Source: Candidatus Latescibacterota bacterium (GTDB taxonomy: Bacteria; Latescibacterota; UBA2968). From it: 64,000 nt of DNA. Each line of letters opens with the position of its first letter. The first letter of the stretch is position 1. The stretch lies in contig OZ242010.1 of NCBI GenBank assembly GCA_965204745.1, positions 3,488,001-3,552,000 of the forward strand. The letters are read 5' to 3'. Position numbers and translations under genes: made by a program. Below the pieces are notes generated by a model. The model made no database searches. It was not told the DNA's origin and saw only the letters and a list, made by a program, of their open reading frames with translations. Of the stretch, positions 1 to 64,000 are shown piece after piece.

Positions 1-1970
1 ATCCCACTCGCCCAGGAAATCAAATGCCGATTGTTTCTCTTTTTCGTCTCTGCGTTATAGGGTTCTACGGCTTCGTGCGTTGCGCGCCCCATCTGCCGGT
101 ATATCTCCGCTTGGATGAGATGGGCCAACTTGGATTGCGGCACTTGTGCTATGACCTGTCGGGTGGTTTGCAAACTCTGGTGAAAATTTCCCGATTGGAG
201 GGTGGAACTGGCTGTCGCCAGCAGGGAATCGACACAATGCGGGTTTGACGAGAGGCGTTCTCGCAGGAGTGCCTGACCTCGTTGCCAGGCCGCGTTATCC
301 CGTTTTTTGAAAATCCTGACCGTTGGATGGTCAAATCCGGTGAATGTGGGTTCGCTGTCATCATCCTTGAACGCGATGCTTCCCAGCGTGGGATAGTGCC
401 GAAAACGCTGGACGAGGTCAAATCCCAATTCGCCGGCCATCAACATGTGATAAAAAGTCACGCCGCCCGGAACGAGTTCGGGTGCCGCGATGAACTGTTT
501 GTAGCGATTGGCGTCGATGATGACCAGATACTCCGGGTTGCGTAACTGACTTAGGAGATAGGTGAGTTCGGCTTGGCAGGTCATGAATCCGCGCAGGCCA
601 AAGAGGGTGCCGGTGTTGATGGTGCGGACGGCGTATTTTTTGGAATCGATCAGCCCGCGCATGGAGAACCCGCCCCGTTCGACGCCGATGCGACTCGTGG
701 CCCGAATGTGCTCGTCTATCCAGCGTGCGGCTTGGATGCGGCTGTCTTCCTCGGCGTAGAGGCCGGCAAACGCAATGCCGTACGCGGTGCTGTAAATGAA
801 CGCCGCGCTGCAAATGGCGATGCCCAATCTCCGCGCCCAAACAAAGCGCGGCGCGCGGACGAGCCAAGCGCAAAAGGCTGCGGTTAGGAGGGCGAAGAAC
901 GGCAACAGGGGCAGGAGATACCGAATGGGCTTGGTGTGCAAACCGCCAATCACATAAAAATAAATCCCTGCCCAAAGCAGAATCAGTCCTTTGTGATGAT
1001 CGACTTTCCAAAGCGCGTAGGATAATCCAAAGAGAAAGAGGAGGGTCAGGGGCCAACCTACGCCCAAAGGCCACAGATGGGTCCAGTGATAGAGGTAAGG
1101 CGTGGTGTGTACATCCACCAAGCTCCAAGCGGAGAGGGTCTCGCCTCGGGCGACTTTCATCCCAAACCCAAAAGAGATGCCCGAAACGTCCTGAGAAAGC
1201 AGGTCCCAGTTGGTCGCGATATAGGGCTGGAGCGCGAGCAACACGACCACCGCTATCAGCCCTGCTAGATAGATAGGGGGGGCGAAGATGGCCTTGAGTT
1301 GTCGCTGGCGCGTGACATAGCCGACCAGCAATATGAGGCCCACGGATAGGCCCATCAGGCGCACGGATGCCGCGAGCCCTATCAGGAGGCCCGTCGCGAT
1401 GAACCACCGCCAACCGGGGCGTTCCAGTGAACGCAACAGGGCGTACATGCTGGCGAGAATCAGCATGGTGAACGCGCTATCCACGGTGTAAAAATGCGCC
1501 AGTTGGATCGCGATTGGGGCCGCGGCGACGACGCACACAGCCAACAGGCCCGTCAGTTCATCGAACCAGCGGACGCCCACTAGCCAAACGAGATACAGCG
1601 TGACGCAGGAAATCAGCGCGGATAGCCCGCGAGCAGTGACGTAGATGTAGCGCGTCCCATCGGGCGATAGCTGGTTTTCAAAGTCCCACCCGAAGACGAC
1701 CCGATTCAATTCGAGGACGCCTCGCAAGAGATAGACGGGCAACAGGCCGTACGCGGTGAGTTTGGGCGCGAAGGGATCGATGGGCCCCAAAGCGGCTTGG
1801 ATGACAGTGGTCTCATCCGGATGAAAATGATAAAACGCCTTGCTGGCCTCGGATTGGCCGGTTGCGTTCAGCACAAACGAACTGTCCCCTCGCGTCAGCC
1901 CCACAAAGCGCAGGGAACAGCCCAAGATGAGGCAGAGGATGAGGCAGAGGATGGAAAGTTTGCTCCGCAT
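1..1970 (-). CDS. ArnT/PMT-like (GT-C fold, GT39-type) membrane glycosyltransferase, runs off the window start
   Basis: ATG at 1970 with GAGGTG RBS; manual translation MRSKLSILCLILCLILGCSLRFVGL...FHPDE...AHFYTVD...RYLLPLLPF with many TM helices; absent from the ORF track because no stop occurs before position 1. Confidence 0.8.
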   Translation of the reverse strand, partial: MRSKLSILCLILCLILGCSLRFVGLTRGDSSFVLNATGQSEASKAFYHFHPDETTVIQAALGPIDPFAPKLTAYGLLPVYLLRGVLELNRVVFGWDFENQLSPDGTRYIYVTARGLSALISCVTLYLVWLVGVRWFDELTGLLAVCVVAAAPIAIQLAHFYTVDSAFTMLILASMYALLRSLERPGWRWFIATGLLIGLAASVRLMGLSVGLILLVGYVTRQRQLKAIFAPPIYLAGLIAVVVLLALQPYIATNWDLLSQDVSGISFGFGMKVARGETLSAWSLVDVHTTPYLYHWTHLWPLGVGWPLTLLFLFGLSYALWKVDHHKGLILLWAGIYFYVIGGLHTKPIRYLLPLLPFFALLTAAFCAWLVRAPRFVWARRLGIAICSAAFIYSTAYGIAFAGLYAEEDSRIQAARWIDEHIRATSRIGVERGGFSMRGLIDSKKYAVRTINTGTLFGLRGFMTCQAELTYLLSQLRNPEYLVIIDANRYKQFIAAPELVPGGVTFYHMLMAGELGFDLVQRFRHYPTLGSIAFKDDDSEPTFTGFDHPTVRIFKKRDNAAWQRGQALLRERLSSNPHCVDSLLATASSTLQSGNFHQSLQTTRQVIAQVPQSKLAHLIQAEIYRQMGRATHEAVEPYNAETKKRNNRHLISWASG

Positions 1971-2048
1971 GGCGTTTCACCTCGTGTGCTCCGTTGCGGT
2001 CAGAATGACGGTGGAACGGGCATGGAAAAAGCCGGGGTGACGCCCGCT

Positions 2049-2076
2049 GTCATTCTGACGAAAGTCGGAATCCAGT
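2049..2076. repeat. REP-like palindrome (TGTCATTCTGACGAAAGTCGGAATCCAG)
   Basis: Imperfect hairpin ATTCTGAC-GAAA-GTCGGAAT between hisG and the glycosyltransferase; a related CGTCACTCCGGCG...TCCAG unit lies at ~47106-47155. Confidence 0.45.
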
Positions 2077-2085
2077 CTGTTTCGT

Positions 2086-2964
2086 TCAATAAATCACTTT
2101 GTTGAGGGGATATTCGATGATGCCTTCTGCGCCGAGTTTTTTGAGTTTGGGGATGATGTCGCGCACGACGCGCTCATCCACGATGACTTCGATGGCGACC
2201 CAGTTTTCGTCGAGCAAGTTGGCGACCGTGGGGTTGTTGAGCGCGGGCAGGTTTTTGACGATGCGACCGAGGTCCGCACGGCGCACGTTCATTTTGAGGC
2301 CGACTTTGTCTTCGGCGTTGAACGCGCCGATGAGGAGGGTGGCGATGTTGCGCGCTTTTTCGCGTTTCCACGCATCGGCCCACGTCTGTTTGTTGGCGAT
2401 CAGCCGGGGCGTGGTTTCAAACATGGTTTCGACAACGCGCAATTTGTTGGCGCGCAAGGACGAGCCGGTTTCGGTGATTTCGGCAATGGCATCGACCAGG
2501 CCGGGCACGCGAACTTTGGCTTCGGTAGATCCCCACGAGTATTCGACTTCGGCAGTGATGCCATGGTCTTTGAGGTAGTTGCGCGTGGCCGTGACCAGTT
2601 CGGTGGCGACGCGCTTGCCCTGCAAGTCCCGAACGGTTTGGATGCCGGAGTTTTCGGGCACGGCGATGACCCAGCGCGCGGGTTGGGACGTGGTTTTGCT
2701 GTACGCAAAGTCGGCGATTTCGACTACGTCGGCTTCGTTTTCTCGGATCCAGTCGATGCCGGTCAAGCCAATGTCGAGCACGCCGCGTTCGACATAGTGG
2801 GCGATTTCTTGGGCGCGCAAGAACAAGCCTTCGAGTTCGGGATCGTCAATGACGGGCGTGTACGAGCGATGGCTAGCGCGAATGCGATAACCGGCTTTGG
2901 CAAATAAATTGAGTGTGGATTCTTGAAGACTGCCAGAGGGAAGCCCGATTTTTAATTTCGGCAT
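2086..2964 (-). CDS. hisG: ATP phosphoribosyltransferase, long form
   Basis: MPKLKIGLPSGSLQ, LDIGLTGIDW, VATEL, GSTEAK, DAIAEITETGSSLRAN, C-terminal LGAEGIIEYPLNKVIY; GAGGAGG RBS; the ORF-track start (3075) lies inside a MITE. Confidence 0.96.
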   Translation of the reverse strand: MPKLKIGLPSGSLQESTLNLFAKAGYRIRASHRSYTPVIDDPELEGLFLRAQEIAHYVERGVLDIGLTGIDWIRENEADVVEIADFAYSKTTSQPARWVIAVPENSGIQTVRDLQGKRVATELVTATRNYLKDHGITAEVEYSWGSTEAKVRVPGLVDAIAEITETGSSLRANKLRVVETMFETTPRLIANKQTWADAWKREKARNIATLLIGAFNAEDKVGLKMNVRRADLGRIVKNLPALNNPTVANLLDENWVAIEVIVDERVVRDIIPKLKKLGAEGIIEYPLNKVIY

Positions 2965-3061
2965 GGGGGATTCCTCCTCGAATGGATGGCGGCCCCTGGA
3001 TCCCGCCACTGCGATTCGCTTCTTTTCGGCTGGATGCGCGGAGACTGACCACTGACTACTA

Positions 3062-3564
3062 GGTTGTGTTGACATTTCATCTTTTTGACGTTACGCACAG
3101 AGTAGCAAATGTGTTGCTTGTTCATTTAAGGCGTTTCCTTTGATGGCTTAGGTTGCTCTGATGGCATTGCGCGAGGGGACCTATCCCCCGGCCCCTTTCC
3201 TACGAGGAAAGGGGAGAAAAGCTCCTTTGATGGCTTCTCGCTCTGGTTGCTCTGATGGCGTTTTGCGAGGGCATAAAGCGATTAAATATCCCTCATCAAT
3301 CCCCTCGCAAATGATGGCTTCTCGCTCTGGTTGCTCTGATGGCGTTTTGCGAGGGCATAAAGCGATTAAATATCCCTCATCAATCCCCTCGCAAAACCGC
3401 TCACAGTTCCCCCCTTCCTCTAAGGAAGGGGGGCCAGGGGGGTAGGTCCCGATAAGGAGCGACTGTTCCAGTTTCTCAAATCGAGAGCATATCCTGCGAT
3501 AGGGCTTGATTTTCTCGATAAACCGCTCAAGCCAGTTGCTTTGCTCCTAAATGTCAACAGAACC
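3062..3564. mobile_element. MITE type A (TIR GGTT[G/C]TGTTGACATTT, TA-flanked) with an internal 84-bp tandem duplication (3228-3311/3312-3395)
   Basis: Left end TA-GGTTGTGTTGACATTT, right end AAATGTCAACAGAACC-TA; near-identical copy at 58660-59066; no transposase. Confidence 0.85.
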
Positions 3565-3571
3565 TAATGCG

Positions 3572-4939
3572 ATGCAACCTGCCAAATTTATTTTCAAAAA
3601 AATCGGCCCAATAAAAAAGGCCGAACTGGAATTAGGCGACATCACGATCATTGCCGGGCGCAACAACACCGGCAAGACGTATCTGGTGTACACGCTTTAC
3701 GGCTTTCTGAAACAGTGGTATAGGCAAAGGAATATATCGCCGGAAATAGAAAAAATAGTCGAAGAAGTGACAGAGAAGGGGCACTTCAAGCGCACCGTTG
3801 ATAGAGAAACGCTCGATCAAGAGCGCAAAAAAATAATCCGCGGCGTGACCCGTTCCTTCTCGCAAGAAGACTTGTCCGGTGTGTTCAGTTCTCCATCCGA
3901 TGCTTTTGAAGAATCCTCTATCGAAGTCGAACTTTCCGGTGAATTTCCCAAAAATTTACAAATTGATATTCCTTATCCAAAAGGTGGCCTTGTTTCAATC
4001 CAGTACGATGGAACCGATATTATCGCAATCGACAAAAACGCAAGAGAACAAAAGCGCGATGACCCCTTTTTTTCCTTTCTTATCTCGTATCGTTACTATC
4101 GTTTTCTGTTTCCAGAACTGTCTCTTGATCCGTTTATTCTCTCTGCCGAACGCTTTGGTATCTCGCTCTTCTACAAAGAACTCGATTTTACCAAGAACCA
4201 ATTGGTGGATTATTTGCAGAAAATGAGCGACGACAAAAATAGGGATCGATTTTCTCCATATATCTTCATAGACAAAACGACCAGCCGCTACGCGCTCCCC
4301 ATAAAAGACAATATTGACTACACCAGAGACATACCCACTCTGAAAGGACAAAGAAGCGAGCTTTACGACGACAAATTGTTTGATAAAATCAAGGACATGA
4401 TGGGGGGATACTATAGCACTTCCGGCGACGACATCGCATTTATCTCCAGGCGTAAAGGACGCAACTTTAATCTACCGTTGCACATCGCGTCCTCCTCAGC
4501 GCGTGGCCTGTCCGATTTGTATTTCTACCTGCGTCACGTAGCAAAAGAAAATCAACTCGTCATCATCGACGAGCCAGAGAGCCATCTCGATACGGCCAAC
4601 CAAATACAACTGGCGAGATTGTTGGCGCGGATGGCACAATCTAACCTGAAGGTTCTGATAACCACCCACAGCGACTACATCATCAAGGAAATCAACAATC
4701 TCATTATGCTCAGTAGGCTTAAGGAAAAAAAGAAGGTCGTTAAGGATCTGGGGTATAAAAAAGACGACTTTATCGAACCGGACGCAATTCGGGCGTATGT
4801 CGCAGAGGGGGATGGCTTGACCAAGTGTGAAATTGATGAATTTGGCATCGACATGCCCGTCTTTGACGAAACCATTGATGAAATCAATCGGACTTCAAAT
4901 GAACTTGCCTCGCGTCTCATAGAAGAAAAGGAGGCGTGA
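3572..4939 (+). CDS. ABC-type/AAA_15-AAA_21 ATPase (AbiEii/OLD-like defence ATPase)
   Basis: Walker A GRNNTGKT, signature ASSSAR, Walker B IIDEPESHLD, H-loop TTHS; the track ATG (3551) is within the MITE TIR. Confidence 0.85.
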   Translation: MQPAKFIFKKIGPIKKAELELGDITIIAGRNNTGKTYLVYTLYGFLKQWYRQRNISPEIEKIVEEVTEKGHFKRTVDRETLDQERKKIIRGVTRSFSQEDLSGVFSSPSDAFEESSIEVELSGEFPKNLQIDIPYPKGGLVSIQYDGTDIIAIDKNAREQKRDDPFFSFLISYRYYRFLFPELSLDPFILSAERFGISLFYKELDFTKNQLVDYLQKMSDDKNRDRFSPYIFIDKTTSRYALPIKDNIDYTRDIPTLKGQRSELYDDKLFDKIKDMMGGYYSTSGDDIAFISRRKGRNFNLPLHIASSSARGLSDLYFYLRHVAKENQLVIIDEPESHLDTANQIQLARLLARMAQSNLKVLITTHSDYIIKEINNLIMLSRLKEKKKVVKDLGYKKDDFIEPDAIRAYVAEGDGLTKCEIDEFGIDMPVFDETIDEINRTSNELASRLIEEKEA

Positions 4940-4940
4940 A

Positions 4941-5495
4941 ATGGCGATAAATTCGGTATTGGAAAGCGTTCTGATAGAAGATGTTGTGGAGACGCCAAGT
5001 AAGGATCAGACCATCACCCTTCAGGAAAAGGATGCGAATGTCGATATGGATGTGAAAATAGTTACACAGTCCGCGTCCGTCATCGCGATACGGATGAGTG
5101 CTAAGAACCACTTACCAATTATGCAAGATGGCCCGTGGAACCAGGTATGCGACTATCTGTTAGTCGTTGAATCAGCCGATGAAATTCACGCCGTTTTCAT
5201 TGAACTGAAGAAAACTCTTACACAAAAGAAAAAGCCAAGAGAACAACTACGGCGATCCCTGCCGTTTTTGGCGTATCTTCTTTCCGTCTGCAAAATCGAG
5301 AATAGCAACATTGATACAATGCGACTAAACACCAACTATTTCATTATAGGCGAGAAGTCGGACGAGAGGCTCGACAAGGGATTGGTGAGAATTGATCCTA
5401 ATAGAATGATTGAAAAGGAGCGGTACAAGGAGATCGAAATTGCGACATCTGTCAAACCTAGCTTCACGCTTGATGAATTGATAAACCCCAAGTAA
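4941..5495 (+). CDS. Hypothetical protein, probable PD-(D/E)xK nuclease fold; partner of the upstream ATPase
   Basis: Starts 1 nt after the ATPase stop, with GGAGG RBS; motif CDYLLV...FIELK...EQL. Confidence 0.6.
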   Translation: MAINSVLESVLIEDVVETPSKDQTITLQEKDANVDMDVKIVTQSASVIAIRMSAKNHLPIMQDGPWNQVCDYLLVVESADEIHAVFIELKKTLTQKKKPREQLRRSLPFLAYLLSVCKIENSNIDTMRLNTNYFIIGEKSDERLDKGLVRIDPNRMIEKERYKEIEIATSVKPSFTLDELINPK

Positions 5496-5683
5496 AGAGA
5501 TCTCCCATTCACGGACGTTCCGCAGTTCAAAGCAGGTATCTCAACAAGTGCCCTCGCAAAACTTAAAATGCCTTAAATTTTTTTGTAAAATGGCTACCCA
5601 ACTGTTTGTTTGTCTTGTTCTGTGGAAATAGATGCAGTATTATCTACAAAAATTCCATAGCCTTTGCCGAAAGGAGAAATACA

Positions 5684-6700
5684 TTGTCGGATATTGAAAT
5701 CAAAAAACGAAGCGCATTGCTTCAACAAATTGAGTCGAATCGCAATTCCAAGGCAGTCCTTTACGTGACTGGAGACCGCCAAGGTCTGGAAGCCCAAATT
5801 GGCCAAGATGCCATAGATTTATTTGTTGATCATTTAGACGAAATTGGGCCAACCGAAAAGATATCCCTCGTTCTTCACACATCTGGTGGCAGTACTTCCG
5901 CAGCATGGAATTTGGTTAATCTTTTTCACATGTTTTGTGATGACTTTGAAATCATAGCACTGGGCAAATGTATGAGTGCTGGCACGCTTGTATCACTGGG
6001 CGCAGACCGTATTGTCATGACTAAGCAGGCAACGCTAGGGCCTATTGACCCGAGTATCCAACACCCGCTTGGACCCTCTATTCCCGGAGCAAGCCCTGAA
6101 GCACGCGCTGGGGTAAGTGTTGAAGCGGTTGAAGGCTACCTCGATGCAATCCGGAAATGTGAGGCTGGCGCACTTTTTGAAGGCCAAGCTCTTATAGACC
6201 TATCAAATAAGGTCCATCCTCTCGTGCTTGGGCAGATTTTTCGATCCAGGCAACAGATAAGAGATCTCGCCGGACGACTCTTACAGAAACATACCGATAA
6301 ACAAGAACAGATAGACCAAATCGTTGACTTCCTGTGCTCTGAATCAGGTAGCCACGATTATACTATCAATCGCCGAGAAGCCAAGAGATTGGGGCTGAAT
6401 GTGGAAAAATGTTCCGAGGAACTCTATGAGATTCTTCGGCAATTACGCCACAGCTTTTCCACTCAAATGTTACTTCGGGAACCTTACGATATCAACACCT
6501 TGGCCGCGAATGGTAGTATGGAAAGGTACGAATTTACGCGTGTTTTGATCGAGAGTGTGGATCATGGGGCGCACCATTTCATTACGGCTGGAGAGATCGA
6601 AATCACGGAAGTAATTCAGCAAAACCAGGAAGGGACACCGTTCAAACAGGTCGCTATTCGCGACCAACGCAAATTTGAGGGATGGAGGAAGGTAGCATGA
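5684..6700 (+). CDS. SDH-family (ClpP/SppA-fold) serine protease
   Basis: TTG start with AAGGAG RBS; motifs LHTSGG, CMSAGT (Ser), LGPIDP (Asp), SHDY (His), INRREAK. Confidence 0.85.
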   Translation: MSDIEIKKRSALLQQIESNRNSKAVLYVTGDRQGLEAQIGQDAIDLFVDHLDEIGPTEKISLVLHTSGGSTSAAWNLVNLFHMFCDDFEIIALGKCMSAGTLVSLGADRIVMTKQATLGPIDPSIQHPLGPSIPGASPEARAGVSVEAVEGYLDAIRKCEAGALFEGQALIDLSNKVHPLVLGQIFRSRQQIRDLAGRLLQKHTDKQEQIDQIVDFLCSESGSHDYTINRREAKRLGLNVEKCSEELYEILRQLRHSFSTQMLLREPYDINTLAANGSMERYEFTRVLIESVDHGAHHFITAGEIEITEVIQQNQEGTPFKQVAIRDQRKFEGWRKVA

Positions 6701-6909
6701 CAAAAACTGTACCAGATCCGGGATTAAAATTGACCTTTCCGAGTGGTACGGCAGCTTCGGCGTATCATCTGCCAGAATCATTAGATTGGTCAAGTTTGTC
6801 GGCACAGACGAAAAACCGGGTGGTTCTCGTTCCGGTTCACATGCAAGTGCTGACGAACCTCGAATTGCAGAAAAAAATGAATATGTCGCCCACAGATAGA
6901 GATGGTTAA
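6697..6909 (+). CDS. Small hypothetical protein (70 aa) coupled to the SDH protease
   Basis: ATGA overlap with the protease stop; GGAGG upstream. Confidence 0.5.
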   Translation: MTKTVPDPGLKLTFPSGTAASAYHLPESLDWSSLSAQTKNRVVLVPVHMQVLTNLELQKKMNMSPTDRDG

Positions 6910-7081
6910 TCTATTGTGTGCAGGCTGATTTTCATGCAACAAAGCCACTTAATCCGCGTATGGATTACAATTACTTAGGCCGTTAGCTTCCAAGTTGGCG
7001 GCCTTATCTGTTAAGTGCGTATCATCGACCAACTCGGATTCCGCACGTTGCAGTTTCAGCGTTTTTTGAAAGGTGGTTTGC

Positions 7082-7705
7082 GTGATTATTTTGGGCATTG
7101 ATCCGGGCAGTGTGGTGACGGGGTTTGGGCTTATCGAACATCGGAATCGGAAGAACCGATTGTTGCAATGCGGGTGTATTCGCCCCGGGAAGACCCTGTC
7201 TTTTCCCAGGCGGTTGCTCTACATCTACGACCACATGCGCGACTTGGTCGCAGAGGCATGCCCGCATGAAGTCGCGCTCGAATCGGTTTTTTACGGCGCG
7301 AACACGCAATCCCTGATCAAGTTGTGCCAAGCGCGCGGGGCCATTGTGACGGCCTTGGCCAATTCGGACCTGCCCATTGCTGAATACGCGCCCCGGGAAG
7401 TGAAACGCGCGGTCGTGGGCCGAGGCGGCGCGGCAAAAGAACAGGTGCAATTCATGATCCAGCGTTTGTTTGGCAACAAAGCACTAGACCAAGCCCTCGA
7501 CGCCACAGATGCCGTGGCTATCGCGCTGTGCCACGCGCATCAAAAGGTCGTAGCGCACGGCAGGGGAACGCGGCAAACCGCCTTGATCGAAAAGATCGAG
7601 GGCATGAAACAAGCCGGCAGGGCACAGAGTCAATTTGATGAAAAACTAAAAGCCATCGGCGTCAATGCCAAGTCCCGGCGGCGGTTGAACAAGAGGAGAT
7701 GGTGA
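7082..7705 (+). CDS. ruvC: Holliday junction resolvase RuvC with a basic C-terminal extension
   Basis: IILGIDPG, ESVF, EYAPREVKRAVVGRGGAAKEQV, DATDAVAIA. Confidence 0.95.
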   Translation: MIILGIDPGSVVTGFGLIEHRNRKNRLLQCGCIRPGKTLSFPRRLLYIYDHMRDLVAEACPHEVALESVFYGANTQSLIKLCQARGAIVTALANSDLPIAEYAPREVKRAVVGRGGAAKEQVQFMIQRLFGNKALDQALDATDAVAIALCHAHQKVVAHGRGTRQTALIEKIEGMKQAGRAQSQFDEKLKAIGVNAKSRRRLNKRRW

Positions 7706-7709
7706 TCCC

Positions 7710-8306
7710 ATGATCGCGTTTTTAGAAGGGTTGCTCGTGGAAAAACACCCCACCCATGTGCTCATTGACGTGCAAGGCGTGGGCTATTATGTGCATATTT
7801 CATTGGCGAGTTACGAATCGCTCGCGGTCACAGATGGGCGCGTCAAAGTGCTCACGCATCTCTATGTGCGCGAAGATGCGATGGTGCTCTACGGGTTTAG
7901 CTCCATGTCCGAGCGCGATTTGTTTGAACGCCTGATCGCGGTATCGGGCATTGGCCCGCCCATGGCATTGAAAATTTTGTCCGGCATTCCCATTGCCGAT
8001 TTCAGGCGGTTGATCGCCTCTGAAGACGCACGCGGGCTGACGCGCATCAAGGGCATCGGTCAAAAACTCGCGCAGCGGTTGGTGTTGGAGATGAAGGACA
8101 AAATCGGCGATATCGCGCCAGAAGAGTTGACGCCCGATGCCATCGGACACGCGGACCCCGATGTGTTGGACGAAGCCACAGCGGCCCTGGCCGGCTTGGG
8201 CGCGAATCCAGTGCAAGCGCGCAAAATCGTCGCCACCGTGTTGAAGGATATGGGCGAAACCGCGGCGATTGAGGAAGTGATCAAACGCTCACTCAAGCGC
8301 ATTTAA
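7710..8306 (+). CDS. ruvA: Holliday junction branch-migration protein RuvA
   Basis: [36 protein letters not shown]. Confidence 0.96.
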
Positions 8307-8319
8307 GCGAAGGCCGAGT

Positions 8320-9345
8320 ATGGACGAACGATTCACAGATCCCGAGTTTCAAGAGGGCGACGACTTTGAACGCGACCAGCGGCTTCGGCCCATTCGGTTT
8401 GACGATATGGTCGGGCAGGAAAAGGTGAAGGCGCATTTGCGGATTGCCGTCGAGGCCGCGCGCCATCGCAACGAGGCAATGGACCACGTTATCTTGCACG
8501 GCCCGCCCGGCTTGGGCAAGACCACGATGGCCTACGTCATCGCCCACGAACTCGGCGTGGAAATCCAAGTGACGTCCGGGCCCGTGTTGGAACGCCCGGC
8601 GGATCTCGCGGGCATTTTGACCAATTTGAACGAGAAGGACGTGTTGTTCATCGACGAGATCCACCGCATGAACCGCGTGGTCGAGGAACACCTGTATTCG
8701 GCGATGGAGGATTTTACGCTGGACATTATGATCGACAGCGGGCCGAGTGCGCGGTCGTATCAAATTCCGCTCGAACCCTTTACGCTGGTGGGCGCGACGA
8801 CGCGCATGGGCTTGCTCACCGCGCCGATGCGAACGCGCTTTGGGTTGCTCGAGCGCTTGGATTTTTATACGCCGGACGAGTTGCAGGCCATTGTGGTGCG
8901 GGCCGCGAGGATTTGGGGCATTGAGATCGAGTTGGATGCAGCGCGTGAAATCGCCCACAGGTCTCGGGGCACGGCGCGCATTGCCGGGCGGCAGTTGTCG
9001 CGGTCGCGCGATTACGCACAGGCGCGCGCCGATGGGATGATTACGCGGGAAGTCGCTGTCAAGGCGTTGGATTTGTTGGGCGTGGATGCCAAGGGCCTGG
9101 ACGAAATGGATCGGCGGTTGTTGGAAACCCTGATCGACAAGTTTGGCGGCGGGCCTGTGGGTCTCAACAATTTGGGGGCCGCGTTGAGCGAGGAGACAGA
9201 TACGCTCGAGGAAGTTTATGAACCCTATCTGATTCAGGAGGGGCTGCTCGTCCGCACGCATCGGGGGCGACAAGCCACGCCACGGGCGTATTTGCACTTG
9301 GGAAAAACACCGCCAAAAAACGACTCGCAAAACACATTGTTTTAG
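8320..9345 (+). CDS. ruvB: Holliday junction helicase RuvB
   Basis: [36 protein letters not shown]. Confidence 0.97.
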
Positions 9346-9356
9346 GGCATTGCAAA

Positions 9357-10046
9357 GTGACAAAAATTTTGGGTATTGAGACGTCAACGCCGGTGTGTAG
9401 CGTGGCTATCGCGTGCGCTGGCCGCGTGCTCGTGGAATACACCTTGGAATTGGGCGCGCACCATTCGGAGCGGTTGCAACCCATGATCGAACTCGCGTTG
9501 CGAGAAGCGGATTTGCGGGTCGGCGATCTCGATGGCGTGGCCGTGGCTGCCGGGCCGGGGTCATTTACGGGATTGCGAATTGGGATGGGCATGGCCAAAG
9601 GGTTGTGCCGAGGGGGGCATCTCAAATTGGCGTGCGTTTCCACGCTGGCGGGCATGGCGTTTGGCGCGGGCGTCGCGGGCGTGCCCGTGTGTCCCATGAT
9701 AGATGCGCGGCGCGGGGATGTGTATGCCGGGGTGTACGATCTCGTTGGGGGAATGCCGGTTTCGCGCATCGCTGCCCGCGCAGATGCCGTTTCCAACTGG
9801 GCGATGGCTCTGCCGCGCCCGGCGATGGTGGTGGGCGATGGCGCGTGGGCGTACCGCGAGGTGATTGAAGACGCGATGGGGCGAGAGGCGTATTTTGTCA
9901 ATGCCGCGTTGGGCCGCCCCAGTGCCGGGGCCATCGCGCTTTTGGGGCAGGCGCGTTGCGAACAGGGCGCGGGCGATGATGTGGCGCTTGCCGAGCCCGT
10001 TTATTTGCGCCGAACCCAAGCAGAACGCCTACGATTGGATGGCTAA
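9357..10046 (+). CDS. tsaB: t6A biosynthesis protein TsaB
   Basis: ILGIETS, HSERL, GPGSFTGLRIG, IDARRGDVY, EPVYLR. Confidence 0.93.
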   Translation: MTKILGIETSTPVCSVAIACAGRVLVEYTLELGAHHSERLQPMIELALREADLRVGDLDGVAVAAGPGSFTGLRIGMGMAKGLCRGGHLKLACVSTLAGMAFGAGVAGVPVCPMIDARRGDVYAGVYDLVGGMPVSRIAARADAVSNWAMALPRPAMVVGDGAWAYREVIEDAMGREAYFVNAALGRPSAGAIALLGQARCEQGAGDDVALAEPVYLRRTQAERLRLDG

Positions 10047-10533
10047 TCCCATGACGCTCGCGCCGATGACTCGCTCGCATCTCCGTCGGGTTACAGAGAT
10101 CGAACGCGCGGTTTTTTCCGCTCCGTGGACGCGGCGCGACTTTGCGCGTGCGCGAAAACGCAACCATGGGTTGTGCTGGGTCGCGCTGGTCAAACGCGAG
10201 GTCGCGGGCTATGTGGTCGGCTCTTTGATCGATGGGGAATTTCATCTGGAGAACTTTGCTATCGCGCCCTGTTTTCAGCACGAGGGCTTGGGACAAAAAA
10301 CGCTCCAAGCCGCGGTTGACCAGCTAGAGACAAAGGCGCGGGTGATTTCGTTGGAAGTGCGAATGTCCAATCGCGCGGCCATTGATCTGTACAAAAAGAT
10401 GGGTTTTGAGACCGTGGCGATCCAACAAGCCTATTACGCCCACCCACGCGAAGATGCCCTGGTCATGCTCAAACCGCTCAAGACTCGCTTGTCCGAGTGG
10501 GTGATGTTTCAAACCGATCAGAGGTTGTTTTAG
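10039..10533 (+). CDS. rimI: Ribosomal-protein-alanine N-acetyltransferase
   Basis: IERAVFSAPW, LEVRMSN, LYKKMGF, YY..PREDALVM; follows tsaB. Confidence 0.9.
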   Translation: MANPMTLAPMTRSHLRRVTEIERAVFSAPWTRRDFARARKRNHGLCWVALVKREVAGYVVGSLIDGEFHLENFAIAPCFQHEGLGQKTLQAAVDQLETKARVISLEVRMSNRAAIDLYKKMGFETVAIQQAYYAHPREDALVMLKPLKTRLSEWVMFQTDQRLF

Positions 10534-10562
10534 GTTGTGTTGAGACAACAACTCAAAAGTCC

Positions 10563-10603
10563 AAAAAAAAAGGAGCGAGCCCCCGTGACTCGCTCCTTTT
10601 TTT
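10563..10603. terminator. Bidirectional intrinsic terminator
   Basis: A-run, GGAGCGAG-loop-CTCGCTCC, T-run, between convergent genes. Confidence 0.8.
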
Positions 10604-10625
10604 GATCATTCAGCGGAAAATCGCG

Positions 10626-11579
10626 TCAGGCCTCCGCATCCAACACGCGCTGAAATGCCTCCAGATCATCCACTTGCACCGCTGCGCGATGCAACTGCTT
10701 GAGCCGCTGCAAATCGTCGATGACCGCAATGCGATCGGCGAATTGTCCGGCCACACCCGCATCAAAGCGAATCTCCAACGCTTCTCGGATGCTCTCTTGG
10801 ATACCCTGCTCAATGCCCTGCTCAATGCCCTGCTCAATGCCCTGCTCAATGCCCTGCTCGATGAACTGTTCCTTGAACTGTTCCTGGATCTGTTCCTTGA
10901 GGTATTGGGCAAACGATGATTCACGCATAATCGCGTCCATAAGACCCTCCTGCGAAATAATTCTCGTGATGATGGTCGGCTTATACGCCAACCCACTCAA
11001 GACCGCCAAACTGCCCAAAAAGTCAACCTTATCTGCCTGATCCAACGATACGGCATCGGTCTTGCGAATGCACTGACGCAACCAGTCCTCGGAACCCATC
11101 CCCGCAGGACGCTTCATCAACGGCGCGAAAGGAAGCAAGCCCGGATGATCATCCTCGATAATACCTTGCCCCTCTATCTCGCTCAACCGAAAAACCTTGT
11201 ACTCCACAAAGACGCGATGACCCGGAAGTTTTTGCGCGTAGTAGCCTTCATCGCGGCGCCCGGCATTGGGACGCAGGTAGATCACAAAGGAATAGACCGG
11301 CAAGCCATACTGCTCGATGAGTCGGATGATATAGACCGCCATGCGGAGCGGCATCGGTTTGTCCGCGCTGTCCGTCGTTTGAAATTCGATGTGGACCAAT
11401 GCTTTCTCGCCATTGATCCGCACGCGAAGCAAGCTATCGGTTCGGCGCGTTTCGACCGTGGGGAGTTCGGTTTCGAGAATCTCATCGACCTCGACGTCAG
11501 CACGTCCGAGGATGAAACGGACGATGTCTTGCGCGTGAGTTCGAATCAGGTGTTTGGAAATCGTGTCGTACTTTGCCAT
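10626..11579 (-). CDS. Rpn/YhgA-like recombination-promoting nuclease (PD-(D/E)xK putative transposase) with an (EQGI)n tail
   Basis: RRTDSLL...HIEFQT...MPLRM; 12-nt tandem repeats at ~10800-10900 encode EQGI/EQFK. Confidence 0.85.
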   Translation of the reverse strand: MAKYDTISKHLIRTHAQDIVRFILGRADVEVDEILETELPTVETRRTDSLLRVRINGEKALVHIEFQTTDSADKPMPLRMAVYIIRLIEQYGLPVYSFVIYLRPNAGRRDEGYYAQKLPGHRVFVEYKVFRLSEIEGQGIIEDDHPGLLPFAPLMKRPAGMGSEDWLRQCIRKTDAVSLDQADKVDFLGSLAVLSGLAYKPTIITRIISQEGLMDAIMRESSFAQYLKEQIQEQFKEQFIEQGIEQGIEQGIEQGIEQGIQESIREALEIRFDAGVAGQFADRIAVIDDLQRLKQLHRAAVQVDDLEAFQRVLDAEA

Positions 11580-11703
11580 GTGGACACCTCTGAATATGGT
11601 GAAAAAAAAGAAATAGGAACGACATCTGCAACAACGCGACCATAACGATCCCGCACCTTAATAGTATATGCTGATGGGCAGGCAATGTCAACTCGGGTTT
11701 TTT

Positions 11704-13179
11704 TTAGTCGCTGATCCGCTGAAATTTCTCAAAGGCTTCCGCCCAGGCGTCCGCGTCAGTTGGGCGATACGTTTTGATGGGGGTTGAGGCGCGCACGATG
11801 GCGCGCAGGTCGCCGAGGGAGGCGATTTGCCCTTTGCCCATGGCCTGCATCAACAAATTGCCCATGGCCGTGGCTTCCGCAGGGCCCGACAACACGGCCC
11901 GCCCGGTTGCAGACGCGATGAATTGACACAAGAGGGTGTTGTGGATGCCCCCGCCCACGATGTGAATGTCGGCTAGGGGTTTGCCGAGCGCGTCTTCGAG
12001 TTGACTGAGAACGCTGCGGCATTTGAGGGCCAGGCTTTCGAGGGCCGTGCGGATGATCGCGCCTTCGCTGTCCGGCACGATTTGATGCGTGCGAGTGCAG
12101 AAGTCGCGGATGCGCGCGGGCATGTCCCCGGGCGTGCCAAAGTCCGCGTGGTCCGGGTCGATGAATGACGCGAGGGCCTCCGCGTCTAGGGCGAGGGCCA
12201 TCAGTTGTTCCCACGAATAGTCGTTGCCCGCCAATGCCCAGACGCGGCGGCACTCTTGCACGATCCACAGGCCGGAGATGTTTTTCAAAAACCGAATGGT
12301 GTTATCAACCCCGCCCTCGTTGGTGAAGTTATGCGCGAGGGCTTTTTCATTGATCGCCGGTTCGGTCAGTTCCGCGCCCATCAACGCCCAGGTGCCGCAA
12401 CTGATATAGACCGCATCGGCCGAGGACATGGGCGCGGCCGCGACCGCGGATCCCGTGTCGTGACACGCCGGCGCGATCACGTCGATGGGCGGTATGCCCA
12501 TGTCGTCGGCAATGGTTTTGCGGATGGGGCCGAGCACAGTGCCGGGCGGGACGACATCTAATAGCATGCCGGTGGGAATGTCGAGGGCGCGGAGCATCTC
12601 CGTTGCCCAGGCGCGTTGGCGCGGGTTGTAAAATTGCGTGGTGGTGGCGTTGGAATATTCGCAGACTTTTTGACCCGTGAACCAGAAGTTGAACAGGTCC
12701 GGCATGGTGAGAAAGGTGCGCGCCATGTCGAGTTGGGGCGATTGTGCGAGCCGCTGCGCCAAAAGTTGATAGAGGGTGTTGAGTTCCATAAATTGAATGC
12801 CGGTTTGTTCGAATATCGCTTTGCGCGAGACGCGCTCAAAGGCTTTGCCGAGCATGCCCTGCGTGCGCGTGTCCCGATAACAATAGGGGTTGCCGAGCAA
12901 GTTGTCGTGCGCGTCGAGCAAGCCGTAATCGACCCCCCATGTGTCGCAGCCCATGCCAGAAAGCGGTTCGCCCGCCCGCAGGGCCAAGCGCAAGCCGGTT
13001 CGCATTTCGTCAAACAGGCGCAGGGCATCCCAATAATAGCTGTTGCCAATGGGGATGCCCCGATTGGGAAAGCGGTGAATTTCTTCGATGTCGAGACGCG
13101 CCCCATCAAACCGCCCCAAAACCGCCCGGCCACTGGACGCGCCCAAGTCATACGCGAGGTAATTAGTCGTCATCGCCAT
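11704..13179 (-). CDS. rhaB: Rhamnulokinase-family (FGGY) sugar kinase
   Basis: DLGASSGR, DTWGVDY, YRDTRT, HDTGSA, TNEGG, LKNISGLW, GPAEATAMGN. Confidence 0.88.
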   Translation of the reverse strand: MAMTTNYLAYDLGASSGRAVLGRFDGARLDIEEIHRFPNRGIPIGNSYYWDALRLFDEMRTGLRLALRAGEPLSGMGCDTWGVDYGLLDAHDNLLGNPYCYRDTRTQGMLGKAFERVSRKAIFEQTGIQFMELNTLYQLLAQRLAQSPQLDMARTFLTMPDLFNFWFTGQKVCEYSNATTTQFYNPRQRAWATEMLRALDIPTGMLLDVVPPGTVLGPIRKTIADDMGIPPIDVIAPACHDTGSAVAAAPMSSADAVYISCGTWALMGAELTEPAINEKALAHNFTNEGGVDNTIRFLKNISGLWIVQECRRVWALAGNDYSWEQLMALALDAEALASFIDPDHADFGTPGDMPARIRDFCTRTHQIVPDSEGAIIRTALESLALKCRSVLSQLEDALGKPLADIHIVGGGIHNTLLCQFIASATGRAVLSGPAEATAMGNLLMQAMGKGQIASLGDLRAIVRASTPIKTYRPTDADAWAEAFEKFQRISD

Positions 13180-13346
13180 AAATAACCTCCCATTGCAAGG
13201 CCATTCTCCAACCCGATTTTTTATTGTGTTTGCACGATGCAGTCGCTATTATAGAACGCGGTTGTAGCGTGTCAAGTATTGTATTGGGCACTGCTTGTTT
13301 GAACGGCAAGGCGTCCCCAAAAAAATGAAAAACGCAGGTGATTTTT

Positions 13347-14486
13347 ATGACTTATGACGCAATCGTATTGGGCGCGGGGATCAATGGGTGCGGTGTTGCA
13401 GGCGAACTCGCAGAGCGCGGGCAACGGGTGCTCATACTGGATAAAGGCGAGATCGGCGGGGGAACGTCGTCTAAGTCGTCTCGCTTGATCCACGGGGGCT
13501 TGCGGTATTTGGAGACGATGCAATTTGGCATGGTGCGCGAGGCATTGGCAGATCGTCTCGCCCTTTTGGGCCGCTATCCAGAACTCGTTTCGATGCGGCC
13601 TTTTTACGTGCCCATTTACCGGCTGAGCCCGCGCCCGGCGTGGCGGTTGTGGACCGGGATCAAGCTCTATGACGCGCTGGCCGGGCGGCGCAATGTCTAT
13701 CGGTCGCGCAAGGTGTCGCGCAAGCGATTTGCCCGCGAATTTCCCGCGATCAAGCGAGATGGGCTTCGGGCGGTCTTGCGGTATTACGATGGCAAGACGC
13801 ATGATCTGGCCTTGACGAGGCGCGTGGCAGAAGACGTGCGGGCGATGGGATGCGCGGTTTGCGAGCGGGTCGAGGTGCAACAGGTGGCGTGGGACGAGCG
13901 CGGCTTTGCCGTATCGGTCGGCGGGGAGACAGTCACCAGTCGCATTTTGGTCAATGCCACGGGGCCGTGGATCGACGAGGTGACAGCGCGGTATGGGTTG
14001 CCCTCGCGGTTTCAGATTCGCAAGGTGAGCGGGGTTCACATTTTCGTCGCGGGATTGCTCGCCCCCGCGCCCCTGTTTTTGCAGACGGGAAGCAAGCGCG
14101 TTTTTTTTGTTATACCGGAACCGGAGCGCGATCAGACCATGATCGGCACAACCGAGCGCGAAGAGCATGGGGCGGTCGATGACGTGCGGGTGCGAGACTC
14201 CGAGGTCGATTATTTGATTCGAGAAGTGAATGCGTACTTGCGCCCCCACTGCCGGTTGCAACGCGCAGACATAACCGACGCCATCGTGGGCGTGCGCCCT
14301 TTGGTAAAACAAAAAGGCGAGGCCACGGATCTCTCGCGGGAATGCGAACTGGATTTGCACACCCGCGGGAACGCGCAACTGCTCAATGTGTTCGGCGGCA
14401 AACTGACCTCGTATTTGTCCCTGTCGCGCCGCGTAGTCGATACGCTCGGCATCGAGGCGATGACGCATGTGGCCCTTCGCGCATGA
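13347..14486 (+). CDS. GlpD-like FAD-dependent glycerol-3-phosphate dehydrogenase/oxidase
   Basis: GAGINGCG, GGTSSKSSRLIHGGLRYL, NATGPW, IGTTE, GVRPL, GGKLT. Confidence 0.85.
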   Translation: MTYDAIVLGAGINGCGVAGELAERGQRVLILDKGEIGGGTSSKSSRLIHGGLRYLETMQFGMVREALADRLALLGRYPELVSMRPFYVPIYRLSPRPAWRLWTGIKLYDALAGRRNVYRSRKVSRKRFAREFPAIKRDGLRAVLRYYDGKTHDLALTRRVAEDVRAMGCAVCERVEVQQVAWDERGFAVSVGGETVTSRILVNATGPWIDEVTARYGLPSRFQIRKVSGVHIFVAGLLAPAPLFLQTGSKRVFFVIPEPERDQTMIGTTEREEHGAVDDVRVRDSEVDYLIREVNAYLRPHCRLQRADITDAIVGVRPLVKQKGEATDLSRECELDLHTRGNAQLLNVFGGKLTSYLSLSRRVVDTLGIEAMTHVALRA

Positions 14487-14508
14487 TGTTGCTTTTTGGG
14501 AGAAAGAG

Positions 14509-15921
14509 ATGACCGAAAAATTGGACGATTTTAAGACCGCGGTTTTGCCCGAGCGCAAATTTGGATTTTGGCAGATGGCCGGGCCGGGTGCGATTTTGGT
14601 GGGGCTATCTATCGGCGCGGGCGAGATCATCGTGTGGCCCTTGGTCGTCGCCGAGTACGGGGCGAGCATGATTTGGGCCGCTGTGTTGGGCGTGTTTTTG
14701 CAGATGTGGATCAACTTCGAGGTGGGGCGTTGGACCATTGCCACGGGCGAGACGGTTTATACGGGATTTGCGCGCGTGTGGCGCGGGTTTGCACCGCTGT
14801 TCATCGCGATCACCCTGTTTTCGTGGATCGCACCCGGGTGGGCGCGCGCGTCGGGGCTGGCCCTCAAAGCCCTGCTGGTCGGCCCGCAGGGTTGGGGATC
14901 GGATGCGTTTTGGACCGCGATCACCTTTGCCGGCGTCGCGCTGATTTTGTTCGGCCCCAAGTTGATTTACAATTCCATGGAAAAGGCCATCGAGTTGATG
15001 GTGCTGATCGTCACTGCGGGGTTGATCATGGTCGCCTTTGCCGTGGGCACGGCTGAAACGTGGGTCGAGCTCGGCAAGGGGGTTGCGAATGTGGGGTACA
15101 AAGACCCGAATATGTCGGTCAAAGCCCTGTTCATCGCCATTGTATTTGCCGGCGCCGGGGGAACGGCGAATTTGTTTTACACCTTTTATTTGCGGGACAA
15201 ACACATCGGCATGGGCGCGCATGTGCCGATCATGCAAAATCCATTGCGCGGGCGCGCAGAGGCCATTCCATCGACGGGATTTACATTTGAAGAAACAGAG
15301 GAAAACGCGGCGCGGTTCAAGGCGTGGTGGGATTACATAAAGAAAGATCAGATGTTGTTTTTCTGGGGGCTCAATTCCGTGACCATGATGCTGTTCATTT
15401 TTGGGTCCCTCGCAGTGCTGCATCCCCAAGGCATCGTGCCGGCCAGCGGCACCCTGATTTGGGACGAGGCCGCGATTTTGGGCGAGGTTTGGGGCGATAT
15501 GGGGCGCGTGATTTTTCTGTTGGTGGGGCTGGCAACCCTGTTTGGCACGCAACTCGCCCTCGTCGATGGGGTCTCGCGGTCCATCGCGGACATCGTTTAT
15601 ACCAATTTTAAGGGCGCGCAAAAACGCGACTTGAGTTGGTGGTATTTGCTCGTGGCGGGAATCTGGATCGCGGCCGGTTGCGCGATCACGTTTGTGATGG
15701 AACAATACGGCGTGAGCGAGTTGGGCTTTTTGTTCAACGCGGCCTATATGGGCGGATTCGCCATGGCGATTTACGTACCCCTGATGCTGTACATCAACCG
15801 CCGCTATTTGCCCAAAACCGCCCGCCCGAGCAAAGTCTGCACCGCGATGATGATCCTCGCATCGCTGGTCTATATCGCATTCGCTATCGCCTGCGCGCTG
15901 TGGGAATTGGGGATTGGATAA
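14509..15921 (+). CDS. Nramp-related (YcsG-like) membrane transporter
   Basis: GPGAILVGLSIGAGE, TGET, about 11 TM helices. Confidence 0.75.
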   Translation: MTEKLDDFKTAVLPERKFGFWQMAGPGAILVGLSIGAGEIIVWPLVVAEYGASMIWAAVLGVFLQMWINFEVGRWTIATGETVYTGFARVWRGFAPLFIAITLFSWIAPGWARASGLALKALLVGPQGWGSDAFWTAITFAGVALILFGPKLIYNSMEKAIELMVLIVTAGLIMVAFAVGTAETWVELGKGVANVGYKDPNMSVKALFIAIVFAGAGGTANLFYTFYLRDKHIGMGAHVPIMQNPLRGRAEAIPSTGFTFEETEENAARFKAWWDYIKKDQMLFFWGLNSVTMMLFIFGSLAVLHPQGIVPASGTLIWDEAAILGEVWGDMGRVIFLLVGLATLFGTQLALVDGVSRSIADIVYTNFKGAQKRDLSWWYLLVAGIWIAAGCAITFVMEQYGVSELGFLFNAAYMGGFAMAIYVPLMLYINRRYLPKTARPSKVCTAMMILASLVYIAFAIACALWELGIG

Positions 15922-16008
15922 AAGGAACTTGGAAAGAAGCGGTCAATCGGGATAATGTGGTTGCGGGTTCTCTGCCAGCACCCATTCCTATCTTAATGAC
16001 AACGAAAG

Positions 16009-16038
16009 AAGGGTTATGCCCCATTCGGCATAACCCTT
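16009..16038 (-). terminator. Hairpin terminator downstream of tRNA-Leu
   Basis: AAGGGTTATGCC-CCATTC-GGCATAACCCTT. Confidence 0.7.
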
Positions 16039-16053
16039 TACGTATTCTAGATA

Positions 16054-16140
16054 TGGTGCCGAAGGTGGGATTCGAACCCACACGGGCCTAAGCCCACGGC
16101 GCCCTGAACGCCGCACGTCTACCAGTTCCATCACTTCGGC
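16054..16140 (-). tRNA. tRNA-Leu(CAG)
   Basis: GCCGAAG acceptor, CGGCG-TTCAGGG-CGCCG anticodon arm, long variable arm, GGTTCGAATCC, CCA end. Confidence 0.96.
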
Positions 16141-16155
16141 ACCTGACGTAAAACC

Positions 16156-16184
16156 AATATATCAAATCCCCCTGTCATTGTCAA
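16156..16184 (-). promoter_or_regulatory. Sigma70 promoter of tRNA-Leu
   Basis: TTGACA-17 nt-TATATT on the minus strand. Confidence 0.75.
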
Positions 16185-16193
16185 GCGGGCGAA

Positions 16194-17156
16194 TTACGGC
16201 AGGGCAGTTAGAGCCGCGAACATGGCTTTGATGTAGCCCACGGAATAGGCCAAGCCCCCGGTGACGGGCGGATGGTCGCCTTCGAGCGCGGGAATGTGGT
16301 CCGGATTGAGGCAACCGTCAAATCCCACGCGCTCGAGTTCGAGCAACAGCTTAAACATGTTCATATCCCCATCGTCGAGCAGGGTTTCTTCAAAGCCGCG
16401 TGCCGTAGCCAAAGAGCCGCGCACATTGCGGAAATGCACCATGAAGATGCGGCCCTTGCGCCCGTAGTTGTTGATTTCGTCCAGCACGAGCGGGGAGCCG
16501 CCCGCTTCGGCGCGTGTGCCACAACAATAGAGATAGCCCACTTGCGGGCTTGGGAAAGCGTCGATGACTCGGTGAAACCCCAGTCCCCCAAGCGGCGTGT
16601 CTGGGTTGGGCGTGTCGGACGGGTGAATGGCGAGTTTGATGCCGGTTTCGTCGGCGATAGACACGAGGCGTTCATACACCGCGCAAAAGTGTTGCCACCA
16701 GTCTTGGAGCGCGTCGTAATCCGGGGTTTCCGGCACGGGGCGAGTCAGGGCTTGGCTCTCGCCGCGCGAGCGGTACCCGCCTCGGTGTTCGGACGAATAG
16801 CGAAACATGAGTTCGTTGAACGTGTCGCCCCAAAAGCGTTGTCGGGCAATGGGCACGCCCGCTTCGGCAAAGACGCGCAGTGCGCGACACGTATTTTCGA
16901 GTTCTCGCTCTCCGCCGGGGCGATCTCTCATAAATTTTTCCGACATATCGGGCAGGGTGACGCGGTTGATCGACAGGCCCCAGGACTGGAATTTTTTCTT
17001 CAGTTTGAGGAGTTCGTCCAAGTCCGGATACCCCTGTTCTGCGACGCCGGGCATGTCTGCATCGCGCCCAAAGTCGATGCAGTCCGCGCCGAGTTGGGTG
17101 ACGAAGCGGAGATAGGAGTCGGACAGTTCGCGGTGCCACACGGAAATTTTCATCAT
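16194..17156 (-). CDS. Mannonate dehydratase (UxuA) family protein
   Basis: LAIHPSD, VHFRNVRG, FEETLLDDGDMNM, PDHIP, YSVGYIKAM; CAGGAGG RBS. Confidence 0.85.
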   Translation of the reverse strand: MMKISVWHRELSDSYLRFVTQLGADCIDFGRDADMPGVAEQGYPDLDELLKLKKKFQSWGLSINRVTLPDMSEKFMRDRPGGERELENTCRALRVFAEAGVPIARQRFWGDTFNELMFRYSSEHRGGYRSRGESQALTRPVPETPDYDALQDWWQHFCAVYERLVSIADETGIKLAIHPSDTPNPDTPLGGLGFHRVIDAFPSPQVGYLYCCGTRAEAGGSPLVLDEINNYGRKGRIFMVHFRNVRGSLATARGFEETLLDDGDMNMFKLLLELERVGFDGCLNPDHIPALEGDHPPVTGGLAYSVGYIKAMFAALTALP

Positions 17157-18100
17157 GACCTCCTGATGTTGCGGGTTGCGGTTCTGAGGATGAGCCAAAG
17201 CGCGTAGGTCGCGCAAATGAGCATCGCGGAATTGACGAGGTGGAGCACTTGAAACACCCGGGGCAGGCCCCCATAAGCCAGCGCGATGCCGGAGCCTGCT
17301 TGACAAACGATGAGCGTCAGCGCGAGATAACACGTCATTTTGAGCACGCCGCCGATCTTGCGGACGATGTGGGCGAGATAGGCGGCAATCCCAAGTACGG
17401 CCCAGGTGAACGAGCGGTGGATGTGGTCGATGACGCCGATATTGGCGATCCAAGCACTGCGAGCGACCCCGCCGCTGTTTTTGATGTAGGGATCGATGGC
17501 TTCGCGCACCTGCGTGCCCAGCAGCATTTGAATACACACCACGGCAAAGAGCACTCCAGAGAGCCGCGCGAGTACGTTGGGCGCGGGCAACGCATCGGGC
17601 AGGCGGATGTCAACCGCGCGCAAGGCGACGTAGAGCAACGCGCACAAGAGCACCATCGCGCCTGCCATGTGCAGGGTAATGACCCCGGGTTTGAGGCCCG
17701 ATTTGACGACCTGCCCGCCGAGCCAGCCCTCAAAGCCGACGAGAAAGACCGCCGCGAGCGACCCGTAGAAAATCGCGGGATGGGTTCGCCGATACGGAAT
17801 CGCACGCAAAAACGTGGCGATGACCAACACCCCGATGAGCATGCCGACCAACCGGTTGATGTATTCGATCCACATCTTGACCGGGTTGAAGTCCGCGAGG
17901 TCTAGCCCGCGTTTTGCCAGATAATCGGCGTCAATTTCCGCAACGCTCGCCGGTGGAAACCAACTCCCCCAGCACCGAGGCCAGTCCGGACACCCCAATC
18001 CCGCACCCGAGACGCGCACGAGACTTCCCACCCCAATGAGGACGAGAATCGCAATGAGAGTCGCTATCGCGGTTTTTTGAAATGCGTTCATCCCGTTCAC
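17153..18100 (-). CDS. ctaA: Heme A synthase (COX15/CtaA family)
   Basis: GSLVRVSGAGLGCPDWPRC, EYINR, LHM, IHR, LHL. Confidence 0.88.
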   Translation of the reverse strand: MNGMNAFQKTAIATLIAILVLIGVGSLVRVSGAGLGCPDWPRCWGSWFPPASVAEIDADYLAKRGLDLADFNPVKMWIEYINRLVGMLIGVLVIATFLRAIPYRRTHPAIFYGSLAAVFLVGFEGWLGGQVVKSGLKPGVITLHMAGAMVLLCALLYVALRAVDIRLPDALPAPNVLARLSGVLFAVVCIQMLLGTQVREAIDPYIKNSGGVARSAWIANIGVIDHIHRSFTWAVLGIAAYLAHIVRKIGGVLKMTCYLALTLIVCQAGSGIALAYGGLPRVFQVLHLVNSAMLICATYALWLILRTATRNIRRS

Positions 18101-18276
18101 TGTTTTTCGTCCAACATCTCGTCAATGGCCTTGCGAACCGTGCGTCGCCACGCCCACTCGGACATGGCGTCCCAGTTATCGGGGTCCTTGGGCTTGCGAA
18201 AATACAGATAGAGTTCAACGCCCATATAGGTCCAAAAAGCCAAAAAAATAACCATGAAGAGCCAAAGCCAAATCAT
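18097..18276 (-). CDS. Small membrane protein (59 aa)
   Basis: N-terminal TM helix; 4-nt overlap with the ctaA start. Confidence 0.5.
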   Translation of the reverse strand: MIWLWLFMVIFLAFWTYMGVELYLYFRKPKDPDNWDAMSEWAWRRTVRKAIDEMLDEKQ

Positions 18277-18394
18277 GCGCGAAGCCCCAAAATGAATGCG
18301 TGCGATGGCGATGCCGTAAAATACACAACACAACGCGAACGCAACAAGCGAAATTCACCTTGCTTTTCACGATTTTTTGAGTGAACTTATCTCT

Positions 18395-18738
18395 CTAATG
18401 AGAATTAAGCGTTGAATCCATTGCGTACTTGTCTTTTTATTCGGACCTACCCCCCTAGCCCCCCTTCCTGCGAGGAAGGGGGGAACGGTGAGCGGTTTTG
18501 CGAGGGTATTGATGAGGGATATTTAATCGCTTTATGCCCTCGCACAACGCCATCAGAGCAACCAGAGCGATAAGACATCAAAGGCACTTTACTCCCCTTT
18601 CCTCGTAGGCACAGGCGTAGCCTACAATGAGCGAAGCGAATAACGGGGCCGGGGGATAGGTCCCCTCACGCAACGCCATCAGAGCAACCTAAGCCATCAT
18701 CTGTGCGTAATGTCAAAAAATGAAATGTCAACACAACC
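18395..18738. mobile_element. Composite MITE (end type C + end type A), reverse orientation
   Basis: Ends CTAATGAGAATTAAG... and ...AAATGTCAACACAACC-TA; same body as 43249-43611. Confidence 0.7.
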
Positions 18739-18762
18739 TAGCCAATCAAGTCCCCGCCTAAA

Positions 18763-18953
18763 AAGGTGAGAGGTGAGAGGCAAGACGGGAGAAGACCTAC
18801 ACGCACTGCTCGCCTTTGAACGGCCTATCGCCAGTTGTACCCCGCTCGTGGCTAAACTTCCATCTCGCATCTTACGTCTTACGTCTTACCTCTTGCGTCT
18901 TACGTCTTACCTCTTACGTCTTACCTCTTACCTCTCCCCTCTTACCTCTCACC
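18763..18953. repeat. Inverted heptamer arrays (AGGTGAG)n / (TCTTAC[G/C])n enclosing a REP-C unit (18811-18856)
   Basis: Direct reading of 7-nt periodicity; the two arms are complementary. Confidence 0.8.
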
Positions 18954-18963
18954 CTTTCCCACT

Positions 18964-21403
18964 ATGAACACCACCAAACTCACATCTCTACTCATCGCGT
19001 TTCTCCTCATCGGACAAAGCCTTTGCGCGCAGGAGGGGGATTATCGCGCGCTTTGGGCGCGTGGCGCGTATTCCAAAGCGGTGGAAGTGCTCGCGCGCAG
19101 GCCCTATCTGTCGAGGTCTGTGCGATTGGAGTACGCCGCGTTGTTGGCCTTGACCGGGCGCGTCGATCGGGCCATCGAAGAATTGGAAGGCGGGCCTGCG
19201 AGCGCGCCGGATGTCACCTTGCGACCGATTGGCCGAATTGTATCGCAGGCGCGGGCGTCTGACCGATTATGAAAACGCGCTGATCCAAGCCGAGCGGCAG
19301 GTGCAGTTGTCTGCGGCGTATCGCAGGGATATGGACGATTTTCTCGCTGCAGCGCGGTTGCGCGAATTAAAGGGCGAGGATCCCAAATCCATCCTGCGCT
19401 TTTACAACTTGATGGCCCAGGTCTTTCCCAACAGCGCGTCCATTTTCGTTGCAGCGGGCGATCTGGCATTGGGCAAACGCGCGTTCGACGTCGCATCAGA
19501 GAAATACCGCGCCGCGCTCGCAGTGCATCCGGAAAACCAAGACGCCCTGGCCGGGCTGATGTGGTGCTATTACCATGCAGGCGATGACCGCGCAGCAGAA
19601 GTGATGGCGCAGCTCCTCGCGCTCAACCCCAACCATCCGCGGGCGCGCCGGTTGCAAGCCGAGCGATTTTTGGATCGCAATCAGGCGCGTGCCGCGCTCG
19701 AGGTGTTGGATGACATGTTGCTGATCGATCCGAACCACTTGGAAGCCCTCGGCCTCAAGGCAGCGGCGTTTTTCCTGTTGGACGACGAAGCGGCGATGCG
19801 AGAAGCGCGGGAGCGCGCATTGGCGTTTAACCCCTCTTTTTCCGGCGCGTTTCGCATTCCCGGGCGCATCGCATCCCGGCAATATCGCTTTGAAGAAGGC
19901 CGTGCGTTTCAAGAGCGCGCATTGGAAATTGACGCAGGCGATGTCGAGGCGCGCCTGCTCTTGGCCTACGATTTGTTGCGCTTGGGCAAAGACGCGGACG
20001 CGCGGCGCGAGTTGGAGCGGGTTTTTGCCGCGGATCCGTACAGCGTGCGGGCGTACAATCTGCTCGAAGCCGCGGACGCAATCGACGGGTTTGTCACCCT
20101 CTCGCACGGGATTTTCAAATTGCAACTGCCCAAGCGAGAGGCCGAAGTGATGTCAGACGGGTTGCTGGCACTGCTCGACGAAGCCGCGTCGCGTTATCAG
20201 CGCGACTACGAGATCGACCTGCGCGTGCCCGTGGTGGTGCAGGTGTTCGAGGATCACGACGTGTTTATGGTGCGCTCCGTCGGCCTGCCGGGCAATGCCG
20301 GGCATTTGGGGATTTGCTTTGGGCAACTCGTCACGATGGACTCGCCGCGCGCGCGTCCCCCCGGCACGATGAACTGGCAGCAGGTGTTGTGGCACGAGTT
20401 TGTGCACGTGATCACCTTGCAAAAGACCGGCAACCGCATACCGCGCTGGTTATCAGAGGGGATTTCCGTGTACGAAGAAACGCAAAAAGATGCGTCTTGG
20501 GGGCAAAAGCTAAGTCCGGGATTTGGGCAAATTGTGGATGGCGAAGGCTTGCCCGGTGCGGGCGATCTCGACCGGTTTTTCAGCCAGCCCCAAACCGCCG
20601 CGCACCTGATGTTTGGCTATTTTGCATCGGGCGAGTTCGTCTCGTTTTACATCGCGCAGTACGGCTTTGACGCGCTGCTCCTCGCGCTGGAACGCATCGG
20701 CGCGGGCGCGTCGGCGGTAGGAGCATTGAGAGAGGCGAGCGGGGTTTCCGCGCGGGTGATGGACGAGCGGTTTATGGAACATCTGGGCAACCGTTGCGCG
20801 CCGTTGCGCGTTGTGAATACGGCATTCCGCCAAAAATTGGACGCGGGCGCGAGGGCCGTTGCAGCGAAGAATTGGGAGGGCGCGGAACGACTTTTCCTCG
20901 AAGCACACGCCTTGTATCCGGATTACACCGCCGCGGACGCGCCATTGCGACAATGGGCAACGGCGAGCATCGCGCGCGGCGATCCCGCCTGGCAGCGCGA
21001 AGCACTCAAAAAATTGGTCGCCTGGGATGCCGCAGCCCATGACGCCTGCTTGACATTGAGCGCGTTTTACATGCAGGATAGGGATTGGACAAGCGCGAAG
21101 GATGTGCTGAACCGGGCCTTGGGCGTGCGTCCTTTTCACGTCGAGATGCTGAAACGCCGCGCCGAGGTTCACCGCTCGCTGGCGGATTGGGACGCGGCCA
21201 TTGCGGACTGGCGGCGGTTGATTTACTTGGACGCCCCGGCGCGCGCGGATCACCGCCTCAACTTGGCGAGGGCACTGGCGAAAAAGGGCGCGGTGGAAGC
21301 CGCAAAAGCCGAGGTGCTGTCCCTGTTGGAAACCGCGCCGCACTTTTGGGCCGCGCAAGAGATGCTGTTGCAACTGGTGGAGGCACGCGGAATAGGCGAA
21401 TAG
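18964..21403 (+). pseudogene. TPR-repeat protein with a peptidase MA (HExxH) domain, frameshifted near 19225
   Basis: Signal peptide in ORF 18964-19272; TPRs and HEFVH...WLSEG in ORF 19211-21403; the frames join at TTG CGA cCGA TTG GCC. Confidence 0.7.
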
Positions 21404-21419
21404 ACACTCCCCGCCCAAC

Positions 21420-21780
21420 CCCCTTCGGTGAGACGTAAGAGGGGAGAGGGGAGAGGTCAGTAAAACCAGTAGTCAGTAGTCAGTAGTCAGTAGTCAGTAG
21501 TCAGTCCCCGCCCATCCGCCTCCAAAACCCGCCGCACGTCGTAGGGGTGGGGCCCCGTGCCCGTCCGAAGAGACACTTCCCGCCCAACCCCCTTCGGTGA
21601 GACGTAAGAGGGGAGAGGCAAGGGGGAACAGTGAGGGGTTTTGCGAGAATGGGGGAAGGGATTTTTAATCGCTTTATCCCCTCGTACAACGCCATCAGAA
21701 CAGCTATTGATATAAGCCATCAAAGGAGCTTTACTCCCCTTTCCTCGTAGGAAAGGGGCCGGGGGATAGGTCCCCTCACC
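21420..21780. repeat. Composite repeat cluster: (CAGTAGT)n heptamers, a GTAG-type REP and GC-rich hairpin REPs
   Basis: Duplicated CCCCTTCGGTGAGACGTAAGAGGGGAGAGG at ~21420 and ~21590; heptamers 21467-21503; body homologous to the MITE-A interior. Confidence 0.7.
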
Positions 21781-21820
21781 CAACCCCAAACCACTATAAA
21801 CTTCAATGATGGGAGGCGCG

Positions 21821-22675
21821 ATGAAATGGATCTGGTTGCTGTGTTTGCCGATGCTGTTGATGCTCGACAGCGGTCTCGATGCCCAGCGCGGGCGCAGGTG
21901 GCGCGGGCCAATCGAGCGAATGCCGCGCGATATTTTCCCGAGCAATAGCTTTACGTTTTGCCGCATCGAGTATTCAAATTACGCCGGGGATGGCGATTGG
22001 GGCCGCAGGCGGCGCGGGAGTTGGGCCGTGGATTATCCCGATTCCGATGTGAATTTTTCCCTGCGCTTATCCCAAATTACGACCCTCAATGTCAATCGCA
22101 CAGCAGACGGACAGTTTCAACATGTGGTCGTGCGCTTGGATGATCCCGAGGTGTTCAAATACCCGTTTATTTACATGCTCGAAGTCGGGCGCATGGCCCT
22201 CAGCACGTCCGAGCAAGACGGGTTGCGCGATTATTTGCTGCGCGGCGGTTTTTTGCTCGTGGATGATTTTTGGGGCGACGAGGCGTGGCGAAACTGGGAG
22301 TACGAGATTTCCCAAGTGTTGCCGCCCGATGAGTTTCCCATGGTGGATATTCCGCTGGATCACGAGTTGTTCCACATCGTGTTCGACATCAAAGAGGTGC
22401 CGCAAGTGCCGGGCTTGGGCGGTTTCTGGGACTGGCAATCCACGGGCGTGACGTACGAAGGCTGGGCCGGGCGTTATGTCGAGTACGGTTCTGATGCGCG
22501 TTGTAAGGGCATTTTTGACCGCGATGGCCGGCTGATGGCCGTGGTGATGCACAACACGGATTTGGGCGACGGCTGGGAACGCGAGGGCGAAAACTACGAG
22601 TACTTCCGCAATTTCTCCGCACCCAAAGCGTATCCGATGGGGATCAACATCGTCGTGTACGCCATGACGCATTAG
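21821..22675 (+). CDS. DUF4159 domain protein
   Basis: WAVDYPDSD, YPFIYM, LRDYLLRGGFLLVDDFWG, NTDLGDGWE, MGINIVVYAMTH. Confidence 0.9.
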   Translation: MKWIWLLCLPMLLMLDSGLDAQRGRRWRGPIERMPRDIFPSNSFTFCRIEYSNYAGDGDWGRRRRGSWAVDYPDSDVNFSLRLSQITTLNVNRTADGQFQHVVVRLDDPEVFKYPFIYMLEVGRMALSTSEQDGLRDYLLRGGFLLVDDFWGDEAWRNWEYEISQVLPPDEFPMVDIPLDHELFHIVFDIKEVPQVPGLGGFWDWQSTGVTYEGWAGRYVEYGSDARCKGIFDRDGRLMAVVMHNTDLGDGWEREGENYEYFRNFSAPKAYPMGINIVVYAMTH

Positions 22676-22716
22676 GTCGTGTTGACATTCACCCGTGCGT
22701 GCCCAACCGCCCAACC

Positions 22717-23013
22717 GTGTCTGAATCGCGGATTAAACGGATTAGGGGATTACGCGGATTACCCCCCACAACCCTACCGCAAAACCTATCCCCCCGGCCC
22801 CCTTTCCTACAAGGAAAGGGGGAGCGCATGGCTTTCTTAAAGGGTTGTATCCCTGGCTGCTTTGATGGCTTTGGGCGAATGGAGCACGCCATAGAACCCC
22901 AAACCCCCCTCGCGCAATCCTTCGCAAAACCTTTCGCCATTCCCCCTTCCTCGCAGGCACAGGCGTAGCCTACAACGAAGCGTAGCGAGTAACGGGGCCA
23001 GGGGGTAGGTCCC
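22717..23013. repeat. Left arm of the inverted repeat flanking adhesin 1 (9-mer CGGATTA repeats plus hairpin REPs)
   Basis: Reverse-complement match to 33608-34084; direct match to 61741-62156. Confidence 0.8.
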
Positions 23014-23066
23014 CCTCGCATGCCTTCTCGCTTGACTGACCACCGATCCTATCGTCATTTTTTTGC

Positions 23067-23096
23067 TTGACAAATAATAGCGCGATTCCCTATATT
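23067..23096 (+). promoter_or_regulatory. Sigma70 promoter of adhesin locus 1
   Basis: TTGACA-18 nt-TATATT, conserved at 62198-62227. Confidence 0.75.
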
Positions 23097-23178
23097 TTTT
23101 TCGTTCACCATTGCGATTTTGAACGCGGAGAAAAAGCCGCGCCCGGTCTGTGCGACAGCTTTGCAAAGGAGGATTCAG

Positions 23179-23370
23179 ATGATCACCGCCATTTTCAGCC
23201 GCTGTTTGAACCTCATTTGGCGCTATGTTTTTCCCGCCTGTCCCACCGCGAAAATTGGCGTTCATGACGCCCATCTCCGTCTTGGAGCGCGGTTCTATTT
23301 TATTGCAAAACAATCTTTTAGGATGATCAGTACAGTGTACCCCCCCCCCCCCCCTCGGAGGGAGACTAAA
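23179..23370 (+). promoter_or_regulatory. Leader ORF (64 codons, AGGAGG SD) crossing a C15 tract (23340-23354), in frame with the adhesin
   Basis: AAAGGAGGATTCAG-ATG at 23179; poly-C directly before TCGGAGGGAGACTAAA-ATG (23371). Confidence 0.65.
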
Positions 23371-26300
23371 ATGGTGCGCTTTATTTTTCGTTTTCTGTCC
23401 CTTCCAACATGGATCGCCGTGTTGGTCATGCCCTTGCTGATCGCCCCCGCGACAGCGCAGATGACGCCCTCGAATACCGATACGACCCTCAGCGCGCTGA
23501 CCCTCGCGCCAGGCACTCTGCTTTCCACATTTGCATCCGATAAAACCACCTACGCATTTGCCGTTCAATCCGGCGCGACAGAGATCACCGTGACCGCGAC
23601 CCCAACCAATTCGGGGGCAACTGTCGCCATCACGCCGGCCGATGCCAACCCGGCCAGCGGCCACCAAGTCGACGTATCTACCCTGCCGGTCAGCATTCGC
23701 ATCGTGGTTTCCCCCGCTACGGGAACGACCACGCTGACCTATACGGTCTCTGCCGGCAATTTTACCGACTACGACACCGATGGCGACAACCTCATTGAAC
23801 TCGGTGCTGGGCAAACCGGGCTGGCGCAACTGCATGCCATGCGCTGGGACCTCAATGGCAATGGTTTCATAGACGCCAGTGCCACGACCAGCGATACGAC
23901 CGCCTACAATACCGCTTTCTCCAACCGGCCGCCGGGGATGGGTTGCGAGACCACCTGTATCGGCTACGAACTGACGGCGAACCTAAACTTTGACGAGAAC
24001 AACGACAACGAAATCACCGTAGCAGACACCACCTACTGGAACAGCGGCGCAGGCTGGGCGCCCATCGGCAGCAGTGCGACGAAATACACCGGCACCTTCC
24101 ACGGCAACGACAATACCATCTCCAACCTGTTTATTGACCGCTCTGCCGCCAGCAAAACCGGGCTATTCGGCTATGCCGAGGGCAACACGATCCGCAATTT
24201 GAGCCTGGTGAACGCCAATGTGACCGGCTCTGCTGAAACCGCCGTCCTTGTTGGCGAAGGCAACAATCTACAGCTCATGCACATCCGCGTCACCGGACGG
24301 GTCAGCGGGTTTGCACGAAGCGGCGGCTTGGTGGGCAGGCTGGCGCACGGCAACTCGACCATTACCGCCTGTCGTTCCGAGGTGGACGTCACTGGGTCTA
24401 ATATAAGCATCGGCGGCTTGGTGGGCTGGAGTAGCGGCACGATAACCGCTAGCTATGCTACCGGTGCAGTCAGCGGCGATGGTTACGTCGGCGGCCTGGT
24501 GGGCTTCCACGGCAACACCGGCAACCCAAAGGCCATCATACGCGCCAGCTATGCCACCGGCGTAGTCAGCGGCAACTCTGCCATCGGTGGCCTGGTCGGT
24601 GCCAACTTCTATTCCAGCACGATAACCGGTAGCTATGCCATCGGCCCGGTCAGTGCTAATTCACTGGTTGGTGGCTTGGTCGGTACCAACAATAATTCAT
24701 CAATTACCCACAGCTACTACGATAGAACCACCTCTAGACGTGGCGACACCGGACGCGGTGCTCCCCAGACCACCGCCGAGCTCCAAGGCCCCACGGGTTA
24801 TACCGGCATCTACATGACGAATTGGGACCTGAACCTGGACGGGCAACCGGGCGGCGATGATCCGTGGACCTTTGGCAAGACGGATCAGTATCCGGTGTTG
24901 AAGTATGCCGGCATGGACACCACCGCGCAGTATAACTTGCAACCGCCGAGCATTCCGACAAGTGTGACCGTGACGATAATAGCGGACACCTTGGACGTGC
25001 GGTGGCGTGGGGTGAGTGGTGCGACGGGGTACAAGGTGCAGTGGAAATCCGGCACGCAGAGCTACGATACCGCCTCGCGTGAGGCGACCGTCACGGGGAC
25101 GCGCCACAAGATTCCCAACTTGACGTTTGGGACGACCTACACAGTGCGTGTCATTGCCACCAAAATCGGTGTGCGCGATGGCACACCCTCAGCAGAGCAG
25201 ACCGGCGTTCGCCCCAGGCTGGGCAGTCCGACTGTGATGGTGGCGGCGAAGGTGGACACGCTGACCGTGACTTGGAATGCGGCGAACGGGGCGACCGGCT
25301 ACAAAGTGCAGTGGAAATCCGGGTCAGCGACTTATCCCACCTCCGATCTGGCGTTGGCCACGCGCGGGCAAGCCACAATCTCTGATGGGAGCACCACGAC
25401 CTACAAAATTTCTGGGCTGACCACAGGGACGACCTACACGATTCGCGTCATCGCCACGAGTACCAATATCAATGTAGCCGACAGTGCCCCTTCGGAGGAA
25501 GTCATGGTGACCTTGGCGACCACCAAACCCACCAATGTGCGCGTGACGCCGGGGCCGGTCCAACTCATTGTGGCTTGGACCGAGGCAACCGGCGCGACGG
25601 GCTACAAGGTGCAGTGGAAGTCCGGTGGACAAAGCTACAACACCTCTTCTCGCCAGGAGACGGTCTCTGGAGGGAGCACCACGACCTATACAATAGAGAA
25701 CCTGACTTTTGGCACGACCTACACGGTGCGCGTCACTGCTACCCTGGCAGGTGGGACCGATAGTAATCCCTCGGACGAGGTCATGGGCACGCCCCAAGGG
25801 ATCGATTACGATGGCGATGGCAATGGCCTCATCGATATTGAGACGCTGGCGCAACTGCATGCCATCCGCTGGGATCTCAACGGCGATGGTGCCATAGACG
25901 CAAGTGCCTCAACCAGCGATACGACCGCCTACAACGCCGCCTTTCCCAACCGAGACACCACCAGCAACGTCCGGATGGGTTGCCCTTCTGGGACCTGCAC
26001 CGGCTACGAACTGCTCAACAACCTAAATTTCGACACCGACGGGAGCGGGAGCGTAACCTCTGACGACACCTACCCCAACTGGACGCCCATCGGAGGCACC
26101 TACTCAACCACGTTCAAGGGCAATAACAAGACCATCTCCAACCTGCACATCAACCGTGGCAGTTGGGATTATGTTGGGCTGTTCGGCCGTGTCAGCGGCA
26201 ACATTTCCGGTCTGGGTCTGAAAAGTGTCAATGTAAGAGGCAGAAATCGAGTGGGTGGGTTGGTCGGTAATCAGGTAGGGGGTCGCATCCTGGGCTGTTT

Positions 26301-29300
26301 TGTCACAGGTCGCGTTGAGGGTACTGGTGACCATGTGGGCGGTTTAGCGGGTCGTTCAACCGGCAATAATACCGTCATCGCGGCCAGCTATGCCAATGCT
26401 ACGGTGAGTGGGACGAAGGAGAATGTCGGCGGTTTGGTGGGCGTCCTAGATGCTACGGTGATAGCGTCCTACGCCATCGGGCCGGTGACTGGATGGACGA
26501 GGGTAGGCGGTTTGGTGGGGCTCTTGGGCATTTCTCCTAGTTCGATTAAGACCAGCTATGCCACGGGGACAGTCACCGGGAGCCGACAATCATCCATCCA
26601 TCTAGGCGGATTGGTTGGGAGTGCACAATCCGGAGTGTCCCATAGTTACTGGGATAGGGAAAGTAGCGGTCACTCATCCAGTGCTGGTGGCACGAGCCAG
26701 ACCACCAGCGAGTTGCGGTCAGAAACGGACTACGACGGCATCTACGCCAACTGGAATGTGGATGTCGATGGCAGGCCTGGCAGTGACAACCCGTGGACCT
26801 TTGGTGCGGCGGATCAGTATCCCGTGTTGAAATATGCCGGCATGGACACCACCGCACAATTTGCAATGCAACCGCCGGGCATTCCGACCAGTGTGACCGT
26901 GACGGTGCAAGCGGACACCTTGGACGTGCGTTGGCGTGCGGCGAGTTATGCGACGGGGTACAAGGTGCAGTGGAAAGCCGGCGGGCAGAACTACGCCGTC
27001 TCGCGTCAGGCCATCACCACGGATACGCGCTACAAGATCGCCAACTTGATCGGCGGGACGACCTACACAGTGCGTGTCATTGCCACCAAGACCGGTGCGC
27101 GCGATGGCATGCCCTCGGCAGAGCAGACCGGCGTTCCCTCCGCACTGAGCAGACCGGCTGTGATGGTGGCGGCGGATGTGGACACGCTGACCGTGACTTG
27201 GAATGTGGTGAACGGGGCGACCGGCTACAAAGTGCAGTGGAAATCCGGGTCAGAGACTTATCCCAACGCCGATCTGGCGGCCGCCTTGCGCGGGCAAGCC
27301 ACCATCGTAGGCGGGGGCACCACGATCCACAAAATTTCTGGGCTGACCGCAGGGACGACTTACACGATTCGCGTCATCGCCACGAGTACCAATATCAATG
27401 TAGCCGACAGTGCCCCTTCGGAGGAAGTGACCGTGCTGGGCATTCCGGCTGTGATGGTGGTGGCGAAGGTGGACACGCTGACCGTGACTTGGAACGCGGT
27501 GGACGATGCAACCGGGTATAAGGTGCAGTGGAAATCCGGGTCAGAGACTTATCCCAACGCCGATCTGGCGTTGGCCACGCACGGGCAAGCCACTATCGCT
27601 GACGGGGGCACCACGACCTACGATATTTCTGGGCTGACCGCAGGGACGACCTACACGGTTCGCGTCATCGCCACGCGTACCAATATCAGTGCCCTCTCGG
27701 CAGAGCAGACCGGCGATCCCCTGTTGGGTAGCCCGACGGGTGTGGATGTGAGTGCGAAGGTGGACACGCTAACCGTGACTTGGAATGTGGTGGACGATGC
27801 AACCGGGTATAAGGTGCAGTGGAAATCCGGGTCAGCGACTTATCCCGTCTCCGATCTGGCGTCCGTCACGCACGGGCATGCCACAATCTCTGACGGAGGC
27901 ACCACGACCTACGATATTTCTGGGCTGACCGCAGGGACGACCTACACGGTTCGCGTCATCGCCACGCGTACCAATGTAGCCGACAGTACCCCCTCGGAGG
28001 AAGTGACCGGCGTTCCTCTGCTGGGCAGTCCGGCTGTGATGGTGGCGGCGAAGGTGGACACGCTGACCGTGACTTGGAATGTGGTGGACGATGCAACCGG
28101 GTATAAGGTGCAGTGGAAGTCCGGGTCAGAGACTTATCCCGCCGCCGATGAGCAGTCCGCCACGCGCGGGCAAGCCACCATCGCAGGCGGGAACACCACG
28201 ATCCACAAAATTTCTGGGCTGACCGCAGGGACGACCTACACGGTTCGCGTCATCGCCACGCGTACCAATGTAGCCGACAGTGCCCCCTCGGAGGAAGTCA
28301 TGGTGACCTTGGCGACCACCAGGCCCACCAATGTGCGCGTGACGCCGGGGCCGGGCCAACTCATTGTGCGTTGGACCGAGGCAACCGGCGCGACGGGCTA
28401 CAAGGTGCAGTGGAAGTCCGGTGGACAAAGCTACAACACCTCTTCTCGCCAGGAGACGGTCTCTGGGATGAGCACCACGACCTACACGATAGAGAACCTG
28501 ACGCTTGGCACGACCTACACGGTGCGCGTCATTGCTATCCTGTCAGGTGGGATGGATAGCACGCCCTCGGACGAGGTCATGGGCACGCCCTCAGGGATCA
28601 ATTACGACAGCGATGGCGATGGCCTCATCGACATTAAGACGCTGGCGCAACTGCATGCCATCCGCTGGGATCTCAACGGCGATGGTGCTGTGGACGCAAG
28701 TGCCTCGTCCAGCGATACGACCGCCTACAACGCCGCCTTTCCCTACCGAGACACCACCAGCAACGTCCGGATGGGTTGCCCTTCCGGAACCTGCACCGGC
28801 TACGAACTGCTCAACAACCTCGACTTCGACACCGACGGGAGCGGGAGCGTAACCTCTGACGACACCTACCCCAACTGGTCGCCCATCGGAGGCACCTACT
28901 CGGCAACGTTCAAGGGCAATAACAAGACGATCTCCAACCTGCACATCAACCAGGGCAGTTGGAATGATGTTGGGCTGTTCTCCCGTGTCAGCGGCAACAT
29001 TTCCGGTCTGGGGCTGAAAAATGTCAATGTAAGAGGCAGAGAACGAGTGGGTGGGTTGGTCGGTAATCAGGTGGGAGGCCGCATCCTGGGCTGTTTTGTC
29101 ACGGGTCGCGTTGAGGGTACTCGTAACTCTGTGGGCGGTTTAGCGGGTGAATCAAGCGGCAATAATACCGTCATCGCGGCCAGCTATGCCAATGCTGTGG
29201 TCTCCGTAGGGCATATTCGTGCAGGGGCCGGCGGTTTGGTGGGCAAACTAAGTGCTACGGTGATAGCGTCCTACGCCATCGGGCCGGCGAGTGGACATTC

Positions 29301-32300
29301 CAGGGTAGGCGGTCTGGTGGGGCAGTTGGGCATTTCTCCTAGTTCGGTTAGTACCAGCTATGCCACGGGGACGGTCACTGGGCGCTACCATGACTCCAGC
29401 CAACTAGGCGGATTGATCGGGCATGCACAAGCCGGAGTGTCCCATAGTTACTGGGATAAGGAAAGTAGCGGTCGCTCATCCAGTGCTCGCGGCACGGGCC
29501 AGACCACCAGCGCGTTGCGGTCGGAAACGGATTACAACGGCATCTACGCCAACTGGAATGTGGATGTCGATGGCAGGCCTGGCAATGACGCTCCGTGGAC
29601 CTTTGGCGCGGCGGATCAGTATCCCGTGTTGAAATATGCCGGCATGGACACCACCGCACAATTTGCAATGCAACCGCCGGGCATTCCGACAAGTGTGACC
29701 GTGACGGTGCAAGCGGACACCTTGGACGTGCGTTGGCGTGCGCCGAGTAATGCGACGGGGTACAAGGTGCAGTGGAAATCCGGCGCGCAGAACTACGACA
29801 CCTCGCGTCAGACGACCGTCACGGGGACGCGCTACAAGATCGCCAACTTGATCGGCGGGACGACTTACACAGTGCGGGTCATTGCCACCAAGGCCGGTGT
29901 CCGCGATGGCCGGCCCTCGGCCGAGCAGACCGGCGTTCCCCTGCTGGGCATTCCGACTGTGATGATGGTGGCAGCGAAGGTGGACACGCTGACCGTGACT
30001 TGGAATGCGGTGAACGGGGCGACCAGCTACAAAGTGCAGTGGAAATCCGGGTCAGAGACTTATCCCGCCGCCGATGAGGAGTCCGCCACGCACGGGCAAG
30101 CCACTATCGCTGGCGGGAGCACCACGATCCACAAAATTTCTGGGCTGACCCCAGGGACGACCTACGCGATTCGCGTCATCGCCACGCGTACCAATGTAGC
30201 CGACAGTGCCCCTTCGGAGGAAGTGATCACCCTTCTCACGCTGGGTAGCCCAACGGGTGTGGAGGTGAGTGCGAAGGTGGACACGCTGACCGTGACTTGG
30301 AATGCGGTGCCCCTCGCAACCGGGTATAAGGTGCAGTGGAAATCCGGGGCACAGACTTATCCCACCTCCGATCTGGCGTTGGCCACGCATGGGCAAGCCA
30401 CCATCGCAGGCGGGAACACCACGATCCACAAAATTTCTGGGCTGACCACAGGGACGACTTACGCGATTCGCGTCATCGCCACGCACACCACAACGGCCGG
30501 CAACAGTGCCCCTTCGGAGGAAGTCATGGTGACCTCGGCGACCACCAGGCCCACCAATGTGCGCGTGACGCCGGGGCCGGCCCAACTCATTGTGGCTTGG
30601 ACCGAGGCAACCGGCGCGACGGGCTACAAGGTGCAGTGGAAGTCCGGTGGACAAAGCTACAACACATCTGATCGCCAGGCGACGGTCTCTGGGATGAGCA
30701 CCACGACCTACACGATAGAGAACCTGACTTTTGGCGCGACCTACACGGTGCGCGTCACTGCTACCCTGGCAGGTGGGACCGATAGCGATCCCTCGGACGA
30801 AGTCATGGGCACGCCCCAAGCGATCAATTACGACAGCGATGGCGATGGCCTCATTGACATTAAGACGCTGGCGCAACTGCATGCCATCCGCTGGGATCTC
30901 AACGGCGATGGGGTCGTCGCCGATAATGATACCACGAACTACAACGCCGCCTTTCCCAACCGAGACACTACCAGCAATGTCCGGATGGGTTGCCCTTCCG
31001 GAACCTGCACCGGCTACGAACTGCTCAACAACCTTGACTTTGACGAGAATGGCGACAGCGAAATCACTTCAGCAGACGCCACCTACTGGGACAGCGGCTT
31101 CGGCTGGCTACCCATCGGCACAAACGCCGCCAGATACACCGGCGATTTCAAGGGCAACGGCTACACTATCGACAACCTGACCATCAACCGACCCGCTGTC
31201 GTTGAAGTGGGATTATTCGGCAATGCCGACACCGCCTCCCGCATCGAGTCCGTCGGCGTAACCAATGCCAGTGTTGCGGGAGGCGAATATGCCGGCGCTC
31301 TGGTCGGTGCCCTGCGCGGCACAGTCGTCGCCTGCTACTCCACCGGCAACGTTTCGGTGACGACTAGGACCGCCGGCGGACTGGTCGGATGGACGCCCAA
31401 CGCGATTACCTCAAGCTACTCCACCGCATCCGTCAGCGGCCCTGAGCACGTCGGCGGACTGCTGGGAGCAAGCCAAGGCGGCACCGTAACGAACTCCTAC
31501 TCCATCGGCATGGTTACCGGCACCGGCAGTTCTCCACTCATCGGCGGGTTGATAGGCTCCGGCACGGGCGGCACCGCAAGCTACTGGGACACCCAAACCA
31601 GCGGCTGTACATCCGGCGGCAGCAACGGTTGCACAACCAGCGCCGGCGGTGGCGGCGTTACCGGACTGACGACCAGCGAGCTCATAAGCCCCACCACCTA
31701 CGGTGCCACCAGCAACGACACCTACTACGGCTGGAACGCCAACCTCGACGGACAACCCGGCAACGATGATCCGTGGACCTTTGGCACGACGAATCAGTAC
31801 CCGGTCTTGAAGTATGCCGGCATGGACACCACCGTGCAATTTCAACGCCAACCCGCGATAGTGATGTTGACACTGATGCCCTCGTCGATCTCGGAAAGCG
31901 GCGGGATGAGTACCGTGACCGCGACGCTGACACGGTCGTGGAGCACGGCGACGACGATCACGGTGCGGCCTGTGACCGGTGCTTACACGGTGGGGATGGA
32001 TTCGACGATCACCATCGCGGCAGGGCAAACCGCGAACGCGTCGGATACGGTGGTCATCACAGCGGTGGACAACACCCGAGACGAACTTAATCGCGACGTG
32101 ACCGTGTCCGTTGTATCAGCCAACGCCCAGGGCAGTGTGGTCCTCCCGACTGCAATAACGATCACCGATGATGACCCGCCGCCGAGGCTCTCGATTAGTT
32201 CGCCGAGTGCGGTTGAGGGCACTGCCCTGACGTTCACCGTTAGATTGAATGCAGAAAGCGGCAAGGAGGTGACGGTGGCGTATGCAGACGCGGGCACGGG

Positions 32301-33228
32301 CAGCGCGACTTCGGGGACCGATTACACCGCGCTTACCGCAGGAACCCTGACCTTCGCGGCGGGCACGACCAGCCAGACCATCGCTGTTTCTGTGAGCGAC
32401 GACGGGGATGATGAGCCGAACGAGACCGTGATCGTGACGCTGAGCAGTGCGACCAATGCGACCATAAGCACGGCGCAAGGCACAGGAACGATTATCGATG
32501 ACGATGGCATGCCTGCGCTGAGTATCGGTTCGCCAAGCGTGATTGAAGGCGTGACCAGCGCGACCCTGACCTTTCAGGTGTACCTACGCCCGGCGCACAC
32601 GGCACAGGTGACAGTGGCGTATGCAGACGCGGGCACGGGCACCGCGACTTCGGGGACCGATTACACCGCGCTCACCGCAGGGACCCTGACCTTCGCGGCG
32701 AGCGATACCATCCAGACCATCCCTGTTTCTGTGACCGACGACTCGGATGATGAGCCGAACGAGACCGTGATCGTGACGCTGAGCAATGCGACCAATGCGA
32801 CCATAAGCACGGCGCAAGGCACAGGGACGATTATCGATGACGAAACACCGAGTGCCAACTTGGATGTGGATGGCGATGGCCGGGTGAGATTGTTCTCGGA
32901 TATAATCCTGGTCATTCGATACGTCCTCTTCTTCCGGAACGAGGCCCTCCTCAGAGGGAACGTCATCGAGCCAACTGCCACGCGCACGACCGCTCAAGAA
33001 ATTGAACCCTACCTCGACACGTTGGTCGATCAGAACATTCTCGATGTGGATGGCGATGGCGATGTGAGGCTGTTCTCGGATATAATCCTGATCATTCGAT
33101 ATGTCCTCTTCTTCCGGAACGAGGCCCTCGTCAGAGGGAACGTCATCGAGCCAACTGCCACACGCACGACCGCTCAAGAAATTGAACCCTACATCCGAAG
33201 CCTCTATCCCGACTCCCACTTCCAATGA
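23371..33228 (+). CDS. Giant secreted adhesin-like protein (~3285 aa): signal peptide, cadherin-like domain, 4 GLUG beta-helix modules, 13 FN3 repeats, Calx-beta domains, duplicated dockerin-like C-terminus
   Basis: MVRFIFRF...APATA signal; repeated VGGLVG motifs; 13 YKVQWK FN3 motifs; VTVAYAD...GTLTFAAG...DDGDDEPNETV Calx-beta; 2x LDVDGDG...LFSDIIL.IRY. Confidence 0.9.
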   Translation: MVRFIFRFLSLPTWIAVLVMPLLIAPATAQMTPSNTDTTLSALTLAPGTLLSTFASDKTTYAFAVQSGATEITVTATPTNSGATVAITPADANPASGHQVDVSTLPVSIRIVVSPATGTTTLTYTVSAGNFTDYDTDGDNLIELGAGQTGLAQLHAMRWDLNGNGFIDASATTSDTTAYNTAFSNRPPGMGCETTCIGYELTANLNFDENNDNEITVADTTYWNSGAGWAPIGSSATKYTGTFHGNDNTISNLFIDRSAASKTGLFGYAEGNTIRNLSLVNANVTGSAETAVLVGEGNNLQLMHIRVTGRVSGFARSGGLVGRLAHGNSTITACRSEVDVTGSNISIGGLVGWSSGTITASYATGAVSGDGYVGGLVGFHGNTGNPKAIIRASYATGVVSGNSAIGGLVGANFYSSTITGSYAIGPVSANSLVGGLVGTNNNSSITHSYYDRTTSRRGDTGRGAPQTTAELQGPTGYTGIYMTNWDLNLDGQPGGDDPWTFGKTDQYPVLKYAGMDTTAQYNLQPPSIPTSVTVTIIADTLDVRWRGVSGATGYKVQWKSGTQSYDTASREATVTGTRHKIPNLTFGTTYTVRVIATKIGVRDGTPSAEQTGVRPRLGSPTVMVAAKVDTLTVTWNAANGATGYKVQWKSGSATYPTSDLALATRGQATISDGSTTTYKISGLTTGTTYTIRVIATSTNINVADSAPSEEVMVTLATTKPTNVRVTPGPVQLIVAWTEATGATGYKVQWKSGGQSYNTSSRQETVSGGSTTTYTIENLTFGTTYTVRVTATLAGGTDSNPSDEVMGTPQGIDYDGDGNGLIDIETLAQLHAIRWDLNGDGAIDASASTSDTTAYNAAFPNRDTTSNVRMGCPSGTCTGYELLNNLNFDTDGSGSVTSDDTYPNWTPIGGTYSTTFKGNNKTISNLHINRGSWDYVGLFGRVSGNISGLGLKSVNVRGRNRVGGLVGNQVGGRILGCFVTGRVEGTGDHVGGLAGRSTGNNTVIAASYANATVSGTKENVGGLVGVLDATVIASYAIGPVTGWTRVGGLVGLLGISPSSIKTSYATGTVTGSRQSSIHLGGLVGSAQSGVSHSYWDRESSGHSSSAGGTSQTTSELRSETDYDGIYANWNVDVDGRPGSDNPWTFGAADQYPVLKYAGMDTTAQFAMQPPGIPTSVTVTVQADTLDVRWRAASYATGYKVQWKAGGQNYAVSRQAITTDTRYKIANLIGGTTYTVRVIATKTGARDGMPSAEQTGVPSALSRPAVMVAADVDTLTVTWNVVNGATGYKVQWKSGSETYPNADLAAALRGQATIVGGGTTIHKISGLTAGTTYTIRVIATSTNINVADSAPSEEVTVLGIPAVMVVAKVDTLTVTWNAVDDATGYKVQWKSGSETYPNADLALATHGQATIADGGTTTYDISGLTAGTTYTVRVIATRTNISALSAEQTGDPLLGSPTGVDVSAKVDTLTVTWNVVDDATGYKVQWKSGSATYPVSDLASVTHGHATISDGGTTTYDISGLTAGTTYTVRVIATRTNVADSTPSEEVTGVPLLGSPAVMVAAKVDTLTVTWNVVDDATGYKVQWKSGSETYPAADEQSATRGQATIAGGNTTIHKISGLTAGTTYTVRVIATRTNVADSAPSEEVMVTLATTRPTNVRVTPGPGQLIVRWTEATGATGYKVQWKSGGQSYNTSSRQETVSGMSTTTYTIENLTLGTTYTVRVIAILSGGMDSTPSDEVMGTPSGINYDSDGDGLIDIKTLAQLHAIRWDLNGDGAVDASASSSDTTAYNAAFPYRDTTSNVRMGCPSGTCTGYELLNNLDFDTDGSGSVTSDDTYPNWSPIGGTYSATFKGNNKTISNLHINQGSWNDVGLFSRVSGNISGLGLKNVNVRGRERVGGLVGNQVGGRILGCFVTGRVEGTRNSVGGLAGESSGNNTVIAASYANAVVSVGHIRAGAGGLVGKLSATVIASYAIGPASGHSRVGGLVGQLGISPSSVSTSYATGTVTGRYHDSSQLGGLIGHAQAGVSHSYWDKESSGRSSSARGTGQTTSALRSETDYNGIYANWNVDVDGRPGNDAPWTFGAADQYPVLKYAGMDTTAQFAMQPPGIPTSVTVTVQADTLDVRWRAPSNATGYKVQWKSGAQNYDTSRQTTVTGTRYKIANLIGGTTYTVRVIATKAGVRDGRPSAEQTGVPLLGIPTVMMVAAKVDTLTVTWNAVNGATSYKVQWKSGSETYPAADEESATHGQATIAGGSTTIHKISGLTPGTTYAIRVIATRTNVADSAPSEEVITLLTLGSPTGVEVSAKVDTLTVTWNAVPLATGYKVQWKSGAQTYPTSDLALATHGQATIAGGNTTIHKISGLTTGTTYAIRVIATHTTTAGNSAPSEEVMVTSATTRPTNVRVTPGPAQLIVAWTEATGATGYKVQWKSGGQSYNTSDRQATVSGMSTTTYTIENLTFGATYTVRVTATLAGGTDSDPSDEVMGTPQAINYDSDGDGLIDIKTLAQLHAIRWDLNGDGVVADNDTTNYNAAFPNRDTTSNVRMGCPSGTCTGYELLNNLDFDENGDSEITSADATYWDSGFGWLPIGTNAARYTGDFKGNGYTIDNLTINRPAVVEVGLFGNADTASRIESVGVTNASVAGGEYAGALVGALRGTVVACYSTGNVSVTTRTAGGLVGWTPNAITSSYSTASVSGPEHVGGLLGASQGGTVTNSYSIGMVTGTGSSPLIGGLIGSGTGGTASYWDTQTSGCTSGGSNGCTTSAGGGGVTGLTTSELISPTTYGATSNDTYYGWNANLDGQPGNDDPWTFGTTNQYPVLKYAGMDTTVQFQRQPAIVMLTLMPSSISESGGMSTVTATLTRSWSTATTITVRPVTGAYTVGMDSTITIAAGQTANASDTVVITAVDNTRDELNRDVTVSVVSANAQGSVVLPTAITITDDDPPPRLSISSPSAVEGTALTFTVRLNAESGKEVTVAYADAGTGSATSGTDYTALTAGTLTFAAGTTSQTIAVSVSDDGDDEPNETVIVTLSSATNATISTAQGTGTIIDDDGMPALSIGSPSVIEGVTSATLTFQVYLRPAHTAQVTVAYADAGTGTATSGTDYTALTAGTLTFAASDTIQTIPVSVTDDSDDEPNETVIVTLSNATNATISTAQGTGTIIDDETPSANLDVDGDGRVRLFSDIILVIRYVLFFRNEALLRGNVIEPTATRTTAQEIEPYLDTLVDQNILDVDGDGDVRLFSDIILIIRYVLFFRNEALVRGNVIEPTATRTTAQEIEPYIRSLYPDSHFQ

Positions 33229-33419
33229 AAGCCTGTTCCCTGACCGCCACAGATGAAGATGGCGATGGCAATGTGAATTTCGCCGACTTCTTGACCTTTG
33301 CGGATAAGTTCGGATCGCGGCTCGGACAGGAGCGATATGACGCCCGGTGCGATGGCGATGGTCAAATTGACTCTGCCGATTGCTTCATCTCCGCCGCCGA
33401 CTTTGGCTCGACAGGCTGA
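33225..33419 (+). pseudogene. Degenerate double EF-hand/dockerin-like domain remnant
   Basis: DEDGDGNVNFADFLTFADKFG...YDARCDGDGQIDSADCFISAADFG; ATGA overlap with the adhesin stop; no signal peptide. Confidence 0.6.
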
Positions 33420-33455
33420 ACGACGAAGGGGTGCGAAAGGGCACGCATACGATGC

Positions 33456-33502
33456 AAAAAAAGTAAAGCCCGGGTTCCCAGTGAACTCGGGCTTTACTTT
33501 TT
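33456..33502 (+). terminator. Intrinsic terminator of adhesin locus 1
   Basis: AAAAAGTAAAGCCCGGGTTC-loop-GAACTCGGGCTTTACTTTTT. Confidence 0.85.
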
Positions 33503-33508
33503 GGAATT

Positions 33509-34084
33509 GGGACCTACCCCCTAGCCCCGTTACTCGCTACGCTTCGTTGTAGGCTACGCCTGTGCCTGCGAGGAAGAGGGAACTGTGAGCGGTTTTGCGA
33601 GGGGATTGGGACCTACCCCCTGGCCCCCTTCCTAAGAGGAAGGGGGAATGGCGAGCGGTTTTGCGAGAGATTTACGCGAGCGGTTTTTGGGGTTCATGGC
33701 GTGATCCATTCGCCCAAAGCCATCAGAACAGCCAGGGATGAAAACCTTTCAGAAAGCCATGCGCTCCCCCTTTCCTTGTAGGAAAGGGGGCCGGGGGGAT
33801 AGGTCGCTTTTTCATGGCGTGATCCATTCGCGCAAAGCCATCAAAACAGCTAGGGATCCAAACCATCAAGAAAGCCATGCGCTCCCCCTTTCCTTGTAGG
33901 CACAGGCGTAGCCTACAATGAGCGAAGCGAATAACGGGGGCCGGGGGGATAGGTCTATGGCGGTAGGGCGGTGGGCCGGTCTCGCCTCTTACCTCTTGCC
34001 TCTTACTTGGGGATAGGGCTTGCGGTAGGGCGGTGGGGGTAATCCGCGCAATCCCCTAATCCGTTTAATCCGCGATTCAGACAC
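33509..34084. repeat. Right arm of the inverted repeat flanking adhesin 1
   Basis: Reverse complement of 22717-23013 and of 61741-62156. Confidence 0.8.
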
Positions 34085-34194
34085 GACAGGGCGGGGCGGG
34101 GTTGCGAACTGATCGCTGGTTTATTATATACTTAGGACAGGCACGCACGGGCGGCGAGGCGGCGAGGTGAGGCACACATAAGGAGGAACACGCG

Positions 34195-35052
34195 ATGTTC
34201 AAAAGTTTGACCGCAGGCGCGCTCGGAGTGCGCGGGAGTGTCGAGGAATTGATCGGCTATGCCAAACGCGCTGGTTTTCAGGGAGTCGATGTCAATATCC
34301 AAGAGATCGCTTCTCTCGTCGATACGCAGGGCGCGGCGCATGTGAAAAATCTGTTTGCCGACGCCGGTTTGCGGATTGGCGCGTGGGGCTTGCCCATCGC
34401 TTGGCGCGGCGATGACGCCGAATACGACGCGGACTTGGCGCGGTTGCCCGATCTCGCCGCTACCGGGGCCGCTGTGGGCGCGACTCGGGTTGCCCAGTGG
34501 CTGCCTTCTGCGTCTGATGACCGCAAATTTGGCGACAATTTTAGGTGGCATATCCAACGCTTGAAACCGATTGCCGAAATTTTGGACGCGCACGGCTGTC
34601 GCTTGGGCCTGGAATTTATCGGGCCGCGTACCCTGCGGGTGGATAAGCCCTACGGATTTATCCATTCGATAGATGGCATGCTCGGCCTCGCCCATGCCAT
34701 TGGCACGGGCAATGTGGGCTTGTTGCTCGATTGCTGGCACTGGTACACGGGCTTGGGCACGATATCCGACCTGCTGGCACTGACCGCCGAGGATGTGGTC
34801 CACGTCCACATCAATGACGCGCCCGCGGGCGTGGATGTGGCGGATCAGATCGACAACCGCCGCGCATTGCCGGGCCAAACCGGCATCATCGATCTGGTCG
34901 GATTTTTGAAAGCATTGCAAAAAATCAGCTATGATGGCCCGGTATCGCCCGAGCCATTTAGCCAATCCGTGCGGGAAATGGCCGCGCAAGACGCGGTGCA
35001 AACCACCCACGACGCGCTGGATTCGGCGTGGAAAGCCGCCGATTTACCGTGA
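34195..35052 (+). CDS. Sugar phosphate isomerase/epimerase (xylose-isomerase-like TIM barrel)
   Basis: LGLEFIGP, LLLDCWHW, VHINDA, RALPG.TG.ID, SPEPF; AAGGAGG RBS. Confidence 0.88.
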   Translation: MFKSLTAGALGVRGSVEELIGYAKRAGFQGVDVNIQEIASLVDTQGAAHVKNLFADAGLRIGAWGLPIAWRGDDAEYDADLARLPDLAATGAAVGATRVAQWLPSASDDRKFGDNFRWHIQRLKPIAEILDAHGCRLGLEFIGPRTLRVDKPYGFIHSIDGMLGLAHAIGTGNVGLLLDCWHWYTGLGTISDLLALTAEDVVHVHINDAPAGVDVADQIDNRRALPGQTGIIDLVGFLKALQKISYDGPVSPEPFSQSVREMAAQDAVQTTHDALDSAWKAADLP

Positions 35053-35062
35053 GGGTCGGCTC

Positions 35063-36142
35063 GTGTCCCAATCCGCGATTTGGCGATCTGCTTGTCTGCT
35101 GCTCGTTCTCGGCATCGTCGTTCTAGGCATACGCTTTGAAGTCGGGTATCTCTATCAACTGGGCAAAGGGCAGATCGCGCTTCTGTGGAAAGCAAAACCC
35201 ATTGACGCGGTGCTCCAGGCGGGTACCCTGTCGCCCGATCAACGCGCGAAATTGGAACTCATCCAGGCGATCCGCGAATTTGCCCAGCGCGAAATCGGTC
35301 TGAATCCCTCGCAAAATTACACCGCGTACGTGGATATCGGACGCGGCCCCGTGTCGTGGAACCTCATTGTTTGTCCCAAAGATCGCCTCGCCCCGCTCGA
35401 ATGGTGGTATCCGATTGTGGGCAGCGTGCCCTACCGCGGGTATTTTGACCGCGCAACAGCCGAAAGCGTGCGCGACGAGTACCTCGCCGAGGGCTACGAC
35501 ACGTACTTGCGGCCCGTGGGCGCGTATAGCACGCTGGGGTGGTTTTCCGATCCGGTTATCAGTCCGATGTTGCGCTATTCCGAAGGCGATTTGGCGGATC
35601 TCATCATTCACGAGTTGACGCACGCGACCGTGTGGGTCAAAGGCGATGTGGCGTTCAACGAGGGCCTGGCGAGTTTTGTCGGCGAGGCCGGCGCCCTGAT
35701 GTGGTTGCAACGCGGCGGCGATGCCCAAGCCGTGCAACAAATGTTGGACGAGCGTGCAGACCGCGTCGTTTTCCGCAACTTCATGCAGGCCATTGCCGCC
35801 CGCCTGACAGCGCTGTATCGATCCAACGCGCCCGACAAATCCACCCTGCGCCAACGGATTTTTGACGACGCCCGCACAGAATTTCACGCCCTTCCCTTAA
35901 AAACCGACCTCTACGCTCGTTTCCCCTCGTGGGAACTCAACAATGCGCGTATGGCTCTGTACCGCGTCTATCGGGAACGCACCGCCGTATTCGCCCGCGT
36001 TCATCGCGCCTGCCAAAGCGATTTGAAAGCAACCGTCAAAATTTTGCGCGAATGTGCAGCGGCCGAGGATCCGACCGCGTGGTTGGAGGAGTGGCTACAA
36101 GCAAGAGGTAAGATCCACCCACCGCCCTGCCGTGTGCGTTAG
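35063..36142 (+). CDS. Putative zinc aminopeptidase (DUF2265-type)
   Basis: WWYPIVGSVPYRGYF, AYSTLGWFSDP, HELTH, FNEGLASFV. Confidence 0.85.
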   Translation: MSQSAIWRSACLLLVLGIVVLGIRFEVGYLYQLGKGQIALLWKAKPIDAVLQAGTLSPDQRAKLELIQAIREFAQREIGLNPSQNYTAYVDIGRGPVSWNLIVCPKDRLAPLEWWYPIVGSVPYRGYFDRATAESVRDEYLAEGYDTYLRPVGAYSTLGWFSDPVISPMLRYSEGDLADLIIHELTHATVWVKGDVAFNEGLASFVGEAGALMWLQRGGDAQAVQQMLDERADRVVFRNFMQAIAARLTALYRSNAPDKSTLRQRIFDDARTEFHALPLKTDLYARFPSWELNNARMALYRVYRERTAVFARVHRACQSDLKATVKILRECAAAEDPTAWLEEWLQARGKIHPPPCRVR

Positions 36143-36515
36143 CCCCGTCTTATATCCTGCGGTTGGAGATTGCGCGGTTACTCCCCACACCCCTACCGCC
36201 GCTTCATCGTTCCCCCGTTATGTCCTTCGCACACCCCGCCACCATCACCCGGAGGGACAGGCCCCCGTGTCTGTCCTTGACCCCAACCGAAAGCAGTGGT
36301 CAGCGGCTTTGGGAACATCGGCCGCCATCGTTCTATGTACGCACAAGCCCTCGCAACAGGCTCCTACCTTCAGGGGCCGCTACGAGGGCTTGTATCGTTT
36401 CTTCGGACAAAAAGTAAGTAATTCCAAGTCCACCCGTACTGCTGGCTTAGGTCGATAATGACAACCACTTGTCGGCGCCCTTCGCGGTATTATCGCCGCC
36501 GCGTAGATTCGTGGT

Positions 36516-36950
36516 TTACTCCACGGCCTTGACGATTTCGATTTTGACTTGGGCGACGCCCTCGTCGACCATGTCCAACTTTTTCGCCGCGCCCAACGAC
36601 AGGTCGAGGATGCGCCCGCCGACGAATGGCCCGCGGTCATTGACCTTTACGACAACGGATTTGCCATTGCCCAAGTGCGTGACCTTGATGATCGTGCCCA
36701 AGGGCAACTCGCGGTGCGCCGCGGACAAGCCGTTCATGTCAAAAATCTCGCCGCTGGCTGTCGGGCGTCCGTGATACTTATTCGCGTAAAACGAGGAGAA
36801 CCCGATCTGTTCGGCTGGCACGGGCTTGGATGCTTTGGATTGGGGTGCGGCTGTGTTTGCGATGGGTTTGGTGCGGTAGCGCGGATGCGACTTGCAACCC
36901 CATGGGCAGACGCACAGGGCGAGGCAGACGAAAAAGAAAATTTTAGGCAG
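36516..36950 (-). CDS. rlpA: RlpA-family septal lytic transglycosylase lipoprotein (start codon uncertain)
   Basis: SFYANKYHGRPTASGEIFD, AAHRELPLGT, VNDRGPF, RILDLS; hydrophobic signal ending WGC. Confidence 0.85.
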   Translation of the reverse strand: MPKIFFFVCLALCVCPWGCKSHPRYRTKPIANTAAPQSKASKPVPAEQIGFSSFYANKYHGRPTASGEIFDMNGLSAAHRELPLGTIIKVTHLGNGKSVVVKVNDRGPFVGGRILDLSLGAAKKLDMVDEGVAQVKIEIVKAVE

Positions 36951-37884
36951 GGGCTTGCATGTTGCCGATGAGGTCCGCGATGCGGTCGATTTGATGCGTC
37001 TTGCAGTAACTGGCAATGCCATTGAGAACCTCCAAAGCTGCGAAAGGATGGACAAACGTGGCGGTGCCCACCTGAATGGCGGACGCGCCCGCGATGAGAA
37101 ATTCGATGGCGTCTCGCGCCGTGGCGATGCCGCCCATGCCGATGACCGGAACAGAGACCCGGGCGGCGACCTTCCAGACCATCGCCAGGGCGACGGGTTT
37201 GATCGCAGGGCCGGACAACCCGCCCGTGATATTCCCCAAAATCGGGCGGCGCGCGTCGATGTCAATCGCCATGCCCAGCAGGGTGTTGATGAGGGCGATG
37301 CCGTCGGCGCCGCCTTCTTCCACCGCAGCGGCGATGCCGGCGATGTCTGTGACATTGGGGGTGAGTTTGACGATGATGGGCAAGTGCGAGACCGCTTTGA
37401 CCGCGCCTGTGACATTGTGGGCCGCGCGCTCGGAGCAACCAAAGAGCATGCCGCCATCTTTCATGTTGGGCGATGAGATATTGAGTTCGAGACCATCCAC
37501 GCCTTCGATGTCGTTGAAGCGGGCGGCCATGTCTGCAAATTCCCGATCCGATGTGCCCGCGATGCTGACGATGCGTGCGGTGTTGAGCGCGGCCAAGGGG
37601 GGAATTTTTTCCGCGATAAATGCGTCGATGCCCGGGTTGGTCAGGCCAATGGCGTTGAGCATGCCCGCGGGCGTTTCAGCCGTACGCGGCGGCGGATTCC
37701 CCGCTCGGGGATAACGGGTGATGGTCTTGGTCACAACGCCACCGATTTTGCCCACATCAAAGAGATCCGCGTATTCCGCACCGTGCCCAAAAGTCCCCGA
37801 CGCCATCATGACGGGATTCCTAAGCATAAGCCCTTCGGCGATTTTTGTCGAGAGATCGGGGTGTTCGATATTGTCAGTCGTCAT
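36943..37884 (-). CDS. pyrD: Dihydroorotate dehydrogenase family 1B, catalytic subunit
   Basis: NPVMMASGTFG, GMLNAIGL.NPG, ELNISSPN, KLTPNVTDI, GGLSGPAIKP. Confidence 0.93.
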   Translation of the reverse strand: MTTDNIEHPDLSTKIAEGLMLRNPVMMASGTFGHGAEYADLFDVGKIGGVVTKTITRYPRAGNPPPRTAETPAGMLNAIGLTNPGIDAFIAEKIPPLAALNTARIVSIAGTSDREFADMAARFNDIEGVDGLELNISSPNMKDGGMLFGCSERAAHNVTGAVKAVSHLPIIVKLTPNVTDIAGIAAAVEEGGADGIALINTLLGMAIDIDARRPILGNITGGLSGPAIKPVALAMVWKVAARVSVPVIGMGGIATARDAIEFLIAGASAIQVGTATFVHPFAALEVLNGIASYCKTHQIDRIADLIGNMQAPA

Positions 37885-37916
37885 ATCAACCTGTTTCCCG
37901 CAAAGCCTCCAACATA

Positions 37917-38347
37917 CCAATTTGATTTTAAGTTGTCCGTATCCTGCCTCCCATCCGAGATGAATGAGAAACAGACATTCCGTAGAGATTATGCGTTGCT
38001 TGTCTAAAACGTTTGGCCCTAAAGCATCGTTTGTTGCCTTCGATGCCTTCGGCGACTTCTTTTTTGCTTGCCCAAAAAAGAAGCAAAAAAGGGCACTCTC
38101 ATGCGCCGAGAGGCTTGCACAGCGCAAATCGCTTTTGTAACAGAACGATAGGCGTCAGCCTGCAAAGTGGGTTGCAAGATGGACGTTGGTTGCGAGACGG
38201 ACTTGCGCGCTGTGCGTGATGGCTTTAGCTGATGGTCTTTTGCGATGGCATTTTTGCAAGGGCTTCTCTGAATGACTGCGGAATGTCAAGGGGATCGCTT
38301 GCGCTCAGCATATCGCATCATATTAGGCCAACAGAAAATCAATTTGG
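37917..38347. mobile_element. MITE type B (TIR CCAA[A/T]TTGATTTT, TA-flanked)
   Basis: TA-CCAATTTGATTTT ... AAAATCAATTTGG-TA; body homologous to ~40455-40787. Confidence 0.8.
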
Positions 38348-39456
38348 TATTCGGGTCGCCCTCCAAGCACGTTCTTTTCCCACAACTCGGAAAGCGAATA
38401 GTCTTCGAGCCATTCTCCGAGAGCCTCGGCGTCCAGCTGTCTGAAGGCAGAACTGCGACCTTTGCGTTCGACAATGACGATATCCTCTGGCTCAAAGCAA
38501 TCCACGAGTGGCATGGATTGCGTGGCGACGATGACCTGTATTTTGGTCGCTACGGCGCGGATCAGCCCTCCGACAATGTTGATCGCGTAGGGGTGCAACC
38601 CGAGTTCTGGTTCATCGAGAATCAAAACATCCGGCAAATCTTGCTCGGGTTGGAGGAGCAGGGTGACAAGGGCGATGACCCGCAACATGCCATCCGACGC
38701 CTGCGACACGCCGAACACCTGATCGCTGTTTCGCTCGCGCCAGTTCAAAAGAAGGCTACCGTACTGCGGATCCAGTTCAAAGTCCGAAAAGAAAGGCAGG
38801 ATTAGGCGGATGGTATCTACAATTCGCTGGTAGCACCTGCCGTCGCTTTCTCTCAAGCGGAACAAAACGGGCGCGATATTGGCCGCATCTTCCTTCAGCC
38901 AGCGGTTGTCGTCTATATGCCACTTGCCGCGGATACGGGCGGTGTCCGACGTGTTGTGGAATTGATATACGACGATTTTTTGCAGGATGTTCCTAATGAC
39001 GCGGGCGGTCGTATCCTCGGCGGCCCTTGCGAGGAGTTGCGGCGCACGGTGGCCGGCACCCGTTTCCGTCCACGGCGCAACAGTACCGTAGCGTTTGTCC
39101 GAGAACCGGTACCGTTCGTCAGCAAAAATCAACGAGTCTCTAGCTGCAAAAAACAGCCGAAATGCGTATTGATTTTCACCGGACTCGGTTCGCAACGTCA
39201 GTTCGGCTTCGATCTCGCGGGTCTTGGCCGGACCATCGTGCAAAAGCGTGCTAGCCCCGCCTTGTTGACCCACGTAAAGCGGAAAATGGTCTGGGTCTGA
39301 CAACGCCCAACTCAACATGCGAAAAAAGGAGATGAAGTTGGACTTGCCTGCGCCGTTGGGGCCAATGAGTGCCGTTAAAGGACGAGGCTTGAAATTCTCC
39401 AACGCTTGAATGGTTTTGAACCCCTTGAGGGTTATTGCTTCAAGTTTGTTTCGCAT
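38323..39456 (-). CDS. AAA_21/COG4637-type ABC ATPase; C-terminus extended into the MITE
   Basis: GPNGAGKSN, SDGMLR, LDEPELGLHP, ATQS, WEKNVLGGRP. Confidence 0.88.
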   Translation of the reverse strand: MRNKLEAITLKGFKTIQALENFKPRPLTALIGPNGAGKSNFISFFRMLSWALSDPDHFPLYVGQQGGASTLLHDGPAKTREIEAELTLRTESGENQYAFRLFFAARDSLIFADERYRFSDKRYGTVAPWTETGAGHRAPQLLARAAEDTTARVIRNILQKIVVYQFHNTSDTARIRGKWHIDDNRWLKEDAANIAPVLFRLRESDGRCYQRIVDTIRLILPFFSDFELDPQYGSLLLNWRERNSDQVFGVSQASDGMLRVIALVTLLLQPEQDLPDVLILDEPELGLHPYAINIVGGLIRAVATKIQVIVATQSMPLVDCFEPEDIVIVERKGRSSAFRQLDAEALGEWLEDYSLSELWEKNVLGGRPEYQIDFLLA

Positions 39457-39468
39457 AGCGTAACTCCA

Positions 39469-40269
39469 TTACCAAACGATTTCATGGGCGTTGAGGACCG
39501 GGCCTTCGAGGCAGACGCAGCGGTAGCGGCGGTCTTCGGACGGGTATGTTTTGTATTCGACCGCGCAACCGACGCACGCGCCAAAGCCGCAGGCCATGTG
39601 GTTTTCGAGGGAGGCAAAGCACGGCGTGTTGAACTCGGCGGCAATCTCCGAGACGCGGGCCATCATGCGGTGGGGACCGCAGGTGAGAATGCTCGTGTGA
39701 TTTGGGATGACGTGTTCGGCAACATGCTCTGTCACCAAACCGCGCTGCCCCGCGCTGCCGTCGTCCGTCGCGATGTGCAGGGGCAGATCAGGGGGCAACA
39801 GCGCGGACATATCGGGTAGCCGGTCGGCATTTGCCGCGCCCATCAAGTAGATCATATCGGACGAGCGGTCGGGATGTTCCCACGCCAAAAACGCGAGCGG
39901 AACCAACCCCACGCCACCTGCGACCAAAAGAACGCGCTTGGAATTGGGGAGATCAAAAGCATTGCCCAACGGGCCGATCACATCGTAGAAATCGCCACAC
40001 CGCGCAGCGGATAATCGCGCAGTGCCGGGGCCGATCACGTCGTAGATCAGGTCGAGCCAACCCGCAGAGCGATCCACGCGCAACACGGAAAAAGGACGGC
40101 GGAGAAAGGGAGACAGCCCCGGATCGGTCAGGATTTGCAGGAATTGCGCGGGGGCGCAGGCAGTTGCGAGCCGAGGAGCAGACAGGCGCATCAGATAAAT
40201 GCCCTGCGCGATGGGTTCATTTTGCTGAACAACGGCAACTTCGCGGATGAAATTTGGGATTGCGGGCAT
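39469..40269 (-). CDS. pyrK: Dihydroorotate dehydrogenase electron-transfer subunit
   Basis: LRRPFS, GPLGN, AGGVG, TDDGS, CGP, MACGFGACVGC, VCLEGPV. Confidence 0.92.
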   Translation of the reverse strand: MPAIPNFIREVAVVQQNEPIAQGIYLMRLSAPRLATACAPAQFLQILTDPGLSPFLRRPFSVLRVDRSAGWLDLIYDVIGPGTARLSAARCGDFYDVIGPLGNAFDLPNSKRVLLVAGGVGLVPLAFLAWEHPDRSSDMIYLMGAANADRLPDMSALLPPDLPLHIATDDGSAGQRGLVTEHVAEHVIPNHTSILTCGPHRMMARVSEIAAEFNTPCFASLENHMACGFGACVGCAVEYKTYPSEDRRYRCVCLEGPVLNAHEIVW

Positions 40270-40392
40270 CGTGATACCAATGGGAATTGCGAATTGGGAA
40301 TGCTCCACCACCCAATGCGTATCGGAGGGTATTTTGCGATGGCACTTGTTGCATTTGAATGAATAAGTAACGTCAAGTGGGATCTCTTACTA

Positions 40393-40787
40393 GGTCGTGT
40401 TGACATTTCATTTTTTTTTACGCACACAGTAGCAAATGTGTTGCTTGCTCATTTAAGGCGTTTGGTCCTACAACTTCGTTGGTTGCCTCCGATGCCTTCG
40501 GCGACTTACTTTTTTTCAACAGCAAAAAAAAGTAAGCAAAAAATGCCGCTCTCAAACGCCGAGAGGCTTGCACAGCGCAAATCGCTTTTGTAACAGAACG
40601 ATATGCGCCAGCCTGCAAGGTGGGTTGCAAAATGGACATTGGTTGCGAAACGGCCTTGCGCGCTGTGCGTGATGGCTTGATCGGATGGGGTTTTGCGATG
40701 GCACTTGTTGCAATGGTTTCCTGAATGACTGCGGAACGTCAAGGGGGGATCTCTTGCTGGTAGCATATCAACGGAAAATCAATTTGG
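40393..40787. mobile_element. Chimeric MITE: type-A left end with type-B body and right end
   Basis: TA-GGTCGTGTTGACATTT at 40391; AAAATCAATTTGG at the right end abutting the TPR-TonB stop codon. Confidence 0.7.
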
Positions 40788-43160
40788 TTACTCGGGCGGT
40801 TCAAAATGGATAGATATGTCATGCCACATATCGCGGGGCACATCTTCGTGGATACCGGGTTCAAACTTGTACTGGATTGCGACCTCAATGGCCGCGCTGT
40901 GAAATAACTCAGGCCCCGAAAGCACCTCGGCCTTGCTCACGCCGCCATCCTTCGAGACCAGCAAACGCAACATAACCGTAGCGGATTTCCCCTCGGCTCT
41001 CGCGGCTTCGGGATATTCGGGTTCAATTTCATCGATCAACTGGGGTTCCTGATCCGCGTCCGTGGCCTCCATCACGCCGCCCCCGATGATCGCATTGGGT
41101 TTGAACGCGGGTTTGGGTTGGATTTGCGGCACGGTTGCGTCGGTCGTATCTGACAGTGACGCGACGGTGGTATCGCGTTGCGAATTTTTAGAGGGATCCG
41201 CCATCATTGTATCGGACAGCGACACGGCGGTCGTATCCGCCAGCGTCGTATCCGACAGCGTGGTTGCGGTCATATCGGATGGCAAGGCGCGGGTTGTGTC
41301 TGCCATCATTGTATCGGATGGCGACACGGCGGTCGTATCCACCAGCGTCGTATCCGACAGCGCGGTTGCGGTCATATCGGATGGCAAGGCGCGGGTTGTG
41401 TCTGCCATCATTGTATCGGATGGCGACACGGTGGTCGTATCCACCAGCGTCGTATCCGACAGCGCGGTCGCGCTTGAATCCGCCATGGTCGAATCCGCGG
41501 GTGGCGGTTTGGGATTGAGAAAATCGCCATCGAGTTTGTCGGTTGCAATTTTGCCGTACTGCGTGAGGGGGTAGCGTTCCTGCACCTGCTCGTAAATCGC
41601 CTTTGCCTGATCGAGTTGATCCAGATCGTTTTCATACGTCCACGCGAGGGCAAACAGGGCTTGTGGGGCAAAGAGGCTTTGGGGATAATCGTCTGCGATT
41701 TGGCGGTAGATGGTCATGACCTCTTCGGTGCCTGCGCCTTCGGCGACGAGATTCTCGGCTTCCAAAAAACGCGCTTCGGCCCGAACGTCATCAGCGCGCG
41801 TTTGATCGAGGCGAGCGCGAGCCTCAAGCGCGTAGGGCGTGTGGGGATACTCATCGATGAGCGACTCGAATTGTTCGCGGCCCGCGGCCTCGTCTTTTAG
41901 GCTATCCGCGTAAATAAGGCCGATGGCATACCGCGCTTTGGGCGCGAAATCAGAACTGTCGGTCATGCCCAAAACGCGCTGATAAATGCCCAAAGCCGAA
42001 TCCGGTTCGCCCAAATTAAAGAGGTACAATTCCGCCAAATTAAAAAGCGGCGCCAATACTTTTTGGGAGTCTTGAACGCTGTCGGCCTGCTTGCGATAGC
42101 GCTCGAGGTCTCGGAGGTCTTTTTGGCGTTGCAGAGCCAGCGCCCCGGCGTCTGAACCGCGGTCTTCGCGCACGGCTTTCTCGAACAATTCTTTGGCCTT
42201 TTCCAAGTCCTTGCGCCCTTTTTGCTCGATGAGGCCCAAGCGATAAAACGCCGCCGCGCTGTATTCGCTGCGGGGATATTTTTTTGCAATCGCGTTGTAA
42301 ATCTCCTCTGCGGTTTCAAGTTCGCCTTTCAGTTCATAAACCCGCGCCTGTTTGAGTTGGGTTTCGGCTTCGTAAATGCGGAGGCGTTTGATTTTTAGGA
42401 TTTGTCGGTATGCGTCAAGTGCCTTGTCAAATTCGCCCTGCCGCTCGAGCGTCTCGCCAATTTTGACGTGCGTTTCAAAATCCGTCTTGGTATCGGGCCT
42501 GGATTTCAGCACGTTTTCGTACGCGTCCAATGCCTCGTCATACCGTCCCAACTCGAGCAAATTATTGCCCACGCCTTGCCACGCCTTGGCGCGCAATTTG
42601 TGCTTTTTGCCGAGCGTGTTGAGCAAGGCGTGATAGGACTTGATGGCGTCTTCCCGGTTGTCTTGGGCCGACTCCATTTCCGCCAAGGCCAGATTTGCCA
42701 AGCCGTACAACTCGGCATCGGCTTTTGGGTCAAACAGGGAAAACGCGCCCCGAGCGTCTGGGATGCGGTTCACGGCCCACAGGGAGAGACCTTGCCAATA
42801 GCGCGACTCGGGGATCAGTTCGCTTTGCGGAAAATTCTTTTGCAATTCTTGAAACTTGGTCAAAGCCTCGGCGTAGTCCTCGCGCCAATAAGACGCTTTG
42901 CCAATGAGCAACAAACAGTCGTCGAACCACTTGCTCTTGGGATGGTATGTGAGCACGATAGACGCTTTGACAATGGCCCGTTGGTAAAGCGCGCGATAGG
43001 TCGCAGGCGTGATGCGACTGCCGGGCGTTTCGGACTCCACGCGCTTTTGTTCGGCGATCAGGTACTTTTGTCTGGCATTGTAAAACGTGTTGTAATACAC
43101 GCTCTTACAAGACGCCAGACAAAAGAAGCAAAGCGATGCGATGTAGAGAAGACGAGACAT
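40788..43160 (-). CDS. TPR-repeat lipoprotein with a D/S/T-rich repeat linker and a TonB C-terminal domain
   Basis: Lipobox LASC, YYNTFYNA, many TPRs, PEYPEAARAEG...YKFEPG. Confidence 0.85.
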   Translation of the reverse strand: MSRLLYIASLCFFCLASCKSVYYNTFYNARQKYLIAEQKRVESETPGSRITPATYRALYQRAIVKASIVLTYHPKSKWFDDCLLLIGKASYWREDYAEALTKFQELQKNFPQSELIPESRYWQGLSLWAVNRIPDARGAFSLFDPKADAELYGLANLALAEMESAQDNREDAIKSYHALLNTLGKKHKLRAKAWQGVGNNLLELGRYDEALDAYENVLKSRPDTKTDFETHVKIGETLERQGEFDKALDAYRQILKIKRLRIYEAETQLKQARVYELKGELETAEEIYNAIAKKYPRSEYSAAAFYRLGLIEQKGRKDLEKAKELFEKAVREDRGSDAGALALQRQKDLRDLERYRKQADSVQDSQKVLAPLFNLAELYLFNLGEPDSALGIYQRVLGMTDSSDFAPKARYAIGLIYADSLKDEAAGREQFESLIDEYPHTPYALEARARLDQTRADDVRAEARFLEAENLVAEGAGTEEVMTIYRQIADDYPQSLFAPQALFALAWTYENDLDQLDQAKAIYEQVQERYPLTQYGKIATDKLDGDFLNPKPPPADSTMADSSATALSDTTLVDTTTVSPSDTMMADTTRALPSDMTATALSDTTLVDTTAVSPSDTMMADTTRALPSDMTATTLSDTTLADTTAVSLSDTMMADPSKNSQRDTTVASLSDTTDATVPQIQPKPAFKPNAIIGGGVMEATDADQEPQLIDEIEPEYPEAARAEGKSATVMLRLLVSKDGGVSKAEVLSGPELFHSAAIEVAIQYKFEPGIHEDVPRDMWHDISIHFEPPE
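41199..41470 (-). repeat. 102-nt (34-aa) intragenic tandem repeat, about 2.7 copies
   Basis: ATALSDTTLVDTTxVSPSDTMMADTTRALPSDMT repeated. Confidence 0.85.
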
Positions 43161-43248
43161 GGGAATACAGTTGTCAGTGGGAAAAGGTGAGATGGGATTT
43201 TAGCCACGAGCGGGGTACAACTGGCGACAGCTAGTTCAAAGGCGATTA

Positions 43249-43611
43249 GGTTGTGTTGACATTTCATTTTTTTTACAGTTACGCACAGCTTAGCAAATGT
43301 GTTGCTTGCTCATTTAAGGCGTTTGGTCCTTTGATGGCTTATATCTTTAGTTGCTCTGATGGCGTTGCGAGAAGGGACCTATCCCCCGGCCCCTTTCCTA
43401 CGAGGAAAGGGGAGTAAAGCTCCTTTGATGGCTTCTCGCTCTGGGTTGCTCTGATGGCGTGGCGCGAGGGCATAAAGCGATTAAAATCCCTCATCAATCC
43501 CCTCGCAAAACCGCTCACAGTTCCCCCCTTCCTCGCAGGAAGGGGGGTTAGGGGGGTAGGTCCCAATAAACGGACAAGCACGCGATGGATTCAACGCTTA
43601 ATTCGCATCAG
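43249..43611. mobile_element. Composite MITE (end A + end C) between two REP-C units
   Basis: TA-GGTTGTGTTGACATTT ... CTTAATTCGCATCAG; REP-C units at 43200-43245 and ~43648-43690. Confidence 0.7.
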
Positions 43612-43694
43612 GGATCAGTCCCCGCTCATCCCCCCAAAAACCCTACGCCCTTTAATGAACTGCTACGTAGTTGTACCCCGCTTCGCGGTTTTGC

Positions 43695-45515
43695 TTATTG
43701 GCGTGTGCTGTGATGAAAGTCTTGGAGTGAGCGAATGCGAATGGTGCTGTTGTTCTTTAGGGATTGGATGCCGGCAACAGCCGCGTCCGCGCCGGAGAGG
43801 GTGGTCGTATAGGGCAAGCCGTATTGCACCGCGGCCCTGCGAATTTCCGGGTCCGCGGCCTGCGATTGTTCGCCTGCGGGCGTGTTGATCATCAGGGAAA
43901 TTTCGCCGTTTTTGATCGCGTCGAGAATATTCGGCCGGCCCTCCTGGATTTTGAGGATCAAGTCGCAGGCAATGCCGCGGTTGTTGAGGAAAGCGTGCGT
44001 CCCCCGGGTGGCGACAAGGCGGAAGTCCAGCTCGGACAGGTGCTGGGCAATGGGTACGAGGGCTTCTTTGTCGCGGTCATTGACGCTCAAAAACACAGTG
44101 CCCGCTTGGGGCAAGCACACGCCCGCGCCGAGTTGCGCCTTTTGAAAACTGAGGCCAAAGTCCGTGTCGATGCCCATGACCTCGCCGGTCGATTTCATCT
44201 CCGGGCCGAGCACGGTGTCCACCCCGGGAAATTTGTTGAAGGGCAAAACCGCTTCTTTCACGGCAATGTGCTGGATGGGCACTTCGCGGGTAAAGCCCTG
44301 GTCTGCGAGCGTGCGCCCGACCATAGCGCGGGCCGCGACTTTGGCTAAGGGCACGCCAATGGCCTTGCTGACAAAGGGCACGGTGCGCGACGCGCGCGGA
44401 TTGACTTCGATGATAAAAACCTCGCCGTCTTGAATGGCGAATTGAATATTCATCAGGCCGACCACATTGAGCGTGCGGGCCAAGGCATGCGTGTGGCGTC
44501 TCAATACTTCGCGGTTGGCATCGGCGAGTCGATACGGCGGCAACACGCACGCGCTATCGCCCGAGTGAATGCCCGCGCTTTCGATGTGCTGCATCATGCC
44601 GCCGATGACGACCGCAGTGGGGTCCGCCACCGCATCCACGTCAAATTCGTGCGCGTCTTCCAAAAACCGGTCGATGAGTACCGGGTGTTCGGGCGATGCT
44701 TCGATGGCATTGTGCATATAGGCGATGAGGGCCGCGCGGTCGTACACAATCGCCATCGCGCGCCCGCCGAGCACATAAGACGGCCGCACCAAAATGGGAT
44801 AGCCGATGCGCTCGGCTATGGCGATGGCCTCATCGGTGGTCACAGCCGTGCCGTTCTCCGGTTGGCGGATGCCCAATGTTTTGATGAGCGCGCCAAAGCG
44901 TTTGCGGTCTTCGGCGAGGTCGATGGCGTCCGGCGATGTGCCTGCGATCTTCAGCCCGCCGCGCTCGAGGTCGCGCGCGAGATTGAGGGGCGTCTGCCCG
45001 CCGAACTGCACGATGACCCCATCCGGCTGTTCCACATCCGCAATGCCGAGGACGTCCTCGGCGGTAAGGGGTTCAAAATAGAGTTTGTCCGACGTGTCGT
45101 AATCCGTGGACACGGTCTCCGGATTGGAATTGACCATAATCGTTTCAAACCCGTCTTCTTTGAGGGCATACGCCGCGTGGCAACAACAATAGTCGAACTC
45201 GATACCCTGCCCGATGCGATTGGGGCCGCCGCCCAAAATCATGATCTTTTTGCGATTGGAGCGCGTGGCCTCGGTTTCGGCCTCGTACGTGGAATAGTGA
45301 TAAGGCGTGTACGCTTCAAACTCCGCCGCGCACGTATCCACGGTTTTGAAAACCGGCCTGACCCCGAGTTCTTTTCGCAAAGCGCGCACGGTCCACGCAT
45401 CTGCGCGCCACAAATGCGCGAGTTGCGCGTCCGAAAACCCGTGGCGTTTGGCTTTGAGCAGGTCCGCACGCGAGATGCGCGCCCGCAAGTCGTCGAGGGT
45501 GTGCTGTTGGGTCAT
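43695..45515 (-). CDS. carB: Carbamoyl-phosphate synthase large subunit, C-terminal part (second ATP-grasp plus MGS domain)
   Basis: [50 protein letters not shown]. Confidence 0.9.
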
Positions 45516-46966
45516 GGGGCGTCCATCAGGGCGGCGAGTTCTCTTTCCACTTCCACGATTCGCCGCATGTTGTCGAGAAACCAAGGGTCGATTTGAGTCG
45601 CGTCAAAAATTTCCCGCACGGACAGGCCCGCGTCATAAGCCGCTTTGAGATAGGCCAACCGCTGCGAGTTGGGTTCGCGCAAGCCGCGCTCTAGGGCCTC
45701 GCGCGAGAGCCTGTCCGGGGGAATGTCCTTGCCATCCGCGCCAAAACCCGCACGCCCGATTTCGAGAGAGCGCAACCCTTTTTGCAGGGCTTCCACAAAT
45801 GTGCGCCCAATGGCCATGGTTTCGCCCACGGATTTCATCTGCGTGCCCAGCGAGTCCGCGGTTTGGGGAAATTTTTCAAAGGTCCAGCGCGGGATTTTGA
45901 CCACGCAATAGTCGATAGTGGGTTCAAACGACGCTGGCGTTTCCCGCGTGATGTCGTTTTGAATTTCGTCGAGGGTGTAGCCAATCGCCAGCTTGGCCGC
46001 GATCTTGGCAATGGGAAAACCCGTGGCTTTCGACGCCAAGGCCGAACTGCGGGACACGCGCGGATTCATCTCGATGACCACGCGCCGCCCCGTAGTGGGA
46101 TCGACCGCGAACTGGATGTTAGACCCGCCGGTCTCCACGCCGATCTCCCGAATGCAGGCGATAGCCTCGTCGCGCATGGCCTGATACTCTTTGTCGCTAA
46201 GCGTTTGCACCGGCGCAACGGTGATGGAATCGCCGGTGTGAACGCCCATCGGATCGAAGTTTTCAATCGAGCAGATGATGACGACATTGTCGTTTTGATC
46301 GCGCATGACCTCGAGTTCAAATTCCTTCCAGCCGATGATCGATTCCTCCACGAGAATCTCGCTCGTGGGCGACAAGGCGAGTCCGTGCGCCGCGGCATCC
46401 CTGAACTCTTCGACATTGTAAGCCGTGCCCGCGCCCGTGCCCCCCAAGGTGTAGGACGGCCGGATAATGGCCGGAAAGCCGATGTCGGACGCGATGTCAA
46501 GCGCCTCTTTGAGGGTGTACGCAAATCGGCCTTTGGGAAAGTCCAAGCCAATTTTGCCCATCGCCTTTTGAAAGGCTTCGCGGTTTTCCGCTTTTTCAAT
46601 GGCGTGCGGTTTCGCGCCGATCATCTCCACGCCGAATTTTTCGAGTGTGCCCCGCTCGTGCAATGCCATCGCCGTGTTGAGGCCCGTTTGCCCGCCCAGC
46701 GTGGGGAGAAGCGCGTCCGGGCGTTCTTTTGCTATGATCGCCGCGCACACCTCGGGGGTAACGGGTTCGATATACGTTTGATCCGCCATCTCGGGATCGG
46801 TCATGATGGTGGCCGGGTTGCTGTTGACCAACACGACTTCGTACCCCTCTTCTTTGAGGGCCTTGCACGCTTGCGTGCCCGAATAGTCAAATTCACAGGC
46901 TTGCCCAATCACAATGGGGCCAGAGCCGATGAGCATGATTTTGTGGAGATCGTTTCGTTTGGGCAT
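45512..46966 (-). CDS. carB: Carbamoyl-phosphate synthase large subunit, N-terminal part
   Basis: [46 protein letters not shown]. Confidence 0.92.
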
Positions 46967-46988
46967 GTTTTTAGAGGTAAGAGGATTT

Positions 46989-47086
46989 TAGCCACAAAAG
47001 GCACAAAAGGCACAAAAGGGGTACAACTGGCGACAGCCCGTTCAAAGGCACAAAAGGGGTACAACTGGCGATAGCCCGTTCAAAGA
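46989..47086. repeat. REP-C doublet with (GGCACAAAA)n 9-mers
   Basis: Reverse complement of the 49427-49578 units. Confidence 0.75.
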
Positions 47087-47193
47087 TGATAGACATTCGC
47101 CTATCGTCACTCCGGCGCACGCGCAAGCACAGGCATAGCCAACGCAGGCGTCCAGATCGGAACGGGTAGCAAGGTGCTGAAGGGGTGTTTCCG

Positions 47194-47700
47194 TCACTTA
47201 AACAGCAAATAGTAGATCGACAAAAGGGCGGCGACTAAAGACACGTAAAAGCCGACTTTGATGAGATTGTACAGGAATTTCACGGGAATGCGCGTGTAAA
47301 AAGGCGCGGGTATGGGGGGATGGATCGGCGAATCGGGAAACCGCGCTCGCTCAATGCGCGCAACCAAACTGGGGTCGCACTCGGCGATAGCTCCCAGGAT
47401 CACGCGCTTGCTGCGTGCGGCCCGCTCGGCAAGGGGATTGCCCAAGGGCTCCTCTCCGGGAAGCAGAGGCTCGGTCTCCAACGGACTATCGCCATCGCGG
47501 CTCTCGATGAGGCTGATCAACCGCGCATGGGCGAGTTTTTCCGCCAGCAATTTCATGCTTTTTCTGTCGTGGACATGCGTTTGGATCACCCCGATACAAG
47601 TGTCGATAAACCGGTCGAGGTTTTCCAAAATCTCATCGTCGCTCAGGCCGAGAAGATAGGATTCTTCAATGGCTTCTTCGATCAATTCGTTGGTTCGCAT
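47194..47700 (-). CDS. Hypothetical protein with a C-terminal TM helix
   Basis: MRTNELIEEAIEE start overlaps the nnr stop (TGATG). Confidence 0.6.
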   Translation of the reverse strand: MRTNELIEEAIEESYLLGLSDDEILENLDRFIDTCIGVIQTHVHDRKSMKLLAEKLAHARLISLIESRDGDSPLETEPLLPGEEPLGNPLAERAARSKRVILGAIAECDPSLVARIERARFPDSPIHPPIPAPFYTRIPVKFLYNLIKVGFYVSLVAALLSIYYLLFK

Positions 47701-49286
47701 CACATGAGGGGGTTGGGGTGAACGGTGAAATCGAGATGGTGATTGGGATGGTTGAGAACGCGCTGTGTGGCAGCGGGGAAGTGGTCGATGATGTCGCTGG
47801 CAATCAAGCTCATCTCCCCGGTCTTTTCCACAGCGATGTCGCCGGCCAAGCCGTGAAGATATACCGCTGTGCAAGCGGCTGTTGAACCGTCGAGCCCCTG
47901 CCCGATAAGCGCGACCACGAGACCCGTGAGCACGTCCCCTGTGCCGCCGGTCGCCATGCCCGGGTTGCCCGTCGGGTTGATGTGCGTTTCGCCCGTTGGG
48001 GTTGCGACAAGGGTCGGCGCGCCCTTGAGCACGATGGTCGCCCGCACCTGCACGGCAAAATCAGCGGCGATGGCAATGGGATTGCGGCGAATCTCGGCGA
48101 TGCTACGCTGGGTCAAGCGTGCAAACTCGCCCAAATGCGGGGTGAGCACCACGGGCACTTCGCAGGCGCGAATGGCGTCGATGTCCCCGGCCAGAGCATT
48201 GAGCGCGTCCGCATCGATGACCGCGGGACAAACCAAGTCGCGCACCAAGCGGCGGATGAGTTCAACGGTTTCCCGGTGCGTGCCCAGGCCCGGGCCAATC
48301 GCCACGCTATCGGCATCTCGGAAACGGCGTTGAATCTCGCCGCGGGCGCGAAGGCACAAGCACCGCTGCCGTTTGACTTCTGGAAGCGGATGGGTCATGG
48401 CCTCGGTGACTTTGATTTCGAGAATGTCGTTGAGGCTTTGGGGCGTGCCTATCGTGACCAAGCCCGCGCCCCCTTTGAGTGCTGCGCGCGCCGAGAGCGC
48501 GCCCGCGCCCGTAAGCCCGACGGATCCGGCCAGAATATATACCCTGCCGCAATCGCCTTTGTGGGCGTCGCCCGCTCGTTGCGGGAGCCACCTCGCGCAG
48601 TAGCGATTGTCTATCAAAAATGTGCTGACGCGCTCGGGTTTAAGGGCCGAAGCCGGTATGCCGATGTCGATCAAGTGCAACTGACCGCAATGGGCGCGAC
48701 CGGAAAAAAAGAAATGTCCAATGCGCGGCCAGGCAAATGTAACCGTGCGGGTTGCAACCGCGCAAGGACCGTCAATGCCGCCCGTATCCGCGTTGAGTCC
48801 CGAAGGCACATCCACCGCGACGATGGGACAGGTTGCGCGGTCGAGCGCGTTGATGAGATCCGCATAAACACCCCGCGCTGCGCCGCGAGTGCCCGTGCCC
48901 AAAAGCGCGTCCACCGCGGCATCGGCCCGTGCCAGCGCGCCTTGCACTGTTGCGATGCGGTCAACCGACTGCGCGATATTCGCGGGCAAGCGGTCGAGAT
49001 TGAGTTTGGCATCGCCCGTAATTTCGCTTGCCGAGGTCGCCAAAAACACCTGAACGACTGCGCCGCGTTGGGCCGCATACCGCGCAATGACAAGCCCGTC
49101 GCCTCCGTTGTTGCCCTTGCCACACAGCACGACGAGATGGCGATTTTGAAACCCGCCCAACAGGTCTTCGACGACTTGGGCCGCGCCTTGTCCTGCGGCT
49201 TCCATGAGATCGATACTCGACGCGCCGTTGTCAATTACTCGGCGGTCGATAGAAGCCATCTGGGAGCCGGTGAGAAGTGCGATCAT
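47700..49286 (-). CDS. nnr: Bifunctional NAD(P)H-hydrate epimerase/dehydratase
   Basis: LMEAAG, GKGNNGGDG, DALLGTG, DVPSG, HKGDCG, DADALN, TPHLGEF, ATGGTGDVL. Confidence 0.93.
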   Translation of the reverse strand: MIALLTGSQMASIDRRVIDNGASSIDLMEAAGQGAAQVVEDLLGGFQNRHLVVLCGKGNNGGDGLVIARYAAQRGAVVQVFLATSASEITGDAKLNLDRLPANIAQSVDRIATVQGALARADAAVDALLGTGTRGAARGVYADLINALDRATCPIVAVDVPSGLNADTGGIDGPCAVATRTVTFAWPRIGHFFFSGRAHCGQLHLIDIGIPASALKPERVSTFLIDNRYCARWLPQRAGDAHKGDCGRVYILAGSVGLTGAGALSARAALKGGAGLVTIGTPQSLNDILEIKVTEAMTHPLPEVKRQRCLCLRARGEIQRRFRDADSVAIGPGLGTHRETVELIRRLVRDLVCPAVIDADALNALAGDIDAIRACEVPVVLTPHLGEFARLTQRSIAEIRRNPIAIAADFAVQVRATIVLKGAPTLVATPTGETHINPTGNPGMATGGTGDVLTGLVVALIGQGLDGSTAACTAVYLHGLAGDIAVEKTGEMSLIASDIIDHFPAATQRVLNHPNHHLDFTVHPNPLM

Positions 49287-49426
49287 ACCATTTGGGGCGC
49301 GAGGTCAATGGGCGTTTTCGGAATATCTAACGATATAAAAATACGGGAACGGCACGGGCAAAGCAAACCCTTTTTGAAAAAAATAAAAATGTCACAAAAG
49401 AGACACAAAATAGATGCGGGCGATTT

Positions 49427-49578
49427 GCCTTTGAACTGGCTACCGCCAGTTGTACCCCGCTCGTGCCTTCTGTGCCTTTGAACTAGCTACTGCCAGTTGT
49501 ACCCCGCTCGTGCCTTTGAACTGGCTACCGCTAGTTGTACCCCGCTCGTGCCTTTTGTGCCTTTTGTGCCTTTTGTGG
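49427..49578. repeat. Tandem 38-nt REP-C units (GCCTTTGAACTGGCTACCGCCAGTTGTACCCCGCTCGT x3) plus 9-mers
   Basis: Internal hairpin AACTGGC-TACC-GCCAGTT; no unique spacers. Confidence 0.8.
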
Positions 49579-49631
49579 CAATCAAAAAAATGTCCAAAAC
49601 CATTGTGATGCGCTGAAGTGCCACAAACCCC

Positions 49632-49660
49632 TTGACACAGATAGGGCACTTGTCTATACT
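49632..49660 (+). promoter_or_regulatory. Sigma70 promoter of the tRNA-Ser/gltX/tRNA-Gln operon
   Basis: TTGACA-17 nt-TATACT. Confidence 0.85.
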
Positions 49661-49672
49661 TTTGGGCGATGC

Positions 49673-49760
49673 GGTGGGGTGCGAGAGCGGTTGAATCGGG
49701 CGGTCTTGAAAACCGTTGGCCTTCGCGGGTCCGTGGGTTCGAATCCCACCCCCACCGCCA
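49673..49760 (+). tRNA. tRNA-Ser(TGA)
   Basis: GCGGT-CTTGAAA-ACCGT anticodon arm, long variable arm, GCCA end. Confidence 0.95.
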
Positions 49761-49796
49761 AAAGGCGATTGCCGATTGCTTCAACTTGTCGATAGC

Positions 49797-49889
<93 letters not shown>

Positions 49890-49913
49890 ATAATATTTGG
49901 GGACGTGTTTTTG

Positions 49914-51335
49914 ATGTCTGACACCATCCTGCGATTCGCGCCATCCCCCACAGGTGGATTTCATGTGGGCAATGCGCGAACGGCGATTTTCAACTATCTC
50001 TACGCGAAACACCACAACGCAAAATTGTCGTTGCGCGTTGAAGATACGGATCGCGACCGATATACGGAATCGTCGCTTCAAACGATTTTGGACGGTTTGA
50101 ACTGGCTCGGCGTCGAGTTTGACGGCGAGCCAGTCTTTCAATCGCATCGCGCACAAGCGCACAAACGCGCCGCAGAGCGTCTGCTCGCCACCGGCCATGC
50201 GTATTACGGGTACGAAACGCCCGAAGAACTCGCCGCCATGCAAAAGCAGGCCCAAGCCGAGAAGCGGCGCGTGCGCTACAACCGGGATTTGACCCCGGAA
50301 CAGCGGGCGGCTTACGAAGCCGAGGGGCGTCCAAAAGTCGTGCGGTTTAAGGTGCCAGCAGGCGAAACCGCGTGGCATGATCGCATCCGCGGGGTACAGC
50401 GTTGGCGCAATGCCGAGATCGAAGATTTCGTGCTGCTCCGGCCCGATGGGTCCCCGGTCTACAATCTCGCGGTGGTGGTCGATGATCGCGACATGGGCGT
50501 CAACATGGTGTTGCGCTCTGCGGATCACCTGTCGAATACGCCCAAGCAAATCATGCTGTTTCGGGCACTATCATGGGCGGTGCCCGACTACGGGCATTCA
50601 ACCCTGATTTTAGGCCCGGATGGCAACAAGTTGTCAAAACGCCACGGCGCCACCACCATCGCGGAATACCGCACGCGGGGGATTTTGTCAGACGCGATGT
50701 TCAATTACCTCGCGCTGTTGGGGTGGTCGCCCGGCGATGCGCGCGAAGTGTTTGCGCGAGAGGAATTGATCGCGGCGTTTTCGGCTGACGGATTGCTCAA
50801 ACGAGACGCGGTTTTTGACGAAAAGAAATTGATCTGGCTCAATGGCGAACACATGCGTCTCCGCCCGGTGGATGAGATCTTGGACGACGCCATACCGATC
50901 TGGATCGCCGAGGGATGGCTGACAGAAGCCGAGGCGCACGATCAGCGCGATGCGTTGACGCGAATCGCCGAAATGTTGCAACCGCGCTTGCACACGCTTC
51001 AAGACCTGAAACACACCGGTTATTTTTTTTGCGACCCGGAAACCTACGACGCAAAAACCGCCAAAAAACACTGGAAGGCCGATACGCCCATGCGCGTTCA
51101 GATGATGATCGAGCGGTTGCAAAATTTGGATGCGTTCGGCGAAAGCGATATCGAAGGCGCGACGCGCACACTGGCCGGCGAATTGGGCATGTCCGCGTCC
51201 AAACTCATTCACCCAACGCGCCTCGCGCTCTGCGGCGTGGGCTTCGGCCCGGGGTTGTTTGAATTGATGGCCGTGCTCGGGCGCGAAACCTGCATCCGCC
51301 GCTTGCAAAAGGCGCTGAAAACTTTGCGTTGCTGA
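49914..51335 (+). CDS. gltX: Glutamate--tRNA ligase
   Basis: RFAPSPTG.FHVGN, LRVEDTD, KLSKR, LALLGWS. Confidence 0.96.
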   Translation: MSDTILRFAPSPTGGFHVGNARTAIFNYLYAKHHNAKLSLRVEDTDRDRYTESSLQTILDGLNWLGVEFDGEPVFQSHRAQAHKRAAERLLATGHAYYGYETPEELAAMQKQAQAEKRRVRYNRDLTPEQRAAYEAEGRPKVVRFKVPAGETAWHDRIRGVQRWRNAEIEDFVLLRPDGSPVYNLAVVVDDRDMGVNMVLRSADHLSNTPKQIMLFRALSWAVPDYGHSTLILGPDGNKLSKRHGATTIAEYRTRGILSDAMFNYLALLGWSPGDAREVFAREELIAAFSADGLLKRDAVFDEKKLIWLNGEHMRLRPVDEILDDAIPIWIAEGWLTEAEAHDQRDALTRIAEMLQPRLHTLQDLKHTGYFFCDPETYDAKTAKKHWKADTPMRVQMMIERLQNLDAFGESDIEGATRTLAGELGMSASKLIHPTRLALCGVGFGPGLFELMAVLGRETCIRRLQKALKTLRC

Positions 51336-51339
51336 TTTT

Positions 51340-51413
51340 TGCCCCCTCGTCTAATGGCAAGACATGCGGCTCTGGACCGTAGAATCGGGGTTCGAATCCC
51401 TGGGGGGCAACCA
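51340..51413 (+). tRNA. tRNA-Gln(CTG)
   Basis: TGCGG-CTCTGGA-CCGTA anticodon arm, ACCA end. Confidence 0.95.
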
Positions 51414-51507
51414 CACAACCCGTCACCGCCCGCGCCAATGGGCGTGACGCCACATTGCAAAAAGGCCGCCAATCGATCATTCGCGGCCTTCTTTTTGGAG
51501 GATTTCG

Positions 51508-51849
51508 ATGATTTACGACATGCGAACCTACGACCTGAACCCCGGCGCCTTGCAAGCCTACATGGATGCGGTGCGCGAGGTGGCCCTGCCATTGCGCGAA
51601 GAACACGGCATCAAACTCGCCGGCTGGTATTACACCGACATCGGCAAATTGAATCGCGTCATTCACATTTGGGCCTATCGCGATTACACCCACTTTGACC
51701 ATGCGCGACAAGCCGTGCGCCGCGACCCGCGATGGACAGACGAATATCTCCCGCGCGTCAAAGGTCTCATCGTGCGCCAACGGGATCAAATCATGCTCGC
51801 CGCCGACTTCTTTGAATCGCGCATCCCCGCCCTTTCGCAAAACCCGTAA
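51508..51849 (+). CDS. NIPSNAP family protein
   Basis: MIYDMRTYDL.PG, IGKLNRVIHIWAY, R..W. Confidence 0.9.
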   Translation: MIYDMRTYDLNPGALQAYMDAVREVALPLREEHGIKLAGWYYTDIGKLNRVIHIWAYRDYTHFDHARQAVRRDPRWTDEYLPRVKGLIVRQRDQIMLAADFFESRIPALSQNP

Positions 51850-51853
51850 TGGT

Positions 51854-52063
51854 TCACGCCCCTGGAGGTTGTACTTCTAATTCTGCCAGAATCTGATCGC
51901 GTGTCACCCGACCAGATTCAACGGCCATGATCGCTCTCAAAACATGCAATTCAAACATCATGTCATCGTTGGGAAACTCAGACCTCATTCGATTGCATAG
52001 TTGATCCAGTTGCACATCTGTGAGGCCGATGCGCCGTGCGGCATTGAGATAGTCAAACATCAT
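51854..52063 (-). CDS. Small hypothetical protein (possible orphan antitoxin)
   Basis: AAGGAG RBS; EFPNDDMMFELHVLRA. Confidence 0.55.
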   Translation of the reverse strand: MMFDYLNAARRIGLTDVQLDQLCNRMRSEFPNDDMMFELHVLRAIMAVESGRVTRDQILAELEVQPPGA

Positions 52064-52178
52064 AATCGTGCTCCTTGAAAAACTCGGACAGTCGCTCCTT
52101 CAGCATTCTCGCTTTTGCGACCACGCTCATCGTATTCACTGCCGTTCCGCAGTTCAAAGAAGGCATCACAACGAGATC

Positions 52179-52489
52179 GGGACCTACCCCCCTAGCCCCC
52201 CTTCCTGCGAGGAAGGGGGGAACGAGGATCGGTCTTGCGAGGGATTTGCGCGAGAGGTTTTTGGGGTTCATGGCGTGATCCATTCGCCCAAAGCCATCAA
52301 AACAGCCAAGAAAACAAACCTTCAAAAAGCCATGTGCTCCCCCTTTCCTCGCAGGCACAGGCGTAGCCTACAATGAGCGAAGCGAATAACGGGGGCCGGG
52401 GGGATAGGTCCCCTCGCGCCACGCCATCAGAGCAACCAGAGCGAGAAGCCATCAAATGAGCAAGCAACACATTTGCTAACACGACCTAG
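52179..52489. repeat. REP-hairpin composite with a degenerate type-A end
   Basis: Same modules as 33608-33955; AACACGACC-TAG at the right end. Confidence 0.7.
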
Positions 52490-52524
52490 TATAATCAACC
52501 CGACAACCCGAAATAGGAGACCTT

Positions 52525-53082
52525 ATGGGCACGGAACAAATCATCTTTCGAGACACTTTTGACGGCACGCTCGACATCGGTTGGTCGTGGTTGCGCGAGC
52601 GACCCGATGATTGGCGCGTGCAGAATGGCGGTCTGGAAATTTGCGTGCGCCCGGGCGTCAAAGACACCGTGCAAAACGCCTTGCTCAGACCCGCGCCAGA
52701 CCGCAGCGAAGGCGTGCATGCCATCGAAGTCACCATCACCAACCACACCCATCCCACGCAGCAATACGAACAGGCGGGCATTACGTGGTATCACGATGGC
52801 GAACCCGTGTTCAAAGCGGTCAAAGAACTCATCGACGGCGACTTGTACATCATTCCCGGGAAACGAGCCATGCGGACCCAAAGCGTCCGCCTGCGCCTCG
52901 TCGTCACGGTCAGCACTTGGGAAGCGCAGTATCGCGCCGACGGCGAACCCACATTCCAAACCGCGGCCCAAGGCGAACTCCCGCCACCGGGCGACGATCA
53001 AGTCAGCATCCAATGCTACAATGGCCCGGAAGAAGGCGACCACTGGATACGCTTTTCGGACTTTTGCATCAAACGCCTGTGA
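52525..53082 (+). CDS. Concanavalin A-like beta-sandwich protein (DUF1349-like)
   Basis: FRDTFDGTLD..WSWLRE, QYEQAGI, RFSDFCI. Confidence 0.65.
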   Translation: MGTEQIIFRDTFDGTLDIGWSWLRERPDDWRVQNGGLEICVRPGVKDTVQNALLRPAPDRSEGVHAIEVTITNHTHPTQQYEQAGITWYHDGEPVFKAVKELIDGDLYIIPGKRAMRTQSVRLRLVVTVSTWEAQYRADGEPTFQTAAQGELPPPGDDQVSIQCYNGPEEGDHWIRFSDFCIKRL

Positions 53083-53113
53083 GCGCGGAGACGAGCCGTT
53101 CACAGAAAAAAAA

Positions 53114-53145
53114 ACAGCCGCCGAGGTTCAGGTCTCGGCGGCTGT
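53114..53145 (-). terminator. Intrinsic terminator between convergent genes
   Basis: ACAGCCGCCGAG-loop-CTCGGCGGCTGT with an A-run. Confidence 0.8.
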
Positions 53146-53148
53146 TCT

Positions 53149-53499
53149 TCAATCGAGGATGTCGTCCACGGCTTCTGCCGGGCGGGCGATCACGGCGCGG
53201 GTTCCGCGGATACACACCGGGCGATTCATCACTTCCGGGTGTTCCAAAAGCAAATTGACGAGTGCATCGGGCGTATTGTAATCGTCGATATCGCGCCCCA
53301 ACTCTTCAAATGAACTGGGATGAATCAAATCCTTGGGTTCGCAGGAAAGAAGCGCGAGAAAGTTTCTCAACATCGCTTCGGTCAACGGCGTTTTCAGGTA
53401 TTCAACCACGTCGAACTCGACGTTGCGGGCGCGCAAAATATCTATCGCGCCATTGGATTTGCTTCAGTTGGGGTTGTGGTAGATCGTCACATTTCCCAT
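53149..53499 (-). CDS. arsC: ArsC-family (glutaredoxin-type arsenate reductase-like) selenoprotein; UGA at codon 12
   Basis: MGNVTIYHNPN-TGA-SKSNGAIDIL...EYLKTP...HPEVMNRPV...IARP; AAAGGAG RBS; hairpin 12 nt after the UGA. Confidence 0.85.
53428..53451 (-). promoter_or_regulatory. Candidate bacterial SECIS element
   Basis: GGCGCG-AUAGAUAUUUUG-CGCGCC stem-loop starting 12 nt downstream of the in-frame UGA (53464-53466). Confidence 0.65.
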
Positions 53500-53522
53500 G
53501 CTCAATCTCCTTTGTGAGGGGG

Positions 53523-54266
53523 TCAAATTCGCCAGCGTTTCCACAAGTCGTCGGGAATTTCGTCCCGAAACACGTCTTGGTCTTTGTGGGGCAGACGGGC
53601 GAAAAGGCCATAGCGGATGTGGTTGCTAATATTGTGCGAGGTTTCGTGCAGGATGTTGCAGTGCCAGAAAATGACGTCGCCTGCTTTGGCGGGCACTTCA
53701 ACGGGTTGAATATCTTCGATCATGGCGAGATATTCGGGGTGTTGCTTAAAGCTGCGGTCGAGGTGATCGGGGTGTTTGCGGAGAAATTTCCACGATGCGA
53801 GGTGGTTGCCCGGCCAAAAGACCGTGCCACCGCCGCGCGCTTCTACGTCGTAAAGATAGGTCGCCAAGCCGAGGAGAAATGGCATGGTTCGCCGCTTGCC
53901 GAGGTACCCGTCAATATGCCCTCGGTCAGGCAAGCGCCATTCGCGGTGCGGTTCGGGCCAAAGCAAGCGCAGGTTGCCGTCTTCGCCACAAAATTGCCCA
54001 CCGCCCACTTGATCGACAATGGCTTTGACTTTGAGCTGTTGGACGAGTTGCGTTTCTCTCGGCGAAAAGCGAAAGCCTCTGAGGATGGCGATGTCTGCGC
54101 GGTGTTGTGGTCGCGATCCAACGGCTTTTTGTGCATCGGACAGGTCGCCGAATTTGGCGCGAATTTGGGCACGCCAGTTGTGCAATACGGATGGCGCGAT
54201 CAGATTGCGGACGACGACATAGCCCGCTGTTTTGAACTCGGCGATCTGTGGGGCTGTGAGGGCCAT
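53523..54266 (-). CDS. Phytanoyl-CoA dioxygenase (PhyH) family protein
   Basis: F...GYVVVRNLI, HID, GGGTVFWPGNH, AGDVIFWH..ILH. Confidence 0.85.
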   Translation of the reverse strand: MALTAPQIAEFKTAGYVVVRNLIAPSVLHNWRAQIRAKFGDLSDAQKAVGSRPQHRADIAILRGFRFSPRETQLVQQLKVKAIVDQVGGGQFCGEDGNLRLLWPEPHREWRLPDRGHIDGYLGKRRTMPFLLGLATYLYDVEARGGGTVFWPGNHLASWKFLRKHPDHLDRSFKQHPEYLAMIEDIQPVEVPAKAGDVIFWHCNILHETSHNISNHIRYGLFARLPHKDQDVFRDEIPDDLWKRWRI

Positions 54267-54282
54267 AGCACCTCCTGAAAAA

Positions 54283-55641
54283 TTAACCGCGTTCTTTGAG
54301 GTCGTAAATCGCGATCATATAGGGGTGGTCATGGGAGAGATGGGTGAGGGTCTCGGGATTTTCGACGCGCCCGGCGGGGCGGATGTTTTCGCCTGTGACG
54401 CCCGCGGCTTCGTCGCCGATGTCCTTGCGACAAGCGTCAATTTTCGCCATGAGGTCCCGCACGATGTCCGGGTGTTGGTCGCTGATGTCGCGGGTTTCCC
54501 CGATGTCCGCTTCGAGGTCGTAGAGTGCCCGGATTTCCAGATCGTCTTTGCGGATGTGGAGTTTCCATCTGCCGCTGCGCACGGCTTCGATGCTGTTGCG
54601 TTTGTAATAAAAAAAGGCTTCGTGTTGCGATTTCGCGCCGGCTTCCGCGACCATGAGCGCGCGAATGTCGTTGCCGTCGATGATGCGATCCGCGGGCACA
54701 TCTGCGCCAGCGAGGGCCGCGAGCGTGGGATAGAAGTCCAGAGACAACGCGAGTTCCCCACACACTTCGCCCGCGGGGATTTTGCCGGGCCAGCGCATGA
54801 GGCACGGGACGCGCTGACCCCCTTCCCAAGTCGTGCCTTTGGTGGCGCGCAACGGGCTGTTGCTACCGCCTTCGTCTCGGGCGCGCGAACCGTTATCGCT
54901 GGTAAAAATGACGAGGGTATCGTCGTCGAGCCCCAGCGCTTTGAGTTCGTGAAAAATGACCGCGGCTGCCCAGTCGATGCAGGCCACCGCCGCGCCGTAC
55001 ACCCCGTTTTCGGATTCGCGGACAAACGCCTCGGGGGGATAATGCGGCAGGTGGACGTGCATGTGCGCGAGGTACAAAAAGAAGGGTTGGTCCTCGTTGT
55101 CGCGCATGAACCGCACGCATTCTTCCACGTAGCGTTCGGTGATCCCGCGCTGGTCGGGTTGCGCCTGAATGACATCTTCATCTCGCAACAAGGGCAACGG
55201 TGGGTATTTATCGCCTTCTTTTTGCCGGCCCATGTCATTGCTGTACGGAATGCCGTAATAGCTGTCGAATCCGTGGCGCGTGGGCAGAAATGCTCGTTGA
55301 TCGCCGCAGTGCCATTTGCCGACAATTTTGGTGGCGTATCCCTGGGTTTTGAGGAGTTTGGCGATGGTGATTTCCCTGGGATTGAGTCCGATGCCCTGAC
55401 CGGGAAAGAGCACCCAGCGCCCATCGAACGCGCCAAAGCCAATGCGCGAGGGATAGCAACCGGTGAGCATGGCCCCGCGCGAAGGCGAACACACCGGAGA
55501 CGCCATGTAAAAGTCGGTGAATCTCATGCCTTCTTCGGCCATTTTGTCGAGTGCCGGCGTTTTGTTGATGCGCGACCCATAACAGCCGAGGTCCCCATAG
55601 CCGAGGTCGTCGCAGTTGATCAAAATGATATTGGGTTGCAT
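54283..55641 (-). CDS. Arylsulfatase (formylglycine-dependent)
   Basis: PNIILINCDDLGYGD, CSPSRGAMLTG, GKWH, SDNG. Confidence 0.93.
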   Translation of the reverse strand: MQPNIILINCDDLGYGDLGCYGSRINKTPALDKMAEEGMRFTDFYMASPVCSPSRGAMLTGCYPSRIGFGAFDGRWVLFPGQGIGLNPREITIAKLLKTQGYATKIVGKWHCGDQRAFLPTRHGFDSYYGIPYSNDMGRQKEGDKYPPLPLLRDEDVIQAQPDQRGITERYVEECVRFMRDNEDQPFFLYLAHMHVHLPHYPPEAFVRESENGVYGAAVACIDWAAAVIFHELKALGLDDDTLVIFTSDNGSRARDEGGSNSPLRATKGTTWEGGQRVPCLMRWPGKIPAGEVCGELALSLDFYPTLAALAGADVPADRIIDGNDIRALMVAEAGAKSQHEAFFYYKRNSIEAVRSGRWKLHIRKDDLEIRALYDLEADIGETRDISDQHPDIVRDLMAKIDACRKDIGDEAAGVTGENIRPAGRVENPETLTHLSHDHPYMIAIYDLKERG

Positions 55642-55840
55642 GTGTATGTCCTTTCGCGATATTGTCCGCAATGGGCTTTCGAGATTTTGCCATCTACTAT
55701 ACTTTCTTCTGGCAATGGATGCAAGTTTCAGCTAACTTGTGCTTTTTGCCCCTTTCTTCAAATAAGTGGCAAACCCTGATAACAAAGGGACAACCCCCGC
55801 GTCTGTCCCGATAATTCAATGATGCGGTTGGAGAATTACA

Positions 55841-56440
55841 ATGGATAACTATCGCGAATGGACCTTCCCAGCCAACGCCGCAAAGGACGCGGTAATCGTC
55901 ATCGACGATGATCGTGCGAACATACTCGCCGACCCACTTCGTCAGCATATCCTCGAAATCCTCGGAACCGGGAAGTCCGTTGCGGAAATTTCGCAGACCT
56001 TGGACATTACCGATGCGCGGGTGCTGTACCATTTGAGACAGCTAGCGCAAACGGGTGTCGTACATTTGGAGACGGATAAAATCGCCCCCCGCGAATGGCG
56101 TTGTTTGCCAGCGGCGGGTAAAATTCGCGTTCGGGAAGTCATTTCGGCGAAGAACCCAATTGCCGAAGCCATACCAACTCATGTTGTCAGCCAATTCAAT
56201 CAAGCATTCCGCGAGGCTACCGAGGGCTTATACGGCTCGACATTCCAACTGTCAGTCAATCACAACCGCGCCCGACTATCTGAAGAACAGGCAACCGAGT
56301 TTGGGCGTAGGTTATTGGCACTTCTAAACGAGTACTTCCCACCGGGGCGAGGCGATCCCGCGGGCATCAAATACGGTTTCTACGGGATTCTCACCCCGAT
56401 TGATCTACATCCTCTCGATGACTCCAAAGCCGAAGCGTGA
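55841..56440 (+). CDS. ArsR-like winged-helix transcription regulator
   Basis: LADPLRQHILEIL...SVAEISQTL...VLYHLRQLAQTGVV. Confidence 0.8.
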   Translation: MDNYREWTFPANAAKDAVIVIDDDRANILADPLRQHILEILGTGKSVAEISQTLDITDARVLYHLRQLAQTGVVHLETDKIAPREWRCLPAAGKIRVREVISAKNPIAEAIPTHVVSQFNQAFREATEGLYGSTFQLSVNHNRARLSEEQATEFGRRLLALLNEYFPPGRGDPAGIKYGFYGILTPIDLHPLDDSKAEA

Positions 56441-56517
56441 GCCTCGTTATGCCAATTTGAATTGCTACCGCACGAGTGGTCGTAACCGTATATACCTACT
56501 TTTTTGGGGAGACAACG

Positions 56518-56736
56518 ATGCAAATATCTCATGATCGCGAGGTGGATGCTTTATACATTTGTTTTAAGGAAACAACTGTTACAACAAAGCACCTTCAGGA
56601 CGGGATCGCGCTCGATTACGATGGGGCAGATCGCCTCGCTGGCATCGAAATTCTCGACGTCAGGAAGCGATTGGACGATCCAGAGGCGTTTAAGCAGGTC
56701 ATCGAAGACAGAGCACTTGGTGAAATCAGTATTTAG
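56518..56736 (+). CDS. DUF2283 domain protein (antitoxin-like)
   Basis: HDREVDALYI, IALDYD...LAGIEILD. Confidence 0.85.
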   Translation: MQISHDREVDALYICFKETTVTTKHLQDGIALDYDGADRLAGIEILDVRKRLDDPEAFKQVIEDRALGEISI

Positions 56737-56778
56737 CTAACGGGTTCAATGTGCGCGGTTGCGTCAAAGGAGGCGTAA

Positions 56779-57450
56779 ATGGCTGTTAAACCGAAGGCAT
56801 TGAAATTCATCGCCACGTTAGAAAAAGGCGAGGTGTCGGCTTTGTACGCGCGACCACATGGCGCGAAGGCTGTGTTGGTCTTGGGACATGGGTCGGGCAC
56901 GAATATGCGCCATCAATTCATGCAGGACTTGAGCGATGCGTTGAACGACGTGGGCATTGCGACCTTTCGCTTCAACTATCCCTATTCCGAAAAAGGCGGC
57001 GGTGGCATGGATGGCGAAAAGGTGCGGTTGGCAACCGTGCGCGTGGCTATCGAAACCGCGATGAAACAGGCGCGCGGCTTGCCGGTCTTTGCAGGTGGGC
57101 ATTCGATGAGCGGCAGGATGATCTCTATGGCCTCTGCTGAAGACCCTATAGACGGGCTGAAGGGCATTGTGTTTTTCGCGTTTCCGCTGTACGCGAGCAA
57201 GCCAGACACCGCACGCGCCGAGCATTTGAAGGAGGTCGCCGCGCCCATGCTGTTTTTGTCCGGACAGCGCGACAGGATGGCGGACTTAAACCTGCTGTCG
57301 CCCGTGGTGAAAAACCTCAAACGCGCCACCCTCCATGTGGTGGACACCGCGGACCACGGGTTCAAGGTGCTGAAACGGCGAAACACCGATGAACCCGTGA
57401 TGGAAGAATTGGCCCGGGTCGCGGCCGCGTGGATGGCGAACCCAAAATAA
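56779..57450 (+). CDS. Alpha/beta hydrolase (KANL3/Tex30-like)
   Basis: LGHGSG, RFNYPY, GGHSMSGR, GQRD, ADHGF. Confidence 0.88.
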   Translation: MAVKPKALKFIATLEKGEVSALYARPHGAKAVLVLGHGSGTNMRHQFMQDLSDALNDVGIATFRFNYPYSEKGGGGMDGEKVRLATVRVAIETAMKQARGLPVFAGGHSMSGRMISMASAEDPIDGLKGIVFFAFPLYASKPDTARAEHLKEVAAPMLFLSGQRDRMADLNLLSPVVKNLKRATLHVVDTADHGFKVLKRRNTDEPVMEELARVAAAWMANPK

Positions 57451-57632
57451 CGGTCAGCCCTCGCCCATCCCCACTGCTGACCGCTTGGGGCCGAGGGAAT
57501 GGGAAAGGACTTTGACCTTTGCCTCTCGGTTCACTATGCCATATCTTTCGTCAATGTGCCCGCCCGATGACGGGGTTGCGAAAAGCGTGAGCGGACGGGT
57601 TAATCCGCGATCCAGACAAAGGAGAGATACCC

Positions 57633-58556
57633 ATGATATTTCCCACATTGACAGAGGCGCGACGCCTCGACAGATTGACGCCGCCATCTGGCAAGGTGCG
57701 GGTGGTGCTCGATACGGATGCGTACAACGAAGTGGATGATCAATTCGCGATTGCACACGCGCTCTTATCGCCCGATCAAATCGAGATCGAGGCCCTGTAC
57801 GCCGCGCCTTTTCACAACCGCCGCTCCAATGGGCCAAGAGATGGCATGGAGCGGAGCTATGAGGAAATCATCCGATTGCTCGACCGCTTGCAACTTCCCA
57901 ACGACAATCTGGTATTTCGCGGCTCGACGGGCTATCTCGAAACACCGCACACGCCGCAAGACAGCGACGCGGTGCGCGACCTCATCGCCAGAGCACTGTC
58001 ATCGCCCGATCCGCTCTACGTCGCGGCTATCGGCGCGATAACCAACGTGGCATCCGCCATCCTCCTCGAACCCGAAATCATCAAACGCATCGTCGTCGTC
58101 TGGCTTGGCGGCCACGAACACCACTGGGCGAACACCCGAGAATTTAACCTGCAACAAGACGTGTTCGCCGCGCGCATCATTTTCGACAGCGGCGTGCCCT
58201 TTGTCCAAATTCCCTGTCGCAATGTCGCGTCTCACCTCCTCACCACAATGCCCGAACTCGAAACCCATGTGGCGGGCAAAAGTGCCATCGGCGATTTTCT
58301 CACGGAAACCGTTCGGGGCTACCACGAAGATCACTATGCATGGGCAAAAGAGATTTGGGACATTTCGGCAACCGCGTACCTCGTCAATCCAACCTGGGTC
58401 ACGACCCGCGTGGTACACAGCCCCATCCTCACGGATCAACTGACGTGGAGCCACGACCCCAGCCGGCTTATGATGCGCGTTGCCGTCCAACTCAACCGCA
58501 ACGCCATTTTCGCAGATCTGTTCAAAAAACTGGAAACAGCCGGCGAGATGGCGTAA
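57633..58556 (+). CDS. Nucleoside hydrolase (IU-NH family)
   Basis: LDTDAYNEVDDQFA, IGAITNVA, EFN, IWD. Confidence 0.9.
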   Translation: MIFPTLTEARRLDRLTPPSGKVRVVLDTDAYNEVDDQFAIAHALLSPDQIEIEALYAAPFHNRRSNGPRDGMERSYEEIIRLLDRLQLPNDNLVFRGSTGYLETPHTPQDSDAVRDLIARALSSPDPLYVAAIGAITNVASAILLEPEIIKRIVVVWLGGHEHHWANTREFNLQQDVFAARIIFDSGVPFVQIPCRNVASHLLTTMPELETHVAGKSAIGDFLTETVRGYHEDHYAWAKEIWDISATAYLVNPTWVTTRVVHSPILTDQLTWSHDPSRLMMRVAVQLNRNAIFADLFKKLETAGEMA

Positions 58557-58659
58557 ACGAATCGATGGAACGGGCTATCGCTCAGGCTCATTCATCTGCG
58601 AAGTGCGTCGGGTTTTGGGGTTGTGCGGGGACTGACTACTGACTACTGACTACTGACTA

Positions 58660-59066
58660 GGTTGTGTTGACATTTCATTTTTTTCACGTTACGCACAGAG
58701 TAGCAAATCTGTTGCTTCTTGCTCATTTAAGGCGTTTGGTCCTTTGATGGCTTATAGCTATGGGACCTATCCCCCGGCCCCTTTCCTACGAGGAAAGGGG
58801 AGTAAAGCACCTTTGATGGCTTCTAGCTCTAGTTGCTCTGATGGAGTTGCGTGAGGGCATAAAGCGATTAAAAATCCCTTATCAATCCCCTCGCAAAACC
58901 GCTCACAGTTCCCCCCTTCCTCACAGGAAGGGGGGTTAGGGGGGTAGGTCCCGATAAGGCGCGACTGTCCGAATTTCTCAAACCGAGAGAATATTCTGCG
59001 AAAGGGCTTGATTTTCTCGATAAACCGCTCAAGCCAGTTGCTTTGCTCCTAAATGTCAACAGAACC
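58660..59066. mobile_element. MITE type A inserted at a TA within a heptamer array
   Basis: (GACTACT)n-GAC-TA[GGTTGTGTTGACATTT...AAATGTCAACAGAACC]TA-CTGACCACTGACC; TA target duplication. Confidence 0.88.
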
Positions 59067-59093
59067 TACTGACCACTGACCACTGATCCCCAA

Positions 59094-59906
59094 ATGAAAA
59101 AACCACAACCACACGCACAGGGCCGCGTCGCGTCTCTGTTTCTCAAATTGGAAAAGGCATCGCCCTTGTCCAAGCCGCTCGACGAAACCCTCACCTTGCG
59201 CGCTCGGTTTGGCATTGAAGGCGACGTAAATGCAGGCCGCGTCGGCCCTCGGCAGGTGCTTTTGACCTCGCTGGAGACCCTGCACAAATTCACATTGCAA
59301 CCCGGCGATCTGCGCGAGAATATCGTCGTTGCTGGGTTGCCATTGGACGACCTGCCATCCGGTTCGGTCCTGCAACTCGGGGCGTCCGCTGCGGTGCGGC
59401 TGACCTATCACTGCGAAGTCTGCAAATACATCGGCACACTGGGGATAGAACCGATTGCATCATTGGAAAATCAGCGCGGGTTTTTGGCTGTGGTATTGAT
59501 CGGCGGCGCGGTTCGCACAGGCGACCTGGTCGAGCTTCTGCCCGTGCGTTTCGATCCCGTGCCCGACCGCCCGTTTGATCGGTTTTTGTGGGTGGTAAAA
59601 CAGATTCCCTTTGGCAAGGTGATCACGTATAAGCAGATTTTAGACGTTTTGGGGGTGGGGCGTTCGTATTACCGCGTGTTGCCGACCTACATGAAACGCG
59701 CACGGGGCTATCCCCTGCATCGCATTCTGGACTCGAGGGGCTGTCTGATTTCGCATGTGAATGGTCAGCGGGCATTGCTCGAGCGCGAAGGCGTGGAGAT
59801 CGCGGCCCATGAGCGGTCGGTCAGCAACGCCTGGGTCGATGTATCCGCGTTTGGGTGGGATGTCCGTCATATTTATTACCGTGCGGGTGATGGCGATCCC
59901 GCTTGA
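59094..59906 (+). CDS. MOSC domain fused to an MGMT/ATL-like DNA-binding domain
   Basis: GIEGD...RQVLL...GDLRENI...CEVC...RGFLAVV..GGAVRTGD; IPFGKVITY...PLHRIL. Confidence 0.75.
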   Translation: MKKPQPHAQGRVASLFLKLEKASPLSKPLDETLTLRARFGIEGDVNAGRVGPRQVLLTSLETLHKFTLQPGDLRENIVVAGLPLDDLPSGSVLQLGASAAVRLTYHCEVCKYIGTLGIEPIASLENQRGFLAVVLIGGAVRTGDLVELLPVRFDPVPDRPFDRFLWVVKQIPFGKVITYKQILDVLGVGRSYYRVLPTYMKRARGYPLHRILDSRGCLISHVNGQRALLEREGVEIAAHERSVSNAWVDVSAFGWDVRHIYYRAGDGDPA

Positions 59907-59972
59907 CATCGCCCTGTATTTTTGTATCCTATCCCCGCGATAACGTGTTCACCATCCGAGAAAGGAAAGGAA

Positions 59973-60719
59973 ATGGCAAACGAGAAGCACACGCCGGTGG
60001 GGTATGACGACACGCCGATGCTGCCCGATCAACCGTGGCGCGTTCACGACAAAAATCGCCCTGCACCCCGCGTGGTCACGCCAGGGGCCAGCGCGGGAGA
60101 CGCGCCCGCTGATGCCGTGCGCCTGTTCGACGGCACGGACTTGTCCCTGTGGCAGAGCCGAGATGGGGGCGCGCCCACATGGACGGTGGAAAATGGGTAC
60201 GTGGAAGTGAATCCCCGAACCGGGAATATCCAGACCAAAGATGAATTTGGCAGCGTGCAGTTGCACTTGGAATTTGCTTGCCCGGCAGAAGTGCGCGGCA
60301 GCAGTCAGGGCCGCGGCAACAGCGGCGTGTTTTTGATGGGCAAGTACGAAGTGCAGGTGCTGGACGGCTACGACAATCCGACGTACGCCGATGGCACGAC
60401 AGGCGCGATTTACGGCCAGTTTCCGCCGCTGGTGAATGCGACCCGACCGCCGGGCGAGTGGCAGATTTACGACATCGTTTTTGAAGCCCCGCAATACAAT
60501 GGCGATGCGTTGGCATCCCCCGCGTACTTGACGGTGTTTTTGAACGGCGTTGTGTTGCACAATCGCAAAGCCGCGCTGGGCCCAACAGGGCATCGGAATA
60601 CCTCGTCCTACGACGCGACCCAAGGGACGACCGGTCCGCTGATGTTGCAAGACCACGGCGACCCCGTGCGCTATCGCAACATCTGGATCCGTCCGTTTGG
60701 GGGCTATGACGAGGGATAG
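59973..60719 (+). CDS. DUF1080 / 3-keto-disaccharide hydrolase family protein
   Basis: LFDGTDLS.W, GNSGVF, YEVQVLD, GEWQ.YDI, LQDHGDPVRYRNIW. Confidence 0.9.
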   Translation: MANEKHTPVGYDDTPMLPDQPWRVHDKNRPAPRVVTPGASAGDAPADAVRLFDGTDLSLWQSRDGGAPTWTVENGYVEVNPRTGNIQTKDEFGSVQLHLEFACPAEVRGSSQGRGNSGVFLMGKYEVQVLDGYDNPTYADGTTGAIYGQFPPLVNATRPPGEWQIYDIVFEAPQYNGDALASPAYLTVFLNGVVLHNRKAALGPTGHRNTSSYDATQGTTGPLMLQDHGDPVRYRNIWIRPFGGYDEG

Positions 60720-60747
60720 GGCAAGCGCGAAAAAAGAGAGGAACCCC

Positions 60748-60978
60748 ATGCCGATTCCCATTATCGACCCGTCACGAGCCACCACCAACGAAAGACTGGC
60801 AAGGCTTGAAGCGATTGTAGAACAACACACCCAAAGCCTCGATAGGATTGAAAGGCGCGTTGCAAATATTGAAGACAACATGCAAAAGTCCTTTCGTTGG
60901 CTTGTCGGCATCTTCTTTACGATTCTGTTGACGATCTTGGGCGCGACAGTGACCATTTTGTTGAATTTGCCCAAGTAA
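60748..60978 (+). CDS. Small coiled-coil plus C-terminal TM protein (XhlA/DUF1640-like), copy 1
   Basis: ERLARLE...FRWLVGIFFTILLTILG. Confidence 0.7.
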   Translation: MPIPIIDPSRATTNERLARLEAIVEQHTQSLDRIERRVANIEDNMQKSFRWLVGIFFTILLTILGATVTILLNLPK

Positions 60979-61015
60979 CTCCCAAATGCAAGAAAACAAA
61001 AAAGCGAGGAATCCC

Positions 61016-61219
61016 ATGCCCATCCCAATCATTGAACCACAAACCACCAACGAAAGACTGGCAAGGCTTGAAACAATGGTTGTTCAAATCAATGACCGCC
61101 TGACCAGACTTGAAGATCACATGCAAAAATCCTTTCGTTGGCTTGTCGGTATCCTCTTTACGATTCTGTTGACGATCTTGGGCGCGACAGTGACCATTTT
61201 GTTGAATTTGCCCAAGTAA
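61016..61219 (+). CDS. Small coiled-coil plus C-terminal TM protein, copy 2
   Basis: Tandem paralog; 3' ~100 nt almost identical to copy 1. Confidence 0.7.
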   Translation: MPIPIIEPQTTNERLARLETMVVQINDRLTRLEDHMQKSFRWLVGILFTILLTILGATVTILLNLPK

Positions 61220-61256
61220 TCCCAAACCACACAAAGCCTCTCGTTGGCACCATGAC

Positions 61257-61289
61257 AAAAGCCGATCCAGAAATGGGTCGGCTTTTTTT
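61257..61289 (+). terminator. Intrinsic terminator
   Basis: GCCGATCC-AGAAAT-GGGTCGGC-TTTTTTT. Confidence 0.8.
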
Positions 61290-61404
61290 ATCTCAAGCGG
61301 ATAATGTACCGCCTGACATGACTGCCATCGAGTTTGCGTTGACACCACAGGCATTCCCCTATTTTTTAGCGGGGAACTCAAATCAGGGCAGAGCCGGGGT
61401 TGCC

Positions 61405-62156
61405 TCACCTCTCCCGTCTTACGTCTCACTGAAGGGGGTTGGGCAGGGTGGGAACTGACAACTGACAACTGACTACTGACAATGCGAATTAAGAGTAGAA
61501 AGCGAGTAAGAAGCAAGCCGCAACCCATCATCCAAAGACATGAACGAGTTTCTGTTGACATTTTGTTTTAGAGCGATGAGCGTGGCCGTCCTTTCCGCCT
61601 CCCACCCGTGTCTGAATCGCGGATTAAGCGGATTACCCCACACCGCCCAACCACCCGTGCGTTCCCGTCCCGTCCCTACCCCGCCATGTGCGAGCCTCAC
61701 CGCGCCGCCGCCCGTGCGTGCCCGTCCTTTCCGCCCTGCCGTGTCTGAATCGCGGATTAAACGGATTAGGGGATTACGCGGATTACCCCACACCGCCCAA
61801 CCGCCATAGCCCTATCCCCCCGGCCCCCGTTATTCGCTTCGCTCATTGTAGGCTACGCCTGTGCCTACGAGGAAAGGGGGAGCGCGTGGCTTTCTTGAAG
61901 GGTTGTATCCCTGGCTATTCTGATGGCTTTGGGCGAATGGATCGCGCCATGAAAATGCGACCTATCCCCCCGGCCCCCTTTCCTACGAGGAAAGGGGGAG
62001 CGCATGGCTTTCTTAAAGGGTTGTATCCCTGGCTACTTTGATGGCTTTGCGCGAATGGATAATGCCATAGAAACCCAAACTCCCCTCGCACAATCCCTCG
62101 CACAACCTCTCGCCATTCCCCCTTCCTCTTAGGAAGGGGGCCAGGGGGTAGGTCCC
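61405..62156. repeat. Composite repeat block upstream of adhesin 2 (heptamers, end-C/end-A fragments, 9-mers, hairpin REPs)
   Basis: Matches 21420-21503 (inverted), 22717-23013 (direct) and 33608-34084 (inverted). Confidence 0.8.
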
Positions 62157-62197
62157 CCTCGCTTGACTGACCACCGATCCCATCGTCATTTTACCGC

Positions 62198-62227
62198 TTG
62201 ACAAACAATAGCGTGATTCCCTATATT
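62198..62227 (+). promoter_or_regulatory. Sigma70 promoter of adhesin locus 2
   Basis: TTGACA-18 nt-TATATT. Confidence 0.75.
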
Positions 62228-62310
62228 TTTCCCGTTCACCATTGCGATTTTGAACGCGAAGAAAAAGTCGCGCCCGGTCTGTGCGACAACTTTTGCAAAG
62301 GAGGCTTCAG

Positions 62311-62505
62311 ATGATTATCGCCATTTTCAGCCGCTGTTTGAACCTCATTTGGCACTATGTTTTTCCCGCCTGTCCCACCGCGAAAAGTGGCGTTCATATC
62401 GCCCATCCTCGTCTTGGAGTGCGGTTCTATTTTATTGCAAAACAGCCTGTTACGATGATCAGTACAGTGTACCCCCCCCCCCCCCCCCCCTCGGAGGGAG
62501 ACTAA
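62311..62505 (+). CDS. Leader ORF (64 aa) crossing a C19 tract (62472-62490); stops 1 nt before the adhesin ATG
   Basis: AAAGGAGGCTTCAG-ATG; ...YPPPPPPSEGD-TAA-A-ATG. Confidence 0.6.
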   Translation: MIIAIFSRCLNLIWHYVFPACPTAKSGVHIAHPRLGVRFYFIAKQPVTMISTVYPPPPPPSEGD

Positions 62506-62506
62506 A

Positions 62507-64000
62507 ATGGTGCTCTTTATTTTTCGTTTTCTGTCCCTTCCAACATGGATCGCCATGTTGGTCATGCCCTTGCTGGTCGCCCCTGCGACAGCGCAGACGA
62601 CGCCCTCGAATACCGATACGACCCTCAGCGCGCTGACCTTCACGCCGGGCACCCTGCTTTCCACATTCGCATCCGACAAAACCACCTACGCATTTGCCGT
62701 TCAATCCGGCGCGACAGAGATCACCGTGACCGCGACCCCAACCAATTCGGGGGCCTCTGTCACCATCACGCCGGCCGATGCCAGCGCGACCAGCGGCCAC
62801 CAAGTCGACGTGTCCTCCCCGCCGGTCAGCATTCGCATCGTGGTTTCCCCCGCTATGGGAACGACCACGCTGACCTATACGGTCTCGGCCGGCAATTTTA
62901 CCGACTACGACACCGATGGCGACAACCTCATTGAACTCGGTGCTGGGCAAACCGGGCTGGCGCAACTGCATGCCATGCGCTGGGACCTCAATGGCAATGG
63001 TTTCATAGACGCCAGTGCCACGACCAGCGATACGACCGCCTACAATACCGCCTTCTCCAACCGGCCGCCGGGGATGGGTTGCGAGACCACCTGTATCGGC
63101 TACGAACTGACAGCGAACCTAAACTTTGACGAGAACAGCGACAACGAAATTACCGCAACAGACGCCACCTACTGGAACAGCGGCGCAGGCTGGGCGCCCA
63201 TCGGCAGCAGTGCGACGAAATACACCGGCACCTTCCACGGCAACGACTATACCATCTCCAACCTGTTTATCGACCGCTCTGCCGCCAGCAAAACCGGGCT
63301 GTTCGGCTATGCCGAGGGCAACACGATTCGCAATTTGAGTCTGGTGGACGCCAATGTGACCGGCTATGCTGAAACCGCAGTCCTTGTTGGCGAAGGCAAC
63401 AATCTACAGCTCATGCACATCCGCGTCACCGGACGGGTCAGCGGGTCCGCACGAAGCGCCGGCTTGGTGGGCAGGCTGGCGCACGGCAACTCGACCATTA
63501 CCGCCTGTCGTTCCGAGGTGGACGTCACTGGGTCTAATATAAGCATCGGCGGCTTGGTGGGCTGGAGTAGCGGCACGATAATCGCTAGCTATGCTACCGG
63601 TGCAGTCAGCGGCTATTTTTACGTCGGCGGCCTGGTGGGCTTCCACGGCAACACCGGCAACCCAAAGGCCGTCATACGCGCCAGCTATGCCACCGGCGTA
63701 GTCAGCGGCGACACTGACACCGGTGGCCTGGTCGGTGCCAACTTCTATTCCAGCACGATAACCGGTAGCTATGCCATCGGCCCGGTCAGTGCTAATTCAC
63801 GGGTTGGTGGCTTGGTCGGTCTCAACAGTAATTCATCAATTACCCACAGCTACTACGATAGAACCACCACCAGACGTGGCGACACCGGACGCGGTGCTCC
63901 CCAGACCACCGCCGAGCTCCAAGGCCCCACGGGTTATACCACCGGTAGCATCTATGCCAACTGGAACCTGAACCTGGACGGGCAACCGGGCGGCGATGAT
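62507..64000 (+). CDS. Second giant adhesin paralog (5' part; runs off the window end)
   Basis: Clearly >90% nt identical by eye to 23371-24858; open to the window end. Confidence 0.9.
   Translation, partial: MVLFIFRFLSLPTWIAMLVMPLLVAPATAQTTPSNTDTTLSALTFTPGTLLSTFASDKTTYAFAVQSGATEITVTATPTNSGASVTITPADASATSGHQVDVSSPPVSIRIVVSPAMGTTTLTYTVSAGNFTDYDTDGDNLIELGAGQTGLAQLHAMRWDLNGNGFIDASATTSDTTAYNTAFSNRPPGMGCETTCIGYELTANLNFDENSDNEITATDATYWNSGAGWAPIGSSATKYTGTFHGNDYTISNLFIDRSAASKTGLFGYAEGNTIRNLSLVDANVTGYAETAVLVGEGNNLQLMHIRVTGRVSGSARSAGLVGRLAHGNSTITACRSEVDVTGSNISIGGLVGWSSGTIIASYATGAVSGYFYVGGLVGFHGNTGNPKAVIRASYATGVVSGDTDTGGLVGANFYSSTITGSYAIGPVSANSRVGGLVGLNSNSSITHSYYDRTTTRRGDTGRGAPQTTAELQGPTGYTTGSIYANWNLNLDGQPGGDD

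What the first reader, a model, noticed from the sequence alone, without database searches (positions are those of the whole stretch)
23067..23500. Poly-C / leader-ORF three-state translational switch in front of both giant adhesin genes
Seen: both loci share the same layout: promoter, AGGAGG-ATG leader ORF (23179; 62311), poly-C tract, then TCGGAGGGAGACTAAA-ATG of the adhesin. The only indel between the two leaders is the tract (C15 vs C19), so the distance from leader ATG to adhesin ATG is 177+n. With n mod 3=0 (locus 1) the leader fuses in frame, placing 64 extra residues before the signal peptide. With n mod 3=1 (locus 2) it stops at TAA-A-ATG, a translational-coupling geometry. With n mod 3=2 it would overrun the adhesin start and end ~130 nt inside (TGA at 23498/62634). 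The tract encodes 5-6 prolines in any frame, and CCCT can pair with the AGGG of the adhesin SD. Known: long homopolymers slip and drive phase variation, and poly-Pro runs stall ribosomes in an EF-P-dependent way. Inference: adhesin paralogs are switched by slippage in a dedicated upstream leader rather than in the gene or promoter spacer. I do not recognise this architecture from described systems.
Basis: partly seen in the sequence, partly recalled or inferred. Interest (0 to 1): 0.88.

Follow-up and report, generated by a model that had tools for sequence, protein, structure and literature searches.

The report
Poly-C leader switch before giant surface-protein genes
A short translated leader gene that runs into a long, unstable run of C bases sits in front of about 34 giant secreted-protein genes of a sponge-associated bacterium, and probably lets each gene be switched at random by changes in the length of the run.

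Summary
Leader ATGs (23179, 62311), tracts (C15 at 23340-23354, C19 at 62472-62490) and adhesin ATGs (23371, 62507) are as stated. The locus 1 leader is fused in frame. The locus 2 leader stops at TAA-A-ATG. One detail is wrong: the overrun frame of locus 1 first stops at 23438, not 23498.

The two loci are copies of a ~300-nt cassette: promoter, SD-ATG leader, poly-C, SD. It precedes 34 giant (838-6292 aa) secreted-protein genes in this 5.48-Mb genome. It also occurs in two congeners whose records are titled Latescibacteria/Latescibacterota.

The leader is open up to the tract in 33 of 33 local copies and 13 of 13 foreign copies. Its internal indels are all multiples of three. Its first 12 codons evolve like protein. 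No conserved RNA fold was found.

Tract length differs between near-identical paralogs (16/17/28) and between assemblies. All three frame states occur.

Not shown: length heterogeneity within a population (only fragmented contigs were available) and any effect on expression. Literature searches found no description of a repeat tract inside an upstream ORF.

Verdict: a real feature, probably a translational contingency switch. It is a new variant of repeat-driven phase variation.

The parts
23067..23096 (+). Sigma-70-like promoter of locus 1 (TTGACA, 18 nt, TATATT)
   Evidence: 11 of 12 matches. The -35 hexamer is conserved in most cassette copies.
23167..23172 (+). Shine-Dalgarno AGGAGG of the leader ORF, locus 1
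   Evidence: An SD-like motif precedes the leader start in 32 of 34 cassette copies.
23179..23214 (+). First 12 leader codons (MITAIFSRCLNL), conserved as protein
   Evidence: diversity by codon position is 0.184/0.092/0.359 over 34 copies from 3 genomes.
23179..23339 (+). Leader ORF of locus 1 from ATG to the tract (161 nt); in this assembly it continues in frame into the adhesin
23293..23339 (+). Block before the tract that is conserved at the nucleotide level. It ends in GATC and the palindrome GTACAGTGTAC (23330-23340).
   Evidence: diversity 0.193/0.201/0.166, with no codon periodicity. The palindrome is kept as GTACAATGTAC in the congener.
23340..23354 (+). Poly-C tract, C15, read as proline in every frame
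23355..23370 (+). Spacer TCGGAGGGAGACTAAA holding the adhesin SD and the TAA that stops the leader in one frame
23371..33228 (+). Giant secreted repeat protein (3285 aa): signal peptide, Cadherin-like, 13 fn3, GLUG and Calx-beta domains; putative adhesin
62198..62227 (+). Promoter-like hexamers of locus 2 (TTGACA ... TATATT), identical to those of locus 1
   Evidence: by alignment; not scanned separately.
62311..62505 (+). Leader ORF of locus 2 (64 aa), ending at TAA 62503-62505, one base before the adhesin ATG
62472..62490 (+). Poly-C tract, C19
62507..64000 (+). Start of the second giant protein. It runs off the window; 5667 aa in the genome.

Best explanation
Each locus is one copy of a portable ~300-nt control cassette. 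Its parts, in order, are: a promoter; a ~75-nt untranslated stretch; an SD-ATG leader ORF; a hypermutable poly-C tract (C12-C25 here, C9-C31 in a congener) that lies inside the leader ORF; and, 0-3 nt later, the SD of a giant secreted-protein gene, whose ATG lies 14-19 nt after the tract. The tract is proline in every frame, so leader ribosomes always get through it. Its length modulo 3 decides how they leave. They can stop at a codon overlapping or just before the main ATG (ATGA in the majority family, TAAAATG in the window's family). They can read on in frame and add about 60 residues ahead of the signal peptide. Or they can overrun the start out of frame and stop 67-127 nt inside. I infer that replication slippage in the tract switches each of the 34 genes among these states independently, heritably and reversibly, so a clonal population displays varied sets of giant surface proteins. 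The stop-at-start state is the most likely ON state, through termination-reinitiation or opening of the SD. The overrun state is the most likely OFF state. The fused state is uncertain. Shown: the anatomy, its copy number, conservation of leader translatability, fast divergence of tract length, and the existence of all three states. Inferred: slippage within populations, and any effect on expression. Proline stalling (EF-P) and masking of a C-rich Rho-loading site by leader ribosomes may add further control.
For: Coordinates and frames are. The cassette has 38 BLAST hits in the genome, and 34 loci were analysed. Thirty-three have a leader start (32 ATG, 1 GTG) and 32 of 34 have an SD. Frame 0 has no stop in 30 of 30 aligned leaders, against 85 and 35 stops in the other two frames. 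The three leaders missing from that alignment also reach the tract. In two other species the leader is open to the tract in 13 of 13 copies, despite about 30% divergence. ATG-to-tract lengths are 149, 161, 182, 92, 155 and 146, so internal indels are +12, +33, -57, +6 and -3. The only lengths that break the rule of three (145, 146, 147, 148, 151, 152, 154, 160) arise at or beside the tract junction, from a tract interruption or from loss of the tract. The first 12 codons show the coding pattern 0.184/0.092/0.359. RNAalifold finds no consensus structure on 34 leaders, and Rfam finds nothing. The main genes keep their own SD in 32 of 34 and 13 of 13 copies, and every one starts with a signal-peptide-like N-terminus. 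At 33 of 34 loci one non-fused frame has a stop between -10 and +1 of the main ATG. As assembled, the 24 loci with n>=12 are 10 fused, 9 stop-at-start and 5 overrun; the relatives are 4, 5 and 4. Near-identical paralogs in the congener carry C16, C17 and C28. Leader peptides from other assemblies carry 2 to 9 prolines and end in different frames; P0002 is the window family in the stop-at-start frame. Adhesins of the window family occur both with and without the fused leader. Long C/G tracts number about 25 in this genome and about 17 in one congener, against 0-2 in each of the other 29 family members searched.
Against: No reads could be examined. All 23 listed runs are kept as contigs, and in the 4 runs laid the listed pieces are short unitigs and none spans the stretch. 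Heterogeneity within a population is therefore untested, and the assembled lengths could be off by a base, which would change every state call. The main genes have their own SD and may be translated whatever the leader does. Among the 9 leader-bearing loci whose tract has decayed to C3-C6, 4 are fused, 4 stop-at-start and 1 overrun, so fused cannot simply be OFF. State counts do not depart from equal thirds (my arithmetic: 14/14/9, chi-square about 1.4). That fits random switching, but it equally fits frame being irrelevant. The 47 nt before the tract are conserved as nucleotides rather than as codons, and this model does not explain that. RNA polymerase slippage on such long runs could blur the frame at the RNA level (general knowledge, not tested). 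The test for avoidance of stop-creating changes is only suggestive: 15 of 483 possible changes create stops, and none is realised among 123 observed variants.
Confidence: 0.55

Rival explanations
1. The leader is a frame-independent attenuator of the tnaC/speFL type. Ribosomes translating it stall on the polyproline run and cover the poly-C RNA, which would otherwise be a strong loading site for termination factor Rho. This allows transcription into the very long genes. Tract length is then a by-product, or a graded dial for stall strength, not a three-state frame switch.
For: The leader ORF is conserved up to the tract but not beyond it. The tract is proline in all frames. The genome encodes Rho and EF-P. 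State counts do not differ from equal thirds. Both fused and stop-at-start states persist at decayed loci. uORF-dependent Rho attenuators are established (PMC12360218, passages read). That poly(C) is a strong Rho activator is recalled, not taken from a call.
Against: It does not explain why pure, hypermutable runs of 15-31 C are kept rather than mixed proline codons. It also does not explain why a stop sits at or just before the main ATG in one frame at 33 of 34 loci. Ten loci work with tracts of only C3-C6. No Rho-dependent terminator can be predicted with these tools.
Confidence: 0.2
2. The fused reading is the real gene. The protein starts at the leader ATG, and the tract is an ordinary repeat in the 5' coding region, as in many phase-variable surface-protein genes. 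Expression is ON only when the tract keeps the frame, and the 'adhesin ATG' is an internal methionine.
For: Ten of 24 long-tract loci and 4 of 9 decayed loci are fused as assembled. Fused forms are present in other assemblies (P0025, P0026, P0032, P0046). At locus 2402309- and in P0036, P0040 and P0042 the tract has been deleted, leaving leader and main ORF joined in frame.
Against: A strong SD lies 4-18 nt before the internal ATG in 32 of 34 and 13 of 13 copies. A canonical signal-peptide-like sequence starts exactly at that ATG. A 60-residue extension containing polyproline ahead of a signal peptide is atypical. The stop at ATGA/TAAAATG in a second frame is conserved. Four decayed loci are fixed in the non-fused stop-at-start state with intact giant ORFs.
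Confidence: 0.12
3. The tract does not vary in vivo. It is a fixed cis element, for example a template-strand G-quadruplex, a protein or small-RNA binding site working with the adjacent conserved palindrome, or a partly mis-assembled homopolymer. The differences between copies are slow divergence or consensus error.
For: There is no read-level evidence of heterogeneity. The block before the tract is conserved at the nucleotide level and contains GATC and the palindrome GTACA-N-TGTAC. Most tracts are 15 or longer, which is enough for a four-stack G-quadruplex on the template strand (my inference).
Against: Paralogs whose flanks are 94-100% identical differ in tract length by 1 to 12 bases. Lengths range from 12 to 31. 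Independent assemblies give different proline-run lengths for closely similar leaders. Homopolymers of this length are known to slip (general knowledge).
Confidence: 0.06

Closest known systems
Repeat tracts in the 5' coding region of surface-protein genes (for example poly-G genes of Campylobacter jejuni; opa and pilC of Neisseria)
   Same: A hypermutable repeat inside a translated frame. Length modulo 3 decides the downstream reading. Many loci per genome encode surface structures (C. jejuni passage read; the Neisseria examples are recalled).
   Different: Here the tract is not in the regulated protein. It lies in a separate, conserved upstream ORF with its own SD. The mature protein is never altered. 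A third outcome (stop at the start codon) exists, and one cassette serves several unrelated gene families.
[quoted passage not shown]
   Same: A length-variable homopolymer in a long 5' leader, close to the ribosome-binding site, tunes translation after transcription (abstract of PMC8295292 in the listing; passage of PMC12721329).
   Different: That repeat is untranslated and acts through base pairing with a small RNA. Here the tract is inside a translated ORF, and no partner RNA was looked for.
Repeat-dependent phase variation of the Haemophilus influenzae hmw adhesins through the 5' UTR
   Same: Large adhesin genes are controlled by a repeat between promoter and start codon, with post-transcriptional steps (PMC12721329: abstract and one passage).
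   Different: That system uses heptanucleotide repeats, a structured 5' UTR and RNase III. No leader ORF and no frame logic are described in the parts I read.
uORF-dependent Rho attenuators (tnaC, speFL, cruR)
   Same: A short translated leader, ribosome arrest near its end, and an adjacent C-rich Rho-loading site masked by the ribosome (PMC12360218, passages).
   Different: Those respond to a ligand and have fixed sequences. None carries a hypermutable homopolymer or switches by frame.
Homopolymers in promoter spacers (Bordetella fim, Neisseria opc and porA)
   Same: Poly-C or poly-G upstream of surface-protein genes gives phase variation (recalled, from no call).
   Different: Those tracts lie between the -35 and -10 elements. 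Here the only promoter-like site lies about 245 nt upstream of the tract, and tracts of 15-31 nt cannot fit a 16-18-nt spacer.

Membership tests
Repeat-mediated contingency (phase-variable) locus | A simple sequence repeat long enough to slip at high rate | tested here: met
   C15 and C19 in the window. Twenty-four cassette loci carry C12-C25, and a congener carries C9-C31.
Repeat-mediated contingency (phase-variable) locus | The repeat is placed so that a length change alters expression (inside a reading frame or promoter) | tested here: met
   The tract lies inside a conserved ORF, and its length sets the frame relative to the main start. An effect on output is inferred only.
Repeat-mediated contingency (phase-variable) locus | Length polymorphism at one locus within or between populations | tested here: inconclusive
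   Lengths differ between near-identical paralogs and between assemblies. No reads bridging a tract could be obtained, and orthology between assemblies is judged from peptide similarity only.
Repeat-mediated contingency (phase-variable) locus | Reversible ON/OFF expression | not testable with these tools
   It needs a culture or reporter, and no RNA run was listed.
Translationally coupled gene pair (stop-start overlap) | The upstream ORF ends within a few bases of the downstream start | tested here: met
   Locus 2 has TAA-A-ATG. As assembled, 9 of 24 long-tract loci and 4 of 10 short-tract loci are in this state. Such a stop is available in one frame at 33 of 34 loci. Locus 1 as assembled is not in this state.
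uORF-dependent Rho attenuator (tnaC type) | A translated leader with an arrest motif | tested here: inconclusive
   The leader is conserved and a run of five or more prolines is present. EF-P is present. Arrest itself cannot be tested.
uORF-dependent Rho attenuator (tnaC type) | A Rho-loading site masked by the stalled ribosome, and Rho-dependent termination downstream | not testable with these tools
   The C-only tract and a rho gene exist. No terminator assay is possible.
Promoter-spacer homopolymer switch | The tract lies between the -35 and -10 hexamers | tested here: not met
   The only + strand promoter-like site is 23067-23096, and the tract is at 23340.
Small-RNA-targeted homopolymer in a 5' UTR (RepG type) | A complementary small RNA that pairs with the repeat | not tested
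   No search for a G-rich small RNA was made. Nearly all G runs of 10 or more in the genome are the cassette tracts themselves.
Structured cis-regulatory RNA (riboswitch or thermosensor) | A conserved secondary structure with covariation | tested here: not met
   Rfam gives no match at E<=1. The single-sequence fold has z = -0.55. RNAalifold returns an empty consensus on 34 leaders.

The most novel reading that the evidence does not exclude
This is a new class of phase-variation device: a modular cassette in which a hypermutable poly-C run is embedded in a conserved, translated leader peptide gene. The leader's exit frame then sets whether ribosomes terminate at, fuse into or overrun the start codon. 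This gives three-state translational control over about 34 giant surface-protein genes (4.6% of the genome) without ever changing the mature proteins. Polyproline stalling and Rho masking add physiological inputs. The host is a sponge-associated member of a candidate phylum, which would mean that contingency-locus strategies known from pathogens are also used on a large scale in a sponge-associated, possibly symbiotic, bacterium.
Probability: 0.4. Interest if true: 0.88.

Novelty: new variant of a known kind. Interest (0 to 1): 0.8.

Why it matters
Repeat-driven phase variation is textbook biology for host-adapted pathogens, where the repeat sits in the gene or its promoter. Here the repeat sits in a dedicated, conserved upstream ORF. 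One small cassette can therefore put any secreted-protein gene under stochastic control without touching its product. The same element also combines two other known control layers, polyproline stalling and a possible Rho-loading site. If the switch works as proposed, a single cell line of this uncultured sponge-associated bacterium could display a very large number of combinations of giant fn3/cadherin-like/Calx-beta surface proteins. That bears on how such bacteria persist in, or avoid being eaten by, a filter-feeding host. The idea is directly testable with existing long-read data and simple reporters. The cassette is also a practical warning for annotation: gene callers will start these genes at different places depending on one base in a homopolymer.

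Tried and rejected
Read-level heterogeneity: the look-up of sequencing runs listed 23 runs, of which 18 hold part of the stretch. They come from 8 studies labelled sponge, marine or plain metagenome. No RNA holder was listed, and all runs are kept as contigs. Read laying on 4 of the 23 (X1, X3, X6, X10) gave only short unitigs (longest listed piece 364 nt). No listed piece crosses the tract, so nothing can be said about length variation or expression.

Independent assemblies: two metagenome contigs pattern scans found nothing.

Structured-RNA reading rejected: Rfam found nothing, the folds are not exceptional, and the alifold consensus is empty.

Promoter-spacer reading rejected.

Distant relatives of the leader peptide: a profile search of 1.84 billion representatives gave 25 hits. 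Twenty-four have the same leader architecture and one is a weak, unrelated-looking repeat protein. No wider family exists to borrow a function from. Pfam finds nothing in the leader.

Sorting signal: NCBIfam gave only a repeat-family match and no C-terminal sorting domain.

Stop-avoidance test: suggestive only.

The single long tracts in other congeners (context TA-Cn-GAA) show no clear SD-ATG leader and were set aside as a different element.

Literature searches found no paper describing a repeat tract inside an upstream ORF. Only two papers hold 'phase-variable', 'uORF' and 'homopolymeric' together, and neither describes this in the parts I read. Supplements were closed and were not consulted. 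Subscription journals are not in the library.
Full report
Observation. I read both loci. Every coordinate in the finding holds. At locus 1, AGGAGG at 23167-23172 precedes ATG 23179. C15 occupies 23340-23354, followed by TCGGAGGGAGACTAAA and the adhesin ATG at 23371. The two ATGs are 192 nt apart, so the leader is fused in frame, and the ORF list shows one frame 23119..33228. At locus 2 the leader ATG is 62311. C19 occupies 62472-62490, and the leader stops at TAA 62503-62505. One A follows, then ATG 62507, a distance of 196 nt. The pairwise alignment shows that the tract is the only indel between leader ATG and adhesin ATG. A TTGACA-18-TATATT promoter-like site lies at 23067-23096 (11 of 12 matches). 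One detail is wrong: the overrun frame of locus 1 first stops at TGA 23438, not 23498. Locus 2 stops at 62634 as stated.

Scope. The window lies in a single-contig genome of 5.48 Mb with 56.5% G+C. The stretch from the promoter to the end of the tract is repeated. A search of the genome gave 40 matches and BLAST gave 38 hits. I analysed 34 loci that retain the 3' part of the cassette and a downstream gene. The genome has 33 C or G runs of 10 or more, up to 25, while A or T runs stop at 12. Twenty-four of the long runs end cassette copies (n = 12 to 25). Ten further cassette copies have only C3-C6 or an interrupted run. All 34 downstream ORFs begin with a signal-peptide-like sequence. Thirty-two of them are 838 to 6292 aa long and two are cut short (59 and 128 aa). 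Together they make 83,644 codons, or 4.6% of the genome. They fall into several N-terminal families. The window's family begins MVRFIFRFLSLPTWIA. The majority family begins MxPRYAHLLALVALGMLVASGPAFAQTDYD. A third begins MTMFSRIYPV. There are also hybrids. The window protein carries 13 fn3 stretches, GLUG, Calx-beta and a Cadherin-like domain. 'Adhesin' is therefore a reasonable label, but it is unproven.

Relatives. Of 40 related genomes searched with the cassette DNA, two congeners match (G018 with 13 places, G016 with 2). An exact-pattern scan of 185,579 species genomes found the cassette end in only two records, both titled as Latescibacteria/Latescibacterota MAG chromosomes. Tracts there are C9 to C31. 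A C14 pattern search over 31 genomes of the family shows many long tracts only in this genome and G018. The others have none, one or two, in a different sequence context. Runs that hold the window's sequence are labelled sponge, marine or plain metagenomes.

Is the leader translated? Thirty-three of 34 local copies have a start codon at the aligned place (32 ATG, 1 GTG), and 32 have an SD-like motif. In the 30 copies aligned, frame 0 has no stop, while the other two frames have 85 and 35. The three remaining copies also reach the tract. In the two other species the leader is open to the tract in 13 of 13 copies, although the middle of the peptide is barely alignable. ATG-to-tract distances are 149 (the common value), 161, 182, 92, 155 and 146, so internal indels are +12, +33, -57, +6 and -3. 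The distances that break the rule of three reflect changes at or beside the tract junction, a tract interruption or loss of the tract. The first 12 codons (M-I/L-T-A-I-F-S/R-R-C-L/S-N-L) show diversity of 0.184/0.092/0.359 by codon position, a clear protein signature. The middle of the leader is nearly unconstrained (0.408/0.298/0.332). The last 18 codons are equally conserved at all three positions (0.193/0.201/0.166). That last block ends in GATC and the palindrome GTACAGTGTAC, which is kept as GTACAATGTAC in the congener. Something other than the peptide is therefore conserved there, and I cannot say what. A test for avoidance of stop-creating substitutions is only suggestive. No RNA structure explains the conservation: Rfam finds nothing, the fold of the whole leader has z = -0.55, and RNAalifold returns an empty consensus. 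In the majority family a six-pair hairpin between the last Cs and the G run of the main SD is predicted, but it is no better than shuffled sequence. I conclude that translation of the leader up to and into the tract is under selection.

Geometry after the tract. The tract ends 0-3 nt before a purine-rich SD (present in 32 of 34 local and 13 of 13 foreign copies) and 14-19 nt before the main ATG. A ribosome on the last proline codons must therefore overlap the main initiation site. At 33 of 34 loci one of the two non-fused frames meets a stop between -10 and +1 of the ATG. This is ATGA in the majority family, TAAAATG in the window's family and TGATATG in a third group. Some loci have such stops in both non-fused frames. 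The other frame overruns by 61 to 182 nt.

States. As assembled, the 24 long-tract loci are 10 fused, 9 stop-at-start and 5 overrun. The 13 foreign copies are 4, 5 and 4. The nine decayed local copies that keep a leader are 4, 4 and 1. The long-tract counts do not depart from equal thirds (my arithmetic). That is what a randomising tract predicts, but it is also what frame-irrelevance predicts.

Does the tract change quickly? Only three paralog pairs have at least 93% identity on both 150-nt flanks. All are in G018, and their tracts are 16, 17 and 28. A search of 5.8 billion proteins with the locus 2 leader found 20 small ORFs from other assemblies. Their proline runs range from 2 to 9, and their tails (LERGTK, SGGATK, SEGD) show the frame of exit. 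P0002 has the window family's spacer read as SEGD-stop with five prolines. Its leader resembles locus 1 at 50 of the 54 residues before the proline run (my count), whereas locus 1 is fused. P0011 matches the leader of locus 3201401- except for one residue, but has three prolines and a stop-at-start tail, whereas the local copy is C15 and fused. A second search, with the fused locus 1 protein, found window-family adhesins both with the leader fused (P0044, P0046) and without it (P0045, P0047, P0049, P0051). It also found a member of the third family with five prolines, P0081 from a 5.28-Mb genome. The two local copies of that family have C5 or no tract. A profile search of 1.84 billion representatives found 25 hits, 24 with this same architecture, either as small ORFs or fused to giant proteins. 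Orthology here is judged from similarity alone, and some short runs may be assembly collapse.

What could not be done. All listed runs are stored as contigs. In the four that I laid, the region is covered by short unitigs and no listed piece crosses the tract. Two metagenome scans were empty. The exact assembled lengths, and hence each state call, could be wrong by a base.

Mechanism. The best-supported reading is a contingency switch that acts through the leader's exit frame (confidence 0.55). The main rival (0.2) is a frame-independent attenuator: leader ribosomes stalled on polyproline would cover a poly-C Rho-loading site. The genome encodes Rho and EF-P, and such uORF-Rho devices are known (PMC12360218, passages). 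The two readings are compatible and may both hold. A third reading (0.12) takes the fused form as the true gene. The conserved SD, the signal peptide at the internal ATG and the conserved stop at the start argue against it. A fixed, non-variable element or an assembly artefact (0.06) fits poorly with paralogs that differ only in the tract.

Comparison with known systems. The device shares its logic with repeat tracts in 5' coding regions (C. jejuni passage). It shares its position in a 5' leader with the RepG-tlpB G-repeat and the hmw 5' UTR. It shares its leader-peptide layout with tnaC-type attenuators. It fails the defining feature of promoter-spacer switches and of structured RNA elements. 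Six literature searches found no repeat tract inside an upstream ORF. The library lacks most subscription journals, and supplements were closed.

Verdict. I rate it a new variant of repeat-driven phase variation, with interest 0.8.

Noticed in passing
window 22790-23040 and 61930-62160: The DNA just upstream of both cassettes belongs to a very abundant intergenic repeat family with palindromic cores (for example CCCTTTCCTACAAGGAAAGGGGG). BLAST of three pieces gave 101-207 hits of 60 nt or more in the genome. Contig depth there is up to about 90 times that of the adhesin (X1).
   Followed up: partly
window 23320-23340; L017 and other G018 loci: A GATC site and the palindrome GTACA-N-TGTAC abut the tract. 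They are kept across species, with only the central base changed (G to A). The last 47 nt before the tract are conserved at the nucleotide level, not at the codon level. The cause is unknown.
   Followed up: partly
G000:C1:1833000-1833018 (outside the window): A C19 tract is preceded by an unrelated SD-ATG short ORF (MSRLDLFGRGFYVYKKQQLT, then prolines) and followed by a 289-aa secreted-looking protein. This may be a second, independent instance of the same layout.
   Followed up: partly
G000:C1:732472-732492 (outside the window): A G21 run (C21 on the gene strand) lies 40 nt before a 3973-aa ORF, with a different upstream sequence and no clear SD-ATG leader.
   Followed up: partly
L053, L055, L057, L051 (congeners G020, G010, G009, G011): Genomes that lack the cassette each have one long tract in a shared context, ..TA-Cn-GAA(A/T).., without an obvious leader ORF. 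This looks like a different conserved homopolymer locus.
   Followed up: partly
G000:C1 about 1466540-1466980 (outside the window): A CRISPR-like array with the repeat ATCTCCCCTTACATCCGTGAGGGGAGCGGATTGAAAC. One spacer contains C10T8.
   Followed up: no
G000:C1:4852632-4852650 locus (outside the window): The signal peptide MTSHYPRLLSLPTWIAVLL is a hybrid of the majority family and the window's family. This suggests recombination between cassette-linked genes.
   Followed up: no
G000:C1:276197 and 4491927 loci (outside the window): Two cassette loci with long tracts are followed by main ORFs of only 59 and 128 codons. They may be pseudogenes or carry further frameshifts.
   Followed up: no
G000:C1:3250395-3250407 and 4295687-4295699 (outside the window): Two near-identical copies of a stretch of more than 400 nt each carry C13 followed by GAAAATCTAATG. 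It is probably a duplicated element unrelated to the cassette.
   Followed up: no

Follow-up and report, generated by a model that had tools for sequence, protein, structure and literature searches.

Probable diversifying selection beside the GGLVG motifs in two module types of giant GLUG beta-helix proteins

LRR receptors, including plant R proteins and lamprey VLRs, are solenoids with a conserved core, in which alternate outward strand residues are diversified by positive selection among many germline copies. The chlamydial Pmp proteins, with GGA[ILV]/FxxN repeats, and Bordetella pertactin, with polymorphic regions, are beta-helix surface adhesins that form autotransporter passengers. The DGR targets Mtd and TvpA carry a few hypervariable ligand-contact residues on a constant C-type lectin scaffold. 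Giant GLUG beta-helix proteins are encoded by many uncultured bacteria, and to our knowledge a function is known for almost none of them. The GLUG-fold N-terminal domain of the S. pneumoniae IgA1 protease binds IgA1 Fab and so can serve as a protein-binding module (PMC7695701). In literature searches on the GLUG motif and GLUG beta-helix, none of the titles listed concerned variability or selection in GLUG modules. Those on sponge symbionts with diversifying selection and surface proteins, and on Latescibacter, sponge and adhesin with dockerin, returned nothing relevant by title.

Here we describe two genes for giant putative surface proteins, adhesin 1 and adhesin 2, in a 64,000-nucleotide stretch of DNA (the window) from a Candidatus Latescibacterota bacterium encountered in sponge metagenomes. 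The genes and their GLUG modules within the window are as follows.

23371..33228, + strand: adhesin 1 gene, 3285 codons from ATG 23371 (translation and Pfam)
23821..24918, + strand: module A1m1, of the head type and first in adhesin 1, 366 residues, with beta-helix coils at about 24181-24720
25846..26847, + strand: module A1m2, type B, variable (module bounds, codon models, pair counts)
28642..29649, + strand: module A1m3, type B, variable, paralog of A1m2 (module bounds, codon models, pair counts)
30868..31827, + strand: module A1m4, type C, conserved among 13 paralogous modules (M0 omega 0.20, LRT 0.0)
62507..64000, + strand: 5' end of the adhesin 2 gene (5667 codons, genome 3550507-3567510, 8 GLUG modules)
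from 62957, past the window end, + strand: head module A2m1 of adhesin 2 (module bounds)

The start of adhesin 1 is most likely ATG 23371, where its signal peptide begins. The N-terminus at this codon agrees with the ATG start of adhesin 2; the start given in the open reading frame list, TTG 23119, lies upstream. The signal peptide is followed by a Cadherin-like domain, four GLUG beta-helix modules with fn3 runs between them, two Calx-beta domains and C-terminal repeats. Pfam matches to adhesin 1 comprised fn3 in 13 stretches, Calx-beta, Cadherin-like and Glug, the last with 94.6 bits (49.3 bits for adhesin 2; cut-off 20.5). No dockerin family was found in adhesin 1 by Pfam at E ≤ 0.01, and a duplicated C-terminal DVDGDG...F segment is dockerin-like by eye only. 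No beta-barrel was seen in proteins of the adhesin 1/2 type. Like Pmp and pertactin, these proteins are expanded or polymorphic beta-helix adhesins with short Gly-rich motifs and variable exposed parts. Unlike them, they combine a signal peptide with spacers of the fn3 and Calx-beta families and with repeats at the C-terminus, and they vary at single strand residues rather than in inserted repeat loops.

The modules share their Pfam motif and fold with 3N6Z (BACOVA_03286) and with the N-terminal domains of IgA1 metalloproteases (6XJA, 6XJB, 7UVK). Adhesin 1 was considered as an M26 IgA1-specific metalloprotease, and this assignment was rejected: the only match was to Peptidase_M26_N, with 16.1 bits (E 0.0067), below the 27.7 cut-off, and Pfam detected no M26 catalytic family in 3369 residues. 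In contrast to the Gram-positive IgA1 metalloproteases, adhesin 1 thus lacks the M26 catalytic domain, and the GLUG modules of adhesins 1 and 2 are repeated 4–8 times per protein between fn3 runs. For the IgA1 metalloproteases, the available portion of PMC7695701 describes no paralog-specific hypervariable positions.

Genome-wide, 46 open frames carry about 120 full GLUG modules and make up roughly 6% of the genome. The 120 modules extracted contain 445 GGLVG-type motifs. The source genome gave 89 matches; within the same genus, matches occurred in only 4 of 18 genomes, each at 50% identity or less, and the best foreign match among the 30 related genomes searched had 50% identity. The GLUG gene family is a sharp lineage-specific expansion.

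The initial annotation had described antibody-like hypervariable loops on a conserved GLUG beta-helix scaffold. The scaffold was borne out by the Pfam Glug score and by fold matches to 3N6Z and the IgA1-protease N-terminal domain. An AlphaFold2 model of A1m1 (pLDDT 87.8, pTM 0.89; pLDDT at least 90 for residues 101–300) has three stacked parallel strands per coil. The top Foldseek match of this model was 3N6Z (prob 1.00, E 9.3e-6, TM 0.52/0.55), followed by 7UVK, 6XJB and 6XJA, and a sequence profile matched 3n6z with E 2.1e-14. In each coil, strands run from -3 to 0 and from 3 to +2, and the turn is G-L. The description as loops did not survive: rather than long loops, the variable elements are stretches of 1–4 residues where two strands end, and pLDDT is at least 90 for all of them. 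The variable positions keep one repeat register and alternate as i, i+2, a pattern that would fit outward strand residues stacked along the helix.

Adhesins 1 and 2 were aligned without gaps over 478 codons, of which 52 differ, 17 silently and 35 with an amino acid change (Nei-Gojobori sd = 19, nd = 37, dN/dS = 0.66). In codons 284–457 (24220-24740 vs 63356-63876), 16 of 174 codons differ. Fifteen of these change the residue (S>Y, F>S, G>A, DG>YF, NSAI>DTDT, L>R, TNN>LNS), and one (GCC/GCA at 24241) is purely silent. The counts are sd = 3.0 for 136 synonymous and nd = 17.0 for 386 non-synonymous sites. Set against codons 1–283 (sd 16, nd 20), this stretch gave p = 0.039. Flank codons were set beforehand as positions -4 to -1 or +1 to +3 around the motif G[GA][LMI][VLITA]G, 35 codons in total. 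Ten of the 15 residue changes fall in flank codons and one in the motif; taken alone, the pair was not significant (Fisher p = 0.31). Between A1m2 and A1m3, the residue differs in 18 of 35 flank codons vs 31 of 274 framework codons (flank pN 0.383; framework pN 0.068, framework pS 0.128). These counts reproduce what the initial annotation had read from the sequence alone: substitutions in 24220-24740 that are nearly all non-synonymous, with one silent and every listed change present; their clustering beside GGLVG; and the same pattern on a near-identical framework in A1m2 and A1m3.

Codon evolution was then modeled by comparing M1a with M2a; in models with multi-hit terms, multi-nucleotide changes were allowed in both null and alternative. 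The code was our own and was run without a benchmark against PAML or HyPhy. One tree and one synonymous rate were used per alignment, and branch lengths in the mixture models were rescaled, not re-optimised. The hypervariable codons of A1m1, compared among the three closest paralogs, are as follows.

24229..24231, + strand: S/Y/N codon ahead of the degenerate first coil AVLVG (paralog comparison); P(omega>1) = 0.968 without multi-hit terms, below 0.9 with them
24478..24483, + strand: DG / YF / NA codons at -4 and -3 of GGLVG in coil d (paralog comparison); P(omega>1) = 0.93 and 0.92 with multi-hit terms
24574..24585, + strand: NSAI / DTDT / NNTT codons at -4 to -1 of GGLVG in coil e (paralog comparison); P(omega>1) = 0.97 and 0.995 for the middle two with multi-hit terms
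24664..24666, + strand: L/R/H codon at -2 of GGLVG in coil f; P(omega>1) = 0.97 with multi-hit terms
24685..24693, + strand: TNN / LNS / TNN variable codons at +1 to +3 after GGLVG in coil f (paralog comparison); P = 0.92 and 0.998 without multi-hit terms, both below 0.9 with them

This trio consists of A1, A2 and a copy at genome 4113558. Residue differences occur at 13 of its 35 flank codons, with three different residues at 5, and at 6 of the 136 remaining helix codons; silent-only codons number none in the flanks and 2 in the rest of the helix. A fixed-sites maximum-likelihood fit gave omega_flank 3.58 (LRT 15.0), and 2.6–3.0 with multi-hit terms (LRT 7.1–8.9, p 0.008–0.003). In four of the five three-state codons, all three forms are joined by single-base steps, which argues for point substitutions in succession; a two-base step is required for the fifth, CTG/CGG/CAT. 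Metagenome data matched the region in 13 runs from 6 studies. Four runs were aligned, as Logan contigs of about 90–340 bases, none of which spans the region. Most of the variant letters in these contigs are paralog states, so that metagenome alleles and cross-mapped paralogs are inseparable. A fourth form of 24478..24483, AAT ACT, was present in contigs of 3 runs, its locus not being assignable.

For the head type (8 sequences), the M1a–M2a comparison gave LRT 120.6 and omega2 7.4 without multi-hit terms, and LRT 25.9 and omega2 4.2 at 8.7% of sites with them; five of the seven sites with P>0.9 on the reference lie at -4 to -2, and the high-posterior head residues beside the motifs are 220, 221, 253, 254 and 282. 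For type B (16 sequences), the LRT was 299 without multi-hit terms and 67.5 (omega2 3.1) with them. Selected sites in type B comprised 14 of 35 flank codons vs 7 of 299 others (Fisher p 9e-11). Type B flanks also hold indels, and some flagged columns may be alignment artefacts. With the helix halves placed on their own trees, the LRT was 14.0 and 24.9 for the head type and 55.1 and 62.5 for type B. The pre-helix segments of the two alignments, on their own trees, showed no signal (LRT 1.2 and 0.0), and none was found by the same code in types C (13 sequences), D (7) and E20 (20), with LRT 0.0, 2.05 and 0.0. Paralogs in the 46-frame family surely recombine, and segment trees lessen the single-tree problem without removing it. 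The data support dN/dS >1 beside GGLVG in the head type and type B. The diversifying selection proposed in the initial annotation therefore holds in part: it stands for these two types, despite multi-hit terms and segment trees, and for the trio, and falls away for the three of five module types without signal. The variability effect is module-type-specific and not general to GLUG modules.

When 40 independent paralog pairs were pooled, omega was 1.57 (LRT 34.5) for the flank class set beforehand. This value drops to 0.89 after removal of codons differing at 2–3 bases, and to 0.96 (LRT 0.25) when multi-nucleotide changes are modeled; the multi-nucleotide model beats the single-step model by about 606 lnL units. 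A class of positions -4, -3, -2 and +1, picked after seeing the data, gave omega of only 1.24 (p 0.037). The pooled flank omega of about 1 with multi-hit terms thus marks the effect as specific to module type, and since the pooled-pair tests lose significance under the multi-hit model, we do not rest the case on them. By position, dN over pooled dS in the 40 pairs was 1.71, 1.33, 1.70 and 0.64 at -4 to -1, and 1.62, 0.77 and 1.10 at +1 to +3, compared with 0–0.55 within the motif. Type B has an every-other-position alternation like that of the pooled pairs.

These pooled values bear on a rival explanation, relaxed constraint only, in which the exposed flanks vary freely (omega about 1) and the excess comes from multi-nucleotide mutations, mosaic paralogs and single-tree models. 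We consider it rather unlikely. It is backed by a pooled flank omega of 0.89 when only single-base differences count and of 0.96 under multi-hit terms, and by the far better fit of the multi-hit model. Codons that differ at 2–3 bases account for 90 of 235 changed codons in the flanks and 381 of 1593 elsewhere, so that clustered changes are common throughout the modules. Against it, the head type and type B reject omega ≤ 1 with multi-hit terms in both models, and their helix segments do so on their own trees as well. Run on the pre-helix segments and on types C, D and E20, that code returns an LRT close to 0. The trio, which has a unique topology, likewise retains omega well above 1; its flanks have three residues at 5 of 35 codons, and synonymous change in the helix is near zero.

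That low synonymous change could also be produced by concerted evolution, in which conversion homogenises the frameworks and halts at mismatched flanks, leaving flank differences that are old and a dS that is artificially low. A mosaic history would fit both the fall in A1/A2 synonymous changes from 16 (codons 1–283) to 3 (codons 284–457) and the recurrence of one non-flank patch of the third paralog at up to 15 further genomic sites. We nevertheless judge this explanation improbable. The flanks show no synonymous excess: their synonymous rate multiplier is 0.75, by which clock they are not older than the framework, and local dS is 0.09 and 0.06 vs 0.106 for the framework. No flank codon of the trio is silent-only. 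Each of the frameworks of about 60 bases between flanks would require its own conversion tract, and flanks that stay distinct against conversion would themselves need selection for diversity.

Gene conversion of the cassette type, with flank segments copied from other GLUG repeats as in pilE/pilS and vlsE, would find many possible donors among the 445 motifs. The patches themselves make it very improbable. With 8-base flanks, each of the three forms of the DG/YF/NA and NSAI/DTDT/NNTT patches has a single occurrence in the genome, and the NISI and TNN patch forms occur once, or only at the matching places of close paralogs. Long GLUG open frames contain all 18 blastn matches of 24220-24740, which leaves no silent cassettes. 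The exact-match genome search covered the patches of the trio and yielded no donor for the two large flank patches.

The last explanation considered was that a diversity-generating retroelement, or a comparable system, drives targeted hypermutation. This would suit the codon pattern in the trio, where changes in most variable codons are at positions 1–2 and a pyrimidine is kept at position 3, as in AAY-templated codons. Its probability appears close to nil. The 5.48 Mb of the genome contain a single RVT_1 match, which lies 1.5 Mb away and belongs to a retron Ec67-family RT/endonuclease (708 bits, NCBIfam cut-off 450), and blastn of 24220-24740 against the genome found no template-like copy; of the DGR reverse transcriptase and template repeat for which a search had been proposed, the genome has neither. 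Family-wide, a third-position pyrimidine is present in 62–75% of flank codons vs 72% elsewhere, and differences involving A are 140 of 249 (56%) in flanks vs 1045 of 2152 (49%) elsewhere. The variable sites are also spread over about 500 bases in five separate patches. Like Mtd and TvpA, the GLUG modules pair a constant scaffold with a few hypervariable residues, but the scaffold is not a C-type lectin, DGR RT, template repeat and adenine pattern are lacking, and the diversity lies between gene copies. With no diversity-generating mechanism found (no DGR RT, template repeat, adenine bias or donor cassettes), "antibody-like" is too strong a term for these modules.

We therefore return to diversifying selection. 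It is probable, from the sequence comparisons and the structural model, that the head and type B modules share one scaffold and that their putative binding surfaces were set apart by diversifying selection after duplication. Adhesins 1 and 2 would be giant secreted fibre-like surface proteins, as predicted, of the lineage-specific 46-frame family. Each GLUG module is predicted to be a beta-helix with three sides and about six coils, each coil having roughly 28 residues; the conserved V-G-G-L-V-G and S-Y-A-x-G and the hydrophobic positions -1 and -7 would form the core and a tight Gly-Gly-Leu corner. In the head (8 copies) and type B (16 copies) modules, residues on the two strands meeting at this corner, at -4 to -2 before and +1/+3 after GGLVG, have been replaced repeatedly between paralogs by non-synonymous point substitutions. 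From the repeat register and DSSP, the variable side chains would point outward and stack in two stripes on one edge of the helix. Positive (diversifying) selection may have fixed the changes after gene and module duplication. The outcome would be germline-encoded modules with one scaffold and different putative binding surfaces, placed beside the constant types C and D in the same proteins, and the source of the putative ligand could be the host, a phage or another microbe.

As in LRR receptors, the GLUG modules form a solenoid with a conserved core, variable strand residues in a fixed register and many germline copies. Unlike LRR receptors, they are a beta-helix and not a horseshoe, are bacterial, have no somatic assembly, and vary in only two of five module types. 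More tentatively, and with some doubt on our part, about nine giant fibre proteins that mix constant and variable GLUG modules (8 head, 16 type B), with two outward stripes, may make up a germline "recognition repertoire". If this is true, the cell would display two dozen distinct binding surfaces on a single rigid beta-helix scaffold. Such a set would be the bacterial beta-helix counterpart of the LRR-based receptor families and could serve to hold on to or discriminate host and microbial partners. The analysis pinpoints the residues that are likely to contact ligands and tells variable from constant modules within a multi-module protein, giving concrete targets, about 3–5 positions per coil, for structural and binding studies. 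The lineage-specific expansion may offer a way into studying the interactions of such bacteria with their environment.

Adhesin 1, one of two giant GLUG-containing proteins encoded here, has 3285 residues and most likely starts at ATG 23371 within the long frame 23119-33228, because a signal-peptide-like N-terminus begins there, in common with the ATG start of adhesin 2 (62507). The mechanical ORF opens at TTG 23119, 84 codons 5' of the likely ATG, and the 23119-23370 extension is without counterpart in the paralog at 62507. Adhesin 1 contains Cadherin-like, Glug (four modules), fn3 (13 stretches) and Calx-beta (two) matches in Pfam, and ends in duplicated Asp/Gly-rich segments that look dockerin-like by eye, with no dockerin family scored (Pfam, E<=0.01). 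Adhesin 2 extends beyond the window, and in the genome (one contig, 5.48 Mb, 56.5% GC) encodes 5667 residues with eight GLUG modules. Both genes have housekeeping neighbours (ruvCAB, hisG, carB-like, gltX-like), and no secretion or mutagenesis genes adjoin them. Other features of the window are:

3551-6700, plus strand, and 38323-39456, minus strand: AAA_15/AAA_21 ATPase genes (AbiEii-like or OLD-like)
43695-45584 and 45512-46966, minus strand: CPSase_L_D1/D2 ORFs (carbamoyl-phosphate synthase large-chain domains; the first also MGS)

The ATPase genes may belong to defence-related cassettes; 3' of the one at 3551-6700 lie a 184-residue ORF without family and then a ClpP-like SDH-type serine protease. 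The two CPSase ORFs, adjacent with a slight overlap, are a carB that is split naturally or one broken by a frameshift.

Queried with the first module, tblastn gave ~140 module-sized matches genome-wide, and HMM matches to GLUG fell in 46 open frames of at least 300 codons, some being pieces of frameshifted genes, which sum to ~112,000 codons (~6% of the genome). Three overlapping pairs of long frames, both with GLUG modules (genome 3793801-3797024, 4165850-4171350 and 5294073-5307333), are probably family members broken by frameshift. From the genome, 120 full-length modules without stop codons were extracted and clustered at >=70% identity.

Types of GLUG module
Head type: first module of 8 genes, including the adhesin 1 and adhesin 2 copies compared below
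Type B: 16 modules, among them the second and third of adhesin 1
Type C: 13 modules
Type D: 7 modules
E20: 20-member type from shorter proteins

At E<=1e-10, among 18 congeneric genomes, 14 had no match, one had 33 and three had 2-4, compared with 89 in the genome studied here. Since only 4/18 had any match, with identity never above 50%, the GLUG expansion is recent and lineage-specific.

The initial annotation reported non-synonymous changes clustered beside the GGLVG motifs, and this observation was confirmed. The two adhesins align without gaps over 478 codons, 52 of which differ (17 silent, 35 amino-acid changing; Nei-Gojobori dN/dS 0.66). All of the substitutions it quoted between them are present. 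Within codons 284-457, 16 of 174 differ, with 1 silent and 15 amino-acid changing (sd 3.0 / S 136; nd 17.0 / N 386). Taken by itself, the pair does not reach significance (Fisher p 0.31); set against codons 1-283 (sd 16, nd 20), the stretch gives p 0.039. Ten of these 15 changes fall inside the flank class fixed beforehand (positions -4..-1 and +1..+3 around the GGLVG-type motif, 35 codons) and one more inside the motif. A comparison of the second and third adhesin 1 modules showed the same pattern, with 18/35 flank residues differing versus 31/274 framework residues.

The 120 modules yielded 56 non-overlapping nearest-paralog pairs, and selection was assayed on the 40 with at least 80% residue identity. 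Pooled Nei-Gojobori dN/dS was 1.49 at -4..-1, 1.86 at +1..+3, 0.17 in the motif and 0.48 in the rest of the module. By position, dN over pooled dS was 1.71, 1.33, 1.70 and 0.64 for -4..-1, and 1.62, 0.77 and 1.10 for +1..+3. Fixed-sites maximum likelihood gave an omega_flank of 1.57 (LRT 34.5), or 2.07 (LRT 21.8) with a separate flank synonymous rate. The excess over 1 hinges on codons differing at two or three bases: omega_flank was 0.89 without them and 0.96 (LRT 0.25) with instantaneous double and triple changes, whose addition improved the fit by ~606 lnL units. A narrower class (-4, -3, -2, +1), picked after seeing the data, gave 1.24 (p 0.037). Family-wide, the pooled flanks thus evolve at an about neutral rate, ~three times faster than the framework (omega 0.34) relative to synonymous change.

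The closest head modules are those of adhesins 1 and 2 and a third paralog at genome 4113558, for which one topology is possible. In this trio, 13/35 flank codons vary in residue, 5/35 having a distinct residue in each copy, and there is no silent-only flank codon, as against 6 residue changes and 2 silent-only codons among the remaining 136 of the helix. Omega_flank was 3.58 (LRT 15.0), and 2.6-3.0 with multi-hit terms (p 0.008-0.003). Four of the five three-state codons are connected by single-base steps (e.g. TCT-TAT-AAT, TCT-ACT-AAT), indicating successive point substitutions, and the fifth (CTG/CGG/CAT) requires a two-base step.

Site models M1a and M2a (own code, GY-type, F3x4, IQ-TREE tree) were compared for each type, with branch lengths rescaled only and one tree per alignment or segment. 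Each alignment was also split into three segments with separate trees.

M2a versus M1a in head type (8 sequences) and type B (16 sequences; flanks include indels)
Without multi-hit: head LRT 120.6, omega2 7.4; type B LRT 299, omega2 4.8
Multi-hit in both models: head LRT 25.9, omega2 4.2, 8.7% of sites; type B LRT 67.5, omega2 3.1, 15.8% of sites
Pre-helix segment: head LRT 1.2; type B LRT 0.0
Helix first half: head LRT 14.0; type B LRT 55.1
Helix second half: head LRT 24.9; type B LRT 62.5

With multi-hit terms, head-type sites at P>0.9 were residues 37, 43, 220, 221, 253, 254 and 282 and one gap column; in type B, on the alignment with flank indels, 14/35 flank codons were selected versus 7/299 others (p 9e-11). 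The same procedure gave no positive-selection class in types C, D and E20 (LRT 0.0, 2.05 and 0.0), whose copies, including the fourth module of adhesin 1 (30868-31827, type C), are conserved from one paralog to the next (M0 omega 0.20-0.35). The signal is specific to the helix part of head and type B modules, the two that the initial annotation had flagged; given the low LRTs of the pre-helix segment and of types C, D and E20, it is not something that the method or the family produces in general. In these two types the initial proposal of diversifying selection is well supported for residues of fixed register next to the GGLVG corner; such selection does not extend family-wide. Because types C, D and E20 are conserved while head and type B vary, the giant proteins each combine 'constant' and 'variable' GLUG modules.

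The genome was searched for a diversity-generating retroelement (DGR), and neither its reverse transcriptase nor a template repeat was found. The only reverse transcriptase match lies 1.5 Mb away:

L001:1369-3105 (genome about 5010687-5012423), plus strand: fused RT/endonuclease of the retron Ec67 family (708 bits in NCBIfam)

An ORF of 131 residues, without a known family, lies directly 5' of it. All 18 blastn matches of 24220-24740 in the genome lie inside long GLUG frames, so no template-like copy is present. Flank codons show no NNY restriction, and the differences no adenine specificity. With a retron as the only RT, no template-like copy and no such pattern, a DGR was rejected as the generator. 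Cassettes were also rejected: the trio's two large variant flank patches each occur once in the genome, leaving no visible donor, and each of its other patch forms is either unique or confined to the matching place in close paralogs. Flank codons show no excess synonymous divergence, which is evidence against old flanks within a conversion-homogenised framework. The simplest reading is ordinary point mutation followed by selective fixation.

The head module was modelled with AlphaFold2 on an alignment of 82 modules from the same genome (mean pLDDT 87.8, pTM 0.89; each 10-residue block of 101-300 at least 90). DSSP assigned three short strands per coil of ~28 residues: -3..0, motif positions 3-4 plus +1..+2, and the 'TIT' segment, with the motif G-L forming the turn joining the first two. 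The top Foldseek match was 3N6Z, followed by the IgA1-protease structures 7UVK, 6XJB and 6XJA, all four also matched by sequence profile. The beta-helix domain of the S. pneumoniae IgA1 protease is described as contacting the IgA1 Fab (PMC7695701). Selected positions share a common register in successive coils with i, i+2 alternation, so the selected residues are expected to face outward, stacked along the helix on two faces meeting at the Gly-Gly-Leu corner. The description 'antibody-like loops' was overstated, since only a few strand residues per coil vary.

In sponge-labelled metagenome runs, 35-48% of sampled words were present. Two such runs from two studies gave 213 and 154 pieces matching at 99% or better, on contigs too short to part alleles from paralogs. 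At 24478-24483, the three paralogs carry GAT GGT, TAT TTT and AAT GCT, and contigs from three metagenome runs carry a fourth form, AAT ACT, whose locus is not assignable.

Among the titles that the literature searches gave, none concerns such selected variability in GLUG modules. The initial reading stands in part: selection holds in head and type B modules without being family-wide, neither a DGR nor cassettes generate the changes, and 'antibody-like loops' goes too far. The adhesins thus form a family of paralogous, putative surface proteins in which solenoid positions, predicted on the structural model to be exposed, are under positive selection.
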